A DNA stretch of 64,000 nucleotides, taken from the NCBI GenBank assembly GCA_020428645.1, contig JAGQMN010000001.1, positions 532 through 64,531 on the forward strand. Direction: 5' to 3'. Origin of the DNA: Patescibacteria group bacterium. Its GTDB lineage: Bacteria; Patescibacteriota; Minisyncoccia; Phycocordibacterales; UBA1006. The position numbers were made by a program, and so were the translations under genes. Below the pieces are notes generated by a model, which was not told where the DNA came from, did not search any database, and saw only the letters and a program-made list of their open reading frames with translations. Shown one piece after another: positions 1 to 64,000 of this stretch. Each line of letters opens with the position of its first letter. Positions within the stretch are counted from its first letter, which is position 1.

Positions 1-1564
1 TACCCACGCAACCTTTTTCGAGATGCTCGGTAACTGGTCGCTTGGTGATTATTTTAAGCGTGAAGCGATCACATGGTCGTGGGAGTTTTTGACTGACACA
101 ACCGAAGGTCTTGGTCTTGACCCTCACCGTCTCTATGTAACGGTTTTTGCAGGGAACGACATGGTAGAACGTGATGACGAAGCCGTTCAAATTTGGAAAG
201 AGTTCATTCCTGAACATCGCATCTACTACCGTGACTCCAAAGATAACTGGTGGACTGCAGGTCCAAACTCACCAGCAGGACCATCAACTGAGATGTTTTA
301 CGATATGACAGGTCACCTTGGGGATTTATCACCCAAAGAATTTGAACAGGCTGATGAGCAACAACAACTTGTTGAGATTTGGAATGATGTTTTCATGGCG
401 TATCGCCAAGAGGGAGGTGAGGTAGTTGGACAATTACCACAAAAAAATGTTGATACTGGAGCAGGACTCGAACGGGTTACTGCGGTGATGCAAGGGACGA
501 CGAATATTTTTGATACCGACCTCTTCTTGCCACTTCTCAATATTATTAAAGAACATGCTGGTAGCTACAACGATCGTGATGCACGTATTATTGCTGATCA
601 CATTAAAACTGCTGTATTTCTGATTAACGACGGAGTGGTGATTTCAAACACGGGTCGTGGGTACGTCTTGCGGCGAATTCTTCGGCGCGCGTACCAATCT
701 CTTGAAAGTATTGAATGTTCTGAGTCGATCATTTCACAATTGATTCATGCGGTTATTGAAATGTACCGAGATTTATATTTCAAAGATGTCAACGAGAAAC
801 AAATTGCTGTTAAGATTAAAATTGTTGCAACTGAGATGGACAAGATTATCAAAATCATCAAGCGTGGGGTAGCGATTTTCAAGAAGATTAAAGATGATCC
901 GAATACCATTATTACGGGGAAATTTTTAATGGATCTCGAACAGACGCACGGATTACCGCTCCAAATCTCACAGAAACTTGCAAAACAATTTGGTATTCAG
1001 ATTTCTGACCAGGCACTCGCTGAATGTGAACAACTACGTACTGAACACCAGGCGTTGTCACGACAAGGAGCTGAACAAAAATTCAAAGGTGGGCTTGAAA
1101 AAGATACTCCAAAAATTCGTGCACTGCATACAGCAACGCACCTCATGCTCGCTGGGTTACGCAAGGAGCTCGGTCCCGATGTACACCAAAAGGGATCAAA
1201 CATTACCGAAGAACGCAGTCGTTTTGATTTCACCTACGGAGAAAAAGTGCCAGAAGAAGTTCTGAGACGTGTTGAGCAATACGTTAATGATGCTATTGCA
1301 ACGAATGCTAAAATGGGTGTGCAGTTGATGGCGAAAGACAAGGCAAAGAACAGTGATGTCGTTGGTTCGTTCTGGGAGAAGTATCCCGACACCGTAAAGG
1401 TATGGACGATTTCAGATAAGAGTGGAAATATCTACTCACGCGAACTCTGTGGAGGTCCACATGTTGAAGAGCTATCAGAAATTGCACAATTTGGAATGTT
1501 CAAAATTACCAAAGAAGAGTCATCTTCGGCAGGTGTTCGCCGAATTAAGGCGGTGCTTGAATGA
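1..1564 (+). CDS. alaS: Alanyl-tRNA synthetase, 3' portion (5' end lies outside the window; reading frame begins at nt 2)
   Basis: The frame is open from the window edge. It carries the catalytic-core motif FEMLGNWSLGDYFK, the editing-domain HTATHLM motif and the C-terminal CGGPHV motif. The stop codon is at 1562-1564. Confidence 0.85.
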   Translation, partial: THATFFEMLGNWSLGDYFKREAITWSWEFLTDTTEGLGLDPHRLYVTVFAGNDMVERDDEAVQIWKEFIPEHRIYYRDSKDNWWTAGPNSPAGPSTEMFYDMTGHLGDLSPKEFEQADEQQQLVEIWNDVFMAYRQEGGEVVGQLPQKNVDTGAGLERVTAVMQGTTNIFDTDLFLPLLNIIKEHAGSYNDRDARIIADHIKTAVFLINDGVVISNTGRGYVLRRILRRAYQSLESIECSESIISQLIHAVIEMYRDLYFKDVNEKQIAVKIKIVATEMDKIIKIIKRGVAIFKKIKDDPNTIITGKFLMDLEQTHGLPLQISQKLAKQFGIQISDQALAECEQLRTEHQALSRQGAEQKFKGGLEKDTPKIRALHTATHLMLAGLRKELGPDVHQKGSNITEERSRFDFTYGEKVPEEVLRRVEQYVNDAIATNAKMGVQLMAKDKAKNSDVVGSFWEKYPDTVKVWTISDKSGNIYSRELCGGPHVEELSEIAQFGMFKITKEESSSAGVRRIKAVLE

Positions 1565-1599
1565 CAAAACCACGTAGCTAGGTGATTTTGTGATAAAAT

Positions 1600-2442
1600 A
1601 TGCTTGTGAACATGCTATTTATTATTCAACTTATTTCTTCATTTCTGGTTGGTGGGGGAATGGTTGCATTACTTTCCTTTATTGCAGAAAGGGTGCATAA
1701 AAATATATCTGGTATTATTTTGGCCTTTCCAACAACCCTCGCACTTGGTTTTTTCTTTTTAGGTTGGGTAACATCTTCAGAGGAAGTAGCAAGTATTGTT
1801 CCTACAATACTTTTCCCTTTAGGCTTAAGTGTATTATTTGTAATGACTTATTCTTATCTTGCTTTCTTTCTTAGAGTAAAAATTCAGGACAAAATATTTC
1901 AAATTGTATGTACACTATTCTTTAATACTATTGTTTGGTTTACCTTAACTGTTTTGATTATTAATTTAGAGATAACTAGTTTATTGTTTGGTTCTATATT
2001 TTATTTGTTCTTAGTTATAGTTAGCCACAAGCTACTTCATTTGAAGAATTTTTATAAACCAGTGAGTATCAAATATACATCAAAACAAAGGTTAATCAGA
2101 ATGATTTCTGCTGGTTTTGTGTTGCTTATTGTTGTCTTATTTGCAAAAATACTAGGTCCGGTATGGGGAGGAGTGCTAGCTCTCTTTCCAATTGCTTTTT
2201 CTATTATGATGGTAATAATACATTATCAGTACGGAGTGACTGCACTTTTTCCAAGTATGCAAAAAGCACCTTTAGGTTCTTTTTCATTATTTTTTTACGC
2301 TATTACTGCAATGCTTGTATTTCCTTCTGTGGGGTTTATTATAGGTACAATTATTTCTTATTTAGTAAGTATTATTGTTACCATCATTCTTGTTTATATT
2401 CAAAAAATAATAAACAAAACCAGGTATGTGGGCGACCAATAG
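1600..2442 (+). CDS. Hypothetical polytopic membrane protein (280 aa)
   Basis: Long ORF that is hydrophobic throughout with multiple predicted TM helices. No motif I recognise. Confidence 0.5.
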   Translation: MLVNMLFIIQLISSFLVGGGMVALLSFIAERVHKNISGIILAFPTTLALGFFFLGWVTSSEEVASIVPTILFPLGLSVLFVMTYSYLAFFLRVKIQDKIFQIVCTLFFNTIVWFTLTVLIINLEITSLLFGSIFYLFLVIVSHKLLHLKNFYKPVSIKYTSKQRLIRMISAGFVLLIVVLFAKILGPVWGGVLALFPIAFSIMMVIIHYQYGVTALFPSMQKAPLGSFSLFFYAITAMLVFPSVGFIIGTIISYLVSIIVTIILVYIQKIINKTRYVGDQ

Positions 2443-2484
2443 GTTTAGCCTCTATGTGGTTTTGTTTTATGCTACAATAACAGC

Positions 2485-2820
2485 ATGAACATCAACGCTA
2501 AAAAGTTGTTTGAATTGTTTCTCACACTCATGATTTTTTACGGTGTGTACTCACTATTTGATCGAGCTGCGCCAATTCTCGTTACAGAACCAAAGACCTT
2601 GTGGGTCGTTGTTCTCAGTTTGGTTGTATCAGGACTTCTCCTTCTCCTGTACGCTACTATGGTATCTTCGGGTGCACGTAAACAGTTGCAACACCGCGTG
2701 TCTGAACTTGAAGATGAACTTGAAACCAAAGAAGCCGAACTTCAGAATGCGTTTAAGGTAAAGCGTGTTGTTGAAGAAGAAGCAGAGGCCTCAATCCTCA
2801 AGGAAGAATCAAACGGCTAG
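2485..2820 (+). CDS. Hypothetical small membrane protein with C-terminal coiled coil (111 aa)
   Basis: Two hydrophobic helices followed by an E/K-rich heptad-like tail (ELEDELETKEAELQNAF). Confidence 0.45.
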   Translation: MNINAKKLFELFLTLMIFYGVYSLFDRAAPILVTEPKTLWVVVLSLVVSGLLLLLYATMVSSGARKQLQHRVSELEDELETKEAELQNAFKVKRVVEEEAEASILKEESNG

Positions 2821-2824
2821 TTGT

Positions 2825-3976
2825 ATGTCACAAAAAATTACTACAATTGAACACTACATTCTGTTTGATATTGATAGTGCGAGTATCGGTGGTGCTGTTG
2901 TACGTCACAGCAAGAATGCACGCGGTGATCTTGTTGAAAGCAAAGAGCTATTTTCTGTAAGAAAACCTATTACTAATGGAGAACCATATTCATTTGAACG
3001 CTTTTTTGAGAAAACTATTACAACATTAACATCAGTAGCAGATGAAGTGCATCTCCAAGCGTTGCTACCGATTTCTCAGGTGTACGTAAATGTTTCGACT
3101 CCATGGATGAGCAGTCAGAAACGTGTTGTACACCATGCACAGAAGAAGCCATACACCTTTACCCAAGAACTCGCTAATGCGATGGTTGTAGAAAGTACTG
3201 ATCAGACACACCATCACACTAGTAGTGCGTACCACGACCACACGGTTGAACTGATTGATAATCGTGTCATTGATGTGTACGCACATGGATACCCGGTACG
3301 TAATCCAATTGGTAAAGAACTCACCGAAGTCGATGTGCACATACTGGCGAGCGTTATGTCCGCAACAACTAAACAAGCCTTCACAGAAACGATACAATCA
3401 GTGTTTCATCATGAACCTGTGTATCTTTCAAATACTTTTGTGAACTATCAAACGACACTCGAATTACTCCCTGATACGAATAATAGTATTATTGTTGATA
3501 TGAGCGGGGAAGTAACTGATGTGCTCGTGGTACGCAATGATCACCTTGATCACATTGGATCTCTCCCTGTTGGTCTACACCACATGGTGCGCTCGCTCGC
3601 TGATCAATTACACGTTCCCTATGCAAAAGCACGATCACTCTTGAAACTCTCGCCTATACAGCACCTTGATGATGGGTACGTAGCATCACTCATACCTGCA
3701 TACACCACTGCGTTTAAGGTATGGTTCACAGCATTTTTTGATCTTCTCGATGAGTATGCCAAACATGGGATACTCAGCAATACCATTGTGTTAAAGGCAG
3801 ATGCTCAGTACGTAGCCTGGATTCAGGAACAATTACTCTCGTACGATCAATTACAAGAACACATGCACGCAGGTGCACGTCCTGAAATTATTACGCTCTT
3901 TCAAGCTCACGATACCACTTGTTTTCACGATAAAGAACTCGGTGTTTTTGATACGCTCATTGAAGAGTCAGCATAA
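2825..3976 (+). CDS. Hypothetical protein with an actin-like ATPase fold (PilM/FtsA-like)
   Basis: N-terminal motif HYILFDIDSASIGGAVV resembles the phosphate-1 loop of the actin/Hsp70 fold, and an internal IIVDMSGEVTDVLVV resembles the phosphate-2 loop. Start chosen at the ATG at 2825, just after the upstream stop. Confidence 0.4.
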   Translation: MSQKITTIEHYILFDIDSASIGGAVVRHSKNARGDLVESKELFSVRKPITNGEPYSFERFFEKTITTLTSVADEVHLQALLPISQVYVNVSTPWMSSQKRVVHHAQKKPYTFTQELANAMVVESTDQTHHHTSSAYHDHTVELIDNRVIDVYAHGYPVRNPIGKELTEVDVHILASVMSATTKQAFTETIQSVFHHEPVYLSNTFVNYQTTLELLPDTNNSIIVDMSGEVTDVLVVRNDHLDHIGSLPVGLHHMVRSLADQLHVPYAKARSLLKLSPIQHLDDGYVASLIPAYTTAFKVWFTAFFDLLDEYAKHGILSNTIVLKADAQYVAWIQEQLLSYDQLQEHMHAGARPEIITLFQAHDTTCFHDKELGVFDTLIEESA

Positions 3977-3991
3977 GAACGTAATACTGGT

Positions 3992-5305
3992 ATGGATGGC
4001 ATCAGAAGAAAAAATGGACAACCCGTTACAAGAACGAAGGACACTCGTTCTTTTTCACCTGATACTATTGTGCCCATAGAAAAAAAAGTACATGATGAAT
4101 ATCATAATAGTGAACAACAATCACACACACCTCGTCATTCGCGTGTACATGTACATACAACTCTTCAGCACATATATAAACGAGGTATCCGTTCGAAATG
4201 GTTTCGAAGAATACTGTTTGCGTTCCTGGTATGGGGTGTTATGGGATTCATCATTGGAGCAAACAATCGTACTAAGGTAACGATTCGTCCTCACATCGAG
4301 TACCTCGATCTCAATGAACAAGTAACTGTGTATCGATATCCACAGGAAGATCAGCTTGGTTTTGAGGTGATTGCTATAAGCGATGAAGTTTCTATCCCGG
4401 TTATTGCATCAGGAGAACGTCCTGTGTCTCGATACGCACAAGGTACGGTCACTATTTACAATGATTACAGTACAGAACCGCAACGTCTCTTACCAGAAAC
4501 ACGGTTTACGTCAGCGAGTGGTAAAGTATTTGTTCTTGGCAGTGAGGAGGTCATTATTCCTGGAAAAACAGATAGTCCTGGTACCGTGACAGCTATCCTC
4601 TATGCAACAGAACCAGGTGATGCCTACAATATTGATAGTACTGATTTTACGCTTCCAGGATTTGAAGAAGCAGGACTCACCGACAAGTACAACAGCATCT
4701 ATGCATTTTCGAGTACTCGGTTTGAGGGAGGGTTTACCGGTACTGAACCGTACGTAACCCCTGAACAAGTTGTTTCAGTGAATACTGAACTTGAACAAGA
4801 ACTCCGTGATCGACTTACTGTGCGACTCGTCAACGAGAAGACTAATGCGCTCATGTTGATTGATGGTAGTACTCGTGTAACACACGAGGATGTGTCGACT
4901 ATTTTTGATGATGAAAGTGCTACTGGACTCATGACATTACGTGGGACGATTATTGGTCTTGGTATCGGACGTGAACACCTTCTCAATTTTTTGGTGTCAC
5001 GGACGTTTAATTATCAATTTGTTGACCTTGTGACACTTGGTAACCTATCTATGTCATTACCGGTTCAGGATGTTAATTTTGAAACAGTATCTTCAATTCC
5101 CGTTACCATGATGGGTGCACCACTCTTTGAGTGGGTACTCGATGAATCAGATATAGCAACGTGGCTCACATCAGTGCCACGTGGTGAACTGGTGAATCAA
5201 CTACGTACACATAACGGTATTGATAGAGCTGAGGTTACCATACGACCACCGTGGCGTGGTCGTACCTCAGACGATGCAACCGATATCATTGTAACGTTTA
5301 ATTAA
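3992..5305 (+). CDS. Hypothetical single-pass membrane protein with a large extracytoplasmic domain (437 aa)
   Basis: Basic N-terminal region, one TM helix (ILFAFLVWGVMGFIIGA), then a long soluble domain. No motif I recognise. Confidence 0.5.
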   Translation: MDGIRRKNGQPVTRTKDTRSFSPDTIVPIEKKVHDEYHNSEQQSHTPRHSRVHVHTTLQHIYKRGIRSKWFRRILFAFLVWGVMGFIIGANNRTKVTIRPHIEYLDLNEQVTVYRYPQEDQLGFEVIAISDEVSIPVIASGERPVSRYAQGTVTIYNDYSTEPQRLLPETRFTSASGKVFVLGSEEVIIPGKTDSPGTVTAILYATEPGDAYNIDSTDFTLPGFEEAGLTDKYNSIYAFSSTRFEGGFTGTEPYVTPEQVVSVNTELEQELRDRLTVRLVNEKTNALMLIDGSTRVTHEDVSTIFDDESATGLMTLRGTIIGLGIGREHLLNFLVSRTFNYQFVDLVTLGNLSMSLPVQDVNFETVSSIPVTMMGAPLFEWVLDESDIATWLTSVPRGELVNQLRTHNGIDRAEVTIRPPWRGRTSDDATDIIVTFN

Positions 5306-5384
5306 TTGATATTCTTTAGGGCAGCAGAAAGGCTCTTTACTTGTTGACTAAAATATGCTTTCTGCTAATATGTGCCCCATCGCA

Positions 5385-5630
5385 ATGAGCACAGGTGAAA
5401 AGAACACAAAAGTTGGCGTAGTGGTGGAAAATCTTCCGAATACCATGTTTCGCGTTCAGTTTGAAGATGATGAACGAACATCTTTGACTCCAGAAGAGAT
5501 CAAAGAACTTCCGATTGTCACACTCGCTGGAAAGATGAAATTATACCGTATTAGAATTCTTGTTGGTGATACAGTAGAAGTACTACTGGATCCATACGGA
5601 GGGAAAGGCCGCATTATCAAAAGACTCTAA
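5385..5630 (+). CDS. infA: Translation initiation factor IF-1
   Basis: S1-like OB-fold signature VVVENLPNTMFRVQFEDD...RILVGDTVEVLLDPYGGKGRII. Typical position upstream of rpmJ and rpsM. Confidence 0.85.
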   Translation: MSTGEKNTKVGVVVENLPNTMFRVQFEDDERTSLTPEEIKELPIVTLAGKMKLYRIRILVGDTVEVLLDPYGGKGRIIKRL

Positions 5631-5697
5631 CAACCTACGGTATTTTTCTATGTCGCACGCTCATGAGACGTAGAACACCTTAAACATAATCGTCATT

Positions 5698-5811
5698 ATG
5701 AAAGTAAAATCATCAATTAAAAAGCGAAGTGCTGACGACAAAATTGTACGTCGCAAAGGACGCTTATATCTTATTAACAAGAAAAACCCACGAAACAAGG
5801 CACGACAGTAG
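5698..5811 (+). CDS. rpmJ: Ribosomal protein L36 (37 aa, variant without zinc-binding cysteines)
   Basis: Hand-translated as [37 protein letters not shown]. It sits in the canonical infA-rpmJ-rpsM position and is too short to appear in the ORF track. Confidence 0.8.
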
Positions 5812-5856
5812 TTTTTGCCTCTTTTGTAGTTTTAGTAATCGATACACACTATACGT

Positions 5857-6222
5857 ATGAGAATTTCAGGTATTACCATTCCAGATAATAAACAGCTCCA
5901 GTACGGACTCACTGTTCTGTACGGAATTGGGTTGTCAAAGGCGCAAGCCATTTGTGCACAAGCAGGTGTTAATCCTGTTACCAAAACCAAAGATGTCACC
6001 GAAGCCGATGAGCAGAAAGTTCGAGATGTTCTTGAAACCATGATGCTCGAAGGAGACCTCAAACGCGAAGTCAGTCAAAACATCAAACGATTGATTGACA
6101 TTGATTCGTACCGAGGAGGTCGACACACACGCAAGTTGCCAGGTCGAGGTCAACGAACAAAAACCAACAGTCGAACACGACGTGGAAACAAACGTGTCAC
6201 TATGGGTTCAGGAAAGAAATAA
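5857..6222 (+). CDS. rpsM: Ribosomal protein S13
   Basis: MRISGITIPDNKQLQYGLTVLYGIGLSKA is the conserved S13 N-terminus, and the C-terminal tail is basic. Confidence 0.9.
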   Translation: MRISGITIPDNKQLQYGLTVLYGIGLSKAQAICAQAGVNPVTKTKDVTEADEQKVRDVLETMMLEGDLKREVSQNIKRLIDIDSYRGGRHTRKLPGRGQRTKTNSRTRRGNKRVTMGSGKK

Positions 6223-6232
6223 TTAACGATAT

Positions 6233-6667
6233 ATGGGAAAGAAAAGAATTGTAAAACAAAAAGGACGTACCATGGACAAGAACCTTAAATCTCGTTCATT
6301 GTCACGTGTCCCAAAAAAGAAGCTTGCTAAGGCAATCTTGCACGTTCAGTCAACGTACAACAATACCAAGGCACTTGTTACCGATCTTGATGGAAACGCA
6401 ATTATGTTTTCATCATCGGGTTCTCTTGGATTCAAGGGAGCAAAGAAGGGCACCCCGTTTGCAGCAGCAAAAGTAGGGGAAGTACTCGGAGAGAAAGCTG
6501 CACTCATTGGTATCAAAGAAGTTGACGTTGTTGTTAAAGGTGTTGGTTCTGGTCGTGAATCAGCAGTACGAGGGTTTGTGTCTCACGGTATTGATATTAC
6601 CCGCATTCAGGATAAAACCCCTGTTCCATTTAATGGTCCGCGTGCACCAAAACCACGGCGCGTATAG
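6233..6667 (+). CDS. rpsK: Ribosomal protein S11
   Basis: Matches S11 over ...KKGTPFAAAKVGEVLGEKA...VVVKGVGSGRESAVRGF...ITRIQDKTPVPFNGPRAPKPRRV. Confidence 0.9.
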   Translation: MGKKRIVKQKGRTMDKNLKSRSLSRVPKKKLAKAILHVQSTYNNTKALVTDLDGNAIMFSSSGSLGFKGAKKGTPFAAAKVGEVLGEKAALIGIKEVDVVVKGVGSGRESAVRGFVSHGIDITRIQDKTPVPFNGPRAPKPRRV

Positions 6668-6675
6668 TAATAAGT

Positions 6676-7287
6676 ATGTCAAAGATTAAGAAATACAAAA
6701 TTGCACGTCGGCTTGGTTCTGGCGTATACGAAAAAACACAGGGACAAAAGTTCATGCTCTCTGAGCAGAAGCGATCAAAATCTCGTGCAGGACGTCCACG
6801 ACGACCAACGGATTACGGACTTTCATTGATTAAGAAACAACGTGTACGTTTTGCCTACGGTGTTTCTGAAAAACAATTCCGAAACTACGTGAACCACGCA
6901 ATGGATGCAGCGAAGTCAGGAAATGCTCCTTCAGAGGTACTCTTCAAGACGATTGAATCACGCTTTGATAATGTAGTGTATCGTTCAGGTATGGCAACTA
7001 CACGTGCGTTTGCCCGACAGTTAACCACCCATGGACACTTTCTCGTAAATGGTAAACGACTCGATGTGCCATCATACTTGATGAAGAAAGGAGATGTTAT
7101 TACCCTCCGCGAAGGAAGCAAAAATAAACCAGTGTTTACTGATTTGAGTGATCGCCTTGCTCAGGCAATCATCCCTGATTGGTTAACCGTCGATGTAAAG
7201 AATCAAACCGTTACCGTGAGTGGTGAACCTAAAAATCCTGACCCATTCTTCGACTTCCAATCAGTTATCGAGTTCTATAGTCGTTAG
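6676..7287 (+). CDS. rpsD: Ribosomal protein S4
   Basis: N-terminal KIARRLG, the S4 domain YRSGMATTRAFARQLTTHGHFLVNGKRLDVPSYLMKKGDVI, and the expected position before rpoA. Confidence 0.9.
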   Translation: MSKIKKYKIARRLGSGVYEKTQGQKFMLSEQKRSKSRAGRPRRPTDYGLSLIKKQRVRFAYGVSEKQFRNYVNHAMDAAKSGNAPSEVLFKTIESRFDNVVYRSGMATTRAFARQLTTHGHFLVNGKRLDVPSYLMKKGDVITLREGSKNKPVFTDLSDRLAQAIIPDWLTVDVKNQTVTVSGEPKNPDPFFDFQSVIEFYSR

Positions 7288-7342
7288 TACCACATGCGGT
7301 ATACCATTAACCACTTATTTATCATTAAACCCAAGCCTTATT

Positions 7343-8335
7343 ATGTTCCACCAAGACATTGTTCTCCCAAAAAAACTTAACGTCGTAGAAGAAGATGGTT
7401 CAAAAGGAATCTACGAGATTGAAGGGCTCTATCCAGGATACGGACACACCCTCGGTAACTCACTTCGTCGTATTATTCTTTCATCACTTCCTGGGGTATC
7501 TATTATTTCAGTTAAAATCAAAGGAGCTGATCATGAATTTGCTACACTTCCTGGTGTTAAGGAAGACGTACTGACCATTCTCTTGAATCTCAAAAAAGTA
7601 CGCTTCGCGTTGCATACCGAAGGTGAAGCAACGGTAACGTTGCATGCGAAGAATGTTGGTATCATTACTGCAAAAGACTTTGATACGACTGGAAACATCG
7701 AAGTGATGAATCCAGAGCAACACATTGCTGAAATTACTGCAAAATCTGGTTCACTCGAGATTGAACTTACGCTCGCAAAAGGTATCGGGTTTGTATCAAA
7801 AGAAGATTTCAGCGGAGATAAACCAGCTATCGGTACTATTCTCGTTGATGCAATCTTCAGTCCTATCCGCAAGGTAAACTACGAGGTTGAACACATGCGT
7901 GTTGGAGACCGAACCGACTATAACCTCTTGCGTATTAACCTTGAGACTGACGGTAGTATTTCAGCAAAAGAAGCACTTGAACAAGCACTCAAAATTATGA
8001 TTACTCAATTCAAGAGTATTCTTGATTTGAAACTGGTAGAAGAAGCACAACCAGTAATCACACAAAATGATACTGATGCTGGAATTGTGCGTGTTGAGTC
8101 ATCGGCTGTTGAAATTGACGAAGAAGAACGTGTTGAACTTTTGAAAACACGTATCGACACACTCGACTTTTCAACACGTACAGAAAAAGCACTTAATGAA
8201 GCGAGTATCCGAACACTCGGTGGACTCGTACAGAAATCATCTGATGATCTCCTTGAGCTCGATGGCTTTGGTCAAAAGAGTCTCGAAGAGGTTGAAGAAA
8301 CATTACACACATTCAAACTACGTTTGAAGGATTAA
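7343..8335 (+). CDS. rpoA: DNA-directed RNA polymerase alpha subunit
   Basis: YPGYGHTLGNSLRRIILSSLPG is the alpha N-terminal-domain signature, and the C-terminal domain has the LELDGFGQKSLEEV helix-hairpin-helix. Start placed at the internal ATG at 7343 rather than the longer ORF start at 7220. Confidence 0.9.
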   Translation: MFHQDIVLPKKLNVVEEDGSKGIYEIEGLYPGYGHTLGNSLRRIILSSLPGVSIISVKIKGADHEFATLPGVKEDVLTILLNLKKVRFALHTEGEATVTLHAKNVGIITAKDFDTTGNIEVMNPEQHIAEITAKSGSLEIELTLAKGIGFVSKEDFSGDKPAIGTILVDAIFSPIRKVNYEVEHMRVGDRTDYNLLRINLETDGSISAKEALEQALKIMITQFKSILDLKLVEEAQPVITQNDTDAGIVRVESSAVEIDEEERVELLKTRIDTLDFSTRTEKALNEASIRTLGGLVQKSSDDLLELDGFGQKSLEEVEETLHTFKLRLKD

Positions 8336-8347
8336 TCACACAGTACT

Positions 8348-8701
8348 ATGAGACATGGAAGAAAAAATCGAAAATTTGGACGAAAAGCAAATGTACGCCG
8401 TGGTTTTATTCGTTCGCTTGCGATTGCACTGATTACTCACGGAAGTATCAAAACCACTGAGGCACGTGCAAAAGAATTGCGCCCGTACATTGAAAAATTG
8501 ATCACCACAGCACGTGGTGGTGAGATTGCAACGCGTCGTCTGATTGCTGCACGTCTTGGTAACCAAGAAACATTAGCTAACAAGCTCGTTGATGAGATCG
8601 CACCAACCTACGTTGATCGCGATGGTGGGTATACCCGTATTACGAAATTGCCACAGCGGCAAGGTGATGGGAGTCCAATGGCTGTTATTGAATTTGTATA
8701 A
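8348..8701 (+). CDS. rplQ: Ribosomal protein L17
   Basis: MRHGRKNRKFGRKANVRRGFIRSLAIALITHGSIKTT is the conserved L17 N-terminus. Confidence 0.9.
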   Translation: MRHGRKNRKFGRKANVRRGFIRSLAIALITHGSIKTTEARAKELRPYIEKLITTARGGEIATRRLIAARLGNQETLANKLVDEIAPTYVDRDGGYTRITKLPQRQGDGSPMAVIEFV

Positions 8702-8706
8702 GAACT

Positions 8707-9069
8707 ATGACAACACAGACAGAAACAAAGGAATACGTATTCGATGCTGCTGGGGGAAGCCTCGGTCGTCTTTCATCTGAAATTGCCATGATTCTACGAG
8801 GTAAAAATGAACCAACATTCACACCAAATGTTGCACCTAATGTACGTGTAGTGGTGAATAATGCATCACAGGTTGAATTAAACGATTCACAACTCAAAGA
8901 TGTGTACACACGGTATTCAGGATATCCTGGGGGATTAACGCATGAGTCACGAGAGCACCTTATCGACCGCAAGGGATACCGTGAGGTATTTGAAAAGGCA
9001 GTGTACGGTATGCTACCAAACAATAAATTACGAGCAGTAATGATGAAGAATCTCATCATCAATGAATAA
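8707..9069 (+). CDS. rplM: Ribosomal protein L13
   Basis: L13 signature KEYVFDAAGGSLGRLSSEIAMILRGKNEPTFTPNV. Confidence 0.9.
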   Translation: MTTQTETKEYVFDAAGGSLGRLSSEIAMILRGKNEPTFTPNVAPNVRVVVNNASQVELNDSQLKDVYTRYSGYPGGLTHESREHLIDRKGYREVFEKAVYGMLPNNKLRAVMMKNLIINE

Positions 9070-9071
9070 CT

Positions 9072-9470
9072 ATGGCAGATAAACAATACTTTGCGGCTAT
9101 TGGCCGCCGAAAAAATGCTACCGCTCAGGTTCGTTTGACTCCAGATGCAAAAATGACCTACGTGATTAATGATCGACCACTTGATGATTACTTTTCTGTT
9201 GAAGAGTTTCAGAAGGTAGTTCGTTCACCATTCACTAGGGTTGAAACTAAAGACCAATTCACCGTATCAGTAGTAGTACGTGGTGGGGGAATCTCTGCAC
9301 AGGCAGACGCAATTCGTCATGGTATTGCTCGAGCACTCGAAGAATACAATGGTGAATTACGTGGGGCGCTCAAGTCAGCTGGATACCTCAAACGTGATCC
9401 ACGAAGTAAGGAACGAAAGAAACCAGGATTGCGCAAAGCCCGCAAGCGTCCAGCATGGAGCAAGCGTTAG
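9072..9470 (+). CDS. rpsI: Ribosomal protein S9
   Basis: YFAAIGRRKNATAQVRL...GGGISAQADAIRHGIARAL, ending in the basic ...RKARKRPAWSKR tail. Confidence 0.9.
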   Translation: MADKQYFAAIGRRKNATAQVRLTPDAKMTYVINDRPLDDYFSVEEFQKVVRSPFTRVETKDQFTVSVVVRGGGISAQADAIRHGIARALEEYNGELRGALKSAGYLKRDPRSKERKKPGLRKARKRPAWSKR

Positions 9471-9473
9471 TAT

Positions 9474-9504
9474 AAAAAAGCATCGTTCTCGATGTTTTTT
9501 GTTA
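9474..9504 (+). terminator. Putative intrinsic terminator after rpsI
   Basis: Hairpin aaaaagcatcg-ttct-cgatgtttttt followed by a T-run. Confidence 0.4.
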
Positions 9505-9510
9505 TAATGA

Positions 9511-9801
9511 ATGTATATGAAAACTGAAAAAAACCATCAAAAAAATGAATCATTCTTTCAACATGCAAAACACGTTGAACATGATATTGAACAAAAAGTA
9601 GTAACGGTACAAAAAAATGTTGTTCACCGTTTTCCGTTTATTTTTCTCGGACTCTCTACCTTTGGAGGAGTTGCCGTATTCTATGGCTTTGAAAAGATTA
9701 TCGACCGAACGCCATTTTTAGCTGATCAACCACTTGCAATTTTACTTTCAGGATTTCTTATCTTGGTGCTTACCGGTGCGTTGTATCGAAAGTTAAACTA
9801 A
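9511..9801 (+). CDS. Hypothetical small membrane protein (96 aa, 2 TM)
   Basis: Two hydrophobic helices. Ends adjacent to the next membrane-protein ORF. Confidence 0.4.
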   Translation: MYMKTEKNHQKNESFFQHAKHVEHDIEQKVVTVQKNVVHRFPFIFLGLSTFGGVAVFYGFEKIIDRTPFLADQPLAILLSGFLILVLTGALYRKLN

Positions 9802-10412
9802 TGACGATTAAACTTATTTTCACCATATTTGCGATTATTTCTTATCTTATAGGTTTTGTCCCGTACCTTAAGGATATTGCACGCAAAAAAGTTCAACCAC
9901 ATGCTATTAGCTGGGCAGGATGGGGATTAACTACTCTTTTGGCATTTTTTGCTATGTCGTCCGAGCTGTTTAACTGGGCTGCGTTCATCGTCTTGGTAAA
10001 CTCATTAGCCTGTTTTGTGGTCGTTATCTTTTCGTATGTGAAAGGTGTAGCAGTAACTATATTTTCCCAGTACGACAGTATCTTTTTAGTATCTGGTTTA
10101 CTTGGGGTGGTGCTATGGCAGTATTTCAACAATCCTGATCTCGCGATTATTTTTGCTATTATTCCAGACTTATCGTTTGGTATTCCTACGATTATAAAAA
10201 CCTATACAAATCCTTTTTCTGAAACAAAATTAGCGTGGCTGATGTCAACGCTCTCGGGATTTTTTAGTATTTTTGCAATTTCGTATGTTTCGTTTACTGA
10301 AATTGCATACCCAATTTATTTATTTATATTTGATTTAACAGTTTTCTTATTGGTGACACAAATCATTAGATCACAAAAAAAGAAGAGCCTTGGGCGACAC
10401 GAATGTGTTTAG
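9801..10412 (+). CDS. Hypothetical polytopic membrane protein (203 aa)
   Basis: Five to six predicted TM helices. No motif I recognise. Confidence 0.5.
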   Translation: MTIKLIFTIFAIISYLIGFVPYLKDIARKKVQPHAISWAGWGLTTLLAFFAMSSELFNWAAFIVLVNSLACFVVVIFSYVKGVAVTIFSQYDSIFLVSGLLGVVLWQYFNNPDLAIIFAIIPDLSFGIPTIIKTYTNPFSETKLAWLMSTLSGFFSIFAISYVSFTEIAYPIYLFIFDLTVFLLVTQIIRSQKKKSLGRHECV

Positions 10413-10413
10413 C

Positions 10414-11007
10414 CTAATCTTCTTTTTTTTCTTTTCCCGTAAATTTCTCAAATAACACCTGTTCAGTAATGGGATCTAACTTGTTTGTCACGAGTACCAT
10501 GATTTCATCACGTAATCCCATATCTTCTTTCATGTTAATCATCATGTGTTCGAGGGGATAGGGGGTGATCCAGACAGAATTCTTTATCTGTACAAACTGT
10601 GCTTTTTTGAGGATGTAGCGAACGGCATCTTGATCTTTTTTGCGGGTGTCAGGAATATCAATAATAACCATGCGCCAGTATCCGTCCCAGGTTGTTGAAA
10701 TAAGGTGGCTCTGTGATGAGAGTTTAATACTGCGGAGCTTGTGTCGTCCTGATGAGGTTAACGAGAGAAATGATGATTGTTCAGTTTCGTACTCGGCTAG
10801 TATATCTTCATCTACCATTCGTTTAATAGCTCGGCTAATGGCGTATTTTGGTTTAGTAGTATGTGTTCCAGTGCCATTTTTTTCGATTAATGTTTCTATA
10901 TGTTCGATAATATCATCGCGTTTATAGGCACGTTTTTTTGATAACAGGCGTAAAATGAGTTCCTGTACGTTCATTTTTTGTTTAGATTTCATAACAAGAT
11001 ATAACAC
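10414..11007 (-). CDS. PaaX-like transcriptional regulator family protein
   Basis: The C-terminal WDGYWRMVIIDIPDTRKKDQDAVRYILKKAQFVQIKNSVW matches the PaaX C-terminal WDG-x-W...P motif. The N-terminus is winged-helix-like. Confidence 0.55.
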   Translation of the reverse strand: MLYLVMKSKQKMNVQELILRLLSKKRAYKRDDIIEHIETLIEKNGTGTHTTKPKYAISRAIKRMVDEDILAEYETEQSSFLSLTSSGRHKLRSIKLSSQSHLISTTWDGYWRMVIIDIPDTRKKDQDAVRYILKKAQFVQIKNSVWITPYPLEHMMINMKEDMGLRDEIMVLVTNKLDPITEQVLFEKFTGKEKKED

Positions 11008-11042
11008 TTATAATCTAACAGAATTGCTATTTTTTACAAGAA

Positions 11043-11058
11043 TTTCATATATATGAAA
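11043..11058. promoter_or_regulatory. Perfect 16-bp palindrome TTTCATATATATGAAA in the regulator/grpE divergent intergenic region
   Basis: Read directly from the sequence. It lies 36 bp from the regulator start and 73 bp upstream of grpE. Confidence 0.3.
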
Positions 11059-11094
11059 AACTTGTCAAAAAAATATTTTTGGTATATATTTCTG

Positions 11095-11113
11095 ATATAA
11101 CCTTTGGTTATAT
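11095..11113. promoter_or_regulatory. Inverted repeat ATATAACC-TTT-GGTTATAT upstream of grpE
   Basis: Perfect 8-bp arms with a 3-bp spacer, 18 bp upstream of the grpE ATG. Candidate operator. Confidence 0.3.
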
Positions 11114-11130
11114 ACATTTTACACAAAAAT

Positions 11131-11703
11131 ATGAGTAAAAAAGATACTGAAAAAAAAGAACAGCTCGATGATATTGATATTGAATTCGAAGAAACTGAGT
11201 ACGAAGGGGTAAGCCAAAAAGACAAGAACAAAAAACTTCGTGATGAACTCACAGAGGCGAAAAAACAATCTCAAGAATATCTGACAGGTTGGCAGAAAGA
11301 GCGTGCGAGTTTTGCCAATTATAAATCAGACGAAGAAAAGAAACGTAAAGAACGCATCGAAGGATTAAAATTGAATCTCATTGCTGATTTCTTCCCTGTG
11401 CTCGATTCATTCGACATGGCATTCAGTAACAAGGAGGCCTGGGAAAAGGTTGACCCCGCCTGGCGTACGGGTGTTGAGTATATTTACACACAATTCATGA
11501 ACACACTCGATTCGTACGGTGTTTCGGTCATCGACCAGACAGATGTTCCATTTGATCCAAATATCCATGAACCCGTCGAACGGGTGAGGGTTGATACAGA
11601 AGATCAACACGATACCATCGTCAAAGTTATTCAGAAAGGATACCGTGCAGGAGATATAGTGTTGCGACCGGCAAAGGTTAATGTAGGAAACTATGAAAAC
11701 TAA
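11131..11703 (+). CDS. grpE: Nucleotide exchange factor GrpE
   Basis: Coiled-coil N-terminus, then the GrpE core LADFFPVLDSFDMAF...PFDPNIHEPVERV...VIQKGYRAGDIVLRPAKV. Confidence 0.85.
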   Translation: MSKKDTEKKEQLDDIDIEFEETEYEGVSQKDKNKKLRDELTEAKKQSQEYLTGWQKERASFANYKSDEEKKRKERIEGLKLNLIADFFPVLDSFDMAFSNKEAWEKVDPAWRTGVEYIYTQFMNTLDSYGVSVIDQTDVPFDPNIHEPVERVRVDTEDQHDTIVKVIQKGYRAGDIVLRPAKVNVGNYEN

Positions 11704-11802
11704 GCAAATACAGGTCATTAAGCACCACCAACACAGGTATTTGAATTCACACTTGAGCCAAAAAATACACAACAATGGATTGATGGTGCTGGAAAAGAAA
11801 CC

Positions 11803-12063
11803 GTGAATACAGATCAAATTGGGCTCGGTACCTTGTATACAAATGACTATGGCACGTTTGAGGTCACTGATTACGACAGAGATGTATTCTTCGAACTCAC
11901 CAACCATGATACGAGTTATCAGTGTTCGTACAGTTATCGAAAACTAGACGATACCACAACCGAACTAACGTATTTCGAATGTATGCAGGACGGATCAGAT
12001 TTACAAGAACCACTTAAAGAATCGTATTTTGAGACATTAAAAACATTATTAGAAACATCATAG
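11803..12063 (+). CDS. Hypothetical protein (86 aa) between grpE and dnaK
   Basis: ORF only. It sits in an otherwise unoccupied 390-bp gap. No motif I recognise. Confidence 0.3.
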
Positions 12064-12091
12064 TCCACAGAGACGTAAACGAAACAAAAAC

Positions 12092-13993
12092 ATGAGCAAA
12101 ATTATTGGAATTGATTTAGGAACAACAAACTCGGCAGTAGCCTTCATCGAAGGAGGACAGCCAAAAATTATTGAAAACAACGAGGGAAATCGAACTACCC
12201 CGTCTATTGCTGCGATTGGTAAAAACGGTGACCGACTCGTTGGTCTTTTGGCGAAACGTCAGGCAGTCACTAACCCAGAAAACACAATTTTCGGGGTGAA
12301 GCGCTACATGGGACACAAATTCTCTGATGAGGCGATTCAAAAAGACGTCAAAAACTCACCGTTCAAGATTACCAAAGGCGATAGTGACAAGGTAATGATT
12401 ACCATGTCTGGAAAAGACTACACCCCAGAGGAAATTTCAGCGATGATTTTGAAGAAGATCAAAACCGACGTTGAAGAAAAAACAGGTGAAACCGTAACCG
12501 AAGCAGTCATTACTGTTCCTGCGTACTTTGACGATGCACAACGACAGGCAACCAAAGACGCTGGTAAGATCGCGGGACTTGAGGTAAAACGTATCATTAA
12601 CGAACCAACCGCAGCTGCGCTCGCCTATGGATTCAATAAAAAGAAAGACGAAAAAATCGTTGTGTACGATTTTGGAGGAGGAACCTTTGATGTTTCTGTG
12701 CTCGAGGTTGGAGACGATGTTGTCGAGGTGAAATCGACTGGGGGAGACGCGCACATGGGAGGTGAAGACATTGACCGCGCAATTATTGATTGGATTGGTA
12801 CCGAGTACAAAAAGGATTCAGGTATTGATGTGACTAAAGACGTGCTTGCACTGCAACGTCTGAAAGAAGCTGCTGAAAAGGCAAAGCACGAACTCTCAAA
12901 TACGACTGAAACCGAGATTAACATTCCATTCATCACCTCTGATGATAGTGGACCAAAACACCTTCTTCTCACGCTCTCTCGGGCAAAACTCGAAGAGCTT
13001 GCAGCACCATACCTCGACAAATCTATTGCGATTACCAAAGATGTTTTGAAATCAGCAGGTATGTCAGCGTCTGATATTGATGAAATTATTCTCGTTGGGG
13101 GGCAAACCCGTATGCCAAAGATTTCGCAAATGGTAAAAGACGTCTTCAGTAAAGAACCAAACAAATCAATTAACCCGGACGAGGTGGTAGCTCTCGGAGC
13201 AGCACTTCAGGGAGGGGTAATGCAGGGAGACGTAAAAGACGTCCTCCTTCTCGATGTGATCCCACTTTCACTCTCGATTGAAACTATGGGAGGTGTTGCA
13301 ACGAAACTCGTTGAAAAAAATACCACCATTCCAGCCGAAGCATCACAGGTATTTTCGACCGCAGCCGACAACCAAACATCGGTAGAAATTCACATTGTGC
13401 AGGGTGAGCGACCTATGGCAACCGATAACAAATCGCTTGGCCGGTTCATCCTCGAAGGTATTCCACCATCACCACGTGGGGTGCCACAGATTGAGGTATC
13501 ATTTAACGTTGATGCCAACGGAATTCTCGAGGTAACGGCAAAGGACAAGGCAACCAACAAGGAAAATTCAATCCGCATTGAAGGAGGGTCAAAACTCTCT
13601 GACGAAGAGATCAAGAAAATGCAACAGGATGCTGAAGAACACGCAGATGAAGATAAGAAAAAGAAAGAATTGATTGACGTGCGTAACCTAGCTGACTCAA
13701 TGATCTTTACCGCTGAAAAAGCATTAAAGGATCATGCAGATGATGTTGATGACGAAACCAAGACCAAGATTGACGATGCCTTAAAAGTGCTCAAAGAGGT
13801 TAAAGATGGTGATGATAAAGATGCGATTGAAAAGAAAACCGCTGAACTATCAGAATCAATGCAAAAGATTGGTGAAATTATGCAGAAAAAAATGGCTGAA
13901 GAACAAACCACAGCAGGTGATGCACCAACTGATGGTGGAGATACGGTTGATGTAGAGGCTGAAGAAAGTTCAGAAGGGGATTCAGATAAATAA
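12092..13993 (+). CDS. dnaK: Chaperone DnaK (Hsp70)
   Basis: [26 protein letters not shown], the substrate-binding domain and an acidic C-terminal tail. Confidence 0.95.
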
Positions 13994-13997
13994 AAAA

Positions 13998-14043
13998 GTT
14001 TGAACAAGGATATGTAGTAATTTTACATACTCTTGTTCAAACA
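13998..14043. terminator. Strong hairpin after dnaK, probably a bidirectional terminator
   Basis: Perfect 11-bp stem gtttgaacaag/cttgttcaaac flanked by A/T runs. Confidence 0.5.
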
Positions 14044-14047
14044 AATC

Positions 14048-14257
14048 TTAAACTCTAGTTTGAAAAGATATCAGATTGTTACAACAATCATGTTTATCTT
14101 CCCCCAAACAGTAATTTGACCAGTCAGTATTGGTTAAGCGATTGAGTTGGAATAGACCTTTCTTGACTAAATTATCAACTCGCTTCCTATAACTTTGGTA
14201 AGTATCACCCTCTTGAGGTTTTGGGTAATCAGCTGGTTTTCTTAAGTCTTTTTCCAC
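14048..14257 (-). CDS. Hypothetical small protein (69 aa)
   Basis: ORF only. Confidence 0.25.
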   Translation of the reverse strand: MEKDLRKPADYPKPQEGDTYQSYRKRVDNLVKKGLFQLNRLTNTDWSNYCLGEDKHDCCNNLISFQTRV

Positions 14258-14386
14258 AATGTAAGATTTTAATTAGAATATATTTAATTTCATTAAATCA
14301 TATATAAAATATAAAACAATATTTATTCCTCTGAGTACCAATATTCAATAGTGTTGGTACGATTGAGTAATAAACTCACACCTATC

Positions 14387-14851
14387 ATGTCAAAACAACA
14401 TCGAGATACAATATTACATATGGTTAGAGAACGTAACCTTCCACATAAACATGATGTTCATGAACCAGTACGCACGAGCCAAGAAGCCTCTGATTTGAGA
14501 GGTGTTTCTATGAGTTCTGGAGCAAAAGCAATTGTTGTTCGGGGTAAGAAATCCAAAGAATCATGGTTAGTTGTCATTCCCGCAGACAGAAAGGTAGATA
14601 TGAAAACAATTCAACAGGTTGTTGGAGAGAAACTCAGTTTCCATCCAGATGTTGAAAATGAGTTTGATTGTGAGCCTGGATCAGTTCCACCATTTGGTTC
14701 AGTACTTGGTCTTCAAACGTACGCAGACAACAATCTCGAAGATACACTCAATTTTAATATTGGTCTTCGAACTGATTCGTTACAGATTTCAAAAACTGAT
14801 TACCTCTCACTGGAGACTCCTATTTTAGGTAACTTTTCTATAAATCTATGA
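14387..14851 (+). CDS. YbaK/ProX-type aminoacyl-tRNA deacylase family protein
   Basis: [11 protein letters not shown]...[16 protein letters not shown] matches the YbaK-type deacylase domain. Start set at the ATG at 14387, which gives about 154 aa. Confidence 0.7.
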
Positions 14852-15900
14852 GTAAAGACTACTACAAAATTTTAGGTGTTGAGAAAAATGCCAGTGACGA
14901 CGAGATCAAGAAGGCTTTTCGTAAAATCGCACACAAATACCACCCTGATAAACAAGATGGCGATGAAAAGAAATTCAAAGAAGCCAACGAAGCCTACCAG
15001 GTACTGTCGAATAAAGACAAACGCGCGCAGTACGATCGTTTCGGTTCAGCACGACCAAACATGGGTGGTGGACAGGGATTTGGTGGATTTGATTTTTCGG
15101 GATTTCAGAATGGTGGTGGTTTCGATTTCGGAGACATTGATCTTGGAGATCTCTTTGGTGGCGGGTTTGGACGTCGGCAACGACAACGGCGTGGTGCCGA
15201 TATGCAGATGCGCATTGAAATCAGTTTTATCGATGCGGTCTTTGGTGTAGAGAAAACTATCAACCTCGACCACGCGAAAACCTGTAGCGATTGTAATGGT
15301 ACGGGTGCGCAATCAAGCTCGGCCATGACGACCTGTCCTGAATGTAATGGTCAAGGTCAGGTACAGAGTCAGGTCATGGGTATTTTTGCAACCGTTACTG
15401 ATTGTCCTACATGTGAGGGTCGTGGAGAAGTTCCAAAAGACAAATGTACAACCTGTAAGGGTGCAGGGATTACGCGTGAAAAAGATACGATTGAATTTAA
15501 CATTCCTGCAGGTATCAAAAACGGTGATACCTTACGTATTTCAGGTCGTGGTCAGGCAGTGAAAGGAGGACCGTCAGGTGACCTCTTCGTACAAGTCCTC
15601 GTACAACCACACACAATGTTTAAACGAAATGGACTCGACCTCATCCTCGATCATGAGATCAGTATGAGTGATGCGGTACTAGGAGTTACTCACAAAATTA
15701 CGATGCTCGACGATAGTAAACTTGATATCAAAATTCCAGCAGGTACCAATCACGGTACAGCCTTGCGTGTTGCTGGAAAGGGAATTATCATCGATCGCGC
15801 AAAGGGTAATCTATTGATTAACATAAAAATCTCAATCCCAAAGAAATTGTCAAAGAAGGCAAAAGAGGCGATGGAAGTATTGCAACAAGAGGGGTATTAA
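14848..15900 (+). CDS. dnaJ: Chaperone DnaJ
   Basis: J-domain DYYKILGV...HPD, a G/F-rich region and four CxxCxGxG zinc-finger repeats. Its start overlaps the ybaK stop (ATGA). Confidence 0.9.
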
Positions 15901-15936
15901 AAAAAATGAAGTTACTAAACCCCATCTTTTTATTTA

Positions 15937-16200
15937 TTACAGATTAAATTTCTTTTTGTATTTTTCATAGAGCTCAATGTGCCCAGTAGCAATGATTACT
16001 ATCGTTACTTGATTATCACTATCGGCCGGAATAATCGCAGCAACAAACTCCTCGCGTTGTTGTTGTGTCATTATTCCTTTCTCCTTTTCGAAATACTCTA
16101 ATAATTGATTGTGTTCTTTGTAGTCCAATCTTAATTCAAACTGTAAAAAGTAACAGTTTGTTAAAATCTTTGCGCCTGGTAGTAACTGTGTGTCTGCCAT
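15937..16200 (-). CDS. Hypothetical protein (87 aa)
   Basis: ORF only. Confidence 0.3.
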   Translation of the reverse strand: MADTQLLPGAKILTNCYFLQFELRLDYKEHNQLLEYFEKEKGIMTQQQREEFVAAIIPADSDNQVTIVIIATGHIELYEKYKKKFNL

Positions 16201-16306
16201 GATCTATTTTTTTGTGTTATCTATTTCAGATTATTATTTAATAATAATATGTCAAATTATTAAAGACAAAAATGCATTTTTTTTTTTTGTATACTCAATA
16301 GTAGCT

Positions 16307-17332
16307 ATGGCGCTCACAGAACACGAACAACATATCCTCGATAGCATTGTCATTGCATCTGATAATGACCCGCGCAACCCAGAATTTCCTGCTGATAACC
16401 CAAAATTCCCCGCATCCGAAACCTACCAGATTACCGTCCCAGGATTTGAAAATGTGTGGCTGAAGGATGAGGGCACGAACCCAACAGGAACCCACAAGGA
16501 TCGCATGGCGTGGGAAATTATTGTGAGTTATCGACAGTACCTGTTATCAAAGAAGAAAGGTATTATTACGGAACTTCCAACGATGTCGCTTATCTCATCA
16601 GGGAGTGCGGCGCTCGCCATTCAAACACAGTTGAAACGATACGGTCTACCGCCATTACGGGTGCTGTTAGACTATTCGATTGATACACATATTGTACAAA
16701 GTCTCGATGCTATTGGTTGTGTAACTTTTTTTACCGACCTTTCAAAAAAACCATTGAGCTCCGAAGAGATACTTTCGTTAACCAACAATATTGCAGGAAT
16801 TGATATCACCTCAGACGAAACACTCGACCCTGATACCCGGTTTTATGATTGGCTCGCGTATGAAATTATTAATAGTTCACCTGACTATTGTTTTATTCCA
16901 TTTGGGACGGGGGCACTGTATGAAAATATTCTCAATGTCAGTAAAAAAGAAATCGCAGTATCGAAACACGATCCACGATTTGATGGTGACGTTGCCCGTT
17001 TGATGAACTGTAACTTCTTGGGTGCGACAACCAACAACCCACATTCAACAGCAACAAAGTTGTATTCACCACACCTACCGTTTTCACACTACAACGAAAA
17101 ATGGTTACAGACGTACAAGGATCGAGGATTCTGTGGTAAGGAATCAAATGTGTATGCCGTTGGTGAAACATTTATTAAAAAAGCACAGGAAATCATTGCA
17201 GGGCAAGAGAGAATCATTAAGGTTGAACCATCAGCCGTTGCTGGGCTTGCGCTGATGCTGCAAATGCAAGACCAACTACCTCGTGATACCAAAATGTTAA
17301 TTGTGAGTACGGGTTGTACGAAATTGATTTAA
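16307..17332 (+). CDS. PLP-dependent enzyme, fold type II (threonine synthase / cysteine synthase superfamily)
   Basis: NPTGTHKDRMAWE resembles the lysine-containing xFKDRG PLP-binding motif, followed by a glycine-rich FGTGALYEN loop. Start set at the ATG at 16307. Confidence 0.5.
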   Translation: MALTEHEQHILDSIVIASDNDPRNPEFPADNPKFPASETYQITVPGFENVWLKDEGTNPTGTHKDRMAWEIIVSYRQYLLSKKKGIITELPTMSLISSGSAALAIQTQLKRYGLPPLRVLLDYSIDTHIVQSLDAIGCVTFFTDLSKKPLSSEEILSLTNNIAGIDITSDETLDPDTRFYDWLAYEIINSSPDYCFIPFGTGALYENILNVSKKEIAVSKHDPRFDGDVARLMNCNFLGATTNNPHSTATKLYSPHLPFSHYNEKWLQTYKDRGFCGKESNVYAVGETFIKKAQEIIAGQERIIKVEPSAVAGLALMLQMQDQLPRDTKMLIVSTGCTKLI

Positions 17333-17351
17333 TTATTGGTATACTCATATT

Positions 17352-17636
17352 ATGAGAAACCTCGTCATCATTATCATTCTCCTTGGTATGGGATACTTTG
17401 CGTACCAGGCATTTCATGATTCAACAGCGGTGAATACCGAAAGCGCGAATCAACGTGCTATTCGTGAAAATCATCTTGAAGATTTTGAAGATCAAATTCC
17501 ACCAGGGAGCCAGGAGGCACTCGTTGAAGTTGATACTGAAATCTCTGGATTTGTTGATGGATTCTTTGGTCACATTATGGAAACTATTCGTCGTTGGCGT
17601 ATTCAAGTGAACGCGTGGATTCTTGAACATATTTAA
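17352..17636 (+). CDS. Hypothetical membrane-anchored protein (94 aa)
   Basis: N-terminal TM helix LVIIIILLGMGYFAY. ORF only. Confidence 0.35.
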   Translation: MRNLVIIIILLGMGYFAYQAFHDSTAVNTESANQRAIRENHLEDFEDQIPPGSQEALVEVDTEISGFVDGFFGHIMETIRRWRIQVNAWILEHI

Positions 17637-17654
17637 AAATAGCACGAAGGGGTG

Positions 17655-19040
17655 CTATTTTTTTTCGAGGTGTTGCTCTCCGTCAACATCAGAAATCGTG
17701 TATCCCATATCAGCAATGGCATCACGTAGTCGATCAGATTCTGCAAAGTCTTTGGCATCACGAGCTGCCTTACGTTTATCGAGTAATTCCTGGAGTTCCT
17801 GGTTTACCAGCACTTCTTTCCCTTCATAGTCTTCAAGCCCAAGACCGAGCACCGTGTCGAGTTCGTACGCAGTGATCAATTTATCAGCATCTGATAGATC
17901 TGATTTCAACATATCATGAAATATCGCCAGTGCCTGCGGAAGGTTAAAGTTGTCCTCGATTTTTGCTGCAAAGTCCTCTCGGTAGTTACCGCTAACACAT
18001 CCGTGTGTCGTCGTCGCGTGTTCACGTAGTCGCATGATATCTCGGTAGATATTATGTAATCCATTATCAGCTGCCTGGAGCACCTCCCAGCTAAAGTTCA
18101 TTGGTGATCGATAGTGTGTTTGGAGTGCAAGGTAACGATAGGCAAGAGGACTGAATCCTTTTTCTCGTAGGGTGTTCAGGGTAATATTGCCACCCGTTGA
18201 TTTTGATAATTTCTCACCTTGGACATTTAACATTTCTCCATGGAGCCAGTATGTCACAAAGGGTGAACACCCAGTTGCACATTCTGATTGTGCAATTTCA
18301 TTGTTGTGGTGAACACTGCGGAGGTCAGCACCACCGGTGTGAATATCAAACTGTGATCCGAGGTACTTTGTCGCCATTCCTGAACATTCGATGTGCCAAC
18401 CGGGGAATCCTTGTCCCCATGGTGATTCCCAACCAAGCTTTGCATCAAATTTCCACAACGCGAAATCGGCAAGTTGTCGTTTTTCAGTGTTCTCGGTAAT
18501 CCGACCCTCGCTATCGTTATCGAGATTGAGTCCACCTAATTTTCCGTAGTCTGCCATTTGTGCAGTGTCAAAATACACACCGTCACTCGTCGTATAGGTG
18601 AAACCTTTTTGTTCGAGTGTGGTGATCATATCAATGTCTTCTTGAATATGTTCTGATGCTCGCGGTAAGTGGTGTGGAGTACGGATGTTCATGTCAGTCA
18701 AATCTTGTGTGAACGCATCAACGTAGGTGGTGGCGAGCGCTAACATATTGTCAATGGTGATATCTTTACCTTCGCGTTTTAAGCCCTTGGTCATTTTATC
18801 GTCACCATCATCTCCATCAGACACGAGATGTCCAACATCGGTAATATTCATTACCTGTTTAACCTCGTAACCAAGAAACTCAAAACTACGGCGTACAATA
18901 TCACCCAGCAAAAAAGATCGAAGGTTTCCAATGTGTACGTAATCGTACACTGTTGGTCCACAATGGTACATTTTGACAACGCCAGGTTGGCGCGACCTGA
19001 ATCCTTCTTTTTCTTTGGTGAGTGAATTATAGAGTTTCAT
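17655..19040 (-). CDS. cysS: Cysteinyl-tRNA synthetase
   Basis: HCGPTVYDYVHIGN is the class I HIGH motif, and KLSKSTG is the KMSKS motif. Confidence 0.9.
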   Translation of the reverse strand: MKLYNSLTKEKEGFRSRQPGVVKMYHCGPTVYDYVHIGNLRSFLLGDIVRRSFEFLGYEVKQVMNITDVGHLVSDGDDGDDKMTKGLKREGKDITIDNMLALATTYVDAFTQDLTDMNIRTPHHLPRASEHIQEDIDMITTLEQKGFTYTTSDGVYFDTAQMADYGKLGGLNLDNDSEGRITENTEKRQLADFALWKFDAKLGWESPWGQGFPGWHIECSGMATKYLGSQFDIHTGGADLRSVHHNNEIAQSECATGCSPFVTYWLHGEMLNVQGEKLSKSTGGNITLNTLREKGFSPLAYRYLALQTHYRSPMNFSWEVLQAADNGLHNIYRDIMRLREHATTTHGCVSGNYREDFAAKIEDNFNLPQALAIFHDMLKSDLSDADKLITAYELDTVLGLGLEDYEGKEVLVNQELQELLDKRKAARDAKDFAESDRLRDAIADMGYTISDVDGEQHLEKK

Positions 19041-19127
19041 GACTGCACATAGTATATCAAATCATGGTATAAAATCATGAACGCGCAGGTTGCCAGACAT
19101 GAATTCGTATGTATAATGGCGGGTATT

Positions 19128-19448
19128 ATGAGTAAATTTGCAATTATTGAAACCGGTGGGAAACAATACCGCGTTTCAGAAGGCGATGTCATAACCATCG
19201 AAAAACTTCAAGGAGACTTCAACCAAGGAGATAAAATTGTTTTCGATCAGGTGCTGATGACCGATGACGGAAAGGCAGCACAGATCGGTACCCCATACTT
19301 GGCTGGAGCAAACGTTACCGGAGAACTGCTCGAAGAAGGGCGTTCTAAAAAAGTAACCGTTATTCGTTACAAAGCAAAATCCCGATACTTCAAGAAGAAG
19401 GGACACCGACAACCGTTCATGAAGATTAAGATCACCAAACTCGCTTAA
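19128..19448 (+). CDS. rplU: Ribosomal protein L21
   Basis: MSKFAIIETGGKQYRVSEGDVITIEKL is the L21 N-terminus. Start set at the ATG at 19128. Confidence 0.85.
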   Translation: MSKFAIIETGGKQYRVSEGDVITIEKLQGDFNQGDKIVFDQVLMTDDGKAAQIGTPYLAGANVTGELLEEGRSKKVTVIRYKAKSRYFKKKGHRQPFMKIKITKLA

Positions 19449-19449
19449 T

Positions 19450-19480
19450 AAAAAATCACCAATAATGGTGGTTTTTTATT
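19450..19480. terminator. Bidirectional hairpin terminator between convergent rplU and recR
   Basis: aaaaatcacca-ataa-tggtggtttttt. Confidence 0.45.
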
Positions 19481-20087
19481 GCTGAATCCGTGACTTAAAC
19501 GCGTATTTCAGCGTCTCGGTGTCAGAATATTCTAATTCTGTTCCTGTTGAGAGCCCACGACCGAGTGTTGAAAAGGTGAGGTTCGGGAATTCATCACGGA
19601 GCATAGTGTAGAGACGAATACGCGTGTGTTCGGCTTCGGGACTGATTGAGAGAGCAAAAATAACTTCATCGAGTGCTCCTGATGCTGTGTCACGCTCAAT
19701 ACGTTTGATGAGTGTATCTACCCGTGCGTACGAACGTTTTTTCTCGTTCGCGTTAATGAATCCTCCGAGGATAAAATATTTTCCATCATAGACGTGGGTC
19801 TTGTGGAGGTTTTCAAAGTCAGCGTCTTTTTCGACAATGGCGAGTTGCTTTGAATCCTTTGCTTGGGTACATACTTCACACACCAGTGAACCATTCTTTG
19901 GAAAAAAGCGATAGCATTCGCTACATTGGTTAATTTCAGCCTTTACGTTTTGTATCCCTGCGACCAGTTCGTTAATGTACCCCTGGTCTTTGTGGAGGAG
20001 GTAGTAGACGAATCGGCGCGCTTGTCGCCGTCCGATTCCGGGAAATGATTCAAAGAGTTCTGCCAATTTATCAATACGATTATTCAC
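19476..20087 (-). CDS. recR: Recombination protein RecR
   Basis: N-terminal helix-hairpin-helix FPGIGRRQARRF, a C4 zinc finger (CSEC...CEVC) and a Toprim domain. Confidence 0.9.
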   Translation of the reverse strand: MNNRIDKLAELFESFPGIGRRQARRFVYYLLHKDQGYINELVAGIQNVKAEINQCSECYRFFPKNGSLVCEVCTQAKDSKQLAIVEKDADFENLHKTHVYDGKYFILGGFINANEKKRSYARVDTLIKRIERDTASGALDEVIFALSISPEAEHTRIRLYTMLRDEFPNLTFSTLGRGLSTGTELEYSDTETLKYAFKSRIQQ

Positions 20088-20270
20088 TAGGTAAGTATAT
20101 CAAAATACTAAAATCTCGCATTTCTGCGTTTGGTCTGTTACTGTCCGTTTATGGACACCTCCAGACACTCACACTTCAGCATCTTGAATTCCAAGATTTT
20201 AGAAATTTTGAAAAATTATAAAAACCCGTAGAACATTCAATTCCACGGGAAATCTATTATTATTTTTTTT

Positions 20271-20489
20271 TCAAATGGGTTTACAAACAGCATCGTAAAC
20301 CTGGATCATTGCGATCAATATGGTATGCACAAGGACTAAGATAAAACCAGTTATTATAGATAAGACGATTGTTTTACCTTCAATAACTGAAAATCCTTTG
20401 GCAATTACTAACCCTGAAATAAAGAGTAATCCCAATAAACTCACATAACAAGATGTAGTACTTCGGAAGTATTTAAAGATTTTGTTCAT
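20271..20489 (-). CDS. Hypothetical small membrane protein (72 aa)
   Basis: Two hydrophobic helices. ORF only. Confidence 0.3.
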   Translation of the reverse strand: MNKIFKYFRSTTSCYVSLLGLLFISGLVIAKGFSVIEGKTIVLSIITGFILVLVHTILIAMIQVYDAVCKPI

Positions 20490-20613
20490 TTTTTAAAAGT
20501 CTTTAGTGATTATGAATATCCTCATAAAAGAACATTCATAATCACTAAAAGAGCTTTAATTTCATTATAATATTTAATTATTTTATGTCAAAAAACAAGC
20601 ACAAGCTTGTTTT

Positions 20614-21987
20614 TTAAAACTCATCATCGAGCCCTCCTCCTTCATAATCTTGATGTTTTTTGTCGAGATCGAGGAAGGTGGTTCTCGCTTCATCAAAGAA
20701 GAGTTGGCAGTATCCGACCGCACCGTTTCGGTGTTTTTCAATGAGGATGTCAGTAATTTGACTGCGACCGACGCCATCCTCGTTGCGTTCTTTGTGGAGG
20801 AACATTACGACATCAGCGTCCTGTTCGATCGAGCCAGAATCACGAAGGTCAGAGAGTCGTGGTTTACCACCTCGTTGTTCAACTGCACGCGAGAGCTGTG
20901 AGAGTGCAATGACCGGTACTTCAAGCTCACGTGCGAGTGCCTTGAGCGAGCGTGAAATTTCGGTTACCTGGTTCACCATCGAATCGTAGTTTTTTGATGT
21001 AGTCATGAGCTGAAGATAATCGACGAATACCAGTCCAAGCCCATGTTCAGCTTTCAATCGGCGAGCAGTCGATCGCATGTGATTGATGCTGTTTCCTGGT
21101 TTGTCGTCTATATAGATTGGGGCTTTGCTCAATGTTTCCATAGCTTGCGAGATACGCGCAAAGTCGTCATCAGTGAGTCCGCGCCCGGTTCGAATTCGCC
21201 AGGCATCGACCTGTGCCTGTGCCGAGAGCATACGATCGGTCAACTGGTCAGCGCTCATTTCGAGCGAGAAGAAACCAACCGGAACGTTGTGGTTGACTGC
21301 GACTTTGCGGGCGATATCGAGTGCCAGCGAAGTCTTACCTGTTGATGGTCGGGCTGCGATAATGATCAAATCAGATTCTTGAAATCCAGAAAGGATATTG
21401 TCGAGCGCTATATATCCCGTTGGCACACCGCGAAGTTTGCCATCACCCTGGGACAAGATTTCAAGTTTCTCCCACGATTTTGGAATGATGTCTTTGATGC
21501 TCGTAAATTTATCACCACCTTTTGGATTTGCAGTGATGGTGAATACTTTTTTCTCAGCGTCATCGAGTACCTTGTCAATTTCTTCGTCTTCTTGGAATCC
21601 GAGCTCACTGACGTAATCACCAGCCTCGATGAGTTTGCGTAGGGTTGATTTATTACCAACTGTTTTTGCGTAGTAGTCGATGTTGGTTGACGAGGGTACC
21701 GTATTAGCGAGTTCGTTCAGGTACGACAATCCACCTGCCTGTTCAGCCAAATTCATGCTGGTTAATTTTTCTGATACTGATACGAGGTCGATGGGATCAC
21801 CAACCCGCGCGAGTTCTGTCATGATGCGAAAAATAACTCGATGTTTCTGCACGTAGAAATCGTCTTCATGAATCTGATCAATCACGTCGTTCAATGCGAC
21901 CGGACGGAGCATAATAGAACCGAGAAGTGCTCGCTCAGCATCGATGTTTTGCGGTGGTACCCGCAGATTGTGTGTCTGTTGTGCCAT
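20614..21987 (-). CDS. dnaB: Replicative DNA helicase DnaB
   Basis: N-terminal AERALLGSIM, Walker A ARPSTGKTSLAL, Walker B LVFVDYLQLM and the RecA-like C-terminal domain. Confidence 0.9.
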   Translation of the reverse strand: MAQQTHNLRVPPQNIDAERALLGSIMLRPVALNDVIDQIHEDDFYVQKHRVIFRIMTELARVGDPIDLVSVSEKLTSMNLAEQAGGLSYLNELANTVPSSTNIDYYAKTVGNKSTLRKLIEAGDYVSELGFQEDEEIDKVLDDAEKKVFTITANPKGGDKFTSIKDIIPKSWEKLEILSQGDGKLRGVPTGYIALDNILSGFQESDLIIIAARPSTGKTSLALDIARKVAVNHNVPVGFFSLEMSADQLTDRMLSAQAQVDAWRIRTGRGLTDDDFARISQAMETLSKAPIYIDDKPGNSINHMRSTARRLKAEHGLGLVFVDYLQLMTTSKNYDSMVNQVTEISRSLKALARELEVPVIALSQLSRAVEQRGGKPRLSDLRDSGSIEQDADVVMFLHKERNEDGVGRSQITDILIEKHRNGAVGYCQLFFDEARTTFLDLDKKHQDYEGGGLDDEF

Positions 21988-22115
21988 AAGAGTATGGATG
22001 CATTGTAACCGAGGTTACCGATAAGCAAAAATTTCTATCGGGGAAACGCTGTGGATCGATATGGGGATAATAGCAATGACTTACAAAAAATTTGTTTTTA
22101 CGTATAATCAGCACC

Positions 22116-22997
22116 ATGAAAAAACTTTCTCGAGAACGAACAGGGGAGGCGATCATCCTCAGCGAATCAATCGTATGGGGTTTATTTCCTATTTTAGTTA
22201 TCCTCTCATCACAAGGATTAGCGCCTATTACCGCTCTCGCGTGGACGACAGGAATTTCTATACTGTTTTTTGCGATTGTTATTATTCTTCGAAAATCATG
22301 GAAACCGATATGGAGCCCGGATATTCTGTTCAAGCTATCGATGATTGCTTTAATTACAGGTATTATTTTGTACGTTCTGTATTACATTGGTCTTCAACAT
22401 ACCACTGCAGGGAACGCTGCCATCATTGGTACGTCTGAAATTTTGTTTTCCTACCTTTTCTTCAATGTATGGAAAAAGGAATACATGAGTGCTACCTACA
22501 TCACAGGAGCTACTCTCATGTTTTTAGGTGTGGTCGTTGTGCTGTCGCCTAATTTTCATGGATTACAGATAGGTGATCTGTTGATTGTGCTCGCAATGAT
22601 GGTCGCACCTCTTGGAAATCATTTTCAAAAAGGGTTACGTGCTGATATCAGTAGCGAGCAGATACTGTTGTTCCGAACCATCATTGCAACGCCGGTGTTG
22701 TTCGTACTCGCATGGGTACTTGGCGAGTCAGTGAGTATTCCATCTATGAACCTATGGTGGGCGATTCTCATTAATGGCTTCATTATGTTTGGTCTCACTA
22801 AAATTTTGTGGATCGAGAGCATCTATCGGCTTGGCGTTACCAAGGCAATCTCGCTTTCGAGTGTGTCGCCGATTTTTACACTCGTGTTTGCCTACATTAT
22901 TTTTAAAGATCAACCAACATTAATTCAAATTATTGCAGTACCGCTGAGTATTCTAGGAATTTATCTCCTAACTCGTCCTGTCAAAAAAACCACATAA
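22116..22997 (+). CDS. EamA/DMT-superfamily transporter
   Basis: Ten predicted TM helices in two EamA-like halves. An alternative TTG start at 22092 is possible. Confidence 0.7.
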   Translation: MKKLSRERTGEAIILSESIVWGLFPILVILSSQGLAPITALAWTTGISILFFAIVIILRKSWKPIWSPDILFKLSMIALITGIILYVLYYIGLQHTTAGNAAIIGTSEILFSYLFFNVWKKEYMSATYITGATLMFLGVVVVLSPNFHGLQIGDLLIVLAMMVAPLGNHFQKGLRADISSEQILLFRTIIATPVLFVLAWVLGESVSIPSMNLWWAILINGFIMFGLTKILWIESIYRLGVTKAISLSSVSPIFTLVFAYIIFKDQPTLIQIIAVPLSILGIYLLTRPVKKTT

Positions 22998-23075
22998 TCT
23001 ACTTGATATAAATACAAATAATTGTTAAATTAAAATCCAGAATGTACATCAATTACAAACTTTATACACAAGAAT

Positions 23076-23705
23076 ATGAAAAAAACATTAATGGTATTTG
23101 CTTCTGGTACTGAGACCGGTGGTGGTTCAGGGTTTCAAGTATTAGCAAAATCAGCTCAAAAAGGCATCATCGATGGTGATATTGTTGCTGTTGTATCTAA
23201 CCATGCCTATGGCGGCGTGAAAGAAAAGGCGGATGAATTAGGAATTCCATTTATTCACTTTGATGGACCTTACACTAAATCTGCTTACCAGGATATTGTT
23301 TCGCAATTTCAACCTGATTTGGTGTGTCTCTCTGGATGGTTAAAGTTAGTTAAGGGTCTAGATCCTAAAACCACTATCAACATTCATCCAGGTCCACTTC
23401 CTAGGTATGGAGGAAGGGGTATGTACGGTCAGCATGTACATGAAGCAGTTTTCAATGATGGGTTACAAAACAGTGCTGTGACCATGCATTTTGTAACAAA
23501 GAAGTATGATCAAGGTCCAATATTCTTTCAGATACCTGTTGATATTTCTTCCGCTACCACTGCCCATGGGATTAGTCGTTTGGTTAATCGTGTCGAACAT
23601 ACTTGGCAACCTGTTATTACCAATATGGTTTTGCAGGGTGATATCTCCTGGGATGGTAGTAACCCACAATCCCTCAGAATACCAAAAGAATATGACCACC
23701 TCTAA
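23076..23705 (+). CDS. Formyltransferase, PurN-like (phosphoribosylglycinamide formyltransferase family)
   Basis: NIHPGPLPRYGG...HFVTKKYDQGPIFFQIPV aligns with the PurN motifs NIHPSLLP...HFVTDELDGGPVILQ. Confidence 0.7.
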   Translation: MKKTLMVFASGTETGGGSGFQVLAKSAQKGIIDGDIVAVVSNHAYGGVKEKADELGIPFIHFDGPYTKSAYQDIVSQFQPDLVCLSGWLKLVKGLDPKTTINIHPGPLPRYGGRGMYGQHVHEAVFNDGLQNSAVTMHFVTKKYDQGPIFFQIPVDISSATTAHGISRLVNRVEHTWQPVITNMVLQGDISWDGSNPQSLRIPKEYDHL

Positions 23706-23794
23706 AGACAATTAATATTCTACATTCCCATCTCTACAATAAGGTGGGTTTTTTATTATGTAAATTAAAAAAACCATTGTGATATACTATATCC

Positions 23795-25759
23795 ATGTCA
23801 AACGGGGAACAAGTCACCTACTTTGCAGAGACCGATTTTCGGAATAACCGCACGAAGTTTGGTATCAAAAACAAAGACCGTTCACGTCACGTCTACGTCA
23901 TCGGAAAGACGGGAATGGGGAAATCAACGCTCCTTGAAAATATGGCAGCGCAAGACATCCTTAATGGAGAAGGGATGTGTTTTATGGATCCCCATGGTTC
24001 AGCGATTGATACACTTCTTGAATACGTACCATCACATCGTGTGCGTGATATTGTGTACTTCGCACCTTTTGATACTGATTACCCTATTTCATTTAATGTA
24101 CTTGAAGCAGTTGAACCCGATCGACGCCACTTGGTTGTAGCTGGACTCATGGCATCGTTCAAGAAGATTTGGGTTGATGCCTGGTCTGCTCGTATGGAGT
24201 ACATTCTCTCAAACACCCTCCTTGCGCTCCTCGAATACCCGAATGCAACACTCCTTGGAGTCAATCGCATGCTCGCTGAGAAAGACTATCGCAATGATGT
24301 GATTAAACATGTGACTGATGCGTCAGTGCGTTCATTTTGGATTGATGAGTACAACAAATGGGATCCACGATACGCACGTGAAGCGGGGGCTGCTATTCAG
24401 AACAAAATCGGTCAATTTACGGCGAATCCATTGATTCGTAATATTATTGGGCAACAACACTCGTCCATCGATTTTCGAAAGATTATGGATGAGAAAAAGA
24501 TTCTCCTCGTAAACCTCTCGAAAGGACTCATTGGTGAATCCAATGGAAACCTTCTTGGGGGAATGCTCATTACCAAGTTGTTTCTTGGTGCTCTGTCGCG
24601 AGCCGATGTCGGTGCAACCAGGTTGAATCAACTCCCTGATTTCTTTTTCTTTGTGGACGAGTTTCAAAACTTTGCTAATGAATCGTTTGCTGACATTCTG
24701 TCTGAAGCACGTAAGTACAAGCTCAACCTTACGGTTGCTCATCAATACGTTGACCAAATGGAGGAATCAGTTGCATCGGCAATTTTTGGTAACGTGGGAA
24801 CGATGATCACCTTTCGTATTGGAGCAAACGATGCAGAAATCTTTGAAAAACAATTTGCTCCAACGTTTACTTCAGAAGACCTGGTGAACCTCGGTAAATT
24901 CCAGATTTACCTCTCATTGATGATTGACGGGATTGGATCTCGACCCTTTTCAGCACGCACCATTGCACCCGTTGAGCGACCACCTGTTTCTATGCGCGCG
25001 GAAATTATTCAATCATCGCGAGAACAGTTTGCACGACCACGGAAAGAAGTTGAAATGAGTATTACGGAATGGTACGAGCCAGTGAATAAACCTGAAAAAC
25101 GTACGTTTCGTAATGATGATGGGAGTATGCCAAAAGCGAATACCAACGCCACACCTTCAATATCACCCAAAAAAATTGAAAAACAGAGTTTCATTATTCC
25201 GAAGGGTGAACGAGATAATGGTTCTAGCCCTTTGAAAAAGGTCGCAAAAGAACTTGATGAAAAAGAAGCTGAACTTGAAATGAAGAAAATTGTTTCACCA
25301 AAGTTGAATAGCTTGCTTGATAAAATGGGAGGTGGTGAGGAAAAGAAAATTCTCCCAGAAGTTGTTGAAAATATACGCAAGCATGACGTAACATCAGAGC
25401 CACTTAAAAAAACAGGGAACGTTCAGACATCTGAAACAAAGATACCCGAATCGGTCACTCAACGTGCTGCCTCAGTCAATAAACAACAGCCAGCTACATC
25501 TGATCGCGGGGCAAAAGTAGATACCATGTCCTCTCTTCAAGAAGTTCTTAAAAAAGCTATGGGTGGGAAGCGTACTGTTCAAAAGCAGGTTCGCAAACAA
25601 CCGAACCAGTCTGGACCAACAATTCAACAACCTAAACAATCGAATCATGATACAACTCAACAACACAAACAAGATACAAGCACAATATCATCACCGCAAA
25701 CCAATACTGAACAAAAAAAAGAAGTACCAGAAGATGTACTTCGGGGTATTTTCAGTTAA
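23795..25759 (+). CDS. Type IV secretion coupling-protein-like ATPase (VirD4/TraD/TraG family), soluble, with a long low-complexity C-terminal tail
   Basis: Walker A HVYVIGKTGMGKST, Walker B FFFFVDEFQNF, and a downstream EARKYKLNLTVAHQYVDQ that resembles the coupling-protein ARKYG...(T/A)xQ motif. No N-terminal TM helix. The last ~230 aa are K/E/Q/T/S-rich and lack a domain I recognise. Confidence 0.55.
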   Translation: MSNGEQVTYFAETDFRNNRTKFGIKNKDRSRHVYVIGKTGMGKSTLLENMAAQDILNGEGMCFMDPHGSAIDTLLEYVPSHRVRDIVYFAPFDTDYPISFNVLEAVEPDRRHLVVAGLMASFKKIWVDAWSARMEYILSNTLLALLEYPNATLLGVNRMLAEKDYRNDVIKHVTDASVRSFWIDEYNKWDPRYAREAGAAIQNKIGQFTANPLIRNIIGQQHSSIDFRKIMDEKKILLVNLSKGLIGESNGNLLGGMLITKLFLGALSRADVGATRLNQLPDFFFFVDEFQNFANESFADILSEARKYKLNLTVAHQYVDQMEESVASAIFGNVGTMITFRIGANDAEIFEKQFAPTFTSEDLVNLGKFQIYLSLMIDGIGSRPFSARTIAPVERPPVSMRAEIIQSSREQFARPRKEVEMSITEWYEPVNKPEKRTFRNDDGSMPKANTNATPSISPKKIEKQSFIIPKGERDNGSSPLKKVAKELDEKEAELEMKKIVSPKLNSLLDKMGGGEEKKILPEVVENIRKHDVTSEPLKKTGNVQTSETKIPESVTQRAASVNKQQPATSDRGAKVDTMSSLQEVLKKAMGGKRTVQKQVRKQPNQSGPTIQQPKQSNHDTTQQHKQDTSTISSPQTNTEQKKEVPEDVLRGIFS

Positions 25760-27197
25760 ATTCTTTGTTCTCCTCCTTTTTATTTGTGTTCCTCATATAC
25801 TGCTTGCCCAAGTTGAGATTACTGAGGTAATGTATGATCACGAGGGTACCGATTCTGGTTTTGAATGGGTAGAAATCTATAATAGTGGAAGTAGTGATAT
25901 CGATATTGGATCGTGGTACTTTTTTGAAAATGACACGTACCACGGATTAACACCCGATGGATTTGTCTCGATCGGTGCGGGTGAACGTGCACTAATTGTT
26001 CAAAACCTTGAAAATATATATGCTGAATTTGGTTCATCACTTAACCTTGTGAAAAGTTCATTTTCGCTTAACAATACTGGCGAGACGATTGCGCTTGCTG
26101 ATCAGAATCGTACCACCCAAGATGAAATTACCTATTCAGCTGATGGCGGAGCGCTCGGTAATGGTAATAGCATACAACTTACAAACGGAATATGGATTGA
26201 AGCGTTACCTACACCAGGTAGTGTAAACGCAAGAGAAGGTGATCCTGGTGATACGAATAACGCGACAACATCCTCGTCTTCGACAAGTACAACAAAAAAA
26301 GAAGTAGTTGTTGATGACTACTACACTGGTTACCTTACCATAGAGAAGCAAGCAATCAGTGGTTCACCAACGAATATTGAAGCGTACGTTGTTCATACGC
26401 GTAATGGTCAAGATACAAAGCTCAAGAGGGGTGTCTTTTATCTTAATTTTGGTGATGGTTCTGTGTATACTTCGGACGAACGATTTGAAACACAACATGT
26501 GTACCAGTATCCTGGTGAATATCAGGTTGTTCTTGAATACTACCGGAGTATGCTTGCCCAAGAGGCAGGTGAAGATCCAAAGGTAATGATTAACAAACGC
26601 ATACAGGTACACGATCATGTTCTCTCGATTGTGGCTGTTGATGGTAGTGGTGGTGTTACCATTCACAATGGTGCATCCATACCTATTGATCTTGATGGAT
26701 GGAGTCTTGTATACGATAATCATACGTATACCTTTCCACGATACTTGATGCTTGCATCACAAGGAGAAGTGACCATTCCACGTACTATTCATAACCTGGG
26801 ATACGTACACGCTGGCAGTATTCGACTTTTGAATGAAATTGGTGAAATAATGCAGGTTGGTGTAGCAACACCACCCATTGCAATATATTCTGAACACGTA
26901 GAAGGGGATGATACCCTTGAAGAAGTACCTATCACCAGTGACGCAACTACAGCACTTGTGAATTTTTTGGCAGAACACCCCGATAAACAAGTTGTAGATT
27001 TTGGAGAGGCCTCACAGTCACAGAATCAAACTCAAGGCGATCAATCTACACATACGAGCCGCCTGTTTATTATGACACTTGTTGTGGGTGTTGTTGCACT
27101 CCTTCTTGTGCTCATTCGTGCACGTTACCGTACATCACAAATAGACGAACGAGGTGCTGAGCTTCAGGTAATTGGTGATATTGAATTAATAGAATAA
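25734..27197 (+). CDS. Lamin-tail-domain (LTD) protein with a C-terminal membrane anchor
   Basis: N-terminal signal/TM, then VEITEVMYDHEGTDSGFEWVEIYNSGSSDIDIGSWYF...LNNTGETIAL, which is an LTD signature. A second LTD-like segment follows (DGSGGVTIHNGASIPIDLDGWSLVYDN), and there is a C-terminal TM (LFIMTLVVGVVALLLVLI). Start set at the ATG at 25734, overlapping the upstream gene by 26 nt. Confidence 0.6.
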   Translation: MYFGVFSVKFFVLLLFICVPHILLAQVEITEVMYDHEGTDSGFEWVEIYNSGSSDIDIGSWYFFENDTYHGLTPDGFVSIGAGERALIVQNLENIYAEFGSSLNLVKSSFSLNNTGETIALADQNRTTQDEITYSADGGALGNGNSIQLTNGIWIEALPTPGSVNAREGDPGDTNNATTSSSSTSTTKKEVVVDDYYTGYLTIEKQAISGSPTNIEAYVVHTRNGQDTKLKRGVFYLNFGDGSVYTSDERFETQHVYQYPGEYQVVLEYYRSMLAQEAGEDPKVMINKRIQVHDHVLSIVAVDGSGGVTIHNGASIPIDLDGWSLVYDNHTYTFPRYLMLASQGEVTIPRTIHNLGYVHAGSIRLLNEIGEIMQVGVATPPIAIYSEHVEGDDTLEEVPITSDATTALVNFLAEHPDKQVVDFGEASQSQNQTQGDQSTHTSRLFIMTLVVGVVALLLVLIRARYRTSQIDERGAELQVIGDIELIE

Positions 27198-27209
27198 ACA
27201 ATTAAAAAA

Positions 27210-28535
27210 CTACTCTCTGGTAGTTTTTTCTTGTGCTTGTAACAGCAAGTTCTGATCCACGGTTTCAGTATCTGATACGGTTTCAGTTGGTTTTTGATTC
27301 ACCGTGATTCCAAGATCAAACGCGAGTTCTTGGACAATAAATTGCTCTTGGTAGTAAGTGAGCACCTCTTGTAGTGCGACGAAGGCCTTTTTATACTTAC
27401 CTCGTTCAATAAGATCCTCAACGTTTTTATACACTGCCACTTCATCAAAGGTCTCAGTGAGTGCGTAAACCCCCTCTTGAAGTGTAAGCTTTTGCTTTAC
27501 CTTCTTGATTTCCTTTTTTAGATCAAGAATCTCTTTCAATGAATCAATCTCATTTTCAAGATCATGTACATCAACCTGTTCAGTAGGTGATTTAACAACA
27601 TCAACCCGTTCAGTAGGTTGTTCTTTTACTGATGGTTGCGATGTTGGTTCAGCAGTATTCATATCTTGATGAATCTCTTCCTCTTCATCTTTCGTTAGTT
27701 CTTCTGAAACTGCATCTTCAAATGCTTCAATGTTTTTTACTTCTTCTTCAATACTTTCCAAGAGAGATTCCGCTGATGATACAGATACGTCCACGTATTT
27801 ACCATCTTCTTGGTGTGTAGGAGAAGATTCTTGTGTAGTTTCTTGTGATGTATTTTCAGCATTATCTTCCTGTATTTGCTGTGCATCCACCTCGTTTTCA
27901 GTATCCTGTATTTCAACAACATCTACTTCGTTTTCATCCGTTTGTACACCATCATCAGAAACTTTTTGTTTTTCAACAGTGGTAGTTACATGCTTGAGCG
28001 CCTCGGCATTTAGTTTTATGGTTGACTTAAGTTCAGCGTTTAGGACCAATGCATCTTCAGGGTGTTCTGATTTTACTTCATTGATACGTTCTGTTACCTT
28101 GTTGGTTTGTTTCTTGATGGTATCGGCTATTTGAATTTGAGTTACCTCGTCAAGATCATGTTGTGTTGCTAGTTCGGTTGCTTCACGAATACGTTTTTCC
28201 GTTCGTTTGATTTCGTAACTGATTTTCTTTTTGGTATCAAAGGTTGTAGCAAGCTTAATCTCTTCGTGTACAATTTTCACAGGGTAGAGCGTATCTCCAG
28301 GGAGTGCTTGTCCAGACGCGACATTCGAGAGCGATCCAACAACCAGAATAACAACAAATGCCATAGCTAACCCTCGTCGCATGAGAAATACTACATGATG
28401 ATACGGGCTCACCACAGGGGTATACGACAGCGCAAAAGATGTGAGGTGATTACGCATCTCATCTTTCTCGTATGAAGTCATTTTGATTGACTCAATGTCT
28501 CCTATGAATTTTTCTAGTCGATTGTTAGGTTTCAT
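27210..28535 (-). CDS. DUF5667-like membrane protein (putative anti-sigma-factor-like partner of the ECF sigma)
   Basis: One TM helix after a short cytoplasmic N-terminus, then a long E/K/T-rich extracytoplasmic region. It is co-oriented with the ECF sigma gene and overlaps it by 11 nt. Confidence 0.5.
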   Translation of the reverse strand: MKPNNRLEKFIGDIESIKMTSYEKDEMRNHLTSFALSYTPVVSPYHHVVFLMRRGLAMAFVVILVVGSLSNVASGQALPGDTLYPVKIVHEEIKLATTFDTKKKISYEIKRTEKRIREATELATQHDLDEVTQIQIADTIKKQTNKVTERINEVKSEHPEDALVLNAELKSTIKLNAEALKHVTTTVEKQKVSDDGVQTDENEVDVVEIQDTENEVDAQQIQEDNAENTSQETTQESSPTHQEDGKYVDVSVSSAESLLESIEEEVKNIEAFEDAVSEELTKDEEEEIHQDMNTAEPTSQPSVKEQPTERVDVVKSPTEQVDVHDLENEIDSLKEILDLKKEIKKVKQKLTLQEGVYALTETFDEVAVYKNVEDLIERGKYKKAFVALQEVLTYYQEQFIVQELAFDLGITVNQKPTETVSDTETVDQNLLLQAQEKTTRE

Positions 28536-29049
28536 ATTCTTCTAAGATTTCGCGAAGTCGTTTGAGTCCGCGGTGGAGGTATACTGATACCGTTTTAGGT
28601 TTCATATCCAAGGTGTGTGCAATTTCCATAATTGAAAAATCGTGCATGAACCTTAGGTTGATGATTTCTCTCGTTGTTTCTGGTAACTGATGAAGAAGGG
28701 TAATTGCTTTCTCACCATCAATTTTATCGACCATACGCGTCTCGTGATCGTCGTGTAGATAGTCGTTGTATGATCCGGCACTAAAGTCTTCCACTAGGAT
28801 TGGCTTCTTTTTTCGGTATCCGTCAATGATGAGGTTGTTGGCAATTCGGTACAAGAGCGGTCGCTCGTTTTCGATGTCTTGTTCTGCGATAATGTATTCC
28901 CAAAACTTCATAAAGGTGTCCTGGGTAATATCGAGCGATCGTGAGCGATTTCGTGTTTTTACCATGCAAAAACGAAAGATATCGTCAGAGTACTTTTCGT
29001 AGTACTCTATGAACTGTTCAGTATACTGTTGTTTGTCTTCGTCTTTCAT
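28525..29049 (-). CDS. RNA polymerase sigma-70 factor, ECF subfamily
   Basis: Region 2 (DITQDTFMKFWEY...LYRIANNLIIDGYRKKK) and region 4 (REIINLRFMHDFSIMEIAHTLDMKPKTVSVYLHRGLKRLREIL). Confidence 0.8.
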   Translation of the reverse strand: MKDEDKQQYTEQFIEYYEKYSDDIFRFCMVKTRNRSRSLDITQDTFMKFWEYIIAEQDIENERPLLYRIANNLIIDGYRKKKPILVEDFSAGSYNDYLHDDHETRMVDKIDGEKAITLLHQLPETTREIINLRFMHDFSIMEIAHTLDMKPKTVSVYLHRGLKRLREILEEYET

Positions 29050-29177
29050 AGTATATGACGTACGAGTAGGGATATTATTACATATTTTGAGTCAAAACCA
29101 TACGTATGGATGATTGTAAAAATAGGCTATTTTGGTAGTATTACGGTTGTAATTACTTATATAATTTATAACACACT

Positions 29178-29423
29178 ATGGGAGTTAAAGACTTTTTAAT
29201 TAAAAAATTGGTTCGTGCCAAAATGAAGAACCTACCACAAAATCAGCAAGATATGCTCATTGCTTTAGTTTCTGAAAACCCGGAATTTTTCAAGAAGATT
29301 CAATCACAGATTGAAGCTAAGAAAAAACAAGGTCAAAATGAGCAACTCGCAATGATGCAGGTCATGCGTGAAAACCAGGCTGAAATCCAAAAACTCATGC
29401 TTGCGTGGCAATCGAAACAATAG
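29178..29423 (+). CDS. Hypothetical small protein (81 aa), coiled-coil-like
   Basis: ORF only. Its stop abuts the ychF start. Confidence 0.3.
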   Translation: MGVKDFLIKKLVRAKMKNLPQNQQDMLIALVSENPEFFKKIQSQIEAKKKQGQNEQLAMMQVMRENQAEIQKLMLAWQSKQ

Positions 29424-29425
29424 AC

Positions 29426-30538
29426 ATGTCACTCTCTATTGGTATTGTTGGTCTTCCGAATGTAGGAAAATCGACCCTCTTTAACGCGCTCACACAAAAA
29501 TCAGTGCCTGCTGAAAACTACCCGTTCTGTACCATTGATCCATCAGTGGGTATTGTTGCTGTTCCTGATGCACGGCTCGATGCGCTTGCTGAGTTCTCAC
29601 ACTCAGTAAAAAAAATACCCGCTGTTGTAGAATTTGTTGATATTGCTGGACTGGTTGAAGGTGCATCAACAGGTGAAGGTCTTGGAAATAAATTCCTCGC
29701 AAACATTCGCGAGGTTGATGCCATTCTCCACATGGTGCGTATTTTTGATATTCAGGACAATACCGGGACTGAACAGACCCACGTCTATGGTTCCATCGAT
29801 CCGCTTCGTGATATCAAGGTCATTAATATGGAGCTCATTCTCGCTGACCTTGAAACACTACAGAATCGTATCACCAAAATAGCACGTGATGTAAAACGGG
29901 GTGATAAACACGCGCTCCTAGAACAGGCATTGTGTGAGAAACTGGTCACGGCACTTGAAGCTGAAAACTTAGCCCATACGATTACCATGACCGATGATGA
30001 ACGTGCATTGGTGAAGAGTTTCCACCTCCTGACAATGAAACCGGTCATGTATGGGTTGAACAAAAAAACAGGAGGAAATAATCTCGATGTAACTGACCCT
30101 GCACGATTTAAAGCCATTACTGAAGAAATTACCAACGAAGGTTCAGAGTACGTGGTGATTGATGCGAAAACAGAACACGAACTCTCTGAATTTTCAGGTG
30201 AAGAGAAGGTACTCATGAAGACTGAACTTGAACATGTGGATGATGGTATTGATGAACTGATTACGAGTGCCTATACACTTCTTGGGCTTATGACCTATTT
30301 CACCACTGGTGATACTGAAACCCGTGCGTGGACGGTGAGGGTAGGTGCCACCGCGCCTGAGGCAGGTGCTGCAATACATACAGATTTTCAAACCAAATTT
30401 ATTCGTGCTGAAGTGATTGCAAGTAACGCACTCCTCCATGCTGGTTCGTTTGCTGAAGCACGGGCAAAAGGGTTACTCCGTACTGAAGGGAAAGAGTATA
30501 TCGTGGAAGATGGTGACGTGATTGAATTTAGGGTGTAA
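29426..30538 (+). CDS. ychF: Ribosome-binding ATPase YchF (Obg family)
   Basis: G1 GIVGLPNVGKSTLFNALT, G3 DIAGLV, and the C-terminal TGS domain ...FIRAEVI...GKEYIVEDGDVIEFR. Confidence 0.9.
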   Translation: MSLSIGIVGLPNVGKSTLFNALTQKSVPAENYPFCTIDPSVGIVAVPDARLDALAEFSHSVKKIPAVVEFVDIAGLVEGASTGEGLGNKFLANIREVDAILHMVRIFDIQDNTGTEQTHVYGSIDPLRDIKVINMELILADLETLQNRITKIARDVKRGDKHALLEQALCEKLVTALEAENLAHTITMTDDERALVKSFHLLTMKPVMYGLNKKTGGNNLDVTDPARFKAITEEITNEGSEYVVIDAKTEHELSEFSGEEKVLMKTELEHVDDGIDELITSAYTLLGLMTYFTTGDTETRAWTVRVGATAPEAGAAIHTDFQTKFIRAEVIASNALLHAGSFAEARAKGLLRTEGKEYIVEDGDVIEFRV

Positions 30539-30644
30539 AAGGAAAACTTCTTAAAACTTTTCGTCATATTGACGATTTTTTTAATATATGTTTATTATAG
30601 AGTAACGAAAAATAAAATATATACACTAATCTAACAATTAAATT

Positions 30645-30893
30645 ATGACTTCAAAAACTTCTAAAACACAACGAAATAACGGTGCATTCGGTATTGGCGT
30701 CTGCCTTGGTTCTAGCATAGCGATGTCAGGCCATGATACGTCTGCAATGAAACAAGATACTGGTGATATTGACACATCACTCGTTGACTCTGATCTTTTA
30801 GATAATCAACATATCGAATATATATTCGATGAATATGTTGATGAATATAAAGAAGACCCACTAGATGAGTGGGGACCAGTAGAAGAAGCTTAA
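30645..30893 (+). CDS. Hypothetical small protein with a Gly-rich hydrophobic N-terminus and an acidic C-terminus (82 aa)
   Basis: ORF only. GAFGIGVCLGSSIAMSG, then an acidic D/E/Y-rich tail. Confidence 0.3.
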   Translation: MTSKTSKTQRNNGAFGIGVCLGSSIAMSGHDTSAMKQDTGDIDTSLVDSDLLDNQHIEYIFDEYVDEYKEDPLDEWGPVEEA

Positions 30894-30973
30894 AATTTGT
30901 TACTTTTTTATAAATCAGTGAATTTCTTTTGCTGATTTTTATTATAAATTGAAAATCAGTATATAATTTAAAC

Positions 30974-31531
30974 ATGAAATCATTCCGCGAAATCATTCAG
31001 AATGGTGGTGTTGGGGTTATGCGTACTGACACGTTGTATGGACTCGTATGTGACGCGCATAATCCTCATGCGGTTGAGCGTATTTACCGGATAAAACAGA
31101 GAGACCTCTTAAAGCCGGTATTGATTTTAGTCGCAAATCTTGAACAGATTGCATCGTTTGATATCACGCTCACACCAACGATGAAGAAACACCTCGACCA
31201 GTACTGGCCAGGGAAGGTTAGCATTATTTTGCCGGCAAATGATACTTCGGTGAATACCCACTACATTCACAAGGGAACAGGTGGTATTGCGTTTCGTATT
31301 CCTGATGATGCTGAACTGCGTAATCTCCTCCTTGAGGTTGGTCCACTCATTGCGCCAAGTGCTAACCCCGAAGGGCAACCTCCTGCGCGAACGATTGCCG
31401 AGGCTATGGACTACTTTGGTGATCACGTTGATTACTACATGGATGGTGGAGACATTACCGACACGAGACCCTCGAAAATTATTAGGATAACAGCAACTCT
31501 AGATATAGATGTTATTCGCGAATACCTATGA
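30974..31531 (+). CDS. tsaC: L-threonylcarbamoyladenylate synthase (TsaC/YrdC/Sua5 family)
   Basis: YrdC-domain signature MRTDTLYGLVCDA...GKVSIILP...IAFRIPD...GPLIAPSAN. Confidence 0.8.
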   Translation: MKSFREIIQNGGVGVMRTDTLYGLVCDAHNPHAVERIYRIKQRDLLKPVLILVANLEQIASFDITLTPTMKKHLDQYWPGKVSIILPANDTSVNTHYIHKGTGGIAFRIPDDAELRNLLLEVGPLIAPSANPEGQPPARTIAEAMDYFGDHVDYYMDGGDITDTRPSKIIRITATLDIDVIREYL

Positions 31532-31788
31532 AACACACAAAAAAAGTTTGGCCAAAGTTCTTTCAGGCAATCCTTGACGGTAAGAAAACATACGAGCTCC
31601 GTCTCGCAGATTGGGAGTGTAGGGAGGGAGATATATTACTTCTACGAGAATGGGATCCGGCAACTGAAATGTACTCCGGAAGAGAAATTGAAAAACATGT
31701 TACGTATGTTGGTAAAACGAGAGATTTCAGTTTTTGGTCACAAGAAGACATTGAAAAATACGGTTACCAGATCATTGGTTTTAAATAA
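31528..31788 (+). CDS. ASCH/PUA-like small domain protein
   Basis: WPKFFQAILDGKKTYELRLADW...GDILLLRE follows the ASCH-domain pattern. Its start overlaps the tsaC stop. Confidence 0.45.
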   Translation: MKHTKKVWPKFFQAILDGKKTYELRLADWECREGDILLLREWDPATEMYSGREIEKHVTYVGKTRDFSFWSQEDIEKYGYQIIGFK

Positions 31789-31812
31789 AAAAACGACGTT
31801 TCGTCGTTTTTC

Positions 31813-33705
31813 CTATACCCCAAGAACAACCGGAATAATAATTGGTCGTTTCCCAGTATTCTGTACGAGATAGCGCCCAAGGTCATCAGCGAGTCGTTTC
31901 TTGACGATTTCAAAATCAACCGGATTTTTACCTTTCGAGTTTCGTATAATCGACTGCTTGATCAAGGTACGTGCACCTTGAATGAGCTCTTTTGAATCAC
32001 GCAGGTAGACGAATCCACGAGAAATAATATCTGGTGATTTACGCATCTTTCCTGTTTTTGGATCGATGGTAGCAATAACTACAAAAATACCTTCTTTGGT
32101 GAGCGTCTTTCGATCACGTACAACAACGTCTTGGATGTCACCAACACGGAACCCTTCAACAACGGTTACGTTGTTTGGTGCTTTTTGTTTGTGTACGGTG
32201 AATCCATCACGGTTAACATCGATAATTGATCCATTGTCTGGTACCACAATATTTTTGCGATCAAATCCATTACGCTCAACAACCGCCTGAGCGTGCACCT
32301 TGAGCATTGCATGGTGTCCGTGTACCGGCATAAAGAATTTTGCACCAACTGTTTTTTGAATCCACAAGAGCTCGTCTTGATTTCCATGACCTGAAGCGTG
32401 AATTTCGCTGGTCTGGTATTCCACAATCCGGAGATCGTGTCGTGCAAGGTTATCTTTCATCTTTTGAATAGCAACAGCATTACCAGGAATAACTGATGAC
32501 GAGAGGATGACGGTATCACGATCATTGAAACGAATTTTTGGATGTTTCTTTGATGAAATACGCATCAGCGCTGCAAACTCTTCACCCTGTGAACCCGTCA
32601 ACAGGTAGACGAGTTTATCAGGAGGGTAGTTGTTTGCTTCGTCTGCACTAATGATGAGTCCCTTTGGTGGAACGTAGCGACCTGATTTGATACAGATATC
32701 TACATTTGTTTTCATTGATCGACCTTCAAGAACGACCTTTTTACCAAATTGGTGTGCACCATCGAGCACTGCAGTAATACGACTGATTTGTGATGCAAAG
32801 GTTCCGAGGAATACGCGACTCTTTGATTCTTTAACGAGTTGGAGAATATTTTCGATAATGTCCGATTCATTTTTTGACCATCCTGGTTTTTCAGCACTTG
32901 TTGAGTCAGAGAGGAATATCAAGTTCTCCTGACCTGGTCGTGCCAATTTTCCATAGGCGTCGTGTTCACGTTGTACCGGTTCAGTGTCGATGTGTTCAAG
33001 TTTTGTATCTCCGGCAAGAATGACATTTCCCTGTGGCGTTTCAAAAGAGAATCCAATCGCATCAGGAATCGAGTGGGTAACTGCAAAAACTTGCACCTTG
33101 ATGTCGTTCCCGATGGTAATTCGATTTCCTGGTTCAATCACCTCGTATTCCAATTTTTGTAGGTGAGGAAATTCATCATTACGTTTATCGATCATCCACT
33201 TGGTGAGGAGTCCACAATACACCTTTGGATATCCAATTTGATCAATGATGTACGGGAATGCACCAATGTGATCGAGGTGACCGTGCGTTACAAAGACTCC
33301 TCGAATCTTATCTTTACGTTCAACGAGGTATTTAATATTTGGAATAATGTAGTCGACACCTGGCGTTTCAAGTTCGCTTGAAAACTGAATACCAATGTCA
33401 ACAACAAAGATATCATCGTTCGTTTCGATGACGTTCATATTTTGTCCTATTTGTTCAACCCCTCCGAGTGGAATGATTCTAATATCTCCTGGAGCAAGTT
33501 CTGGTATGTGTGGCTTGTTATGGTGTGTTGTTTTCTGTCGCGTAAAACCTTCTTTACGTGGAGATGGTTGTCGCTTAAATGATCCGCGACCACCACCATG
33601 AGATTTGCGTGATGTGTGTTTATTATGTCCTGATTTATGTGAATGCTTACCATGAGACTGGTTGCTCACCTGGTTGTGTGTATTCATGATTGTTATGGTG
33701 TACAC
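31813..33705 (-). CDS. rnj: Ribonuclease J (beta-CASP metallo-beta-lactamase RNase) with an N-terminal basic extension
   Basis: VFVTHGHLDHIGAFPYII is the HxHxDH motif, with beta-CASP motifs following. The first ~75 aa are a K/H/R/G-rich tail. Confidence 0.85.
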   Translation of the reverse strand: MYTITIMNTHNQVSNQSHGKHSHKSGHNKHTSRKSHGGGRGSFKRQPSPRKEGFTRQKTTHHNKPHIPELAPGDIRIIPLGGVEQIGQNMNVIETNDDIFVVDIGIQFSSELETPGVDYIIPNIKYLVERKDKIRGVFVTHGHLDHIGAFPYIIDQIGYPKVYCGLLTKWMIDKRNDEFPHLQKLEYEVIEPGNRITIGNDIKVQVFAVTHSIPDAIGFSFETPQGNVILAGDTKLEHIDTEPVQREHDAYGKLARPGQENLIFLSDSTSAEKPGWSKNESDIIENILQLVKESKSRVFLGTFASQISRITAVLDGAHQFGKKVVLEGRSMKTNVDICIKSGRYVPPKGLIISADEANNYPPDKLVYLLTGSQGEEFAALMRISSKKHPKIRFNDRDTVILSSSVIPGNAVAIQKMKDNLARHDLRIVEYQTSEIHASGHGNQDELLWIQKTVGAKFFMPVHGHHAMLKVHAQAVVERNGFDRKNIVVPDNGSIIDVNRDGFTVHKQKAPNNVTVVEGFRVGDIQDVVVRDRKTLTKEGIFVVIATIDPKTGKMRKSPDIISRGFVYLRDSKELIQGARTLIKQSIIRNSKGKNPVDFEIVKKRLADDLGRYLVQNTGKRPIIIPVVLGV

Positions 33706-33954
33706 CTATAGCGGTGTACGTCTAAAATTATAGTAAGGGTTTTACCTGAGGTAAAAAATCCCATAGTCGATTAATAGATTACGTTCTCCAAAATCAGCGC
33801 AGGTAAGTATACCAAGCATTGTTACTGTATCGAATTGTGTGTACTTTACTAGACTTGAGTCCACTACAGTACTTAAGGAGAATGTAATAACATCGTCAGT
33901 ATAGCGTCTCTCTGTAAAAGCGCAAGTATTTGTTTTGGTGTATAATAGAAGTCT

Positions 33955-34665
33955 ATGAATAAACGGCATCATCAATCACATCACATCTTTGCGTTTCTTG
34001 GAGCACTGCTACTCATCTTTATTATATTTTTTGGTATTCAGGCGTTTGAAAAAACGTATAATTTTGAAGATATTTCAGTTGATGATGCCCAAGGTTACTA
34101 TGATGGTGCGAATACCACCAATCCATTTTTCCCACACCCTGATGACGCACTTGCACAAGTCGCCGATTACCATTGGGTGACGTTTGGTAGTCCAACTTTT
34201 TCGTTTGTGTATCCAGACCAGTATGCACTCCGGGTAATGAATAGCAATACGGTGAGCGTCATCCCACCGTTAAATCCTATGCAAGAGGATGATTGTTCTC
34301 TCTCTACAGACGAACAGCTCCGCGCTCAATGTGAACAACCTGATATGAGCCCCCACATTACTATTACTGTTGGAGTGGATCAGAACGAGTGGTTACCTGG
34401 CATGTCTCTTGAAACCGCGCACGATATGGTTGTTGGAGATATAGCTCTCACCAAAAATTCTGTTTCAGGTGAGTATGGCGGGGTAACGGCATACAGACGG
34501 CAGTACGACAATACTATTGTTCAAGTATCCTATCGATATGTGGACACACCCGGTGGTGTACAATTTGAAACTCTTCATAGTATCCGTGGTAATCAATATC
34601 AACTCACTGCTGAAGAACAAGATTTGCTTGCACTTACCATCATCGAAAGTATTAAGCTCAAGTAA
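33955..34665 (+). CDS. Hypothetical signal-anchored or secreted protein (236 aa)
   Basis: N-terminal TM or signal peptide (IFAFLGALLLIFIIFFGIQAF). No motif I recognise. Confidence 0.45.
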   Translation: MNKRHHQSHHIFAFLGALLLIFIIFFGIQAFEKTYNFEDISVDDAQGYYDGANTTNPFFPHPDDALAQVADYHWVTFGSPTFSFVYPDQYALRVMNSNTVSVIPPLNPMQEDDCSLSTDEQLRAQCEQPDMSPHITITVGVDQNEWLPGMSLETAHDMVVGDIALTKNSVSGEYGGVTAYRRQYDNTIVQVSYRYVDTPGGVQFETLHSIRGNQYQLTAEEQDLLALTIIESIKLK

Positions 34666-34695
34666 AAAACACCATAGTTGGTGTTTTTTACTGTA
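34666..34695. terminator. Hairpin terminator
   Basis: aaaaaacacca-tagt-tggtgtttttt, a perfect stem flanked by A and T runs. Bidirectional. Confidence 0.5.
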
Positions 34696-34777
34696 AGGGA
34701 TTAATACGTTGAGTGCGCGCTCAAGTACATTTCCTTGTACGTTTAGTATACCGTATGCGCAATATGACTACAAGTAA

Positions 34778-37219
34778 TTATGACGACATCAGTACGACTG
34801 CATCTTCAAGGGTAAACGTTTCAGGATTTTGTTTATCACTGAGGTACAAACGTTTCATTCCTTTTTGTACGTAGTAGCCTGATTTTGATTTCAAGATGCG
34901 AATATCTTTTCCGGTTTTTGGATGTTTACCAAGATCTTTGTAGAGTTCAACACCTTTTGGTAGCGCTTTTGGTTCATTTAAAATTTTTATCGCTTCATCA
35001 AAGGTTATGGTGTATGGATCAAGACCACTCGTTTTTTTAATTGATCGGAATTCGCGTCCATGCCCAACGTAGGGTCCAAATCGTCCAATATTTGCAATCA
35101 CGGTTTCGCCCGATTCAGGGTGAGTTCCAAGTTCACGTGGTAAAATCAGAAGCTCAACAGCTTTTTCAACGGTTACGTCTTCAGGTTTAAGACCACTTGG
35201 CAGACTTGCTCGTTTTGGTTGTGGTTGTTCTTTGGCAATCTTAATAGCTTCTTTTTCTTTCTTAACCATCTCTTTCTCCTCATCTGTTTTTTTGTGTCCT
35301 TTTGGGAACTTGGTGAGTTTTGGAATAACTGGTGTTTCACCGAGCTGTACGTAGGGACCGAAGCGACCTTCCATAACGTAGATGTTTTCGCCAGTATCAG
35401 GATGAATACCAAGAGGTTCTTCATTTCCAATTTCTTTTCCGTCTTGGGTGAGTGCACCGTCACAATTTGGATAGGTACTACACGACATGAATTTACCTGT
35501 TCGTCCGAGCTTGTAGACCATAGACTTACCACACTTTGGACAACTAAACTCTTGTGGTGCATCACCAAGGTTTGTCAATTTTGGAATATCTTCTTTCGAT
35601 GCAACTGAGGTTTTGAATGGCGTATAAAAATTTGAAAGAATAGTCACGTAATCTTCTTCACCTGATGCAATGGCGTCGAGGTGATTTTCCATCTCAGCCG
35701 TAAAGTCGTCACCAATGTAATCAGTAAAGTGGTCTTCAAGAAAACTCGAAACCACATCCCCGGTGTCAGTAGGGAACAGTGTTCGTCCTTCTTTGAAGAC
35801 GTACCCCCGATCAACAATAGTTTTAATAATTGATGCGTACGTTGATGGTCGACCTATACCACGTTTTTCAAGTTCTTTAATGAGTCCTGCTTCTGAATAG
35901 CGATTCGGTGGTGTCGTGAATTTTTCGGTGTTGGTGATTTCTTTGAGATTGAGTCTATCTCCCTTGGCAACACGTGGTAGTTCGATATCCTCACCACGTG
36001 CACCGGTGTCACAGGCGAGCCACCCCAGATTGAGTATCCGCGATCCGCTCGTCGTGAAATCAGGAATTGGTGTACCGTCTATATTTGCGATCAATTTAGT
36101 CCGCATAATATCCGCCGATTTCATTTGTGATGATACGGCACGTTTAAAGATGAGGTCGTAGAGAGCTCGTTCATCTTGAGTGACACCGCGACCTTTTCCA
36201 TCAAAGCTTGTTGGGCGAATCGCTTCATGTGCTTCTTGGGCATTTTTTGATTTTGTTTTATAGGCAACAATATTGAGGTTTTGTTTCCCGTAGGTTGATT
36301 CAACGTACCGACCAATCATACCGAGCGCCTGGTTTGAGAGTGACAGACTATCAGTACGCATGTAGGTGATGTGTCCCTGCTCGTATAATTTTTGTGCTGC
36401 ACGCATCGTTCGTGATGGTGAAAATCCAAGACGCGATGATGCTGTCTGTTGCATGGTTGATGTCGTGAATGGTGGACGTGGTTTTCGGGTGCCTGCGGTT
36501 TCTTTAATATCAAGTACTGACCATGATCCAGCTTCAGCTTGTGCGACAATGTCGATGGCTTCGGTTTCACTTGCTATTTCTTGTGAACAGGTGAGAGGAA
36601 ATGTTTCCTTCTTAGCGCTAAAGATTCCTTCAATGACGTAGTATGCCTTTGGATTGAACGCCCGAATCTCTCGTTCGCGTTCCATCAGAATACGTAAGGC
36701 AGGCGACTGTACACGTCCAGCCGAAAGTCCATAGCGAACCTTTTTCCAAATGAGTCCAGAGAGATCGTATCCAACAAGTCGATCGAGGACACGTCGTGCT
36801 TCTTGCGCCTGTTTCAAATCCATATTCACTGCACGTGGATGTTGGATGGCTTCGGTGACCGCGTCTTTGGTGATTTCGTTAAAGGTGACCCGTTTAATAG
36901 GAGGTGTTTGTTTGCCGAGGTCATTCTTAATCACTTCTTCGAGGTGCCATGCGATTGCTTCTCCCTCTCGGTCTGGATCGGGTGCTAAGAGAATTTCGTC
37001 TGCTTTTTTGGCGAGGGTAGTGAGTTCCTTGATTACTTTGTTCTTGCCTGGTGATACCTCGTACCGCGGAACAAACCCGCCGTCGATATCGATAGCGTCT
37101 TTGTTTGATTTTGGGAGATCACGAATGTGTCCGATTGATGAACGTACAGTATATTCGTTCCCCAGGTACTTTTCAATTGTCTTCGCTTTTGACGGCGACT
37201 CTACAATGACGAGTTTCAT
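34778..37219 (-). CDS. topA: DNA topoisomerase I
   Basis: Toprim N-terminus MKLVIVESPSKAKTIEKYLG, the catalytic Tyr region, and C-terminal zinc ribbons (CPKCGKSMVYKLGRTGKFMSCSTYPNCDG). Confidence 0.95.
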   Translation of the reverse strand: MKLVIVESPSKAKTIEKYLGNEYTVRSSIGHIRDLPKSNKDAIDIDGGFVPRYEVSPGKNKVIKELTTLAKKADEILLAPDPDREGEAIAWHLEEVIKNDLGKQTPPIKRVTFNEITKDAVTEAIQHPRAVNMDLKQAQEARRVLDRLVGYDLSGLIWKKVRYGLSAGRVQSPALRILMEREREIRAFNPKAYYVIEGIFSAKKETFPLTCSQEIASETEAIDIVAQAEAGSWSVLDIKETAGTRKPRPPFTTSTMQQTASSRLGFSPSRTMRAAQKLYEQGHITYMRTDSLSLSNQALGMIGRYVESTYGKQNLNIVAYKTKSKNAQEAHEAIRPTSFDGKGRGVTQDERALYDLIFKRAVSSQMKSADIMRTKLIANIDGTPIPDFTTSGSRILNLGWLACDTGARGEDIELPRVAKGDRLNLKEITNTEKFTTPPNRYSEAGLIKELEKRGIGRPSTYASIIKTIVDRGYVFKEGRTLFPTDTGDVVSSFLEDHFTDYIGDDFTAEMENHLDAIASGEEDYVTILSNFYTPFKTSVASKEDIPKLTNLGDAPQEFSCPKCGKSMVYKLGRTGKFMSCSTYPNCDGALTQDGKEIGNEEPLGIHPDTGENIYVMEGRFGPYVQLGETPVIPKLTKFPKGHKKTDEEKEMVKKEKEAIKIAKEQPQPKRASLPSGLKPEDVTVEKAVELLILPRELGTHPESGETVIANIGRFGPYVGHGREFRSIKKTSGLDPYTITFDEAIKILNEPKALPKGVELYKDLGKHPKTGKDIRILKSKSGYYVQKGMKRLYLSDKQNPETFTLEDAVVLMSS

Positions 37220-37313
37220 AACTGGCTCATTATTGCCACAGCTTTAAAATTTTTGCAAATTAAATACGTTTCGTAATTGCTTACGAAACGTACTCATAAC
37301 ATTTTACTCACAT

Positions 37314-37565
37314 TTACGTGGTCGGAAGTGGGTCAAGAGATGCAAAGAATATGTCTTCGGTAATATTTTCTCCATGTTCTTGAAACGCTTCAAATACTTT
37401 CTCTGGTTTTAATTTGGATCTGTCTGGTAGTTCTTGTTTTTGCTCCATTGTAAGGAGTTCATATGTCCACCAAAATCCAGATTGAAACCCTTCATCTCCC
37501 TCAAACGAATATCGTTTTTCCAGAAGATTTAACTTGAATTTATTAAAAATAGACTCTTTAAGCAT
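37314..37565 (-). CDS. Hypothetical small protein (83 aa)
   Basis: ORF only. Confidence 0.3.
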   Translation of the reverse strand: MLKESIFNKFKLNLLEKRYSFEGDEGFQSGFWWTYELLTMEQKQELPDRSKLKPEKVFEAFQEHGENITEDIFFASLDPLPTT

Positions 37566-37749
37566 TACTATTATTTTTGATTATTACTAGAAAAGGTTAT
37601 AACCATTTCAAATTTGTAAGCTAGCCCTTAGCTTTGTATTTATTTTAAATATAAATATTACTATGTCAAATAAAAAAGGATCTCGGTGAATGGCTAATTC
37701 GTTCAAGATCCTTTTTGTGAGTACATTAGTGGAATAAATGCACGGGTCA

Positions 37750-37959
37750 TTAGGTTAAAAATTCTTTTTGAAACTGTTTAAAGTTTACTTGTTCTTTAAG
37801 AAATTGATAAACCTGCTCTGATTTTCCACTTAGCTTATCGATCACTGAGTCTTTTAATTGATGTAGCCACAACTCCCATCCATACGATTCAGTGAATACA
37901 GTTTCTTGGTTGTATTTTGCAAGGGTTTGCAAACGTTTAAATAAATTTTCTAGTGCCAT
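37750..37959 (-). CDS. Hypothetical small protein (69 aa)
   Basis: ORF only. A hairpin terminator lies downstream at about 37672-37715. Confidence 0.3.
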   Translation of the reverse strand: MALENLFKRLQTLAKYNQETVFTESYGWELWLHQLKDSVIDKLSGKSEQVYQFLKEQVNFKQFQKEFLT

Positions 37960-38018
37960 ATTTGGTATGTTTTGGTTTCTTCTTTTACTATGACAAATTA
38001 TTCCTACCTAGGCAACTG

Positions 38019-38864
38019 TTACAAGCGATACATCTTCCCAAGTTCTTCTTTGATAAGCCCCTTAATTTCCATTGATGACAGTAGGATATTTAATTTAATA
38101 ATGCTCATTTCAACCTTATCTGCAATTTGGTTCCGAGATAGCGGTTCAACTAATACATCTATGACTTTTTGCTCGTCAGGTCCGAGAGCCATCATTTGAG
38201 ATTGTTGTGGTTGTTGATCGGTGAATCCAAAGAAATCGAGAATATCCTCTGCACGGGTAACTGGCGTTGCCCCCTCGCGTATCAGTTCATTCGTGCCCTC
38301 AGAAGCTGGTGAAAATATTGATCCCGGCACCGCAAACACTTCTCGGTTGTAGTCAGTTGCGAGTCGTGCGGTAATGCGTGTTCCTGATGTGTTCTCGGCT
38401 TCGATGACGAGTGTTGCGTGTGCGATTCCTGCCATGACCCGATTACGTTGAGGGAAACTCCAATTGGTTGCCTTAAACGTTGGTTCAAATTCTGATAATA
38501 GGCACCCACCCGCGCGCAGAATGTTCTGTGCAAGTCCACGGTTTGATGCAGGGTAGAGGACAGAATCATCGAGTCCTGATCCTGGAACGGCTATGGTTGT
38601 GAGGTGGTTATCAAGAGCCGCTTGGTGAGCGATGCTGTCAATACCGAGTGCGAGTCCCGAAACAATAACAATCGGGTATCCGGCAAGTCCACGAATCAGG
38701 TGTTCACATACTTGTTTTCCGTAGGTGCTAAATTTCCGCGATCCAATAACGGTGAGAAATTTATACTCGTCTTCACTTGGTAGTATTCCACGAATGTAGA
38801 GTTGTTTTGGTGGATCAGATATTTCTTTGAGAAGGTGAGGGATGTCAGATGTTTCCATATGCAA
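38019..38864 (-). CDS. dprA: DNA-processing protein DprA (Smf)
   Basis: Rossmann-like DprA core VVSGLALGIDSIAHQAAL...TIAVPGSGLD...VIEAENTSGTRITARLA. It is conserved upstream of topA. Confidence 0.85.
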   Translation of the reverse strand: MHMETSDIPHLLKEISDPPKQLYIRGILPSEDEYKFLTVIGSRKFSTYGKQVCEHLIRGLAGYPIVIVSGLALGIDSIAHQAALDNHLTTIAVPGSGLDDSVLYPASNRGLAQNILRAGGCLLSEFEPTFKATNWSFPQRNRVMAGIAHATLVIEAENTSGTRITARLATDYNREVFAVPGSIFSPASEGTNELIREGATPVTRAEDILDFFGFTDQQPQQSQMMALGPDEQKVIDVLVEPLSRNQIADKVEMSIIKLNILLSSMEIKGLIKEELGKMYRL

Positions 38865-38942
38865 AGTATACCAATAACTCGAATCTTAGGTTGATTATTG
38901 TTTTTTATTCATATTGTGGTATAAAGAATAAAATTTTCTGTT

Positions 38943-39158
38943 ATGTCACAATCTATCACTCAAGCAATACATGTATTGCGTACTGTTTTACAGAGTCATA
39001 ATTCATATTTTTTTAGTAAATTCGATCAAGAAATCATTAACAAAGAAGGTGCATTTGATTACGCAGCTTGGATTAATATTGAGCCTCAACATAAACAATA
39101 TATTAACCAGTTAATGTATCGTTGGTTTCGCAGGCGTGGAATTCTTATTCTTGGATAA
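38943..39158 (+). CDS. Hypothetical small protein (71 aa)
   Basis: ORF only. Confidence 0.25.
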   Translation: MSQSITQAIHVLRTVLQSHNSYFFSKFDQEIINKEGAFDYAAWINIEPQHKQYINQLMYRWFRRRGILILG

Positions 39159-39181
39159 AGTATGAATAGTATTTTGTATAC

Positions 39182-39230
39182 ATCTCCCTATGAAAAACTA
39201 CATGTTAGTTTTTCATAGGGAGATTTTTTA
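39182..39230 (+). terminator. Long perfect hairpin terminator upstream of serS
   Basis: 19-bp arms atctccctatgaaaaacta/tagtttttcatagggagat with loop catgt, followed by ttttttatt. Confidence 0.5.
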
Positions 39231-39258
39231 TTGCAACTTAAGGGTTCTCATTTATACT
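39231..39258 (+). promoter_or_regulatory. Sigma-70-like promoter for serS (TTGCAA, 16 nt, TATACT)
   Basis: The -10 box ends 6 nt before the serS ATG, so the mRNA would be leaderless or nearly so. Confidence 0.35.
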
Positions 39259-39264
39259 ACGACT

Positions 39265-40533
39265 ATGTTAGACATCAAATTTATTAGAGAAAATCGCGAT
39301 ATTGTAAAACAAGCAGCGATGAAAAAACACATCACCGTTGACGTTGATAAACTCGTTGCGCTCGATAACGACCGCCTCGATCTCCTTCGTGAAATTGAGG
39401 CTCTGCGTGCTGAACAGAATGCCCAGTCGGAAAAAATTCAAAATATCGAAGGCGAGGAACGTGAAAACGCTATTATTGCGATGCGTGCATTAAAGGAGAG
39501 TCTCCAAACAAAAGAAGCTGACCATAAAAAAGTAGCAAAGAAATGGCAAGAATTAATGTGGCAGATTCCGAACATACCTGATGTATCAGTACCAGACGGG
39601 GAGAGTGACTCCGATAACATTGAGGTAAAGGTATGGGGAGAGCAAACAACGTTTGACTTTGAACCAAAAGACCACATCGAAATTATGGAAGACCTCGATA
39701 TAGTTGATCTTGAACGTGGTCAAAAGATTCATGGATTCCGTGGGTACTTTTTGAAGGGTGATGCAGTTCGATTATGTTTTGCTATTTGGCAGTACGCACT
39801 CGAATTTTTTGCTGATAAGGGATTTAATCCAATGATTGCACCAGCAATCGTACGTGAGGAAAATCTCTACGGTACTGGACACCTACCGAACGATGCTGAG
39901 GACGTCTACATAACCCAGGATAACGATTACCTCGCGGGAACCGCCGAGGTGCCAGTTATGGGGTACCACAGTGGTGAGGTATTGGATGAAGGACAATTTC
40001 CGATTAAATATTTGGCATTCTCTCCATGTTATCGTCGCGAGGTGGGGAGTCATGGTAAAGATACCAAGGGACTTATTCGTGTTCATGAATTTCAGAAATG
40101 GGAACAGGTCGTGTTGTGTGAAGCGTCACATGAACGGTCAGTAGAACTCCACGAATGGATTAACCGAAATACCGAAGAGTTCATCGAATCACTCGGCATT
40201 CCGTACCACACCGTCTTGAATTGTGGTGGTGATCTCGGACAAGGACAGGTGAAGAAGTACGACGTTGAACTGTGGGTGCCGGGTGAAGAGAAATACCGAG
40301 AGATTTCATCAGCGTCGTATTTTCACGACTTCCAGACTCGCCGGTTTAACATCCGCTACAAAGACGGCGAAGGGAAGATGCGATTTGCACACTCCTTGAA
40401 CTGTACTGCGATCCCAACACCACGAATTTTGGTGTCGTTGGTTGAGAATTTTCAGAATGCTGATGGTTCAATTAGTATTCCTGCAATACTCCAACCGTAC
40501 ATGCGTAATCAAGAGGTTATTAAAAAGAGCTAA
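39265..40533 (+). CDS. serS: Seryl-tRNA synthetase
   Basis: N-terminal coiled coil MLDIKFIREN...; class II motifs including ...FRREVGSHGKDTKGLIRVHEF... and ...RFAHSLNCTAIP... Confidence 0.9.
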   Translation: MLDIKFIRENRDIVKQAAMKKHITVDVDKLVALDNDRLDLLREIEALRAEQNAQSEKIQNIEGEERENAIIAMRALKESLQTKEADHKKVAKKWQELMWQIPNIPDVSVPDGESDSDNIEVKVWGEQTTFDFEPKDHIEIMEDLDIVDLERGQKIHGFRGYFLKGDAVRLCFAIWQYALEFFADKGFNPMIAPAIVREENLYGTGHLPNDAEDVYITQDNDYLAGTAEVPVMGYHSGEVLDEGQFPIKYLAFSPCYRREVGSHGKDTKGLIRVHEFQKWEQVVLCEASHERSVELHEWINRNTEEFIESLGIPYHTVLNCGGDLGQGQVKKYDVELWVPGEEKYREISSASYFHDFQTRRFNIRYKDGEGKMRFAHSLNCTAIPTPRILVSLVENFQNADGSISIPAILQPYMRNQEVIKKS

Positions 40534-40576
40534 CAAGCTTTTTTTATTTCCTTAAAAAATACAGTACAATACCACT

Positions 40577-41533
40577 GTGATTAATAAACGTCCAGTTCCA
40601 AAAACACGACGCGAGAAAAAGCGCAGTAAGAAAAAAATCATTATCCTCATTACAGCGCTCGTCGTTATTATTGGGAGTTTTGTCTATACCATGAACCAAG
40701 ATTCGCTCGCTATTCGTGAGGTGCGCATTGAAGGTCAGCGAACTCTCATTGCATCTGATGTTCGCGATATTATTGATGATTACCTTGGACGCACACTATT
40801 AGGCATACTGCCGAGAGATAATGTCATACTCCTGAGCACTGATAGGCTCACCCAGTATTTAAAAGAAACACTACCAAAGATTGAACACATAGAAATGAGT
40901 ATCGAAAATGGAAATAAATTAGTGGTACATATCGGCGAACGCTCAGCACATTCATTGTGGTGTATTGATCGCGATTATGAATCCGTGTTTGATGAAGAGT
41001 GTTACTTTGCTGATCAAGATGGGCTCTTGTATGCACGCGCACCATATTTTTCAGGTGGCGTGTACATGAAGTTTTTCTTACCACCAAACGATACACAGAA
41101 TGAATACATTGGTCATACGGTTACCGCGGTGAATTCGTTTACTGACTTTTTTGATTTTTTGAATACTCTCGAAGAAATGTATTCATTGGCTGTGCATGGT
41201 GTGTCATTTAATGAATTTGGTGATGTTACTATTGCGCTCTCGCGGGTACGTACACGCGTCTATCCACAAACTATGCCGTATATTATATACAATCAATCCG
41301 ATGACTATGAAACGGTACTGCGGAATGTTGGTATTGTACTGAATTTTGATGATTTCAATCGTGACTTTACGAATCGACCATCATCATTAGAATCAATTGA
41401 TGTACGCTTTGATGGTCGGGTATTCTATACCTTTACTCCTATTGGAGGACGACCCGAACCAGTACCGCAAACAGACAATGACATTCCTGAACCAATTGAA
41501 GAAACTATTCAAGACAACATCAACACCGGTTAA
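40577..41533 (+). CDS. FtsQ/DivIB-like cell-division protein (POTRA domain)
   Basis: Basic N-terminus, a single TM helix, then IREVRIEGQRTLIASDVRDIIDDYLGR, which is POTRA-like. Confidence 0.5.
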   Translation: MINKRPVPKTRREKKRSKKKIIILITALVVIIGSFVYTMNQDSLAIREVRIEGQRTLIASDVRDIIDDYLGRTLLGILPRDNVILLSTDRLTQYLKETLPKIEHIEMSIENGNKLVVHIGERSAHSLWCIDRDYESVFDEECYFADQDGLLYARAPYFSGGVYMKFFLPPNDTQNEYIGHTVTAVNSFTDFFDFLNTLEEMYSLAVHGVSFNEFGDVTIALSRVRTRVYPQTMPYIIYNQSDDYETVLRNVGIVLNFDDFNRDFTNRPSSLESIDVRFDGRVFYTFTPIGGRPEPVPQTDNDIPEPIEETIQDNINTG

Positions 41534-41549
41534 TACAGGTCCTTTTGTC

Positions 41550-42557
41550 ATGGGATTTTGGGATACGCTCCCAAAAAATTTTGTCATCATGGCGCCGATG
41601 GCAGACGTGACCGACTGTGCGTACCGAGAAATTATCGCTAAATACTCTCGCCATGGTGAACCTGGTGGAGGGCCTGATGTGTTCTACACCGAATTTGTTG
41701 CATCTGACGGTTTAAATAATGATATTGGTCGACCGAAATTGATGCACAATTTCAAGTACACAGAAAATGAGCGACCTATCGTTGCACAAATTTTCTCGAA
41801 TAAACCGGCAAGCATCGAATATGCCGCACGCCTGTGTCGCGAGCTTGGTTTTGATGGTATTGATCTCAACATGGGATGCCCGGAACGCAACATTTGCAGA
41901 CAAGGTGCAGGATGCGGGATGATTAAAACACCTGAACTATTACCTGAAATTATTGCTGCTGCAAAACGTGGTGCAGGTGACATTCCCGTTGCGGTGAAAA
42001 CTCGCGCGGGTTGGTCACAGAACGAAATTGAAACGTGGATCCCGGCAATCCTTGAATGTGATGTCGCGGCGATTATTCTCCATGGTCGGACACGTCAGGT
42101 GATGAGTCGTATTCCGGCAAATTGGGATTGGATACAGCGTGCAGGTGAAATTGTGCGGGCGAGCGGTAAACCGACAAAATTCATTGGTAACGGTGATATT
42201 CAGTCGGTAGCCCAGGCGAAAGAGTACTGCCGGAAATATGGCACTGACGGAGTAATGATAGCCCGCGCTATTTTTGGTAATCCGTGGTTGTTCGATACTG
42301 AAAAAACCGAGGTGTCGGTACGTGAGAAACTTGACGTTATGCTCGAACACACCAGGATATTTATCCGAGAACTGTCGGACCACAAAAATTTTGCTGTGAT
42401 GAAGAAACACTACAAGGCGTACATATCGGGATTTGATGGAGCAAAGGAACTTCGCGTAAAGTTAATGGAGTCAAATTCGTACGAGGAAATTGAACAGCAT
42501 GTGAAAGAGTGGATAGCACAATATCCAGAACGATTGAATGTGATGATTCCGTGTTAA
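41550..42557 (+). CDS. dus: tRNA-dihydrouridine synthase
   Basis: MAPMADVTDCAYREI...IAQIFSNKP...DGIDLNMGCP...VAVKTR...DGVMIARAIFGNPWLF follows the Dus family FMN/TIM-barrel motifs. Start set at the ATG at 41550. Confidence 0.85.
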   Translation: MGFWDTLPKNFVIMAPMADVTDCAYREIIAKYSRHGEPGGGPDVFYTEFVASDGLNNDIGRPKLMHNFKYTENERPIVAQIFSNKPASIEYAARLCRELGFDGIDLNMGCPERNICRQGAGCGMIKTPELLPEIIAAAKRGAGDIPVAVKTRAGWSQNEIETWIPAILECDVAAIILHGRTRQVMSRIPANWDWIQRAGEIVRASGKPTKFIGNGDIQSVAQAKEYCRKYGTDGVMIARAIFGNPWLFDTEKTEVSVREKLDVMLEHTRIFIRELSDHKNFAVMKKHYKAYISGFDGAKELRVKLMESNSYEEIEQHVKEWIAQYPERLNVMIPC

Positions 42558-42604
42558 AAAGCTTCCCGAACCCAGGAAGCTTTTGTTTGATTATTATTTT
42601 AAGT

Positions 42605-43108
42605 TTAACTTAGAAGTTTCAATAAGTCATTAAGTCTTTGAATCTCTCTATTTTCATAGGGAAGTGTAGGATTATCTCTGTTTTGTTCGTACACCTTATT
42701 TTTGGCCAAATTTTGGTCGATATAATTTTGCATGCGCTTTGCTCGTTCGGAAATTGAAACTCGTATTTTGTTTATTTCTTTTTCCACGTTTGTTTTTAAG
42801 TATTCTTTTTTGTCCGGGTCAGAAATATCAATTTTGAAGAATCTCCAGAGCAAAACAGAATGATAATCCGGATGAAACCCGAACAATAACCCTCCAGCCA
42901 AGCTACTTAGTAGTACTACCGTTAATATTGTAGGATGTGCTGTGAACAATAAAAACAAATTCCCATCAGTAGTCATTTTCAGAGGTGGTGAAACCAGAAA
43001 TGTTAAAATTGGTCCAGAACTGGTGAGCACAAAAAAAAATAAGAAGTACTCTACACCTACACAAAAATTATGTATTTTGGTGTAACGAAATAATATTCTG
43101 TTTTTCAT
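42605..43108 (-). CDS. Hypothetical membrane protein (167 aa)
   Basis: Three N-terminal TM helices. ORF only. Confidence 0.4.
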   Translation of the reverse strand: MKNRILFRYTKIHNFCVGVEYFLFFFVLTSSGPILTFLVSPPLKMTTDGNLFLLFTAHPTILTVVLLSSLAGGLLFGFHPDYHSVLLWRFFKIDISDPDKKEYLKTNVEKEINKIRVSISERAKRMQNYIDQNLAKNKVYEQNRDNPTLPYENREIQRLNDLLKLLS

Positions 43109-43225
43109 AATCGTAAGGATTAAGTTAATATGATTTTTTAAAATTTTACCAATTTATATATATTATGTCAATAATCATGTTACAAATCCCCATAACTCTT
43201 ATTTCCAGTATGGTATACTATCCTC

Positions 43226-44266
<1,041 letters not shown>

Positions 44267-44270
44267 CACG

Positions 44271-44291
44271 AATCGCTACACGGTAGCGATT
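44271..44291 (+). terminator. Hairpin after dnaX (aatcgctac-acg-gtagcgatt)
   Basis: Perfect 9-bp stem followed by tatcatt. The T-run is weak. Confidence 0.35.
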
Positions 44292-44296
44292 TATCA

Positions 44297-44317
44297 TTGC
44301 CAGATCGTCTAATGGTA
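44297..44317 (+). repeat. 21-nt direct repeat identical to the 5' end of the downstream tRNA-Gln (acceptor 5' strand plus D-arm)
   Basis: ttgccagatcgtctaatggta is identical at 44297-44317 and 44488-44508. The sequences diverge immediately after. Confidence 0.7.
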
Positions 44318-44488
44318 TGGAATGAAATACTACCTGCGTAGTATTTCATCCAGTTCCGAGCATATGCGAGGAAATCACCGTTGTGAACTTGGTGAACAGG
44401 GGATAGGCTAGGTTTTGCTCAAAACCTGGAGTTTCCTTACATACGTGAAGTTATTTATGTATAAATATAAAATACTTCAATAAATTAT

Positions 44489-44559
44489 TGCCAGATCGTC
44501 TAATGGTAGGACTCCAGGTTTTGGTCCTGGCTATCTAGGTTCGAATCCTAGTCTGGCAG
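44489..44559 (+). tRNA. tRNA-Gln (anticodon UUG)
   Basis: Folded by hand into a cloverleaf. Acceptor TGCCAGA/TCTGGCA, D-stem GTCT/GGAC, anticodon stem CCAGG/CCTGG with loop TTTTGGT (anticodon TTG), T-arm CTAGG-TTCGAAT-CCTAG, discriminator G. CCA is not encoded. Confidence 0.8.
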
Positions 44560-44573
44560 CATATGTAAACAAA

Positions 44574-44605
44574 ACAGAATCCGAAAGGGTTCTGTTTTGC
44601 TTTTG
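44574..44605 (+). terminator. Intrinsic terminator downstream of tRNA-Gln
   Basis: acagaatcc-GAAA-gggttctgt stem with a GNRA loop, followed by ttttgcttttg. Confidence 0.5.
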
Positions 44606-44732
44606 CATACCTGTTCACGCTAGGATTCGAAAAGAGGTGCGCCCGAAGGCTGGCGTACGCCAGAAGCACCGGCGGGGTCGAGCGAATGAGATGTTTTGAG
44701 AACTCGTTCGAAAAAATATCCATGAGGGTGAC

Positions 44733-44752
44733 CGAATCCTAGTCTGGCAGCA
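44733..44752 (+). repeat. 20-nt direct repeat identical to the 3' end of tRNA-Gln (T-loop 3' half, T-stem, acceptor 3' strand, discriminator, CA)
   Basis: cgaatcctagtctggcagca is identical at 44542-44561 and 44733-44752. This is an att-like duplication. Confidence 0.7.
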
Positions 44753-44799
44753 CGCAAGGGTATCTACCTAGATACCTAAAAATGTTAAAATGGAGATAT

Positions 44800-45207
44800 A
44801 TGAGTAAAGATTACATACAAAACGTAGCGCCTGAAGATTACAAAAAGAGAGGTGTGTATACTCCAGCAAAAAAGATTGATATGGGGAACTTTTATCAAAT
44901 CTACGTGTCTGGTGTACAAGCGCCAAAAGATGAAAATCATAAGGTGGTAACAAATGACATTGAAGAGCAAACCAAATTGGTGTTTGAAGATATCAAGAAA
45001 ATACTAGAACAAGCTGGGGCAACGTTAGACGATGTGATAAAGGCAGTGATCTATGTAACTGATATGAATGAGTTTGATAAGGTCTCTGAAATTAGAGGTG
45101 AGTATTTTAAAAAATCTATGCCCGTAAGTACACTCGTTGAGGTAAATCGTATGACAAGGACTGGTGCTAAAATTGAGATCGAGGTAACAGCTATTGTGGC
45201 GAAATAA
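44800..45207 (+). CDS. ridA: RidA/YjgF-family reactive-intermediate deaminase
   Basis: YVSGVQAP...VIYVTDMNEFDKVSEIRGEYF...PVSTLVEVNRMTRTGAKIEIEVTAIV is the RidA signature pattern. Confidence 0.8.
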   Translation: MSKDYIQNVAPEDYKKRGVYTPAKKIDMGNFYQIYVSGVQAPKDENHKVVTNDIEEQTKLVFEDIKKILEQAGATLDDVIKAVIYVTDMNEFDKVSEIRGEYFKKSMPVSTLVEVNRMTRTGAKIEIEVTAIVAK

Positions 45208-45211
45208 TTTT

Positions 45212-45742
45212 ATGAATGCTTATATATTTCATGGTACAGAAGGAACACCAGACGAAAATTGGTTTCCTTGGTTAAAATCACAATTAGATAGTATTGGGAT
45301 CACTGCGGAAGTACCTCAACTATCAAACTCTAAAAACCCAAATGTAAACAAATGGCTTACCGAAGCTTCTGAATTTAAAACAGGAGAAGATACTATTTTG
45401 ATTGGACACAGTTTAGGCGCAGTCTTGATATTGAGAATGCTTGAACGAGGACACAAAGCAAAAGCGGTATATTTAGTTGCACCGTTTTTAGATGATCTGG
45501 GTTGGGAGGTATTAAAGGAATCTCTATTTTTTGCTGACAGTTTTGATTGGCATCAAATAAAGAAGCAATGTGAATATTTTGAAGTCTTTGCTTCAAAGAA
45601 TGACCCTTACGTATCTCTAGAAAATGTGAAAGAGGTTGCTGATAATTTAGAAGTTGAACCTCAGGTACTTGATGTGAATAAGCATTTCAATACAGAAGAT
45701 TTTCCATATCTTTTTGAAAGGATCAATCTACTCAACAAATAA
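45212..45742 (+). CDS. Alpha/beta hydrolase, YdeN/RBBP9-like serine hydrolase family
   Basis: IFHGTEG, then the nucleophile elbow GHSLGAV (GxSxG). About 177 aa, which is typical for this family. Confidence 0.65.
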   Translation: MNAYIFHGTEGTPDENWFPWLKSQLDSIGITAEVPQLSNSKNPNVNKWLTEASEFKTGEDTILIGHSLGAVLILRMLERGHKAKAVYLVAPFLDDLGWEVLKESLFFADSFDWHQIKKQCEYFEVFASKNDPYVSLENVKEVADNLEVEPQVLDVNKHFNTEDFPYLFERINLLNK

Positions 45743-45929
45743 TTTTTTTGTCTTTTAGCACGACTTTGGTTTTGATATTTCCCAACACCTCACGCTTCTC
45801 TAAAACTGATCCGTTTTTCAGTAGATATTTTAGATAGTTCCTCACATCGATATCCTTCACTTTGATATCAGTGTTTTCAGTATTCATTACCTCCTGAAAC
45901 TTCTTGAACCGCTTGATCTCATCTTTCAT
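45732..45929 (-). CDS. Hypothetical small protein (65 aa)
   Basis: ORF only. It overlaps the hydrolase stop. Confidence 0.2.
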   Translation of the reverse strand: MKDEIKRFKKFQEVMNTENTDIKVKDIDVRNYLKYLLKNGSVLEKREVLGNIKTKVVLKDKKIIC

Positions 45930-46115
45930 CCTCTTTTATTTCCTCAAAAACCCTTTAAAACATTGAAGTGGTTAGGTACTCAACCTAAGCACGCAGTAAC
46001 TCAAAAATCACCATACAAGAAAGGTGACCCCTTTATTTTAATTATGAATATAAAACATTGACAATATTTTAATATTTTAGTAAATTTAAATTAAATACTT
46101 TAAATTTCTCTAAAA

Positions 46116-46514
46116 ATGAAACAAATACTTCTCTTTTGTATCGCGTTTTTTTTACTATCATGTGAAGGTGATAGAACTCTTCAGTATGTTTATGTGAAAA
46201 ACCCACACCACCTTGACTACCACATTCTAAAAGGAAAGGAATACTTTTTTATACCCGACTCTCTCAAAGAGAAACATAGAAAATGGGTAAGTGAAACGAT
46301 ATCAAATGCATCTTACCACTTATCGGCTGGAAGGTATAAAAATGTTGATGAAACCATAAGACAAATTGAACGAACAGCAAAAAATCTGTTTTCTGAAGTT
46401 GAAGACGGATTATTGATATGGGAAAAAGATTTTCCAGAAGATGTGGAATTCATTCCTTATTCCGAATTAGGAAAAGAAGAACGCGATATTTATTTGTCAC
46501 TTAAGGTTGAGTAA
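46116..46514 (+). CDS. Putative lipoprotein (132 aa)
   Basis: Signal peptide with a lipobox-like FFLLSC sequence, where the Cys follows the hydrophobic core. Confidence 0.5.
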   Translation: MKQILLFCIAFFLLSCEGDRTLQYVYVKNPHHLDYHILKGKEYFFIPDSLKEKHRKWVSETISNASYHLSAGRYKNVDETIRQIERTAKNLFSEVEDGLLIWEKDFPEDVEFIPYSELGKEERDIYLSLKVE

Positions 46515-46681
46515 GATACTCCCGCTTAATGCACTAGCTGATATTCAGTTAGTGCATTTATTTAATAGTAATTTTGTCTGGTTAAAAATTAGGCTAATAC
46601 TAATAGTGTTTAGTGTGTCACTTTATTATTGGTCATTACAAACAACGCAAAAGTAATTTATTCTCTTTCAGTGTTTCGTGA

Positions 46682-48583
46682 ATGAAGGTATACTCCTTGT
46701 ATATGAATCACAAAAAACGAATAAATATTTTATCCGGTATTGTTGCTCTAGTCATCTTTGCTATGCTTCCACCCTTTGCGCATGCAGCTCCGGTAATCAC
46801 TACGGTTACACCACAAGCAGACGGAACCTACACGACATCATTCGGTATTAACCTACAGTTGACCGTTGATGATATTGTAACCGTGACCGGAGAACCGTAC
46901 GTTGAATTTTTAATCGGTTCTCGAGTATATCAGGCCATACATTTCTCTACTGGTTTCCCTGGTGGAGGTGTTACGGTTCTGGGGTTTGTAGAAGGGGTTG
47001 AATCATACCACGCAGACAGCGATGGTGTTGAGATGCTCTCACCTATTATTTTGAATGGTGGAACAATTCGGAACGCAGGCAGTGAAGATCTCGTGCTCAC
47101 CTTTACTGAACCTAATACGTCAGGGGTGTTAGCTAATCCAAATGGGTCCGAAGTTGTTACGTTTTCACCGAGCCATAATGAGACAGGAGTTTCAGTCGAT
47201 ACCAACCTCGTGATGACGTTTGACGAAACAGTCGGTGCTGCATCTGGCAACGTGTTGATTAAACGCGCCTATGATGATGCAATCATCCAAACCATTGATG
47301 TTGCTGGCGGACCTGTTTCAGGAAATGGAACGACTACCATTACCATCAACCCTGAAACTGACCTTGATCCTGCGACCACTTACTATGTCGATATGAACGA
47401 AGGAGTGTTCCGAGATACCGACAGCGGTACGGATTTTGGGGGTGTTTCTGGAGAATACTTTTGGACGTTTACGACTGCGGGCACGGGTTCCGGTCGCATT
47501 GCGCCGTCCCCATCTACGGTAACAGTGGCTGAAGGTGATACGGTAGATATCGGAGTTCTGCTCGATCAACCGATTGTTGGTGATACCGAAGTGCAAATTG
47601 ACATCAGTTCTGCCGATACCAACAGAATCACCTCTAATGTTTCGAGTATTACGATCGATGCTGATACTTGGGAACAATCGGGAAACTTTACCCTCACGGC
47701 AGTTGATGATGATATCGACAATGTGAGCAATCAAGTTGTGGTCACCCTGACAGCAAACACAACAGCTGCATATTACGATGGTTTTGAAAATACCGTGACG
47801 GTGACGATTACCGATGATGATACGGCTGGAATCACCGCGCCGATTCCTATTCAATCAGTTACTGAGCACCCGACCTCGCCAACCATTGATACTATGAGTT
47901 TCGTTTTGGATTCCGAACCAACCGATGACGTTGTTATTACACCATCTTCATTGCGAAACCAAGTGAGTTTTAGCCCAACGAGCATTACCTTTACCAGCGC
48001 GAATTGGGATGATCAGCAGTCGATTACTACGAGTGCGATTGATGATAATAATTATGAAGGTACGCATAGCGATACCATTACGTTTAGTATCAGTTCTACG
48101 GATGCAATCTACGCGGCACTCTCTCTTGATGATGTTCCAGTCACCATTATAGATGATGAACAACCAACACGAAGTGGATCGAGGATGAATCCTGTTGTTG
48201 TACGCCAATTATTTGCCGATGCTGAATCATCTATTGAAGAAGAATCAACCATTGATGATGTTATTCAGTGTACCCAAGATCAATCTTTAACTCAGAACCT
48301 CACCAGGGGAGCCATTGATGGTCGCCCGCACGCGTATGCTGGTGGTATCGTAATCGATGTTGCACGTTTACAGAATTATATAAATCAGATACTAAAAGAC
48401 CGTTACTCGTTTGCTGCAGGTCCCATTGATGGTATGTTTGGGCCGTTGACGAAGCAGGGAGTAGTGAGAATGCAGCAAGTATTGATTAACGAGTACGGCT
48501 ATGATCTTGGTCCATTCGGTGCTGATGGAATCGTTGGTCCAATGACCCGTTCCGCGATTAATGCGTGGTGTAGTCGTGAATGA
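46682..48583 (+). CDS. Secreted or cell-surface protein with bacterial Ig-like repeats and a C-terminal peptidoglycan-binding domain
   Basis: N-terminal signal/anchor, then Ig-like segments (SPSHNETGVSVDTNLVMTFDETV...) and T/D/V-rich repeats. The C-terminal DGMFGPLTKQGVVRMQQ...GADGIVGPMTRSAINAW matches the PG_binding_1 motif DGxFGxxT...A. Confidence 0.6.
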   Translation: MKVYSLYMNHKKRINILSGIVALVIFAMLPPFAHAAPVITTVTPQADGTYTTSFGINLQLTVDDIVTVTGEPYVEFLIGSRVYQAIHFSTGFPGGGVTVLGFVEGVESYHADSDGVEMLSPIILNGGTIRNAGSEDLVLTFTEPNTSGVLANPNGSEVVTFSPSHNETGVSVDTNLVMTFDETVGAASGNVLIKRAYDDAIIQTIDVAGGPVSGNGTTTITINPETDLDPATTYYVDMNEGVFRDTDSGTDFGGVSGEYFWTFTTAGTGSGRIAPSPSTVTVAEGDTVDIGVLLDQPIVGDTEVQIDISSADTNRITSNVSSITIDADTWEQSGNFTLTAVDDDIDNVSNQVVVTLTANTTAAYYDGFENTVTVTITDDDTAGITAPIPIQSVTEHPTSPTIDTMSFVLDSEPTDDVVITPSSLRNQVSFSPTSITFTSANWDDQQSITTSAIDDNNYEGTHSDTITFSISSTDAIYAALSLDDVPVTIIDDEQPTRSGSRMNPVVVRQLFADAESSIEEESTIDDVIQCTQDQSLTQNLTRGAIDGRPHAYAGGIVIDVARLQNYINQILKDRYSFAAGPIDGMFGPLTKQGVVRMQQVLINEYGYDLGPFGADGIVGPMTRSAINAWCSRE

Positions 48584-48593
48584 TCACACAAAT

Positions 48594-48625
48594 AAAAATC
48601 ACCATATTCTGTATGGTGATTTTTG
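48594..48625 (+). terminator. Intrinsic terminator after the surface-protein gene
   Basis: Perfect 13-bp stem aaaaatcaccata/tatggtgattttt with loop ttctg. A TATAAT -10 box follows at 48649-48654. Confidence 0.5.
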
Positions 48626-48660
48626 ATTCGAAAATGATCCTCATTTGGTATAATATTTCT

Positions 48661-48969
48661 ATGTTTAAAAAATATGTACATTATCTACAAAATAATCCTC
48701 AACATTTTTGGTTCAAACGTAAGATTTGGGGGTGGGGATGGATACCTGCGACATGGGAAGGTGTGTTGACGACCTTGGTGTATATCGTATTGGTTTCCTT
48801 TCTTGTGTTACATCGAGAGGAATCTATTCCTGGTAGTCCTGATTCAGGAAGTAATTTCTTGGTGCTCGGTTTACCTATTATTCTTTTGACTATCTTATTC
48901 ATTTTTATTGCTTATAAGAAAGGAGAAAAACCAAAATGGCAGTGGGGTTTAGATCAAAAAGAAAAATAA
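48661..48969 (+). CDS. Hypothetical membrane protein (102 aa from the ATG at 48661)
   Basis: W-rich N-terminus and two TM helices. Start chosen downstream of the terminator and -10 box rather than the overlapping ORF start at 48580. Confidence 0.4.
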   Translation: MFKKYVHYLQNNPQHFWFKRKIWGWGWIPATWEGVLTTLVYIVLVSFLVLHREESIPGSPDSGSNFLVLGLPIILLTILFIFIAYKKGEKPKWQWGLDQKEK

Positions 48970-49175
48970 CCCTTTAGTTTTAAGGAGTAAATAAAAACTC
49001 AAAAATCATTTATTATGATTTTTTGGTATAATTTATTCATGAAATTTTTAAAGAAAAATAATAAAAAAGAGTCTTGGTGCGTGTTTCTGTTAGGTCTTCT
49101 CTTTGTATATTTAATTTTAGGTATTTTAGATTTATTATTTCCACGTTTACTTTAAGTTCTTCGTTTTTCTTAAAT

Positions 49176-49448
49176 ATGAAAAATCTTTTTCAAATTTTAA
49201 TCCTCATTGGAGTCGTATACATTATTATCTATAGGTTTAAACAACAACGAAACTATAGTAACTTTGACGATTACCTTACCCAAAAACGCGTCTCCCTCAG
49301 TACCGACAAGTATCGGCGATTCCTTGAACAAAAACGTGCTGAGGTACAATCACAGATACGTATCCGAGAACAAAAAGGACTCAAACCTGATCCTGTGCTT
49401 GATGGTGTGCTTAAAACTCTGGAAGAGGAACAGCGGAAACTAGGATGA
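49176..49448 (+). CDS. Hypothetical small membrane protein (90 aa)
   Basis: N-terminal TM (LFQILILIGVVYIIIY), then a charged coiled-coil-like tail. Confidence 0.35.
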   Translation: MKNLFQILILIGVVYIIIYRFKQQRNYSNFDDYLTQKRVSLSTDKYRRFLEQKRAEVQSQIRIREQKGLKPDPVLDGVLKTLEEEQRKLG

Positions 49449-49454
49449 TTAAAA

Positions 49455-49480
49455 TAAATAGTACATATTCGTGTACTATT
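49455..49480. terminator. Bidirectional hairpin between convergent genes
   Basis: aaatagtaca-tattcg-tgtactattt, a perfect 10-bp stem. Confidence 0.45.
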
Positions 49481-49910
49481 TATTATTGTAATTTGCTAGT
49501 AAATCTGATGAACTTCTGACCTTACCGCCGTGCCCGACATTGAATTCCATTTTGATATTATGTTCGTTACAAAAGACGAATTCGGGAATGTCGTCAGCGA
49601 ACCGGTCACCACCATTGGCAAAGATATCAGGCATTACCTCAGCCAGTGCCTTGCATACGCTGGTATCAGGATCGTCTACTTTGTGGTTGGTAATGACGAC
49701 CTCGTCCACGCAAGCGAAGGCTTCGATGATTTCCTTGCGATCTTGTTCATTCATAAAGTTTTTTCCTTTTTTAGTGCGTAGCCAGTTATCGTTGTTAATA
49801 ATCACAACGAGTTTATTTCCGAGTGCCTTGGCTTCTTTGAGATACCTAACATGACCAATATGAATTGGATCGAATCCACCTGAAACAGCAACAACGATTT
49901 CTTTCTTCAT
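49476..49910 (-). CDS. Cytidylyltransferase-family nucleotidyltransferase (HIGH-motif Rossmann; RfaE-domain-II/TagD-like)
   Basis: VAVSGGFDPIHIGHVRYL is the (H/T)xGH nucleotidyltransferase motif. About 144 aa, a single domain. Confidence 0.65.
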   Translation of the reverse strand: MKKEIVVAVSGGFDPIHIGHVRYLKEAKALGNKLVVIINNDNWLRTKKGKNFMNEQDRKEIIEAFACVDEVVITNHKVDDPDTSVCKALAEVMPDIFANGGDRFADDIPEFVFCNEHNIKMEFNVGHGGKVRSSSDLLANYNNK

Positions 49911-49948
49911 GTGCGTAGTATAACAAGTCTTGCTATACTACGCACATG
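49908..49948. promoter_or_regulatory. Perfect 15-bp inverted repeat (CATGTGCGTAGTATA, 11 nt, TATACTACGCACATG) spanning both divergent start codons
   Basis: Read directly from the sequence. The whole 35-bp gap between the divergent cytidylyltransferase and PMM-like genes is the palindrome. Confidence 0.4.
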
Positions 49949-50710
49949 AAGAAGTACAACACGATCATTTTTGATTTGGATGGGACGTTGGCAGTGACTA
50001 AATCTCCTCTGACAGATGAAATGGGTCAATTAGTTGCTCAACTCACCCAAAAAATAAATGTGGTCATTATTACTGGTGGTCGTTTTGAACAGATTAAAAA
50101 ACAGGTTATTGATAGACTTGGTGAAAACGTTGTACGTTCAAATTTTTACGTACTCCCTACAACAGGATCAAGTATGGTTGCATATGATTCAAAAACAAAA
50201 GAATGGAATTACGTATATCGTCATGAATTAACTAACGAACAAAAAGAACGAATCATTAATGGAATTAAACAAGCTTTGGAACAAGCATCGTTTTCTATTA
50301 ATCCTGATGATGTTTTTGAAAATCAATTTGAAGATAGAGGTTCTCAAATTACATTTTCGGCTCTCGGTCAATATCAAAAACCGGAAATCAAGATTGTATG
50401 GGATCCTGAACAGAAAAAACGGCAGGAATTATTATCCTATATGAATCACTTAGAGGACGAGTTTGCGCTTAATTTAGGGGGTTCTACATCTATTGATGTA
50501 ACCTTAAAGGGAATTGATAAGGAATATGGAATTAATGAATTTTATAAAACAACAGCACTTCAAATTAAAGATGGTCTTTTTGTTGGTGATAAAATTTTTC
50601 CTGGTGGAAATGATTATCCAGCAATAAAAACAGGGATTGATTACCGTGAGACATCAGGTCCTGAAGAAACGATGGAAATTATCCACGAGGTACTTCAATC
50701 ATACGACTAA
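49946..50710 (+). CDS. HAD-IIB hydrolase, eukaryote-type phosphomannomutase (PMM)-like
   Basis: IIFDLDGTLA (DxDGT), VIITGGRFEQI and especially FVGDKIFPGGNDYPAI align with the PMM motifs LFDVDGTLT, GVVGGSD and FFGNETSPGGNDFEIF. Confidence 0.6.
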   Translation: MKKYNTIIFDLDGTLAVTKSPLTDEMGQLVAQLTQKINVVIITGGRFEQIKKQVIDRLGENVVRSNFYVLPTTGSSMVAYDSKTKEWNYVYRHELTNEQKERIINGIKQALEQASFSINPDDVFENQFEDRGSQITFSALGQYQKPEIKIVWDPEQKKRQELLSYMNHLEDEFALNLGGSTSIDVTLKGIDKEYGINEFYKTTALQIKDGLFVGDKIFPGGNDYPAIKTGIDYRETSGPEETMEIIHEVLQSYD

Positions 50711-50743
50711 GACGTGTTATTATAGAGGTATCTTGTAATTTTT

Positions 50744-51088
50744 ATGAAGGCATCGCACGTGACAAAAAAACCATGGGGAGAGTTCAGGCAGTTTACGCTC
50801 AATCAAGAGTCTACGGTAAAGACCCTATCTGTTAATCAGGGAGAAGAGCTTTCATTACAGACTCATACATCACGTGAAGAATATTGGTACGTACTCGATG
50901 GTCACCCACGAATAACACAAGGAAAAGATATCTTTGATGCAGAACCAGGTCGAGAATTTTTTATCGAGCAGGGTGAAAAACACCGTATCGCTGCACCAAT
51001 TGATGACGTTCGCATTCTAGAAATCGCCTATGGACACTTTGATGAAGATGACATCGTTCGGCTCGAAGATCGTTACGATAGATCTTAG
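50744..51088 (+). CDS. Cupin-domain protein, mannose-6-phosphate isomerase type II C-terminal-like
   Basis: KPWGEFRQF...SLQTHTSREEYWYVLDG...EKHRI fits the cupin_2 / PMI type II pattern. Confidence 0.55.
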   Translation: MKASHVTKKPWGEFRQFTLNQESTVKTLSVNQGEELSLQTHTSREEYWYVLDGHPRITQGKDIFDAEPGREFFIEQGEKHRIAAPIDDVRILEIAYGHFDEDDIVRLEDRYDRS

Positions 51089-51111
51089 CTAACAATTATA
51101 TATTTATTTAC

Positions 51112-53070
51112 ATGAAGCGTTTCCTTTCACAACTTATCGAGATATTGGTACAACCTCTTGTTCCTGCTTGGCAGAAAGAGGCGCCTTTGTCTCAGGAAGT
51201 TATTGGAACAGCACACTTCGATAATCAGCATTACTTTTTTGTTCGTGATGGCGACAAGGTTTTTCTCGTGAGTGATACAGATACCTATGTTTATCGACAG
51301 AATGTGTGTTTCTCTCGGATTATGACGAGGCACATTCCAAACATGTGTGACCTTGATGCGGTAACCTTACCAAACGGAGAGCATGCCATGGTGTGTACGG
51401 TCAAACTCAAGCGAGGGTACAAAACTGTGTATCTTACTTCACAAGACACTCGTCACTTTAAGGCGTGGTCAATGGTACGTAATCCAAACGGACATGCGAC
51501 AAAAATTATTGTTCATGCAGCTAATCAGATAGCACTTGTAACCTCAATTAATGGTGAGATTTGTTATCGCGATCTTGATGTACACAACCGAAATGTTGAA
51601 TACCACACAACACCGCTTGTACCACGACACGATTCGTTTGATCATAGTCCACTGCGTGTAGTTGGTGTATTTGATCTACCTGACGGGGTGTTTGTGCTCT
51701 ACGATACATCGTACGAAATGCGTGGGTTCGTGACTCACCGGTTTGGCGCGGCACTTCTTGCCCACGGAAACCTTGGTCACTGTCACTGGCGAGCGTACTT
51801 TGATGAGGTGCCATTCTGGGATTATTTTGTTTCTAAAAAAGAAAACGAACACCTCTCACTCTCTGCTATTAGTGCGTACCACCGTGGAGATACCATTCAT
51901 GTCTACTTTTATGACTGCCTGAACCGAGATGTGTATACGCTCGATCTTCACGAACCGTACTCACGTCGTGATCCACATCCCGACAAGGCAATCTTGCGAA
52001 AGTATGTACACAATCCAATTTTGAAACCAAATGAAGACCACGCCTGGGAATGTTACGCGACATTCAATCCAACCGCACTTCAGATTGGTAACACAACACA
52101 TCTCCTCTACCGGGCTGAAGGTTCAGCAGGTCTTTCGGTGATTGGCTATGGCTCCAGCTATAATGGGGTTACCTTTGATCGTTTACCTGATCCAATATAT
52201 GTTCCAACGATGGACTTCGAGGGAGTGAACTTGTCGCCTGACATGATACGATTATTGCGAAAACGTTCGACTAGTTTTAAATCCGGATATAACCACTATC
52301 CAACTGATTACCATGGATACCGTTGGCACGGTGTTGAGGATCCACGTATGACCGAGATGGAAGGTCGAATCTACATGATTTATTCCGCGTATAATGGCTA
52401 CCAGATGGCGCGACCTGCAATTACCTCAATTGATACAAACGATTTTCTGAATCACCGCTGGAACTGGGCGGTTCCACAGGTGATGACCGAACAGGCGTAT
52501 GCATGGGGGCAGGGGAATAAGAACGTCGTTCTTCACCCGGAAAAGGTAAATGGTAAGTATGTAATTTTCCACCGCATATGGCCACACATCCGGATCGATT
52601 ACGTTGATAATCTCGAATTTGGTCCTGGTAAAAAGTACCTCAAAGAGCTTGCACGCATCGAGGCTCGTGGGGATTCGTGGGATAGTAACCGCGTTGGTGT
52701 TTCTTCCGCTCCTATTTTGATTGATGAGGGGTGGCTGATGATTTACCAAGGATCGGGTTCGCAAGATCGTCGCTATAAAGTTGGTGCTATGATTCTCGAT
52801 CGATATGATCCATCAAAGGTACTGTACCGCAGTGGACAACCAATCCTTGCACCAACTGAATGGTACGAAAACGACAACAAATCCGGCGTTGCGTACCCTT
52901 GTGGAGCGGTTGTTCGAGATGGTACTCTGTACGTGTACTACGGAGCATCAGACAAGTACGTATCGGTAGCAACGGCACCTCTTCGTGAATTTATTGATAA
53001 GCTCAAACATGATGCGTACCAAAAACCAGAACTTACCAAAAGAATCGGTATCGACGACCTATGTATATAA
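51112..53070 (+). CDS. GH130-family glycoside hydrolase/phosphorylase domain protein with a ~290-aa N-terminal extension
   Basis: The C-terminal half carries NPILKPNEDHAWECYATFNPTA and GVEDPRMTEMEGRIYMIYSAYNG, the GH130 beta-mannoside-phosphorylase catalytic-Asp region. The N-terminal 290 aa are unassigned. Confidence 0.7.
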   Translation: MKRFLSQLIEILVQPLVPAWQKEAPLSQEVIGTAHFDNQHYFFVRDGDKVFLVSDTDTYVYRQNVCFSRIMTRHIPNMCDLDAVTLPNGEHAMVCTVKLKRGYKTVYLTSQDTRHFKAWSMVRNPNGHATKIIVHAANQIALVTSINGEICYRDLDVHNRNVEYHTTPLVPRHDSFDHSPLRVVGVFDLPDGVFVLYDTSYEMRGFVTHRFGAALLAHGNLGHCHWRAYFDEVPFWDYFVSKKENEHLSLSAISAYHRGDTIHVYFYDCLNRDVYTLDLHEPYSRRDPHPDKAILRKYVHNPILKPNEDHAWECYATFNPTALQIGNTTHLLYRAEGSAGLSVIGYGSSYNGVTFDRLPDPIYVPTMDFEGVNLSPDMIRLLRKRSTSFKSGYNHYPTDYHGYRWHGVEDPRMTEMEGRIYMIYSAYNGYQMARPAITSIDTNDFLNHRWNWAVPQVMTEQAYAWGQGNKNVVLHPEKVNGKYVIFHRIWPHIRIDYVDNLEFGPGKKYLKELARIEARGDSWDSNRVGVSSAPILIDEGWLMIYQGSGSQDRRYKVGAMILDRYDPSKVLYRSGQPILAPTEWYENDNKSGVAYPCGAVVRDGTLYVYYGASDKYVSVATAPLREFIDKLKHDAYQKPELTKRIGIDDLCI

Positions 53071-55007
53071 CCAGACGATCAGATCACAACCCGTTTATCA
53101 GACCGAACGAAGAAAAGCACTGGATGTCCTACGCAACCTTCAACTGGTCACCATGGCACGATGAAGAAACACATACTATTCATGCGTTATACCGTGCTAT
53201 GACGAAACCTGACCTCCTCGCATCAGGTCCGTCTTTTAGTGTGTCTTCAATTGGTTATACCTATAGTAACGATGAGGAACACTTCACTCACCACGAACAG
53301 TTTATTTTTTCAGAGGAAGAGTGGGAACGGTATGGGTGCGAAGATCCACGTGTGACGAAAATCGGTGATACCTACTACATTTTCTACACAGCACTCTCAA
53401 CCTATCCTTTTTCAGCTGAGGGTATTAAAGTTGCTGTTGCAACTACCAAGGATTTCAAAACGATTGACGAAAAAAAATTAGTAACTCCATTCAACGCAAA
53501 GGCGATGACACTCTTTCCAGAGAAAATAAATGGCAAATTTACTGCGCTCCTTACCGTTGATCCCGATAAACCACCGTCAAAGATTGCATTCATCCAGTTT
53601 GATTCTGAAGAACAAATCTGGGATCAGGGCTACTGGCATAATTGGTATGCGAACATCGACGACCATATCTTTGATCCACGAAAACGTGATGACGATCATT
53701 GTGAGATTGGTGCTGCACCGGTGTGGACTGATGAGGGATGGCTTCTTGTGTATTCACATATTCAGCACTATTTTAATGAATCTGAGCGAGTATTTGGTAT
53801 AGAAGCGCTGCTTCTCGACCACGATGACCCAAAAAAGATTCTTGGTAGGACAACTGGGCCCATCCTTGTCCCAGAGAAAACCTATGAAAAAGAAGGTCAG
53901 GTACACAACATTACGTTTCCATCAGGTGCGCTGCTTCATGGTGATCGTCTCGACATCTACTATGGTGGAGCAGATTCAGTATGTTGTATGGCAACTGTCA
54001 ATCTACACCATCTCTTGGACAGTATGAATATAGAGAAACGTAAAGAGCACATTGTTCGCTACGCCGGTAACCCAATTTTGGAGCCAATTCGTGAGAACGA
54101 ATGGGAAGCAAAACTGGTCTTCAATCCAACCACCGTCGATATCGGTGAAAAAACCTATATTGTGTACCGTGCTATGTCACAGGACAACACCTCGTACATG
54201 GGAGCTGCGGTGACTACCGATGGCTACACCATTGATGAACGTTTTTCTGAACCAATCTACGTTCCACGTATGGATTTCGAGATGAAGAAATCACATCCAA
54301 CAGGGAACTCTGGATGTGAGGACGGTCGTGCAACGGTCATCGGCGACACCCTCTACATGTTTTACACCGCGTACAATGGGGTGGATGCTCCCAGGGTTGC
54401 TTTTTCATCAATTTCATTGAACCATTTCGAGGCAAAGAACTGGAATGCATGGTCAGAACCACAGCTGGTAACGCCAGATGGAATAGATGACAAAGATGCC
54501 TGCCTCCTCGCTGAAAAAATTAGAGACGAGTACGCGATCTTTCACCGCATCAAACACCATGTGTGTTTTGACACGGTACCTGAACTCGATTTTTCAAAAC
54601 ATCGATTGAATAAGTGTATTCCATTAATTGGCCCACGAACTGGGATGTGGGACGGACTGAAGGTTGGTATTGCTGGTCCCCCTATTAAGACTGATGCAGG
54701 ATGGTTACTGTTGTACCACGCAGTATCAACTGATAAATACTATCGCGTTGGCGCGATGTTGATGGAGCTCGATAATCCAGGTAACATCATCGGACGTACG
54801 ACTGATTTCATTCTCGAACCCGAAGAACGGTGGGAACTTGAGGGTGAGATCAACAAAGTTGTCTTCCCGTGTGGTGCCTCGATTCGTGGTGATGAACTCT
54901 TTATCTACTACGGTGGAGCCGATACCGTGGTTGGGGTAGCAACGACAAAGCTCTCATGGCTACTTGACGTATTGACCTGGCAACGTGATTCAGACAATTG
55001 GTCGTAA
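53061..55007 (+). CDS. Tandem double GH130-domain protein
   Basis: Domain 1 has NPFIRPNEEKHWMSYATFN...GCEDPRVTKIGDTYYIFYTA. Domain 2 starts at about nt 54,033 with NPILEPIRENEWEAKLVFNPT...GCEDGRATVIGDTLYMFYTAYNG. The gene overlaps the upstream GH130 gene by 10 nt. Confidence 0.7.
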   Translation: MYITRRSDHNPFIRPNEEKHWMSYATFNWSPWHDEETHTIHALYRAMTKPDLLASGPSFSVSSIGYTYSNDEEHFTHHEQFIFSEEEWERYGCEDPRVTKIGDTYYIFYTALSTYPFSAEGIKVAVATTKDFKTIDEKKLVTPFNAKAMTLFPEKINGKFTALLTVDPDKPPSKIAFIQFDSEEQIWDQGYWHNWYANIDDHIFDPRKRDDDHCEIGAAPVWTDEGWLLVYSHIQHYFNESERVFGIEALLLDHDDPKKILGRTTGPILVPEKTYEKEGQVHNITFPSGALLHGDRLDIYYGGADSVCCMATVNLHHLLDSMNIEKRKEHIVRYAGNPILEPIRENEWEAKLVFNPTTVDIGEKTYIVYRAMSQDNTSYMGAAVTTDGYTIDERFSEPIYVPRMDFEMKKSHPTGNSGCEDGRATVIGDTLYMFYTAYNGVDAPRVAFSSISLNHFEAKNWNAWSEPQLVTPDGIDDKDACLLAEKIRDEYAIFHRIKHHVCFDTVPELDFSKHRLNKCIPLIGPRTGMWDGLKVGIAGPPIKTDAGWLLLYHAVSTDKYYRVGAMLMELDNPGNIIGRTTDFILEPEERWELEGEINKVVFPCGASIRGDELFIYYGGADTVVGVATTKLSWLLDVLTWQRDSDNWS

Positions 55008-55051
55008 ACAAAAGAACTTCTTTAGCGAAGTTCTTTTGTTATACTTAGGGT

Positions 55052-55417
55052 ATGAAGATATTTGTAACACACTCTAGCGATATTAATGTACATGAAGATT
55101 TGTATCAACCAATCAGAGAATCAGAATTGAATAAAAAACACGACATTAAGTTACCACAAGAGTTTGGTAAAGAAACAATTACCAAAGAACTCATTCAATC
55201 TCAAGATTTTATTATTGCCGAATCCTCAATGCCTTCGACCGGTTCAGGTATTGAATTAGGTTGGGCTGATATGTACAACGTACCGATACTCAATGTATAT
55301 AAAAAGAATAGTAAATCTTCATCTTCACTACGGTACGTAACTGATAATCATATTGAATACATAGATAGCAAAGACATGGTTAATAAAATTACAGATTTTA
55401 TTGATAACCAAGTATGA
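55052..55417 (+). CDS. Nucleoside 2-deoxyribosyltransferase-like small Rossmann protein
   Basis: STGSGIELGWA resembles the GTxxExGxA motif of the nucleoside deoxyribosyltransferase-like family. Support is weak. Confidence 0.35.
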   Translation: MKIFVTHSSDINVHEDLYQPIRESELNKKHDIKLPQEFGKETITKELIQSQDFIIAESSMPSTGSGIELGWADMYNVPILNVYKKNSKSSSSLRYVTDNHIEYIDSKDMVNKITDFIDNQV

Positions 55418-56127
55418 GTAAAAAATTAATTGCTATACAAAAAACTCAACGAGCTGTTGAAATGGCGATGCAGGCAGTCATTGATTACCTAAAGACTCAC
55501 CCTACACCAACATCAGAACGAGCTCATGAAATCATTGATGAAGTGCTCACCGAACATGGTTGCGAATCACCTGAGAGGCACATTGTTACTTCTGGAATCC
55601 AGTCCCACGAACCACACGAAGAGGGAACAGGTTTGATCGAACAAGGGGTACCGATTGTGATTGATATTTACCCTCGATCCACAGAGTCGGGTTACTTTGC
55701 CGACATGACACGGACGGTGTGTATTGGAACATCACCATTTGAACTACAGCGTATGTACGGTACCGTGCTCGAAGCACAGAATATGGCGATCAGTATGCTT
55801 GCACCAGGTGTTCGTTGTAGTGATGTACATAATGTTGTTGCAGAATTTTTTATCAATCAAGGCTACGAAACCAACGGAAAGGGTAGCGAGTTCACCTATG
55901 CTGAGGGTTTTGTGCATGCGCTCGGTCACGGGGTATCTACAAAGATCCATGACAAACCAACACTTAGCCCAAAGAGTGAAGATATTTTACAAGAAGGCGA
56001 CGTAATCACCATTGAACCTGGGCTATATTACAAACACATTGGCGGTATCCGCATCGAGGATATGTTCGTGATTACCGAAACTGGTGTTGAACGAATCACC
56101 CAATTTCCTCACCTTTTTCAAATTTAA
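55414..56127 (+). CDS. M24-family metallopeptidase catalytic domain (Xaa-Pro / methionine aminopeptidase-like pita-bread fold)
   Basis: Metal-ligand pattern D (FADMTRT), H (HALGHG), E (ITIEPG), E (IRIEDM). Only the catalytic domain is present. Its start overlaps the upstream stop. Confidence 0.7.
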   Translation: MSKKLIAIQKTQRAVEMAMQAVIDYLKTHPTPTSERAHEIIDEVLTEHGCESPERHIVTSGIQSHEPHEEGTGLIEQGVPIVIDIYPRSTESGYFADMTRTVCIGTSPFELQRMYGTVLEAQNMAISMLAPGVRCSDVHNVVAEFFINQGYETNGKGSEFTYAEGFVHALGHGVSTKIHDKPTLSPKSEDILQEGDVITIEPGLYYKHIGGIRIEDMFVITETGVERITQFPHLFQI

Positions 56128-56158
56128 AAATTATAGATATAAGGTATAATGTATTGCA

Positions 56159-59100
56159 ATGAACTACATCAAAAAATTTCGTGAACTGACAAAAAAAGAC
56201 GCTGATATCGCAGGAGGAAAGGGTGCCTCCCTTGGAGAAATGCTCAATGCTGGAATTCCCGTTCCTGATGGATTTGTGGTGACTGCCGATACTTTTGATT
56301 TCTTTCTTGCTGAAACTGATCTCGTTCAGGAAATTGGTGCTATTTTGAAAAAAGTGGATACCCAGGCAATTCACACTGTTGATGATGCATCTGAACAAAT
56401 TCAAAATCTGATTCGCAGTGCACAGATGCCTGAATCTGTGGCTTCTGAAATCCTCAAAGATTTTGATGAACTTGATACGGCTTACGTTGCAGTTCGTTCT
56501 TCGGCAACTGCCGAAGACGGTGCTGATCATGCATGGGCAGGGCAACTTGATTCGTACCTCAACACAACGAAAGATATGCTCCTCGAAAAAGTTCAGTCGT
56601 GTTGGGCATCACTGTTTACTCCACGGGCGATCTTTTACCGGTTTGAAAAAGGTCTTCACACCACTCACATCTCTGTTGCGGTGGTAATCCAGAAAATGGT
56701 GAACTCTGAAAAATCAGGGATTGCTTTTTCAGTGCATCCAGTGACTGAAGATTACAATCAGATGATTATCGAGGCAGGTCTTGGACTCGGCGAGGCTATT
56801 GTTTCTGGTTCGGTTACCCCCGATTCCTACGTAGTTACCAAAGACCCACAGGAAATTATCGATAGCAACGTTAATACTCAAACCAAGGCACTGTACCGTA
56901 CTGCCACAAAGGGTGACCACGGTTTCAACGAATGGAGAGAACTATCTGAAACCGAAGCTAATCAGCAGGTACTTGATAACACACAGATCATCGAGTTAGC
57001 AAACATTATTGAACGTATCGAAAATCACTACGGATTCCCATGTGATATTGAATGGGCGTATGAAAACAATACCTTCTTTATTGTCCAATCTCGACCAATT
57101 ACAACGCTATCGAATAAAACGGTAGACCTAAAAAAAAACGATAGTGTAGCAAAACTTACCTTTGAACGAGAGTATACACGGGATTTTTCAATAATTCTCG
57201 AAGATTTTTGGCATCACGGATTAATGAGTTGTTATCGTGATATTCTTCAATCTGAACCTCTACATGAAACCCCCCTCGTTACATATATACATGATGGTGT
57301 TGTTGAAACATGGCAAAATCGTCCATTCATCAATGATCTAAAGAAAAAAATTCTTGAACGTAATATTGCTGATCCATCTTTTCTTAATCCTATTATGGCG
57401 GACTATCGTGTTTTACTTGATACCTTTAAACAGTATCGGGCACAGAAAAAATTTGCACAATCACACAAAGATATTAAAGAACTCTTGGCGCAGTTTAAAG
57501 AGGGAATTCGTCTATGGATTCCGTGGGGGCATGCAGCCTATGTAGAAGAAACACCAAAAGATATTTGGGATAAAACTATGGCGCTTCGTGATATTGATAC
57601 ATTTTGGGATGATGCTGATTACGTATTACGGAAGAGTATTATTAATGTTTACCCGGAGCTTGAAGGGTGTGAGAATACTATCCTTGCGGAAGAGCTGTTA
57701 ACCGGTTCTGACAGCTTTGACAATAACCAGTACACAAAACGTCTCTCTGGGTATGTTCATATTCCTGGTCGGTCACACTGGTTTGGTGACTTAGCAAGCG
57801 CTGAAGAAAAGTACAGAGATCTACAATTTAACTACCCGACGAATGAGATTGTAAACAATGGTTTCAAAGGCGAAATCGCATATGCTGGTAATCAAGAAGT
57901 CATTACTGGTAAGGTTCGTATTATCAAGAGAAAAGACCAAGTACGTACATTACAAGATGGTGAGGTATTAGTCTCGCCAATGACAACACCCGACTTTGAA
58001 CCAGCAATGAAGCGTGCGGTAATCACTATTACCGATGAAGGTGGGATCACTTGTCATGCGGCAGTTGTTGCCAGAGAGATGAAGTTACCATGTATTACTG
58101 GAACCCGAATTGCTACTAGTTTTTTGAATGATGATGACACCGTTTCAGTAAATACAAAAACAGGAGTTGTGACTCGTATTGCATCTAAATTTCCTAATGG
58201 CGAATGTTTTAAAAACATGTCGACTCCAGATGCATGGAACTACACAGGGAAGTGGATTCAAAATCCACTATGTTCAAGTTTTTGGGCTGCGTATCACCAA
58301 ACTGATATTGTTCAGAAAATTTATCCTGATCGAGAATTTGGTATTGAGTTCAGCGTTGATGGTCACTGGCGAGAGAACCTTGTTGATATCACATATATGA
58401 AATCAGAAATCATCAGAAGATATCAAGATGGTAGTCTAGATAAATTTGTTCAAAATTTCGATTCGGTAGGTAATGAGATTCAAAATGTACTCTTAAAAGA
58501 GATTAATGAAATTAGTATTAATACATTACCACTTCAAGAGATCTTTGCTTGCTATCAAGATTTGTTCACTTATTGGGGTTTTCTAACATTCTTAGGTGAC
58601 TTAACCATGCCAGTTGCAAACGAGGTAAATCTTGTTTCCTCTGATGGTGAATTTTTCGAGATGACTCATCCTCATCTTCGTCTAACCTGGATTGAATATG
58701 AAGAAGAAAAAACACGTGAAATCGCTCAAGAAGTAATTAATTTAGGTGCAGGTGTTTGTAATATCGAACTCATAAAGAAAAATAAAACTATTTCAAAGCT
58801 TGTCAAAGAATATTTTGAAAATTTTGCGTGGGTTGGTGTTAACAAATGGGAAGGAGAGGGAATGAACGATGAGAAATTAGTTGAACGAGTAAATCAGGCA
58901 ATTGAAAACATTAAAGAAGGAAACTTTTTTGAATCTCGTTCTCCTAATGAATCTATTTTTAAAGAACTTAATCCACTCGTGCAACTTGGTGTATCTACTG
59001 CGTATTGGCGTGCGACCTGTGCTAGTTTAGCAGCTCGCTTTGAGTATCTGATACAAGAGCGAATGAGTAAGTTGGCAAAGAAACATAAGATTACTTACAA

Positions 59101-62100
59101 TGATATTATTTATCTTAGTAAGCACGAGGTTCTTATCCTTGAAAATGAGGGAACCTTACTTGTTCCAGTAAAAGATATACAAGAACGTAAAGAAGGTTTT
59201 GCGTGTTTTGTTGATGTTGAAGGTACACTCAATGTCGTGTCAGGTAATAATAGGGTGTATCAAAAACTCAAAAAGCTCTATGGTAGTGCACCAAAGTTAG
59301 AGTTTAATAAAAGTTTTATTGAGGGAATGCCAGCATGCAAAGGTTTTGCTGAAGGGCGAGTTACAATTGTTTCCAGTAAAGATGATTTCCATAAGTTTCA
59401 AAAAGGGAATATTCTAGTCTCCGAAGAAACAACACCTGCTTTCGTACCTTTAATGAGACAAGCGTCAGCAATTGTAACTGATCGTGGAGGTATCACCTCG
59501 CATGCTGCTATTGTTTCTAGGGAACTTGGTAAACCTTGCATTATTGCTACTAAAAACGCTACTCAAATTTTAAAAGATGGAGATTTGGTTGAGGTGGATG
59601 CTGATAACGGAATTGTGCGTATCATCGAAACATCCCAAAAAAAAACTCAAAATGAGGTAGAACAAGATATTGTTGATAAGGTTGCTAAACAAAAATATCA
59701 TTATATTCACAAACGTTATCGCACTCCATTCTATATGGAACTCATGTGGAAAGGCGCAAGTGTTTCTTGTAAAGATTCAAAAATCCCTTTTGATTATTTA
59801 GTTGAGGGTCTTTATCTTGATACAGAGATTGGGTTTGAAGATAGGGATTGGAATAATGCTAAAAAGATTACTTGGGAATTTACACATCAAAATCCTAAAT
59901 TGTTTTTAAAGATGATTGAAGATGCGTACTCAATCCAAACATCTATTCGTAAATCAATAAAAAAAATTACTCAAGATATTGACAAGGTTAATAAACAAGA
60001 TGTCGTTAGGTTTTGGCAAGAATATGCAAGACGTATGCACGCATTTGGACAGTATCTTCTTCCTCCGTTATTTATCGAATCGATTCTAGAGGAACGTATA
60101 CAAAAAGCAATTACACAAGTATTATCAAAACATGATTTCAATGAAGTGTTTCGGATTTTAACAACCCCTATGAAATTAGGAACTGCTGTTTTAGAAGAAC
60201 TGTCAATTCTTGATATTGCAATTGCAGAAAAGAATAAAAAACCCGTAGATGGTTTAATAGAAAAACATTTAGAAGATTTTGGTTGGACGAAAAATAATTC
60301 TCATGATGGGAAATTTAATACCATCAATGATATTGAAGACAGTGTTCAAAAAGTTTTGAGTGAAAGCGATCCATCAATTTTAAAACAACACATTGAAGAA
60401 GATATTGCTCACACCAAAGAGAAATTTGATTCATATTTCTCCATGTTTGACAAAGAGACGCAAAGTCTCATTGAAATATTACAAGAATCTATTTATTATC
60501 GTAGCTGGCGTACTGAACGTTACTATAAAAATGCATATTATTTAGATTCACTATTCCGTAAAACCGCAGAGATTTTAAACATGCAAATGTATTCTGATAT
60601 TTTCTTTTTAACGATTGATGAAATAATTTCACTACTCAAGGGCAAGAGTTTTGATTTCAAAGATCTTATACAAAATCGCAAATTAGGTTATGCAGTTTAT
60701 GCTACTGAAACAGGCACACACGTTTTTCAAGGCGAGGATGTATTGAAAATGAAAGAATCTGTAAAATTTTTTGATGAATCCCAACAGACAGATGTCATTA
60801 TCGGACAACAAGCATATCCAGGTGTCGTATCGGGCAGAGCCCGTGTTATTTTGGACAAGAAAAACTTGGATAGAGTTCAAGAAGGAGATATTCTTATTAC
60901 TCCAGCCACAACAGTTGATTATGTTCCTACATTAAAAAAAGTGAAAGCCATTGTAACCGATGAGGGTGGTGTACTTTGCCATGCGTCTGTTATTTCGCGG
61001 GAATTACGCATACCGTGTATCATTGGTACGAAAAATGGTTCCAAGATTATTCAAGATAATAGTGTAGTTGAAGTTGATGCCAATACAGGAACAGTACATA
61101 TTCTTGACAAAGAGCAAAAAGAAAATACGCACATAAATTTTGACCTCAACCAAGAACCGTTGGTGTGGGGTCCTGTTGGCATGAACTCTATACTATCGTT
61201 TACTACTTGGGTACCTGGCTTATACAATGGTTTTTCAAAACAATTTCCAGGATATTCGTGGCCGAAACTACTCGCACTGTTTAAGGAATATTTCTTTGCA
61301 TGGATTCACGAGTTGCAAGATATTGAAAAACATGGAGCTGATGTTTTTGTGGATCTCATGATGAATCCAAAGGTACGAGAACAAGCACGCAGTGAATGGG
61401 AACAATCAAAGGACCGTTTACGTGATGTTGAAGAGATACTTGAACAGCACAATCTTACTCAGCTTAGTGGTGACGAGTACTTGAACCTATGGCGCCAAAT
61501 GGAAACAGCCATTACAGATTTTTGGGTGTGGTCGAGTTTGCCTGAACTTGCTAACTATGGATCAATCAATGTTTTGAAAGAGCGCTTAAAAAACAACGTA
61601 CCTAAAGACAATATAATGTCGGTATTAGAAATACTCACCGCACCCGAAGATATTTCGTTTTTTCAACAAGAGGAAATTGACCTTGCACGGACTCATGATC
61701 TTGAGGCACATCAGCAGAACTACTTTTGGTTAAACAACAGCTACGCACACATTGAGGTTACACCTGTTTCATTTTTTGAAAAACGAAAAGCAGTGTTATC
61801 ACCAAGCATTGAAACTGAAATAGCCGAACGCATGGCGTCAGTCAAAGAAGCTAAACAGAATGTCCAAAAACAATATAATCTCTCGGACGAAATTATGGAG
61901 ATGGCGTACCGTATTACTGATGGAATTATTTGGCAGGATAAACGAAAGAAAGAGGTATGGGTATATCTCCACTACGAGGAGCAAATGTTCCATGAAGCGG
62001 CACGACGAACCAATACAGATGTACAAGACGTAAAGTTACTTCTTTTTGAAGAATTTGAGCCTTTTATTAAGGGTGAGATTAATATCGATGATATTAAAAA

Positions 62101-63988
62101 CCGGACTGATGGTTTCCTGGTATACATTGATGAACACCAAAACATGAAAACTTATGGTTCTAATATTGCGAACTACTACTGGAATCACTACTTTCCTTCG
62201 GAAAAAGATCTCAGTATTACCTCTTTGAAAGGTACTGTTGCGAGTAAAGCCGAATCCGGCAATGTACAAGGTAGTGTAAGAATTATTCTCGATGCGACAA
62301 AGTGCAAAGATTTTTGTCCTGGTGATGTTTTAGTGACTACGATGACAACACCCGAATTTGTATTTCTTATGAAACAAGCGTCAGCGATTGTGACTGACAC
62401 TGGAGGATTGACCTCACACGCTGCGATTGTTGCGCGTGAGCTTGGTAAACCATGTATTATCAATACGAAATCAGCGACCCGTGCGCTAGAAGATGGTGAC
62501 TTGATTGAAGTTAATACTGATGTAGGTGAGGTTACTATTATAGAACGATCGAATACCTCACATTCGCTCCCCATTAATCCACATGACTACAAATTTATTG
62601 GGCTTTGGAAGGAAGATTTGTTTCCAGCATACTTTTGGGCTCGGTGGTTTGATGTAAAGAAAAATAATAAACTTGGATTTACAGAAATCACTAATAGTGG
62701 AGCACTTATTTTGAAAGGTGGGAACTTTTTTTGGAGTCATCAAATGCGAGATCAAATGAAAGCACTCCTTGATCGAGTTGTTGAAACAAAAGATACCTCA
62801 CTGTTTAAGAATTTATACAAACAAGCTAATAAATGTTTTAGGGACACAATGAAAAAGGCCGACACATTGGCAAAAGAAGAACCAGATACTGAAAATTTTG
62901 AAACATTCATTCAATTAGGTCGTGACCTCATGTATTATTGGACCTTTGGCGCTTCAATGGCAGAGTTTGTTGATGAGTATATTATCGAGCATGCATCCAG
63001 AGAACATATTAAACCTTCTGATGTAGTTGGGTATGTAGACATACCAGAGACTGAACTTATGCGTCAGCAGTCGGCACTTCGTGAATTTCATCAGGAATTT
63101 AAAAAACGAGGTTGGCTTGATAGAATCGATGGTGATCGAGAATCACTTATTCATGATATTCAACAAGATAAGAAACTCTACAAAAAATTAGAGAAACATA
63201 TGTATGAGTATGGCTGGATTGAAATGTTGAACTATGTTGGTGACGTTATAACCTTTGATAGATTCCTTACCATTATTGGAGGTGTTGGAGAAGAGCAGAA
63301 ACCCCAAGAAAAGAAAAAAGTTTCAGATACATTTAATTTTATTCTTAATATCGCTTCCTACATTGGTTACGCACGTCAAGCTGGAGCGGAGTATTCTTCA
63401 GTGTTTTCCTATAAACTACATGACTACTTAAAAGCTACAGCAGAAAAAATAAATGTATCTTACTCAGAAATGTTAAACCTGACACCGGAAGAAATTATAC
63501 TTGCACTCTCAAATAACTTAGATCCACAGCCACTACTACAACGACGAGCAAATAGAAATTGGTTAGTGTGGTGGGACAAACATCAACATGCACAGGTTGT
63601 AGATGATTCAGATATTATCAATAAATTGTACGAGAAAATGGTTCCTATTATAGAGGATGATCAACGTCAACTTGTTGGTCAAACTGGTAATAAGGGTAAG
63701 GTTGTTGGAAAAGTGAGTGTAATTATGGCCACCGAGGATTTTGGAGCATTCAAAGAGGGTAACATTTTAGTCACTACTATGACGACACCAGATTTCGTAG
63801 TCTTAATGCAAAAAGCATCGGCAATCGTGACTGATATCGGAGGTTTACTGTCCCATGCATCAATTGTCTCACGCGAACTTGGTAAACCTTGTGTTATTGG
63901 TACAAAATTTGCTACTCAAATACTCAAAGATGGTGATATGGTTGAAGTTGATGCGGATAACGGAGTTGTTAAGATTCTAGAAAAATAA
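56159..63988 (+). CDS. Giant PEP-synthase/rifampin-phosphotransferase-like protein (2609 aa): one N-terminal PPDK_N-type ATP-binding domain plus five tandem phosphohistidine swivel modules
   Basis: N-terminus DIAGGKGASLGEMLNAGIPVPDGFVVT...AVRSSATAEDG is the PPDK_N/PEP-synthase nucleotide-binding domain (about aa 1-315). There are five copies of the mobile-domain motif GG(I/L/V)(T/L)(S/C)HA(A/S)(I/V)V(S/A)RE(L/M)...P, with His codons at 58055, 59501, 60980, 62417 and 63854, each preceded by a ~390-aa spacer domain. There are no internal stops and no PEP/pyruvate TIM-barrel motifs. Confidence 0.75.
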   Translation: MNYIKKFRELTKKDADIAGGKGASLGEMLNAGIPVPDGFVVTADTFDFFLAETDLVQEIGAILKKVDTQAIHTVDDASEQIQNLIRSAQMPESVASEILKDFDELDTAYVAVRSSATAEDGADHAWAGQLDSYLNTTKDMLLEKVQSCWASLFTPRAIFYRFEKGLHTTHISVAVVIQKMVNSEKSGIAFSVHPVTEDYNQMIIEAGLGLGEAIVSGSVTPDSYVVTKDPQEIIDSNVNTQTKALYRTATKGDHGFNEWRELSETEANQQVLDNTQIIELANIIERIENHYGFPCDIEWAYENNTFFIVQSRPITTLSNKTVDLKKNDSVAKLTFEREYTRDFSIILEDFWHHGLMSCYRDILQSEPLHETPLVTYIHDGVVETWQNRPFINDLKKKILERNIADPSFLNPIMADYRVLLDTFKQYRAQKKFAQSHKDIKELLAQFKEGIRLWIPWGHAAYVEETPKDIWDKTMALRDIDTFWDDADYVLRKSIINVYPELEGCENTILAEELLTGSDSFDNNQYTKRLSGYVHIPGRSHWFGDLASAEEKYRDLQFNYPTNEIVNNGFKGEIAYAGNQEVITGKVRIIKRKDQVRTLQDGEVLVSPMTTPDFEPAMKRAVITITDEGGITCHAAVVAREMKLPCITGTRIATSFLNDDDTVSVNTKTGVVTRIASKFPNGECFKNMSTPDAWNYTGKWIQNPLCSSFWAAYHQTDIVQKIYPDREFGIEFSVDGHWRENLVDITYMKSEIIRRYQDGSLDKFVQNFDSVGNEIQNVLLKEINEISINTLPLQEIFACYQDLFTYWGFLTFLGDLTMPVANEVNLVSSDGEFFEMTHPHLRLTWIEYEEEKTREIAQEVINLGAGVCNIELIKKNKTISKLVKEYFENFAWVGVNKWEGEGMNDEKLVERVNQAIENIKEGNFFESRSPNESIFKELNPLVQLGVSTAYWRATCASLAARFEYLIQERMSKLAKKHKITYNDIIYLSKHEVLILENEGTLLVPVKDIQERKEGFACFVDVEGTLNVVSGNNRVYQKLKKLYGSAPKLEFNKSFIEGMPACKGFAEGRVTIVSSKDDFHKFQKGNILVSEETTPAFVPLMRQASAIVTDRGGITSHAAIVSRELGKPCIIATKNATQILKDGDLVEVDADNGIVRIIETSQKKTQNEVEQDIVDKVAKQKYHYIHKRYRTPFYMELMWKGASVSCKDSKIPFDYLVEGLYLDTEIGFEDRDWNNAKKITWEFTHQNPKLFLKMIEDAYSIQTSIRKSIKKITQDIDKVNKQDVVRFWQEYARRMHAFGQYLLPPLFIESILEERIQKAITQVLSKHDFNEVFRILTTPMKLGTAVLEELSILDIAIAEKNKKPVDGLIEKHLEDFGWTKNNSHDGKFNTINDIEDSVQKVLSESDPSILKQHIEEDIAHTKEKFDSYFSMFDKETQSLIEILQESIYYRSWRTERYYKNAYYLDSLFRKTAEILNMQMYSDIFFLTIDEIISLLKGKSFDFKDLIQNRKLGYAVYATETGTHVFQGEDVLKMKESVKFFDESQQTDVIIGQQAYPGVVSGRARVILDKKNLDRVQEGDILITPATTVDYVPTLKKVKAIVTDEGGVLCHASVISRELRIPCIIGTKNGSKIIQDNSVVEVDANTGTVHILDKEQKENTHINFDLNQEPLVWGPVGMNSILSFTTWVPGLYNGFSKQFPGYSWPKLLALFKEYFFAWIHELQDIEKHGADVFVDLMMNPKVREQARSEWEQSKDRLRDVEEILEQHNLTQLSGDEYLNLWRQMETAITDFWVWSSLPELANYGSINVLKERLKNNVPKDNIMSVLEILTAPEDISFFQQEEIDLARTHDLEAHQQNYFWLNNSYAHIEVTPVSFFEKRKAVLSPSIETEIAERMASVKEAKQNVQKQYNLSDEIMEMAYRITDGIIWQDKRKKEVWVYLHYEEQMFHEAARRTNTDVQDVKLLLFEEFEPFIKGEINIDDIKNRTDGFLVYIDEHQNMKTYGSNIANYYWNHYFPSEKDLSITSLKGTVASKAESGNVQGSVRIILDATKCKDFCPGDVLVTTMTTPEFVFLMKQASAIVTDTGGLTSHAAIVARELGKPCIINTKSATRALEDGDLIEVNTDVGEVTIIERSNTSHSLPINPHDYKFIGLWKEDLFPAYFWARWFDVKKNNKLGFTEITNSGALILKGGNFFWSHQMRDQMKALLDRVVETKDTSLFKNLYKQANKCFRDTMKKADTLAKEEPDTENFETFIQLGRDLMYYWTFGASMAEFVDEYIIEHASREHIKPSDVVGYVDIPETELMRQQSALREFHQEFKKRGWLDRIDGDRESLIHDIQQDKKLYKKLEKHMYEYGWIEMLNYVGDVITFDRFLTIIGGVGEEQKPQEKKKVSDTFNFILNIASYIGYARQAGAEYSSVFSYKLHDYLKATAEKINVSYSEMLNLTPEEIILALSNNLDPQPLLQRRANRNWLVWWDKHQHAQVVDDSDIINKLYEKMVPIIEDDQRQLVGQTGNKGKVVGKVSVIMATEDFGAFKEGNILVTTMTTPDFVVLMQKASAIVTDIGGLLSHASIVSRELGKPCVIGTKFATQILKDGDMVEVDADNGVVKILEK

Positions 63989-64000
63989 CATGTTTTTAAA

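What the first reader, a model, noticed from the sequence alone, without database searches (positions are those of the whole stretch)
51112..55007. Three GH130 (beta-mannoside phosphorylase-type) domains in two overlapping genes, including a tandem-fused double-GH130 protein
GH130 signatures (N-terminal ...NPI..P...W...ATFNP and the catalytic (G/C)EDPR region) occur three times. One is in the C-terminal half of the 652-aa protein, which also has an unassigned 290-aa N-terminal extension. Two are fused in the 648-aa protein, where the second copy has the divergent EDGR. The genes overlap by 10 nt, so they are probably co-translated. GH130 enzymes are usually stand-alone single-domain proteins of ~300-350 aa. 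A same-polypeptide GH130-GH130 fusion next to a third copy suggests specialisation for different beta-mannoside linkages such as mannosyl-glucose, beta-1,2-mannan or N-glycan cores, or a non-catalytic binding copy.
Basis: partly seen in the sequence, partly recalled or inferred. Interest (0 to 1): 0.7.

Follow-up and report, generated by a model that had tools for sequence, protein, structure and literature searches.

The report
Conserved multi-propeller GH130 mannoside module
Two overlapping genes of an uncultivated ultra-small (Patescibacteria/CPR) bacterium encode four beta-mannoside-phosphorylase-like propeller domains, of which one looks like a standard phosphorylase, one is a variant, one has a rebuilt phosphate pocket and one is a catalytic relic; this uncharacterised set recurs next to mannose-phosphate enzymes in hundreds of such genomes.

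Summary
ORFs 51112-53070 (A, 652 aa) and 53061-55007 (B, 648 aa) overlap by 10 nt and carry three Pfam GH130 domains.

The interpretation needs correcting in four places:
- **A's N-terminal 290 aa** is a fourth, degenerate GH130-like propeller with the catalytic residues lost.
- **The "divergent" EDGR copy (B C-terminal)** is the one canonical beta-1,2-mannoside phosphorylase domain. Gly there is an ordinary family variant.
- **The odd copy is B's N-terminal EDPR domain.** It keeps the sugar-binding and proton-donor residues but lacks all three phosphate-binding basic residues. It is as conserved as its neighbour.
- **The arrangement is not rare.** At least 588 species genomes, mostly Patescibacteria and Omnitrophota, encode a B-type tandem. 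In 78 of 80 loci an A-type gene lies directly upstream. Cupin mannose-6-P isomerase (55/80) and a HAD phosphomannomutase-like gene (44/80) are the usual neighbours. Triple-domain and isomerase fusions also exist.

Most likely this is a cytoplasmic beta-1,2-mannoside phosphorolysis module running mannoside to Man1P to Man6P to Fru6P, built from covalent pseudo-heterodimers. No member has been characterised. I rate it a new variant of a known kind, of moderate to high interest.

The parts
51112..53070 (+). Gene A (652 aa): degenerate GH130-like propeller (A_N) followed by a GH130 domain (A_C)
   Evidence: ORF; Pfam GH130; about 26 full-length homologue clusters at 49-68% identity
51112..51981 (+). 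A_N (aa 1-290): N-terminal helix (aa 2-13) followed by a five-bladed propeller with no catalytic residues (ED->DL at aa 80-82, HR->TS, YH->YD, GGAD->YDC)
51994..53031 (+). A_C (aa ~295-640): GH130 domain with N319, R334, E409, D410 (proton donor), K470, H487-R488, R527, Q546 (in place of the phosphate-binding His) and D614. It has a 26-aa insertion before the ED motif.
   Evidence: Pfam; PDB 7FIP 4.7e-42; hhalign against B_C; residue conservation
53061..53070 (+). 10-nt overlap between the stop of A and the start of B (ATGTATATAA)
   Evidence: The same overlap occurs in L001 and L002. The A-B gap is -44 to +78 nt in 74 of 78 loci.
53061..55007 (+). Gene B (648 aa): tandem GH130-GH130
   Evidence: ORF; Pfam two stretches; AlphaFold pLDDT 92.8, pTM 0.90; thousands of homologues
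53061..54035 (+). B_N (aa 1-325): GH130 domain that keeps N28, R45, E94, D95, K147 and D305 but has T165, H213 and S232 where the phosphate-binding Arg, Lys and His should be. It also has the family-specific invariant E215 and an enlarged aromatic loop (aa 180-213, with W192 and W195).
   Evidence: Mean pairwise identity 55%, the same as B_C at 56%.
54048..54980 (+). B_C (aa 330-640): canonical beta-1,2-mannoside phosphorylase-type GH130 with N355, R370, E420, D421, K478, H495-R496, K534, H553 and D621. The CEDGR motif lies at 54315-54329.
   Evidence: PDB 7FIP 3e-50 and 9FJ8 6e-48; all key residues invariant; Foldseek TM 0.87-0.91 to 7FIR, 9GPH and 9FJ8
50744..51088 (+). Cupin, mannose-6-phosphate isomerase type (114 aa); a conserved partner gene
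   Evidence: Pfam PF01050 5.7e-19. Present directly upstream in 55 of 80 loci. Fused to a B-type protein in P0178.
49946..50710 (+). HAD-IIB alpha-phosphohexomutase (phosphomannomutase / alpha-phosphoglucomutase type, 254 aa); a conserved partner gene
   Evidence: Pfam PF03332 PMM, full length; PDB 4BND 6e-37 and PMM2 1e-15; present in 44 of 80 loci, either upstream of A or downstream of B
49476..49910 (-). Cytidylyltransferase-like nucleotidyltransferase (144 aa, RfaE domain II-like); an occasional partner
   Evidence: Pfam PF01467 and NCBIfam TIGR02199, below cutoff; present in 17 of 80 loci, usually on the same strand upstream

Best explanation
Genes A and B, with the upstream cupin isomerase and HAD mutase, most likely form a cytoplasmic module that handles beta-1,2-linked mannosides in a Patescibacteria (CPR) bacterium.

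**What the residues predict**
- B_C is a standard inverting GH130 phosphorylase. Asp421 protonates the glycosidic oxygen through the sugar O3. Phosphate held by Arg496, Lys534 and His553 attacks C1 and releases alpha-mannose-1-phosphate.
- A_C is a second GH130 domain with the same beta-1,2 sugar-binding set and both basic residues, but Gln in place of the His, and an extra 26-residue loop. It is probably a phosphorylase with a different chain-length or acceptor preference, like the adjacent Teth514_1788/1789 pair in Thermoanaerobacter.
- B_N still has the mannose-binding and proton-donor residues but no phosphate-binding Arg, Lys or His. An invariant Glu215 sits on the strand that normally presents the Lys. 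B_N therefore cannot use phosphate in the usual way. Because the GH130 mechanism inverts configuration, the simplest remaining chemistry is hydrolysis (a beta-1,2-mannosidase). A silent sugar-binding partner is the main alternative.
- A_N is a catalytic relic.

**Inferred from architecture and context**
- GH130 enzymes work as dimers or larger oligomers. Each polypeptide here probably acts as a covalent pseudo-heterodimer in which the altered propeller supports or feeds the active one.
- The Man1P produced would be converted by the HAD mutase to Man6P and by the cupin isomerase to Fru6P. Every step is reversible.

**Status of the steps**
- Shown: domain identities, residue patterns, conservation, gene linkage and fusions.
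- Inferred: substrate, direction of flux, and what B_N and A_C actually do.
For: - **Family and fold.** Pfam GH130 hits three times. [quoted passage not shown]
- **Residue roles from the literature.** Proton donor Asp; phosphate pair Arg/His; +1-subsite R/E/K/D marks beta-1,2 (PMC7660257 Table 2). For Teth514_1788: Asn28, Glu91, Asp92, Asp281 (PMC4264767). Lys confers beta-1,2 specificity, and hydrolases lack the three basic residues (PMC4599007). Uhgb_MS R47, E136, K184, R202, R242 (PMC12814180).
- **Mapping onto this locus.** Alignments to Uhgb_MS, Uhgb_MP and Teth514_1788, plus profile-profile alignment.
- **Conservation.** The B_C trio is invariant. B_N has T/S, H/Q and S at those positions, with E215 in 80/81 and 115/115 sequences. 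B_N is as conserved as B_C: 55% against 56% mean identity, and 66 against 66 near-invariant columns.
- **Gene linkage.** At least 588 species carry a B-type tandem. In 78 of 80 loci an A_C-type gene lies immediately upstream on the same strand.
- **Fusions.** A_C~B_N~B_C (four proteins), B_N~B_C~cupin isomerase, and A_C~B_C.
- **Neighbours.** Cupin isomerase 55/80, HAD mutase 44/80, and no conserved transporter or other glycosidase.
- **Rigid unit.** The full-length B model has pTM 0.90, indicating a fixed two-propeller arrangement.
- **Precedent.** The adjacent GH130 pair with different chain-length specificities in a mannose-nucleotide gene cluster (PMC4264767).
Against: - No member of this tandem family has been assayed.
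- NCBIfam equivalog cutoffs for beta-1,2-mannobiose phosphorylase are not reached: 382 bits for B (summed over both domains) and 196 for A, against a cutoff of 450.
- Work on the related GT108 family shows that active-site residues alone do not settle phosphorylase versus transferase activity (PMC10913872).
- The characterised GH130_6 enzymes also have weak GDP-mannose transferase activity (PMC12814180).
- I could not inspect model coordinates, so the position of Glu215 in the former phosphate pocket rests on strand periodicity only.
- B_N resembles the known GH130_3 hydrolases only weakly (E 0.001 to 0.9 over part of the domain).
- In most other lineages A_C lacks the Arg that the window's copy has, so its chemistry may differ between genomes.
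- A natural source of beta-1,2-mannoside for these bacteria is unknown.
- The HAD enzyme's best solved relative is named an alpha-phosphoglucomutase.
Confidence: 0.6

Rival explanations
1. The module works mainly in the synthetic direction, or as a cycle. The cell makes and remobilises its own intracellular beta-1,2-mannan reserve, comparable to Leishmania mannogen, from Fru6P via Man6P and Man1P. One of the non-canonical domains (A_C or B_N) would act as primer or synthase and B_C as the reversible phosphorylase.
For: - All steps are reversible.
- GH130_6 enzymes synthesise beta-1,2-oligomannan from Man1P and have weak GDP-mannose transferase activity (PMC4264767; PMC12814180).
- The conserved neighbourhood links the GH130 genes to central metabolism (isomerase and mutase) but never to a transporter, an extracellular glycosidase or a binding protein.
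- The proteins have no evident signal peptide (sequence inspection).
- A nucleotidyltransferase that could activate a sugar-1-phosphate is linked in 17 of 80 loci.
- The module is widespread in organisms with very few other glycoside hydrolases (PMC7143001).
Against: No beta-1,2-mannan has been reported in these bacteria. Absence of a transporter within +/-8 kb does not exclude uptake encoded elsewhere. There is no dedicated primer or GDP-mannose pyrophosphorylase in the cluster. The equilibrium of phosphorylases in vivo usually favours breakdown.
Confidence: 0.2
2. B_N, like A_N, is catalytically silent. It would be a pseudo-enzyme retained as the obligatory dimer partner, or as a mannan-binding, chain-feeding domain for B_C. 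The fusion would simply hard-wire the dimer that free GH130 enzymes form.
For: - GH130 enzymes act as dimers or hexamers, with loops from the neighbour shaping the active site (PMC12814180).
- A_N shows that degeneration of one propeller has happened in this very system.
- The B model has a confident fixed inter-domain geometry (pTM 0.90).
- B_N's enlarged aromatic loop (YWxxWY, with W192 and W195 invariant or nearly so) sits at the position of loop L2, which lies between active sites in Uhgb_MS.
- A Glu in the phosphate pocket could simply block it.
Against: Every sugar-contacting and proton-donor residue (N28, R45, E94, D95, K147, D305) is invariant in 81 and 115 sequences. A pure scaffold would not need this, and A_N did not keep them. 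Binding alone could, however, explain that conservation.
Confidence: 0.3
3. B_N and/or A_C are nucleotide-sugar-dependent beta-mannosyltransferases rather than hydrolases or phosphorylases, as in the GT108 relatives of GH130.
For: Strict transferases of GT108 lack the Arg that phosphorylases have at the phosphate position. GH130_4, GH130_6 and GH130_13 enzymes show dual phosphorylase/transferase activity governed by loop L2 (PMC12814180). B_N has a remodelled L2 region. Most A_C-type domains lack that Arg.
Against: In Uhgb_MS, loss of R202 abolished transferase activity as well. B_N has lost all basic residues that could hold a diphosphate. No GDP-mannose pyrophosphorylase is conserved nearby. 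Residue patterns are poor predictors here (PMC10913872).
Confidence: 0.1
4. The true substrate is not a beta-1,2-mannan. It could be another beta-mannoside, such as a host cell-surface glycan fragment, a mannosyl compatible solute, or a beta-1,3 linkage.
For: Sequence identity to characterised beta-1,2 enzymes is only 30-35% and equivalog cutoffs are not met. GH130 enzymes with Glu at the +1 position also include beta-1,3 phosphorylases (PMC7660257).
Against: The Lys that distinguishes beta-1,2 from beta-1,3 (which has Arg) and from beta-1,4 enzymes is invariant in all three domains. The closest solved structures are all beta-1,2-specific.
Confidence: 0.15

Closest known systems
Teth514_1788 / Teth514_1789 (Thermoanaerobacter sp. 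[quoted passage not shown]
   Same: They are the best sequence and structure matches for A_C, B_N and B_C (E down to 3e-50; TM 0.87-0.91; 33-35% identity). They share the catalytic Asp, the beta-1,2 signature and, for B_C, the phosphate residues. They are also two adjacent paralogues, and they sit in a mannose-phosphate/nucleotide gene cluster.
   Different: The Thermoanaerobacter enzymes are separate single-domain proteins of about 300 aa, both canonical phosphorylases, in a cluster with an ABC transporter and GH5. Here the domains are fused into two-propeller (elsewhere three-propeller) proteins, one domain has lost the phosphate site, one is a relic, and no transporter is linked.
GH130_3 beta-1,2-mannosidases (BT3780, BACOVA_03624; PDB 5A7V, 3QC2)
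   Same: B_N follows the same logic. The sugar-binding residues and the Asp are kept, the three basic phosphate ligands are gone, and a conserved carboxylate lies nearby (PMC4599007).
   Different: B_N is not close to them in sequence (E 2e-13 for the whole domain, 0.67 for the pocket region; NF058598 160 bits against a cutoff of 550). Any hydrolase function would therefore have arisen independently from a phosphorylase-like ancestor. The equivalence of Glu215 to Glu227/Glu268 is not shown. GH130_3 enzymes carry signal peptides, and this protein does not appear to.
Lin0857 and Uhgb_MS (GH130_4 beta-1,2-mannobiose phosphorylase / mannoside synthase; PDB 5B0P, 9ERG)
   Same: Same fold, catalytic Asp, and R/E/K beta-1,2 determinants. 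These proteins supplied the residue numbering used for mapping.
   Different: They have a 48-residue lid loop specific to GH130_4 and are single-domain homodimers. Identity is 24-27%.
Leishmania mannosyltransferase/phosphorylases (MTPs, GT108; PDB 6Q50, 6Q4Y) of mannogen metabolism
   Same: They are distant structural relatives (Foldseek E 1e-10 to 1e-8). They form an array of paralogous propellers, some phosphorylases and some not, that make and degrade an intracellular beta-1,2-mannan. This is the model for the storage reading.
   Different: A different CAZy family at 14-17% identity, encoded by separate genes, in a eukaryotic parasite. Nothing here shows that a mannan reserve exists.
GH130-GH130 multi-modular entries noted in CAZy (Li et al. 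2020, PMC7660257)
   Same: The same two-module architecture was recorded: four sequences among 1592 in 2018.
   Different: They were only counted, not described or assayed.

Membership tests
CAZy/Pfam GH130 (PF04041) | Sequence match to the family model above the curated threshold | tested here: met
   A scores 139.5 bits and B 294.7 bits (two stretches) against a gathering score of 26. A_N alone gives no Pfam hit.
CAZy/Pfam GH130 (PF04041) | Five-bladed beta-propeller fold | tested here: met
CAZy/Pfam GH130 (PF04041) | Catalytic proton-donor Asp (Uhgb_MP D104 / Teth514_1788 D92) | tested here: met
   A_C D410, B_N D95 and B_C D421 are invariant in homologues. It is not met in A_N, where Leu occupies that position.
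GH130 glycoside phosphorylases | Phosphate-binding Arg/His pair plus a third basic residue (Uhgb_MP R168, H231, K212) | tested here: met
   Met for B_C only: R496, H553 and K534, invariant.
GH130 glycoside phosphorylases | The same phosphate-binding residues, in B_N | tested here: not met
   B_N has T165 (T/S), S232 and H213 (H/Q) at those positions, consistently in 115 and 81 sequences.
GH130 glycoside phosphorylases | The same phosphate-binding residues, in A_C | tested here: inconclusive
   The window's A_C has R488 and R527 but Q546 instead of His. Most orthologues lack the first Arg, have an Arg shifted by one position, and keep the His.
beta-1,2-specific GH130 (GH130_3, GH130_4, GH130_6) | +1-subsite signature Arg, Glu (next to the catalytic Asp), Lys and Asp | tested here: met
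   A_C R334/E409/K470/D614; B_N R45/E94/K147/D305; B_C R370/E420/K478/D621. All are invariant or nearly so. The criterion is from PMC7660257 and PMC4599007.
beta-1,2-mannobiose phosphorylase equivalog (NCBIfam NF052550) | Whole-protein score at or above the curated cutoff (450 bits) | tested here: not met
   A scores 196 bits. B scores 382 bits, summed over two domains.
CAZy subfamily GH130_6 | Assignment by CAZy/dbCAN subfamily models | not testable with these tools
   No dbCAN subfamily HMMs were available. The closest characterised proteins are the two GH130_6 enzymes.
GH130_3 beta-1,2-mannosidases | Pair of catalytic-base glutamates replacing the basic phosphate ligands (BT3780 E227/E268) | tested here: inconclusive
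   B_N has one family-specific invariant Glu (E215), two residues after the Lys position on the same strand. D169 is invariant but is also present in phosphorylases. No residue-level alignment to BT3780 could be obtained.
GH130_3 beta-1,2-mannosidases | Sequence membership (NCBIfam NF058598, cutoff 550) | tested here: not met
   160 bits for B and 75 for A. The PDB hydrolases rank below all phosphorylases.
GH130 enzymatic activity of any kind | Measured phosphorolysis, hydrolysis or transfer on a beta-mannoside | not testable with these tools
   This requires recombinant protein assays.

The most novel reading that the evidence does not exclude
Patescibacteria and Omnitrophota may use this module to build and draw down an intracellular beta-1,2-mannan reserve, a bacterial counterpart of Leishmania mannogen. 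In this reading the phosphate-blind B_N propeller, or the plastic A_C propeller, supplies a chemistry not yet described in GH130: priming, chain-length control, or hydrolytic trimming within a covalent heterodimer. It would give these metabolically minimal, host-dependent bacteria an ATP-sparing carbon and energy store.
Probability: 0.2. Interest if true: 0.85.

Novelty: new variant of a known kind. Interest (0 to 1): 0.6.

Why it matters
- **For GH130 enzymology.** GH130 enzymes are regarded as mono-modular. Function is predicted from a short list of residues: Asp donor, Arg/His phosphate pair, and +1-subsite signature. This family breaks the architecture rule. Within single polypeptides it provides a natural series of canonical, variant, phosphate-blind and dead propellers. 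That series is a good test of how far those residue rules reach, and of why GH130 enzymes need a partner subunit.
- **For CPR biology.** The module is one of the few carbohydrate systems conserved across hundreds of Patescibacteria and Omnitrophota genomes, and it is wired directly to Man6P and Fru6P. Knowing its substrate would show either what these uncultivated episymbionts take from their hosts or whether they keep a sugar reserve.
- **For applications.** Beta-1,2-mannoside phosphorylases are of practical interest for making beta-mannosides without nucleotide sugars.

Tried and rejected
- **Asp169 as a new acid in B_N: withdrawn.** I first read the invariant Asp169 as an acid replacing the phosphate-binding Arg. 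The same Asp occurs in the phosphorylases Teth514_1788 (HRRYPD) and Uhgb_MP (SRPSD), so it is not diagnostic.
- **Residue-level alignment of B_N to the GH130_3 hydrolases: failed.** Only the five best PDB alignments are printed. A pocket-only query still ranked phosphorylases first, and the hydrolases matched weakly and partially.
- **Supplementary tables: not held.** I looked for the residue table of PMC12814180 and for the GH130-GH130 accessions of PMC7660257.
- **Mannosylglucosylglycerate lead: dropped.** I checked it because GH130-GT81 fusions exist. The Rhodopirellula paper gave no link to this family.
- **Literature on GH130 in CPR bacteria.** One passing mention only. No paper describes a tandem GH130 beyond the count in Li et al..
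- **The cupin protein** has no solved relative by sequence.
- **A_N homology with close relatives only.** A profile from relatives of at least 49% identity gives weak homology to GH130 (probability 52-80%). The strong signal needs the wider family, and the fold search supports it independently.
- **Assembly or frameshift artefact splitting a single fusion gene: rejected.** The same 10-nt overlap is found in two related genomes, and separate genes are the rule in 78 loci.
- **Transglycosylase role for B_N: rejected on mechanism.** An inverting enzyme cannot regenerate a beta-linkage from a beta-mannoside donor (established knowledge of inverting glycosidases).

Full report
**1.

The window has two same-strand ORFs: 51112..53070 (A, 652 aa) and 53061..55007 (B, 648 aa). 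They share the 10 nt ATGTATATAA.

Pfam's GH130 model (PF04041) matches A once (E 1.5e-40) and B twice (E 9e-88).

Against solved structures, every catalytic-type domain is closest to beta-1,2-mannoside phosphorylases:
- Teth514_1789 (7FIP)
- Teth514_1788 (9FJ8)
- Lin0857 (5B0P)
- Uhgb_MS (9ERG)

Nothing points to GH43 or GH32. The rest of the window is ordinary chromosome: AlaRS, S4, RpoA, DnaK/J, CysRS, DnaB, topoisomerase I, SerRS, RNase J. The nearest relatives of A and B are metagenome-assembled Patescibacteria, with 86% and 78% identity for B.

**2. Which residues matter**

These roles come from the literature.
- **Mechanism.** GH130 phosphorylases use one Asp as proton donor (Uhgb_MP D104), acting through the O3 of the mannose. 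Phosphate is the nucleophile.
- **Phosphate ligands.** An Arg/His pair (R168/H231) and a third basic residue hold the phosphate. Hydrolases of subfamily GH130_3 lack the three basic residues and have glutamates instead (PMC7660257; PMC4599007).
- **Beta-1,2 signature.** Beta-1,2 enzymes have Arg, Glu (next to the Asp), Lys and Asp at the +1/-1 subsites.
- **Teth514_1788 equivalents.** Asn28, Glu91, Asp92 and Asp281 (PMC4264767).
- **Uhgb_MS.** K184, R202 and R242 hold the phosphate(s). R202 is called the determinant of phosphorylase versus hydrolase activity (PMC12814180).

I fixed the numbering by counting along the printed alignments.
- Uhgb_MS chain numbering is native: E136/D137, K184, R202, R242, H261.
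- The 4UDG chain is native +20. This confirms R150, R168, K212 and H231.

**3. The four domains**

| Domain | Residues | Sugar-binding and donor residues | Phosphate-site positions | Reading |
|---|---|---|---|---|
| A_N | A 1-290 | lost (ED->DL, HR->TS, YH->YD, GGAD->YDC) | lost | catalytic relic |
| A_C | A ~295-640 | N319, R334, E409, D410, K470, D614 | R488, R527, Q546 | variant phosphorylase-type domain |
| B_N | B 1-325 | N28, R45, E94, D95, K147, D305 | T165, H213, S232 | phosphate-blind |
| B_C | B 330-640 | N355, R370, E420, D421, K478, D621 | R496, K534, H553 | canonical phosphorylase |

*B_C.* It has everything a beta-1,2 phosphorylase should have. These residues are invariant in 115 database homologues and in 81 genome-derived sequences, apart from K534, which is Lys in 74 and Arg in 7. 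The residue after the catalytic Asp is Pro in 82, Gly in 18 and Ala in 14 of 115.

*A_C.* It has Gln where the His should be, and a 26-residue insertion before the ED motif.

*B_N.* It keeps the sugar-binding and donor residues, all invariant. At the three phosphate positions it has:
- T165, which is T or S across the family
- H213, which is mostly H and sometimes Q
- S232, followed by H233 (H or Y)

The same pattern holds throughout the family.

B_N also has an invariant Glu215. The model's strand H213-C214-E215-I216 corresponds to K534-V535-G536-I537 of B_C. Residues i and i+2 of a strand face the same way. The Glu therefore probably replaces the invariant Gly beside the phosphate-binding Lys and puts a carboxylate into the former phosphate pocket. 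This is an inference, because I could not read coordinates.

B_N also has an enlarged, Trp-rich segment (aa 180-213; W192 and W195) where loop L2 lies in Uhgb_MS.

B_N is not decaying. Mean pairwise identity is 55% against 56% for B_C, and each has 66 near-invariant columns.

*A_N.* The "unassigned extension" is a fourth propeller.
- A profile of the A_N family aligns collinearly with the B_C and A_C profiles over 229 columns. Probability is 98.3-98.4% and E is about 1e-14. With close relatives only, the signal is weak (52-80%).
- An AlphaFold model of A_N alone is confident (pLDDT 85.8, pTM 0.82).
- A search of 1.84 billion representatives finds only 286 matches. Nearly all are 600-650-aa proteins with A_N at the N-terminus and a second, weaker match on their own GH130 domain.

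**4. It is a conserved system, not a local oddity**

- *Abundance.* B-type tandems are abundant. 5579 clusters match at E <= 1e-10 among the candidates scored. 116 of the 120 best hits are 489-651 aa.
The 80 best are mostly Patescibacteria lineages, several Omnitrophota, and one labelled Planctomycetia.
- *Gene order.* I classified all ORFs of those loci with my own domain HMMs. In 78 of 80 loci the B-type gene is directly preceded, on the same strand, by an A_C-type GH130 gene. The other two loci are cut by a contig end. 32 of the A-type genes have an A_N and 46 do not (370-450 aa). The gap is -44 to +78 nt in 74 of the 78. The same 10-nt overlap occurs in the two closest genomes.
- *Fusions.* A_C~B_N~B_C occurs in four proteins of 971-1110 aa, in gene order. 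A_C~B_C and B_N~B_C~cupin isomerase also occur.
- *Neighbours.* The only other recurrent genes are the cupin mannose-6-phosphate isomerase (55/80), the HAD-type phosphohexomutase (44/80, upstream of A or downstream of B) and a cytidylyltransferase-like gene (17/80). No transporter, binding protein or other glycosidase recurs.
- *The mutase.* The HAD protein is full-length over Pfam's eukaryotic-type PMM model. It is closest to the Lactococcus HAD alpha-phosphoglucomutase (4BND, 6e-37) and then to human PMM2.

**5. How it most likely works**

The module probably runs beta-1,2-mannoside + Pi -> alpha-Man1P (B_C, probably also A_C) -> Man6P (HAD mutase) -> Fru6P (cupin). All steps occur in the cytoplasm.
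- B starts directly with the propeller.
- A starts with a short helix, not a typical signal peptide. This is by inspection only and was not tested with a predictor.

The nearest precedent is the adjacent pair Teth514_1788/1789. They split the work by chain length, and their authors placed them in a Man1P-producing salvage route.

Free GH130 enzymes are dimers or larger, with neighbour loops shaping the active site. The full-length B model has a confident fixed geometry (pLDDT 92.8, pTM 0.90). I therefore read both polypeptides as covalent pseudo-heterodimers. No solved structure has this arrangement: all Foldseek hits cover one propeller, with query TM of 0.41.

For B_N, the residue rule used in the field says it is not a phosphorylase. 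Because the mechanism inverts configuration, transglycosylation back to a beta-linkage is not available. Hydrolysis with a carboxylate base is the simplest activity, and a silent sugar-binding partner is the main alternative. A nucleotide-sugar transferase role is less likely, because the basic residues needed to hold a diphosphate are gone.

**6. Caveats**

- Nothing in this family has been assayed.
- Curated equivalog thresholds are not reached.
- Identity to characterised enzymes is about 25-35%.
- Residue patterns do not reliably separate phosphorylases from transferases in the related GT108 family (PMC10913872).
- GH130_6 enzymes have weak transferase activity.
- The A_C phosphate site differs between lineages, and I cannot explain why. 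In 66 of 77 loci it has H-[S/N/A/G], an Arg shifted by one position, and the His. In 10 of 77, including the window and the Omnitrophota, it has H-R, a Lys or Arg at the canonical position, and H, Q or N.
- The direction of flux is open. The lack of any linked transporter and the direct wiring to Fru6P leave room for an endogenous beta-1,2-mannan reserve on the Leishmania mannogen model. There is no direct evidence for such a polymer.

**7. Comparison with what is known, and novelty**

The domains are members of GH130 by sequence, fold and catalytic Asp. B_C works like, and probably is, a beta-1,2-mannoside phosphorylase near subfamily GH130_6.

The GH130-GH130 architecture had been counted in CAZy: four sequences in 2018, within a family described as more than 99% mono-modular. 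I found no description or assay of it.

As far as the searched literature shows, the following are new:
- the conserved three-domain set (four with A_N)
- the phosphate-blind but strongly conserved B_N
- the relic A_N
- the tight link to the isomerase and the mutase
- the breadth of the system across Patescibacteria and Omnitrophota

I rate it a new variant of a known kind, with interest 0.6.

Noticed in passing
window 56159..63988 (+): A 2609-aa ORF has one pyruvate-phosphate-dikinase-type ATP-grasp domain (aa 16-324) followed by five PEP-utiliser 'swivel' phosphohistidine domains. The motif GG(I/L/V)x(S/C)HA occurs at aa 628, 1110, 1603, 2082 and 2561. The domains sit in roughly 480-aa repeat modules that are 26-47% identical. 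Pfam finds no PEP/pyruvate-binding barrel. This is an unusual architecture. It is not linked to the GH130 module in other genomes.
   Followed up: partly
A_C-type domains in loci L001-L080 (window equivalent aa 487-546 of A, nt 52570-52749): The phosphate-site residues of the A_C-type domain co-vary in two configurations. One is H-[S/N/A/G] with an Arg shifted by one position and a His (66 of 77 loci). The other is H-R with a canonical Lys or Arg and H, Q or N (10 of 77, including the window and Omnitrophota). This looks like a relocated phosphate ligand, but it is unexplained.
   Followed up: partly
window 51112..51150 (aa 1-13 of A) and homologues: A-type proteins that carry A_N begin with a conserved, basic, amphipathic-looking helix (for example MKRFLSQLIEILVQ and MKKILSQLIRLIKQFVKFLF). 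The model shows a helix at aa 2-13 followed by a low-confidence linker. It might be a membrane- or partner-targeting element.
   Followed up: no
window 49476..49910 (-): A cytidylyltransferase-like protein is closest to the heptose-1-phosphate adenylyltransferase domain of RfaE/HldE, below cutoff. It is linked to the GH130 module in 17 of 80 loci, usually on the same strand. It could activate a manno-configured sugar-1-phosphate.
   Followed up: partly
window 55052..55417 (+): A 121-aa ORF between gene B and an M24 peptidase has no Pfam or NCBIfam match and no counterpart near the GH130 module in the 80 other loci.
   Followed up: no
window 23795..27197 (+): A TrwB/TraG-like type IV coupling protein (654 aa) is followed by a 544-aa lamin-tail-domain protein. 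This may be part of the Patescibacteria type IV secretion or competence apparatus. A DprA gene lies at 38019..38864 (-).
   Followed up: no
proteins P0178, P0150, P0152 (database homologues): Further fusion forms of the system exist: B_N~B_C~cupin mannose-6-phosphate isomerase (784 aa) and A_C~B_C without B_N (about 700 aa).
   Followed up: partly

What the first reader, a model, noticed from the sequence alone, without database searches (positions are those of the whole stretch)
56159..63988. 2609-aa single-ORF phosphotransferase with one ATP-grasp head and five tandem His-swivel modules
The ORF is uninterrupted for 7.8 kb. It opens with a canonical PEP-synthase/PPDK N-terminal nucleotide-binding domain (GGKGASLGEM...VRSSATAEDG). 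After that it repeats, five times and at a regular period of about 485 aa, a ~390-aa spacer domain followed by a PEP-utilizing-enzyme mobile domain with the phospho-accepting histidine. The motifs are GGITCHAAVVAREM, GGITSHAAIVSREL, GGVLCHASVISREL, GGLTSHAAIVAREL and GGLLSHASIVSREL, with His codons at 58055, 59501, 60980, 62417 and 63854. Known family members carry one ATP domain and one swivel: PEP synthase and PPDK add a TIM barrel, rifampin phosphotransferase has ATP-grasp, substrate-binding and swivel, and glucan-water dikinase pairs them with carbohydrate-binding modules. One ATP-loading head feeding five acceptor modules is not an architecture I know. The ~485-aa module matches the size of the substrate-binding plus swivel half of rifampin phosphotransferase. 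That suggests a multi-acceptor dikinase-like enzyme, possibly a glycan- or metabolite-phosphorylating one given the adjacent mannoside cluster.
Basis: partly seen in the sequence, partly recalled or inferred. Interest (0 to 1): 0.9.

Follow-up and report, generated by a model that had tools for sequence, protein, structure and literature searches.

The report
One ATP head, five phosphate-carrier modules
A 2609-residue protein of an uncultured Patescibacteria (CPR) bacterium joins one ATP-binding head to five different acceptor-plus-phosphohistidine modules of the rifampin-phosphotransferase type; this uncharacterised layout recurs in other CPR bacteria and DPANN archaea, where the same parts are often separate neighbouring genes.

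Summary
ORF 56159..63988 (+) is uninterrupted and encodes 2609 aa. It has one PPDK_N ATP-grasp domain and five PEP-utilizers swivel domains, each keeping its catalytic His at the stated codon.

It is not an assembly artefact. The spacers are only 20-25% identical to each other, and DNA repeats are limited to about 205 nt at 63-74% identity.

The layout is not unique. All 120 best database relatives, from CPR bacteria and DPANN archaea, have one head (three show extra head fragments) and 2-9 modules. In many related genomes the head and modules are separate adjacent genes, as in the two-component dikinases HpeHI, PpsAB and CreHI.

Best reading: a fused multi-acceptor small-molecule dikinase in which one head loads five swivels, each serving its own acceptor site. 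The acceptors are unknown. The link to the neighbouring mannoside genes is not conserved in any of 21 related loci. No paper describing the layout was found. I rate it a new variant of a known kind.

The parts
56159..63988 (+). Complete ORF, 2609 aa plus stop codon. The window ends 12 nt after the stop, so downstream genes are unseen.
56159..57133 (+). ATP-grasp head, residues 1-325 (PPDK_N). It contains GGKGASLGEM (K21) and VRSSATAEDG (R113).
57134..57889 (+). Module 1 acceptor (spacer) domain of the short class, residues 326-577, mostly helical.
   Evidence: No Pfam family. AF2 model of residues 1-676. R341 and R477 are invariant and R528 nearly invariant in A2. R477-D478 aligns with RPH R666-E667.
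57890..58183 (+). Swivel 1, residues 578-675. His633 has its codon at 58055 (GGITCHAAVVAREM).
58184..59335 (+). Module 2 acceptor domain of the long class, residues 676-1059.
59336..59629 (+). Swivel 2, residues 1060-1157. His1115 has its codon at 59501.
59630..60817 (+). Module 3 acceptor domain of the long class, residues 1158-1553.
   Evidence: Its closest relative is module 2 of P0011 (36% identity).
60818..61111 (+). Swivel 3, residues 1554-1651. His1608 has its codon at 60980.
61112..62254 (+). Module 4 acceptor domain of the long class, residues 1652-2032.
   Evidence: The whole module is 40% identical over 465 aa to the stand-alone 471-aa gene L008:12963-14378.
62255..62548 (+). Swivel 4, residues 2033-2130. 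His2087 has its codon at 62417.
62549..63688 (+). Module 5 acceptor domain of the long class, residues 2131-2510. It is helical and resembles the RPH RIF-binding domain.
63689..63985 (+). Swivel 5, residues 2511-2609. His2566 has its codon at 63854.

Best explanation
This is a cytoplasmic, fused, multi-acceptor dikinase of the rifampin-phosphotransferase / HpeHI / PpsAB superfamily, encoded by a Patescibacteria (CPR) bacterium.

Shown here:
- The protein has one RPH/HpeI-type ATP-grasp head.
- It has five modules, each a helical RPH-like acceptor-binding domain followed by a phosphohistidine swivel domain.
- The catalytic His is kept in every swivel.
- The five acceptor domains are old paralogues, only 20-25% identical to each other. 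Each is more closely related to modules in other proteins than to its neighbours in this one.
- In related genomes the head and the modules are separate adjacent genes, one head gene per cluster in all but one locus.

Inferred from the experimentally studied relatives RPH, HpeHI and PpsAB:
- The head binds ATP and transfers the beta-phosphate to the His of a swivel domain, releasing AMP and Pi.
- The loaded swivel swings back to the acceptor domain of its own module and phosphorylates the small molecule bound there.
- One head therefore serves all five swivels in turn, either within the chain or between chains. HpeI loads HpeH in trans without forming a stable complex.
- The protein would then carry five dikinase activities with different acceptor specificities.

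The acceptors are unknown. The likeliest classes are hydroxyl- or phenol-bearing small molecules taken up from, or produced by, the host organism, either for scavenging and trapping or for inactivation.
For: Architecture:
- The ORF is continuous.
- Pfam finds one PPDK_N and five PEP-utilizers domains.
- The His motifs and codons are as stated.

Head:
- K21 and R113 are invariant. By position in the homologous motifs they probably correspond to RPH Lys22 and Arg117, which are needed for the first transfer (PMC4844700). I did not align this region to RPH residue by residue.

Modules:
- The AF2 model of module 5 has pLDDT 92.
- The module profile aligns to RPH 631-866 at E 1e-23. That stretch includes the helix carrying R666, E667 and K670.
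- An Arg sits in the R666 column in modules 1, 3 and 5 and one residue later in module 2.

Every module is under selection:
- All 423 swivels in 118 relatives keep the His.

Modules are independent units:
- The nearest relative of a spacer lies in another protein in 412 of 419 cases, and often at a different position in the chain.
- Spacer and swivel share the same nearest relative in 184 of 419 cases.

Fused and split forms are equivalent:
- Ten of the 21 related loci have three or more modules, and each of these has a single head; locus L020 has two heads.
- L007 has a head-plus-one-module gene followed by five separate module genes. L010, L011, L012, L018 and L008 are similar.
- The query head is 66% identical to a lone 318-aa gene in L008. 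Query module 4 is 40% identical over 465 aa to a lone 471-aa gene in the same cluster.
- A spacer-only profile finds mostly stand-alone proteins of about 470 aa, plus proteins of about 800 aa that are a head plus one module.
- A lone module lies close to a lone head, one gene apart, in L026.

Mechanistic precedent:
- HpeH (acceptor domain plus swivel) and HpeI (ATP-grasp) work in trans, produce AMP and need the His (PMC12167813).
- The RPH swivel shuttles between its two sites (PMC4844700).

Location:
- There is no signal peptide or transmembrane segment.
Against: - No biochemical data exist for any member, so ATP use, His phosphorylation and all acceptors are inferred.
- Only the C-terminal third of each acceptor domain is recognisably similar in sequence to RPH. 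The short spacer of module 1 is only weakly linked to the long class (hhalign probability 34%).
- The acidic partner of the catalytic Arg (RPH E667) is kept only in module 1. Module 4 has Gln in the Arg column.
- It is not shown that a swivel up to 2000 residues from the head can reach it. The head-plus-module-1 model has pTM 0.53, so domain packing is unknown.
- Module sets within proteins are no more diverse than random assortment would give. There is therefore no positive evidence that the five activities complement each other.
Confidence: 0.6

Rival explanations
1. The chemistry is the same, but the acceptors are macromolecules such as glycans, cell-envelope polymers or proteins rather than small molecules. 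This includes the first reader's idea of a mannoside or glucan dikinase working with the adjacent GH130 / phosphomannomutase / mannose-6-phosphate isomerase genes.
For: The gene follows co-directional genes for a HAD/PMM-like protein, a cupin mannose-6-P isomerase and two GH130 phosphorylases. Glucan-water dikinases show that this enzyme class can act on polymers (my own knowledge).
Against: None of 21 related loci has homologues of window genes 49946-56127 nearby. No carbohydrate-binding module or any other Pfam domain is found in the spacers. The head-first domain order is that of RPH, not GWD. The only structural relative of the spacer is a small-molecule binding domain. A methionine-aminopeptidase-type M24 gene and a 121-aa ORF lie between the GH130 genes and this ORF.
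Confidence: 0.12
2. Only one module, for example module 1, is a working enzyme. The other swivel modules act as regulators, phosphate buffers or a phosphorelay chain that passes phosphate from swivel to swivel.
For: Module 1 keeps the best match to the RPH Arg-acid pair (R477-D478). Head plus module 1 is conserved as a unit at 41-56% identity in many relatives. Swivel-type phosphohistidine domains do pass phosphate to protein acceptors, for example enzyme I to HPr in the PTS (my own knowledge).
Against: Every swivel is paired with its own full-size RPH-like acceptor domain. Modules occur as stand-alone genes and as head-plus-one-module proteins with long-class spacers like those of modules 2-5. 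The His is kept in all 423 swivels. Module order is not conserved, which does not fit an ordered relay.
Confidence: 0.1
3. It is a genuine PEP synthase (pyruvate, water dikinase), as automatic annotation of relatives says.
For: The summed NCBIfam scores pass the curated cut-offs of NF005057 (886.8 against 598) and TIGR01418 (830.4 against 739.75). Relatives are named phosphoenolpyruvate synthase by JGI and NCBI.
Against: No PEP/pyruvate-binding TIM barrel (PF02896) is found. For the individual modules, the matches to the PEP synthase profiles stop at about position 461 of 798; the head matches positions 5-347. The cut-offs are passed only because five swivel matches add up.
Confidence: 0.02
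4. It is an assembly or gene-calling artefact: a mis-assembled tandem repeat, or several adjacent genes joined by sequencing errors.
For: Related genomes really do have the parts as separate genes. The full protein is not on record in the protein collection. Two exact-match scans of metagenome contigs found nothing.
Against: There is no in-frame stop over 7827 nt. The modules are too divergent to collapse or mis-join. More than 100 independent assemblies encode proteins with one head (three with extra head fragments) and 2-9 modules, up to 4275 aa. The short hydrophilic linkers between modules have no start-codon or RBS-type gaps.
Confidence: 0.03

Closest known systems
Rifampin phosphotransferase (RPH; PDB 5HV1, 5FBS; NCBIfam PRK06241 group, which also holds the prodigiosin ligases PigC and RedH)
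   Different: RPH has one acceptor module per chain, and this protein has five. The score against the RPH equivalog model is 592, below its cut-off of 999. The N-terminal two thirds of the acceptor domains show no detectable sequence similarity to the RIF-binding domain. Rifampin-contacting residues were not compared.
Two-component small-molecule dikinases: HpeHI (Rhodococcus), PpsAB phenylphosphate synthase (Thauera, Aromatoleum), CreHI (Corynebacterium)
   Different: Those systems pair one head with one acceptor unit and act on phenolic compounds in aromatic catabolism. Here one head goes with five units in this protein and up to nine in relatives. The units are fused, and the hosts are CPR and DPANN organisms with small genomes. 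The modules are about 470 aa, against 71 kDa for HpeH.
PEP synthase / pyruvate phosphate dikinase
   Same: They share the ATP-grasp head and the swivel domain. The swivel is the most similar part in sequence: PDB 8a8e gives E 8e-44.
   Different: The PEP/pyruvate TIM barrel is missing. In these enzymes the swivel is central rather than C-terminal to an acceptor domain, and there is only one swivel.
Glucan-water dikinase (GWD/PWD)
   Same: It uses the same dikinase chemistry through a phosphohistidine.
   Different: GWD has N-terminal carbohydrate-binding modules and a C-terminal nucleotide-binding domain (my own knowledge). Neither feature is present here.

Membership tests
PEP synthase (pyruvate, water dikinase) | N-terminal PPDK_N ATP-grasp domain | tested here: met
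   PF01326, residues 16-324, E 3.5e-98
PEP synthase (pyruvate, water dikinase) | C-terminal PEP/pyruvate-binding TIM barrel (PF02896) | tested here: not met
   No Pfam hit. For the individual modules, matches to NF005057 end at about position 461 of 798.
RPH-type single-chain small-molecule dikinase (PRK06241 group) | RPH-like ATP-grasp head | tested here: met
RPH-type single-chain small-molecule dikinase (PRK06241 group) | Helical acceptor-binding domain homologous to the RIF-binding domain, placed before a C-terminal swivel with the catalytic His | tested here: met
RPH-type single-chain small-molecule dikinase (PRK06241 group) | One acceptor module and one swivel per chain | tested here: not met
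   Five modules
Rifampin phosphotransferase proper (equivalog NF041857) | Whole-protein score above the curated cut-off, and rifampin-binding residues | tested here: not met
   592 bits against a cut-off of 999. Rifampin-contacting residues were not compared.
RPH-type phosphotransfer site | Arg (RPH R666) and acidic residue (E667) on the apex helix facing the phosphohistidine | tested here: inconclusive
   The Arg is in the column in modules 1, 3 and 5, one residue later in module 2, and replaced by Gln in module 4. The acidic partner is present only in module 1. The alignment is at low identity.
Two-component dikinases (HpeHI / PpsAB / CreHI) | ATP-grasp unit and acceptor-plus-swivel unit encoded as separate proteins that act in trans | tested here: not met
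   They are fused in the window. They are separate genes in related loci L007, L008, L010, L011, L012, L018 and L026.
Two-component dikinases (HpeHI / PpsAB / CreHI) | ATP to AMP plus Pi with transfer through the conserved His | not testable with these tools
   This needs enzyme assays. The His is conserved in all swivels.
Glucan-water dikinase | Carbohydrate-binding modules and a C-terminal nucleotide-binding domain | tested here: not met
   No CBM is found, and the head is N-terminal.

The most novel reading that the evidence does not exclude
[quoted passage not shown] Modules would be swapped, fused and split freely, and shared across the two domains of life. Each organism would thereby get a custom set of ATP-driven small-molecule kinases for trapping host metabolites or neutralising host-made compounds. 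On this reading the arrays are a core tool of the episymbiotic lifestyle rather than a curiosity.
Probability: 0.3. Interest if true: 0.8.

Novelty: new variant of a known kind. Interest (0 to 1): 0.62.

Why it matters
Enzymes of the PEP-utilising and RPH class have been studied as one head, one swivel and one acceptor site. Here a single ATP-loading domain is hard-wired to five different acceptor modules, and up to nine in relatives. The same parts list also exists as multi-gene clusters with one head gene.

That raises a clear and testable enzymological question: how does one ATP site serve many mobile phosphate carriers?

It also points to a large set of uncharacterised kinase specificities. 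One spacer type alone has 1215 cluster representatives. These sit in organisms with very small genomes, which nevertheless spend 8-13 kb on such proteins.

There is a practical consequence too. Annotation pipelines label these proteins "phosphoenolpyruvate synthase" because repeated swivel matches add up past curated cut-offs. Metabolic reconstructions of CPR and DPANN genomes may therefore wrongly infer a gluconeogenic step.

Tried and rejected
- Self-BLAST of the whole protein returned only the identity hit. Module-by-module comparison was needed.
- I tested whether proteins avoid carrying two modules of the same spacer subfamily. Observed same-cluster pairs were 74 against 60.8 +/- 7.1 in shuffles, and 19 against 20.2 +/- 4.3 at a stricter threshold. 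There is no avoidance, so I dropped the claim of complementary module sets.
- I tested for concerted evolution of swivels within a protein, as a possible sign of adaptation to a shared head. Only 11 of 423 swivels have their nearest relative in the same protein, so there is no such signal.
- Homology between the short and long spacer classes is not settled: hhalign probability is 34%.
- Conserved gene neighbourhood: none of the window's mannoside genes is found in the 21 related loci. The only recurring neighbours are lineage-specific synteny in Magasanikbacteria.
- Pfam at E<=1 on the five spacers found nothing significant.
- PADLOC defence models found nothing.
- The exact protein is not on record in the assemblies.
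- Two exact-match scans of metagenome contigs, for the 3' end and for the module 2/3 junction, found nothing. Independent assembly support for the inner junctions and a view downstream of 64000 were therefore not obtained.
- The AFDB fold library was not available.
- Cluster look-up of ten stand-alone relatives gave no organism names.
- Four literature searches found no description of proteins with several swivel domains.

Full report
**Observation.** The window holds an uninterrupted ORF at 56159..63988 on the + strand, encoding 2609 aa. Pfam finds one PPDK_N ATP-grasp domain (residues 16-324, E 3.5e-98) and five PEP-utilizers swivel domains (E 3.6e-118 in all). His-to-His spacing is 482, 493, 479 and 479 aa. 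One detail needs correcting. The spacer of the first module is 252 aa (residues 326-577), whereas the other four are 380-396 aa.

**Not an artefact.** The five spacers are only 20-25% identical to each other and the swivels 37-65%. At the DNA level the only repeat is the 205-nt swivel core at 63-74% identity. Nothing in the sequence could collapse or mis-join in an assembly. The start of the gene, next to the upstream M24 peptidase gene, is present in four independent short contigs from other samples. The strongest argument is that the 120 best database relatives are all 1447-4275 aa long. My own domain count on them gives one head and 2-9 swivels: 75 have three, 23 have four, 11 have five, and the maximum is nine. 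Three of them also show extra head fragments. Read mapping could not be done here.

**Source organism.** The seryl-tRNA synthetase of the window is 100% identical to one from a "Patescibacteria group bacterium". The next relatives, at 82-85% identity, include proteins named as Paceibacteria and Pacebacteria. Relatives of the big protein come from Parcubacteria, Magasanikbacteria, Moranbacteria, Falkowbacteria and MAGs labelled Saccharibacteria. They also come from DPANN archaea (Woesearchaeota, Nanoarchaeota, Ca. Ainarchaeum).

**What the parts are.**
- K21 and R113 of the head are invariant among relatives. By position in the homologous motifs they probably correspond to RPH Lys22 and Arg117, which are needed for the first transfer (PMC4844700). 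I did not align this region to RPH residue by residue.
- The spacers match no Pfam family. NCBIfam profiles of the RPH/PRK06241 group do align to modules 2-5 from about profile position 640 to the end.
- The profile alignment to RPH covers residues 631-866. That stretch includes the helix carrying R666, E667 and K670, which hold the transferred phosphate (PMC4844700). An Arg occupies the R666 column in modules 1, 3 and 5 and the next position in module 2. Module 4 has Gln there. The acidic partner survives only in module 1. This alignment is at low identity, so it is suggestive only.
- There is no PEP/pyruvate TIM barrel, so the protein is not a PEP synthase.
- There is no signal peptide or membrane segment.

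**The modules are independent evolutionary units.** Across 423 modules from 118 relatives, every swivel keeps its His. Spacer lengths fall into two classes, about 240-280 aa and about 360-420 aa. The nearest relative of a spacer lies in a different protein in 412 of 419 cases, and often at a different position in the chain. For example, the closest relatives of query module 5 are first modules of other proteins, and that of query module 4 is the seventh module of P0001. Spacer and swivel share the same nearest relative in 184 of 419 cases, so the module moves as a whole. The five modules are therefore old paralogues brought together, not recent internal duplications. Their order carries no meaning that I could detect.

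**Split and fused forms.** In the 21 related genome loci, the same parts are often separate, tightly packed genes.
- L007 has a head-plus-one-module gene followed by five module genes.
- L010 has a head-plus-two-modules gene followed by four module genes.
- L011 has seven module genes and a lone 331-aa head.
- L012 and L018 have several module genes and a lone head.
- L008 starts with a lone head.

Ten of the 21 loci have three or more modules, and each of these has a single head. One locus, L020, has two heads, each with one module. The query head is 66% identical to the lone 318-aa head of L008. Query module 4 is 40% identical over 465 aa to a lone 471-aa gene in the same L008 cluster. A profile of the module-5-type spacer alone, searched against 1.84 billion cluster representatives, finds 1215 proteins at E<=1e-3 and 180 at E<=1e-30. 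Most of the best 150 are stand-alone proteins of about 450-490 aa that begin directly with the spacer. Others are proteins of about 800 aa, a head plus one module. Fewer are longer chains. One stand-alone module lies close to a stand-alone head, one gene apart.

**Mechanism.** This split layout is that of the characterised two-component dikinases HpeHI, PpsAB and CreHI. In those, an ATP-grasp subunit phosphorylates the swivel His of a separate subunit made of an acceptor domain and a swivel. That subunit then phosphorylates a phenolic substrate. AMP is the product, the His is essential, and no stable complex forms between the subunits (PMC12167813). RPH is the fused one-to-one version, and its swivel shuttles between the two active sites (PMC4844700).

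The best-supported reading is that the window protein is a one-to-five fusion. The head loads each of the five swivels from ATP, and each swivel delivers the phosphate to the acceptor bound in its own module. The architecture, the homology and the equivalence of split and fused forms are shown here. The chemistry, the one-head-serves-all rule and the small-molecule nature of the acceptors are inferred. How a swivel 2000 residues from the head reaches it is open, whether within one chain or between chains. The head-plus-module-1 model has pTM 0.53, so it says nothing about packing.

**Function and context.** Those genes are a HAD/PMM-like protein, a cupin mannose-6-P isomerase and two GH130 phosphorylases. 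None of them is near the homologues in any of 21 loci. An M24 peptidase gene and a small ORF lie in between. CPR genomes are packed with co-directional genes (my own knowledge), so adjacency alone means little.

A few related clusters carry other phospho-metabolism or resistance-type genes, but these are single cases. In L002 the module genes are interleaved with a histidine-phosphatase-like gene and an APH-family kinase. L002, L003 and L005 also hold ORFs of similar size that have an RH motif but no Pfam match. A lone head-and-module pair sits beside a GNAT, an MMPL protein and a MacB-type ABC transporter. Module sets within proteins are no more diverse than random assortment, so I make no claim that the five activities complement each other. 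The acceptors remain unknown. Scavenging and trapping, or inactivation, of host-derived small molecules are the most plausible classes by analogy.

**Novelty.** Sequences with this layout are already public, under names such as "phosphoenolpyruvate synthase" or "PEP-utilizing enzyme". Four full-text searches found no paper that describes or studies proteins or clusters with one head and several swivel modules. The parts and the chemistry belong to a known superfamily. The one-to-many wiring, its range from split to fused forms, and its spread across CPR and DPANN organisms are new as a described system. I rate it a new variant of a known kind, with interest 0.62.

Noticed in passing
window 56159-63988: The curated cut-offs of the NCBIfam PEP synthase equivalogs are passed (NF005057: 886.8 against 598; TIGR01418: 830.4 against 739.75) only because five swivel matches add up. 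Pfam Epimerase_2 likewise reaches 50.3 bits with no single stretch passing. Automatic pipelines will therefore misname such proteins as PEP synthase.
   Followed up: partly
P0103, P0109, P0113 (relatives): These proteins have Trp where Gly is conserved (for example GGxxxH becomes GW/WW). This is the signature of organisms that read UGA as Gly (code 25) being translated with UGA as Trp. It extends the family to Gracilibacteria/Absconditabacteria-type lineages.
   Followed up: no
window 51112-53070 and 53061-55007: Two adjacent GH130 (beta-1,4-mannooligosaccharide phosphorylase) ORFs of about 650 aa. The GH130 domain fills mainly the C-terminal part of each protein (best matched stretches are residues 406-632 and 350-638). 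The N-terminal part has no other Pfam family, though each protein has a second GH130 stretch whose position was not reported.
   Followed up: no
L002:12039-15800, L005:8848-9681 and 18568-19413, L003:17670-18497: In some related clusters the module genes are interleaved with other genes. In L002 these are a histidine-phosphatase-like gene (His_Phos_1), an APH-family kinase and a Bro-N/AbiJ-like gene. L002:14952-15800, L003 and L005 hold ORFs of similar size with an RH motif but no Pfam hit.
   Followed up: partly
window 23795-25759; L012-L016, L019, L021 upstream of the match: A TrwB/TraG-like type IV coupling ATPase lies upstream of the dikinase cluster, within about 2.5 kb, in seven Magasanikbacteria loci. 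In the window its homologue is 30 kb away. This is probably lineage synteny.
   Followed up: no
L026:8308-13605: A lone 480-aa module and a lone 321-aa head, one gene apart, sit beside a TrmB-type regulator, a GNAT acetyltransferase, an MMPL protein and a MacB/FtsX ABC transporter. This is a resistance- or efflux-like setting, seen once.
   Followed up: no
L020:10001-15060: A MAG labelled Chlamydiae carries two tandem head-plus-one-module genes (826 and about 818 aa) instead of one head with many modules.
   Followed up: no
window 39190-40533: The listed SerRS ORF (447 aa) starts about 25 codons upstream of the database protein (422 aa, 100% identical), so the true start is probably internal.
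   Followed up: no

What the first reader, a model, noticed from the sequence alone, without database searches (positions are those of the whole stretch)
57100..63600. No PEP/pyruvate TIM-barrel domain anywhere, and the inter-swivel spacers are divergent repeats of one W/Y/F-rich domain
I looked for the C-terminal PEP-utilizing TIM-barrel motifs (GxNDLxQ, catalytic Cys region) and found none in any spacer. So this is not a canonical PEP synthase or PPDK despite its N-terminus. Each spacer instead opens with a Trp/aromatic-rich segment (WNYTGKWIQNPLCSSFWAAY, FYMELMWKGAS, VWGPVGMNSILSFTTWVPGLYNGF, GLWKEDLFPAYFWARWF) and has a similar length. That pattern suggests five diverged copies of one acceptor-binding domain, each paired with its own swivel His.
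Basis: partly seen in the sequence, partly recalled or inferred. Interest (0 to 1): 0.6.

Follow-up and report, generated by a model that had tools for sequence, protein, structure and literature searches.

The report
Five-module rifampin-phosphotransferase-like dikinase fusion
A 2609-residue protein of an ultra-small (Patescibacteria) bacterium joins one ATP-binding domain to five different "substrate-binding domain plus phosphate-carrying histidine" modules, apparently a whole operon of small-molecule kinases fused into one chain, of a type I found described in no paper.

Summary
ORF 56159-63988 (+) has one PPDK_N ATP-grasp domain and five PEP-utilizers swivel domains, each with its catalytic His. 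It has no PEP/pyruvate TIM barrel.

All five spacers are homologous. Sp2-Sp5 (about 410 aa) match one profile over its full length. Sp1 (273 aa) is the same domain without a central helical insert of about 135 aa.

AlphaFold models of unit 3 and of residues 1-680 both find only Listeria rifampin phosphotransferase (RPH) as a whole-unit match in the PDB. So each spacer is an RPH "RIF-binding-domain"-like acceptor domain.

The modules are not recent duplicates. Each is closer to modules in other genomes than to its siblings.

In related Patescibacteria/CPR genomes the same parts are separate genes: one stand-alone ATP-grasp gene beside 2-8 module genes. Partial fusions also occur.

Most likely mechanism (inferred): one ATP-grasp domain charges five swivel histidines, and each passes phosphate to a different small molecule. 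The substrates are unknown.

This is a new multi-module variant of the RPH / PpsAB / HpeHI dikinase family.

The parts
56159..63988 (+). Complete ORF, 2609 aa plus stop codon: one ATP-grasp domain followed by five [acceptor domain + swivel] modules (architecture G-H-H-H-H-H)
   Evidence: The protein ends 43 aa after the last His, as its homologues do.
56159..57130 (+). ATP-grasp nucleotide-binding domain (PPDK_N), aa 1-324. K21 and R113 correspond to RPH K22 and R117. Ser stands at the position of RPH T136.
   Evidence: Pfam E 3.5e-98. Alignment to RPH 5fbs and to PEP synthase 8a8e. Foldseek TMt 0.91 to the RPH ATP domain 5hv6. 66% mean identity to 12 homologues.
57131..57949 (+). Spacer 1 (aa 325-597, 273 aa): short-class RIF-binding-domain-like acceptor domain, lacking the central helical insert
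   Evidence: Short profile E 3.1e-37; long profile matches it in two pieces. hhalign of the long and short profiles. Model of aa 1-680 matches RPH, E 4e-36.
57950..58165 (+). Swivel phosphohistidine domain 1 (aa 598-669; His633, GGITCHAAVVARE)
58166..59395 (+). Spacer 2 (aa 670-1079, 410 aa): long-class acceptor domain. Its subfamily keeps W.xGrWiqpPl and tAYWRA.
   Evidence: Long profile E 1.6e-53. Stand-alone orthologue L022:4178-5674, 38% identity, E 2e-95. Subfamily conservation.
59396..59611 (+). Swivel domain 2 (aa 1080-1151; His1115)
59612..60874 (+). Spacer 3 (aa 1152-1572, 421 aa): long-class acceptor domain; the one that was modelled
   Evidence: Long profile E 4.8e-74. NCBIfam RPH/PRK06241 positions about 650-788. 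AlphaFold pLDDT 87.5 and Foldseek match to RPH.
60875..61090 (+). Swivel domain 3 (aa 1573-1644; His1608)
61091..62311 (+). Spacer 4 (aa 1645-2051, 407 aa): long-class acceptor domain
   Evidence: Long profile E 3.2e-58. Stand-alone orthologue L008:12939-14375, 36% identity, E 7e-81.
62312..62527 (+). Swivel domain 4 (aa 2052-2123; His2087)
62528..63748 (+). Spacer 5 (aa 2124-2530, 407 aa): long-class acceptor domain. Its subfamily keeps GLWK..FW and gYxrQxgaEY.
   Evidence: Long profile E 3e-54. Subfamily of 12 members, usually at position 1 in other proteins.
63749..63985 (+). Swivel domain 5 and C-terminus (aa 2531-2609; His2566)

Best explanation
The ORF is a fully fused, multi-module member of the rifampin-phosphotransferase-type small-molecule dikinases.

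Shown:
- It has one ATP-grasp domain.
- It has five modules, each made of an RPH RIF-binding-domain-like domain followed by a phosphohistidine swivel domain with an intact His.
- It has no pyruvate/PEP barrel.
- In related genomes the same ATP-grasp unit and modules are separate neighbouring genes.

Inferred mechanism:
- The single ATP-grasp domain transfers the beta-phosphate of ATP to the His of any of the five swivel domains, releasing AMP and Pi.
- Each charged swivel swings back onto the acceptor domain just upstream of it, as in RPH.
- There it phosphorylates a hydroxyl group of a small molecule specific to that module.

The protein would therefore be five different kinases sharing one ATP-using engine. 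Charging of distal modules needs no fixed geometry, because in the two-component homologues (PpsAB, CreHI, HpeHI) a separate ATP-grasp protein charges the acceptor+swivel protein in trans.

The substrates are unknown. Scavenging (trapping) of host-derived compounds, or inactivation of antibiotics or phenolics, are the most plausible roles for an episymbiotic Patescibacteria cell.
For: Architecture.

Spacer homology.

Link to RPH:
- NCBIfam RPH/PRK06241 positions 650-788 match Sp3.
- The spacer-only profile hits only RPH in the PDB.
- The unit profile aligns RPH 440-865, placing RPH's catalytic R666-E667-x-x-K670 on the module motif l-R-D-e-R-K.
- Foldseek on the models of unit 3 and of aa 1-680 puts RPH first. 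HpeI (9goj) also matches the ATP-grasp part.

Autonomy of the modules:
- The exhaustive search finds 4120 cluster representatives. Of the top 146, 106 are stand-alone one-module proteins without an ATP-grasp domain.
- Tandem arrays of separate module genes exist.
- 10 of 21 related loci have a stand-alone ATP-grasp gene of 311-366 aa, and eight of these lie next to 1-8 module genes on the same strand. Other loci are partly fused: GH+5H, GHH+4H, H+GHHH+2H.
- 115 of the 120 best homologues have exactly one ATP-grasp motif, with 2-9 modules.

Different specificities:
- Each window module is 28-35% identical (E 1e-58 to 1e-87) to modules elsewhere, but only about 20% identical to its siblings.
- 385 modules fall into 117 clusters.
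- Subfamily-specific motifs are conserved, including the variants at the catalytic-helix position.

Conservation pattern: the parts that must recognise each other are conserved (ATP-grasp 66%, swivel 49%), while the acceptor domain is not (17%).

Trans-charging, the essential His and the scavenging idea are documented for HpeHI (PMC12167813). The RPH mechanism is in PMC4844700.
Against: - No biochemical data exist, and no substrate can be named.
- The RPH residues Arg666/Glu667/Lys670 are only partly kept. The window modules read R-A-A, R-S-T, Q-D-K and R-Q-A, and across 158 long modules each position is conserved in only about 55%. The chemistry may therefore differ between modules.
- Nothing shows that one ATP-grasp domain can physically reach or recognise all five swivels.
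- Swivel 1 and swivel 3 are noticeably more diverged than swivels 2, 4 and 5 (42-54% against 68-76% identity).
- Arrays L022 and L023 have no ATP-grasp gene within the fetched flanks.
- The gene neighbourhood gives no functional clue and is not conserved.
Confidence: 0.6

Rival explanations
1. It is a canonical PEP synthase or pyruvate phosphate dikinase with extra repeats, acting on pyruvate/PEP.
For: The NCBIfam PEP-synthase models give the highest summed scores (PRK06464 887 bits, TIGR01418 830 bits). The ATP-grasp and swivel sequences are closest to true PEP synthases (8a8e, E 6e-91). Public annotations call homologues 'phosphoenolpyruvate synthase'.
Against: No PEP-utilizers_C TIM barrel is found anywhere. 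[quoted passage not shown] The spacers have the RPH RIF-binding-domain fold.
Confidence: 0.02
2. Only one or a few modules are catalytic. The others are degenerate copies that serve as scaffold, regulators or phosphate reservoirs.
For: The RPH catalytic triad is incomplete in every window module. Swivels 3 and 5 lack the Thr two residues before the His (motif described in PMC12167813).
Against: All five His motifs are intact. Each module has full-length orthologues at 28-38% identity, including stand-alone genes. Subfamily-specific motifs are conserved, which indicates selection on each module. The triad is variable across the whole family, not only here.
Confidence: 0.1
3. The modules activate substrates by phosphorylation for a following condensation, as PigC/RedH do in prodiginine synthesis. 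The protein would then be a modular biosynthetic machine rather than a set of kinases.
For: NCBIfam PigC and RedH models match about as well as RPH models (541-552 bits against 592). The modular, shuffled architecture recalls assembly-line enzymes.
Against: The scores are far below the PigC/RedH cut-offs of 1300-1350. No biosynthetic genes lie nearby in the window or in the related loci. The module order is not conserved between genomes, which argues against an ordered assembly line.
Confidence: 0.08
4. The modules are ligand sensors or phosphorelay elements that act on proteins or on gene expression, not metabolic kinases.
For: One stand-alone module in L022 (10470-12158) carries an N-terminal Cro/C1 helix-turn-helix domain. 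Swivel domains do pass phosphate to proteins in the PTS enzyme I (knowledge of the family).
Against: This is a single case. The window protein has no DNA-binding or receiver domain. The closest structural relatives with known function are all small-molecule dikinases (PMC12167813).
Confidence: 0.07
5. The enzyme runs in reverse. It would take phosphate from several energy-rich phospho-compounds obtained from the host and make ATP from AMP and Pi, as PPDK and archaeal PEP synthase can do.
For: The family's reactions are reversible in PPDK and in some PEP synthases (established knowledge). HpeH alone catalyses phosphotransfer between aryl phosphates (PMC12167813). The organism belongs to an energy-poor, scavenging group.
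Against: It is pure inference. Most phosphate esters are too low in energy to drive it. RPH and the two-component enzymes work in the ATP-consuming direction.
Confidence: 0.04

Closest known systems
Rifampin phosphotransferase (RPH, e.g. Listeria RPH-Lm, PDB 5HV1/5FBT; PMC4844700)
   Same: The domain order is the same: ATP-grasp, then a large mostly helical acceptor-binding domain, then a C-terminal swivel His domain. The acceptor domain has the same fold (Foldseek E 8e-17, TMq 0.6 for unit 3; E 4e-36 for aa 1-680). The sequence profile aligns RPH 440-865, including the catalytic helix.
   Different: There are five acceptor+swivel modules per ATP-grasp domain instead of one. Sp1 lacks a central helical part of the domain; by the sequence alignment this is roughly RPH residues 485-660, which include the 'arm 2' subdomain. 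The Arg666/Glu667/Lys670 triad is only partly kept. The score is far below the NCBIfam RPH cut-off (592 against 999). The ATP-grasp and swivel sequences are closer to PEP synthase. Nothing indicates that rifamycins are substrates.
Two-component phenolic dikinases: phenylphosphate synthase PpsAB, CreHI, HpeHI (PMC12167813)
   Same: These systems have an acceptor-domain+swivel protein charged in trans by a separate ATP-grasp protein. Related CPR loci have exactly this split: a stand-alone ATP-grasp gene of 311-366 aa next to module genes of 350-520 aa. HpeI (9GOJ) is a structural match to the window's ATP-grasp domain.
   Different: The known systems pair one ATP-grasp protein with one acceptor protein. 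Here one ATP-grasp unit accompanies 2-8 different modules, and in the window all are fused. The modules do not match the N-terminal parts of the NCBIfam PRK08296 models. No aromatic-catabolism genes lie nearby.
PEP synthase / pyruvate phosphate dikinase
   Same: They share homologous ATP-grasp and swivel His domains and, presumably, the same first half-reaction (ATP to His~P, AMP, Pi).
   Different: There is no PEP/pyruvate TIM barrel. The swivel follows the acceptor domain instead of preceding it. The acceptor domain has an unrelated fold.
Prodiginine-condensing enzymes PigC/RedH/HapC and flavonoid/other RPH-like 'PRK06241' proteins
   Same: They have the same three-domain plan as RPH and give comparable partial profile scores.
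   Different: They are single-module proteins. The scores here are far below their family cut-offs. No related pathway genes are present.

Membership tests
PEP synthase / PPDK (canonical) | N-terminal PPDK_N ATP-grasp nucleotide-binding domain | tested here: met
   PF01326, aa 16-324, E 3.5e-98
PEP synthase / PPDK (canonical) | Phosphohistidine swivel domain with catalytic His | tested here: met
   Five PF00391 domains, His in each
PEP synthase / PPDK (canonical) | C-terminal PEP/pyruvate-binding TIM barrel (PEP-utilizers_C) | tested here: not met
   No PF02896 at E<=1 in the whole protein or at E<=10 in the spacers
RPH-type small-molecule dikinases | Order ATP-grasp, then acceptor-binding domain, then C-terminal swivel His | tested here: met
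   aa 1-680 reproduce it. Foldseek top hits are RPH, E 4e-36
RPH-type small-molecule dikinases | Acceptor domain with the RIF-binding-domain fold | tested here: met
   Unit 3 model, pLDDT 87.5. The six best PDB hits are all RPH (TMq 0.54-0.60 for wild-type entries); the next hits cover the swivel only. Profile alignment to RPH 440-865
RPH-type small-molecule dikinases | Catalytic helix residues Arg666 / Glu667 / Lys670 of the acceptor domain | tested here: inconclusive
   The aligned positions read R-A-A, R-S-T, Q-D-K and R-Q-A in Sp2-Sp5. The family consensus is R-D-x-R-K in about 55% of modules. The variants are conserved within subfamilies
RPH-type small-molecule dikinases | One acceptor domain and one swivel per ATP-grasp domain | tested here: not met
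   Five modules per ATP-grasp domain
RPH (rifamycin-inactivating equivalog) | NCBIfam NF041857 / NF000283 score above the curated cut-off | tested here: not met
   592 against 999 bits, and 411 against 1700 bits
RPH (rifamycin-inactivating equivalog) | Phosphorylation of rifamycins | not testable with these tools
   Needs an enzyme assay
Two-component dikinases (PpsAB / CreHI / HpeHI) | ATP-grasp and acceptor+swivel parts on separate polypeptides | tested here: not met
   They are fused in the window. The feature is met in related loci L008 and L011-L019
Glucan water dikinase | Carbohydrate-binding modules, with the ATP-grasp domain at the C-terminus | tested here: not met
   Pfam finds no CBM. 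The ATP-grasp domain is N-terminal. No GWD appears among the Foldseek hits
PigC / RedH prodiginine ligases | NCBIfam equivalog score above the cut-off | tested here: not met
   541 and 552 bits against 1300 and 1350

The most novel reading that the evidence does not exclude
Patescibacteria (CPR) and DPANN archaea carry a so far undescribed 'one engine, many heads' phosphorylation system. A single conserved ATP-grasp unit would serve a large, combinatorially shuffled library of acceptor-specific modules. At least 117 sequence clusters were seen among 385 modules, and the modules occur as gene arrays or as fusions of up to nine. The system would let these host-dependent cells trap or neutralise a wide range of host-derived small molecules. 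The window protein would be its fully fused form.
Probability: 0.45. Interest if true: 0.75.

Novelty: new variant of a known kind. Interest (0 to 1): 0.62.

Why it matters
RPH-type dikinases are known as one-substrate enzymes for antibiotic resistance, phenol catabolism and prodiginine synthesis. An arrangement in which one ATP-grasp domain feeds several different acceptor modules has not been described in the papers I could search.

If correct, it matters in four ways:
- It shows that the swivel mechanism can be multiplexed.
- It gives a testable function to a large, mis-annotated protein family. Members are labelled 'phosphoenolpyruvate synthase' or 'PEP-utilizing enzyme'. [quoted passage not shown]
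- It points to a broad capacity for small-molecule phosphorylation in organisms thought to have minimal metabolism.
- It warns against counting these genes as gluconeogenic PEP synthases or as rifampin-resistance genes in metagenome surveys.

Tried and rejected
- Pairwise BLASTP gave nothing significant for Sp1. Only profiles revealed its homology.
- Pfam and NCBIfam scans of the isolated spacers gave no family, apart from the RPH/PRK06241 tail match of Sp3.
- PADLOC gave no hit, so this is not a known defence system.
- Synteny was tested and rejected. The upstream genes of the window (two GH130, a PMM-like HAD, an M24 peptidase) are absent from 21 related loci, so a link to mannoside metabolism is not supported.
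- An assembly artefact was rejected. Only the swivel-coding stretches repeat at DNA level, at 63-74% identity.
- Neither the full-length product nor its last 414 aa is on record in the contig index, so the source contig could not be fetched.
- Four literature searches for this architecture in CPR/DPANN or among dikinases found nothing relevant. One CPR resistome paper only counts 'rph' hits.
- Two 633-aa ORFs in the window looked like a possible duplication. They are unrelated; one is DnaK-like.
Full report
**What is there.**
The finding lies inside one uninterrupted ORF, 56159-63988 on the + strand, of 2609 codons.
- Pfam finds one PPDK_N ATP-grasp domain (aa 16-324, E 3.5e-98) and five PEP-utilizers 'mobile' domains. 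It finds no PEP-utilizers_C TIM barrel at E<=1.
- The isolated spacers give no Pfam family even at E<=10.
- Each swivel keeps the catalytic histidine in the motif GG..[SC]HA..(V/I).RE, at aa 633, 1115, 1608, 2087 and 2566.
- The protein ends 43 residues after the last His, as its homologues do, so it is complete.
- At DNA level only the swivel-coding stretches resemble each other, at 63-74% over 205 nt. The repeats are therefore old and not an assembly artefact.
- The ATP-grasp domain aligns over its full length with RPH and PEP synthases. It keeps the Lys and Arg that correspond to RPH Lys22 and Arg117, and has Ser at the position of Thr136.

**Are the spacers one domain?**
I set the spacers as Sp1 aa 325-597 (273 aa), Sp2 670-1079, Sp3 1152-1572, Sp4 1645-2051 and Sp5 2124-2530 (407-421 aa).
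- BLASTP shows collinear similarity of 19-24% identity among Sp2-Sp5 over their C-terminal halves. It shows nothing significant for Sp1.
- A search with the whole protein returned 336 homologues. All of the 120 listed are giant proteins of 1446-4275 aa with one PPDK_N and several swivels. Those that carry names are from Parcubacteria, Patescibacteria, Woesearchaeota, Nanoarchaeota and unnamed archaea.
- In these proteins the His-to-His spacing is bimodal. Short spacers are about 270 aa and long spacers about 410 aa.
- Profiles built from those modules, without any window sequence, match Sp2-Sp5 end to end (E 1.6e-53 to 4.8e-74) and Sp1 end to end with the short profile (E 3.1e-37). The long profile also matches Sp1 in two pieces that flank a missing centre.
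- hhalign of the long against the short profile gives 99.8% probability, E 2.5e-28, with one gap of about 135 columns.
- All five spacers are therefore homologous. Sp1 is the short form.
- Aromatic content is moderately raised: 11.6-12.1% W+Y+F against 8.4% in the other window proteins, and 17-19% in the first 70 residues of Sp2, Sp4 and Sp5.

**What the domain is.**
- Sp3 matches positions about 650-788 of the NCBIfam RPH and PRK06241 models.
- A profile of the four long window spacers hits only Listeria RPH in the PDB.
- A 23-sequence profile of whole units aligns RPH residues 440-865.
- An AlphaFold model of unit 3 (aa 1152-1655; pLDDT 87.5, pTM 0.83) has RPH entries as its six best Foldseek matches in the PDB (E 8e-17 to 2.3e-14, about 560 aligned columns). 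TMq is 0.54-0.60 for the wild-type entries and 0.42 for the two G527Y mutant entries. All further matches cover only the swivel, at TMq about 0.2.
- A model of aa 1-680 (pLDDT 85.4) again has RPH first (E 4e-36), followed by HpeI and the isolated RPH ATP domain (TMt 0.91).
[quoted passage not shown] The swivel His825 shuttles phosphate between the two sites, and Arg666, Glu667 and Lys670 hold the phosphate at the acceptor site (PMC4844700).
- In the profile alignment these three residues fall on the module motif l-R-D-e-R-K.
- The motif is only moderately conserved: R 87/158, D or E 87/158, K 87/158. The window modules read R-A-A, R-S-T, Q-D-K and R-Q-A.
- These variants are conserved inside orthologous subfamilies: 'tAYWRA' in ten Sp2-type modules and 'gYxRQxgaEY' in twelve Sp5-type modules. 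The aromatic N-terminal motifs 'W.xGrWiqpPl' and 'GLWK..FW' are conserved in the same way.

**Origin of the repeats.**
- Each window module is much closer to modules of other proteins (28-35% identity over the full length, E 1e-58 to 1e-87) than to its siblings (about 20%, E about 1e-5).
- The orthologous types sit at different positions in different proteins.
- 385 modules from 121 proteins fall into 117 clusters.
- The protein was therefore assembled from old, distinct module types. It was not made by local duplication.

**The unfused system.**
- An exhaustive profile search of 1.84 billion representatives found 4120 proteins (1803 at E<=1e-10). Of the top 146, 106 are stand-alone modules of about 470-490 aa without an ATP-grasp domain, and 16 are two-module proteins without one.
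- Two such proteins lie in arrays of seven or eight consecutive module genes carrying eight modules each.
- Among 21 related loci from species-representative genomes, nearly all are labelled as Patescibacteria lineages, one is a DPANN archaeon and one is a 'Chlamydiae' MAG.
- Ten of these loci have a stand-alone ATP-grasp gene of 311-366 aa. Eight of these lie next to one to eight module genes on the same strand. Others are partly fused (GH+5H, GHH+4H, H+GHHH+2H). The window is GHHHHH.
- Stand-alone orthologues of window modules exist. Sp2 matches L022:4178-5674 (38% identity, E 2e-95) and Sp4 matches L008:12939-14375 (36%, E 7e-81).
- 115 of the 120 best homologues have exactly one ATP-grasp motif.
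- Across 12 homologues the ATP-grasp domain is 66% identical to the window, the swivel 49% and Sp1 17%. The partners that must recognise each other are conserved; the acceptor domains are free to diverge.

**Mechanism.**
- Shown: the architecture, the homology and fold of the modules, the intact His residues, and the genomic association of one ATP-grasp unit with many modules.
- Inferred: the ATP-grasp domain charges each swivel His from ATP, releasing AMP and Pi. Each swivel then delivers phosphate to a small molecule bound by its own upstream domain.
- Trans-charging by a separate ATP-grasp protein, the essential His, and phosphotransfer by the acceptor component alone are documented for HpeHI, and the same split occurs in PpsAB and CreHI. 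The authors suggest that low-Km dikinases trap diffusible substrates (PMC12167813).
- By analogy, a Patescibacteria cell may use the module set to trap or neutralise various host-derived compounds. That last step is speculation.

**Rivals.**
- A canonical PEP synthase or PPDK is excluded by the missing barrel.
- Degenerate, non-catalytic modules are unlikely, given the intact His motifs and the conserved orthologues.
- A PigC-like condensation role, a sensor or relay role (one HTH-fused module in L022) and reverse operation cannot be excluded, but each has little support.

**Comparison and novelty.**
- The protein works like RPH and like the two-component phenolic dikinases. It is not a member of the RPH equivalog (592 against 999 bits), nor of the PEP synthases.
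- Its defining difference is multiplicity: one ATP-grasp domain for five different acceptor modules.
- Searches of the paper library found no description of this architecture. A CPR resistome survey merely counts 'rph' hits.
- I rate it a new variant of a known kind.

**Source.**
The last 414 residues are identical to GenBank MCA9351833.1, 'hypothetical protein KC866_00365 [Patescibacteria group bacterium]'. The full-length product is not in the protein collections searched.

Noticed in passing
window 62744-63988: GenBank protein MCA9351833.1 ('hypothetical protein KC866_00365', Patescibacteria group bacterium, 414 aa) is 100% identical to aa 2196-2609 of the ORF. The public record thus annotates only the tail, from an internal Met. 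The 2609-aa product is absent from the protein and contig indexes.
   Followed up: partly
window 49946-55007: Directly upstream lie a phosphomannomutase-like HAD gene and two tandem GH130 (beta-1,4-mannooligosaccharide phosphorylase family) genes of about 650 aa, each with a long N-terminal extension. An M24 peptidase gene follows at 55414-56127. None of these neighbours recurs in the related loci.
   Followed up: partly
L022:10470-12158: A stand-alone module (563 aa) carries an N-terminal Cro/C1-type helix-turn-helix domain (HTH_26, E 6e-13) in front of the acceptor domain and swivel. This hints that some modules act in regulation.
   Followed up: no
L022:5686-6633: A 315-aa gene inside the array of eight module genes has a weak, sub-threshold match to the histidine phosphatase superfamily (His_Phos_1, E 8.6e-4).
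   Followed up: no
L023:3899-7456: A MacAB-like efflux set (HlyD-type membrane fusion protein, ABC ATPase, MacB_PCD/FtsX permease) lies directly upstream of an array of seven module genes carrying eight modules. No ATP-grasp gene was found within the fetched 19 kb.
   Followed up: partly
L009:9992-13729: In a DPANN archaeon (Candidatus ainarchaeum MAG), the ATP-grasp domain is followed by four short-class spacer domains with no swivel between them. A swivel starts only where the contig ends. This variant may have several acceptor domains sharing one swivel.
   Followed up: no
L008:16538-17896: One module gene in this array has a scrambled, Arg-rich C-terminus where the swivel should be, then returns to a normal swivel end. 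It is probably a frameshift, either a pseudogene or a sequencing error.
   Followed up: no
L020:9980-15057: A MAG labelled Chlamydiae carries two tandem single-module genes of about 830 aa (ATP-grasp + long module + swivel) instead of one ATP-grasp unit with many modules. The taxonomic label may be a binning error.
   Followed up: no
window 56159-57130 and the five swivel segments: By sequence, the ATP-grasp and swivel domains are closer to true PEP synthases (PDB 8a8e, E 6e-91) than to RPH (E 6e-73), although the acceptor domains are RPH-like. This explains the 'phosphoenolpyruvate synthase' labels in databases.
   Followed up: partly
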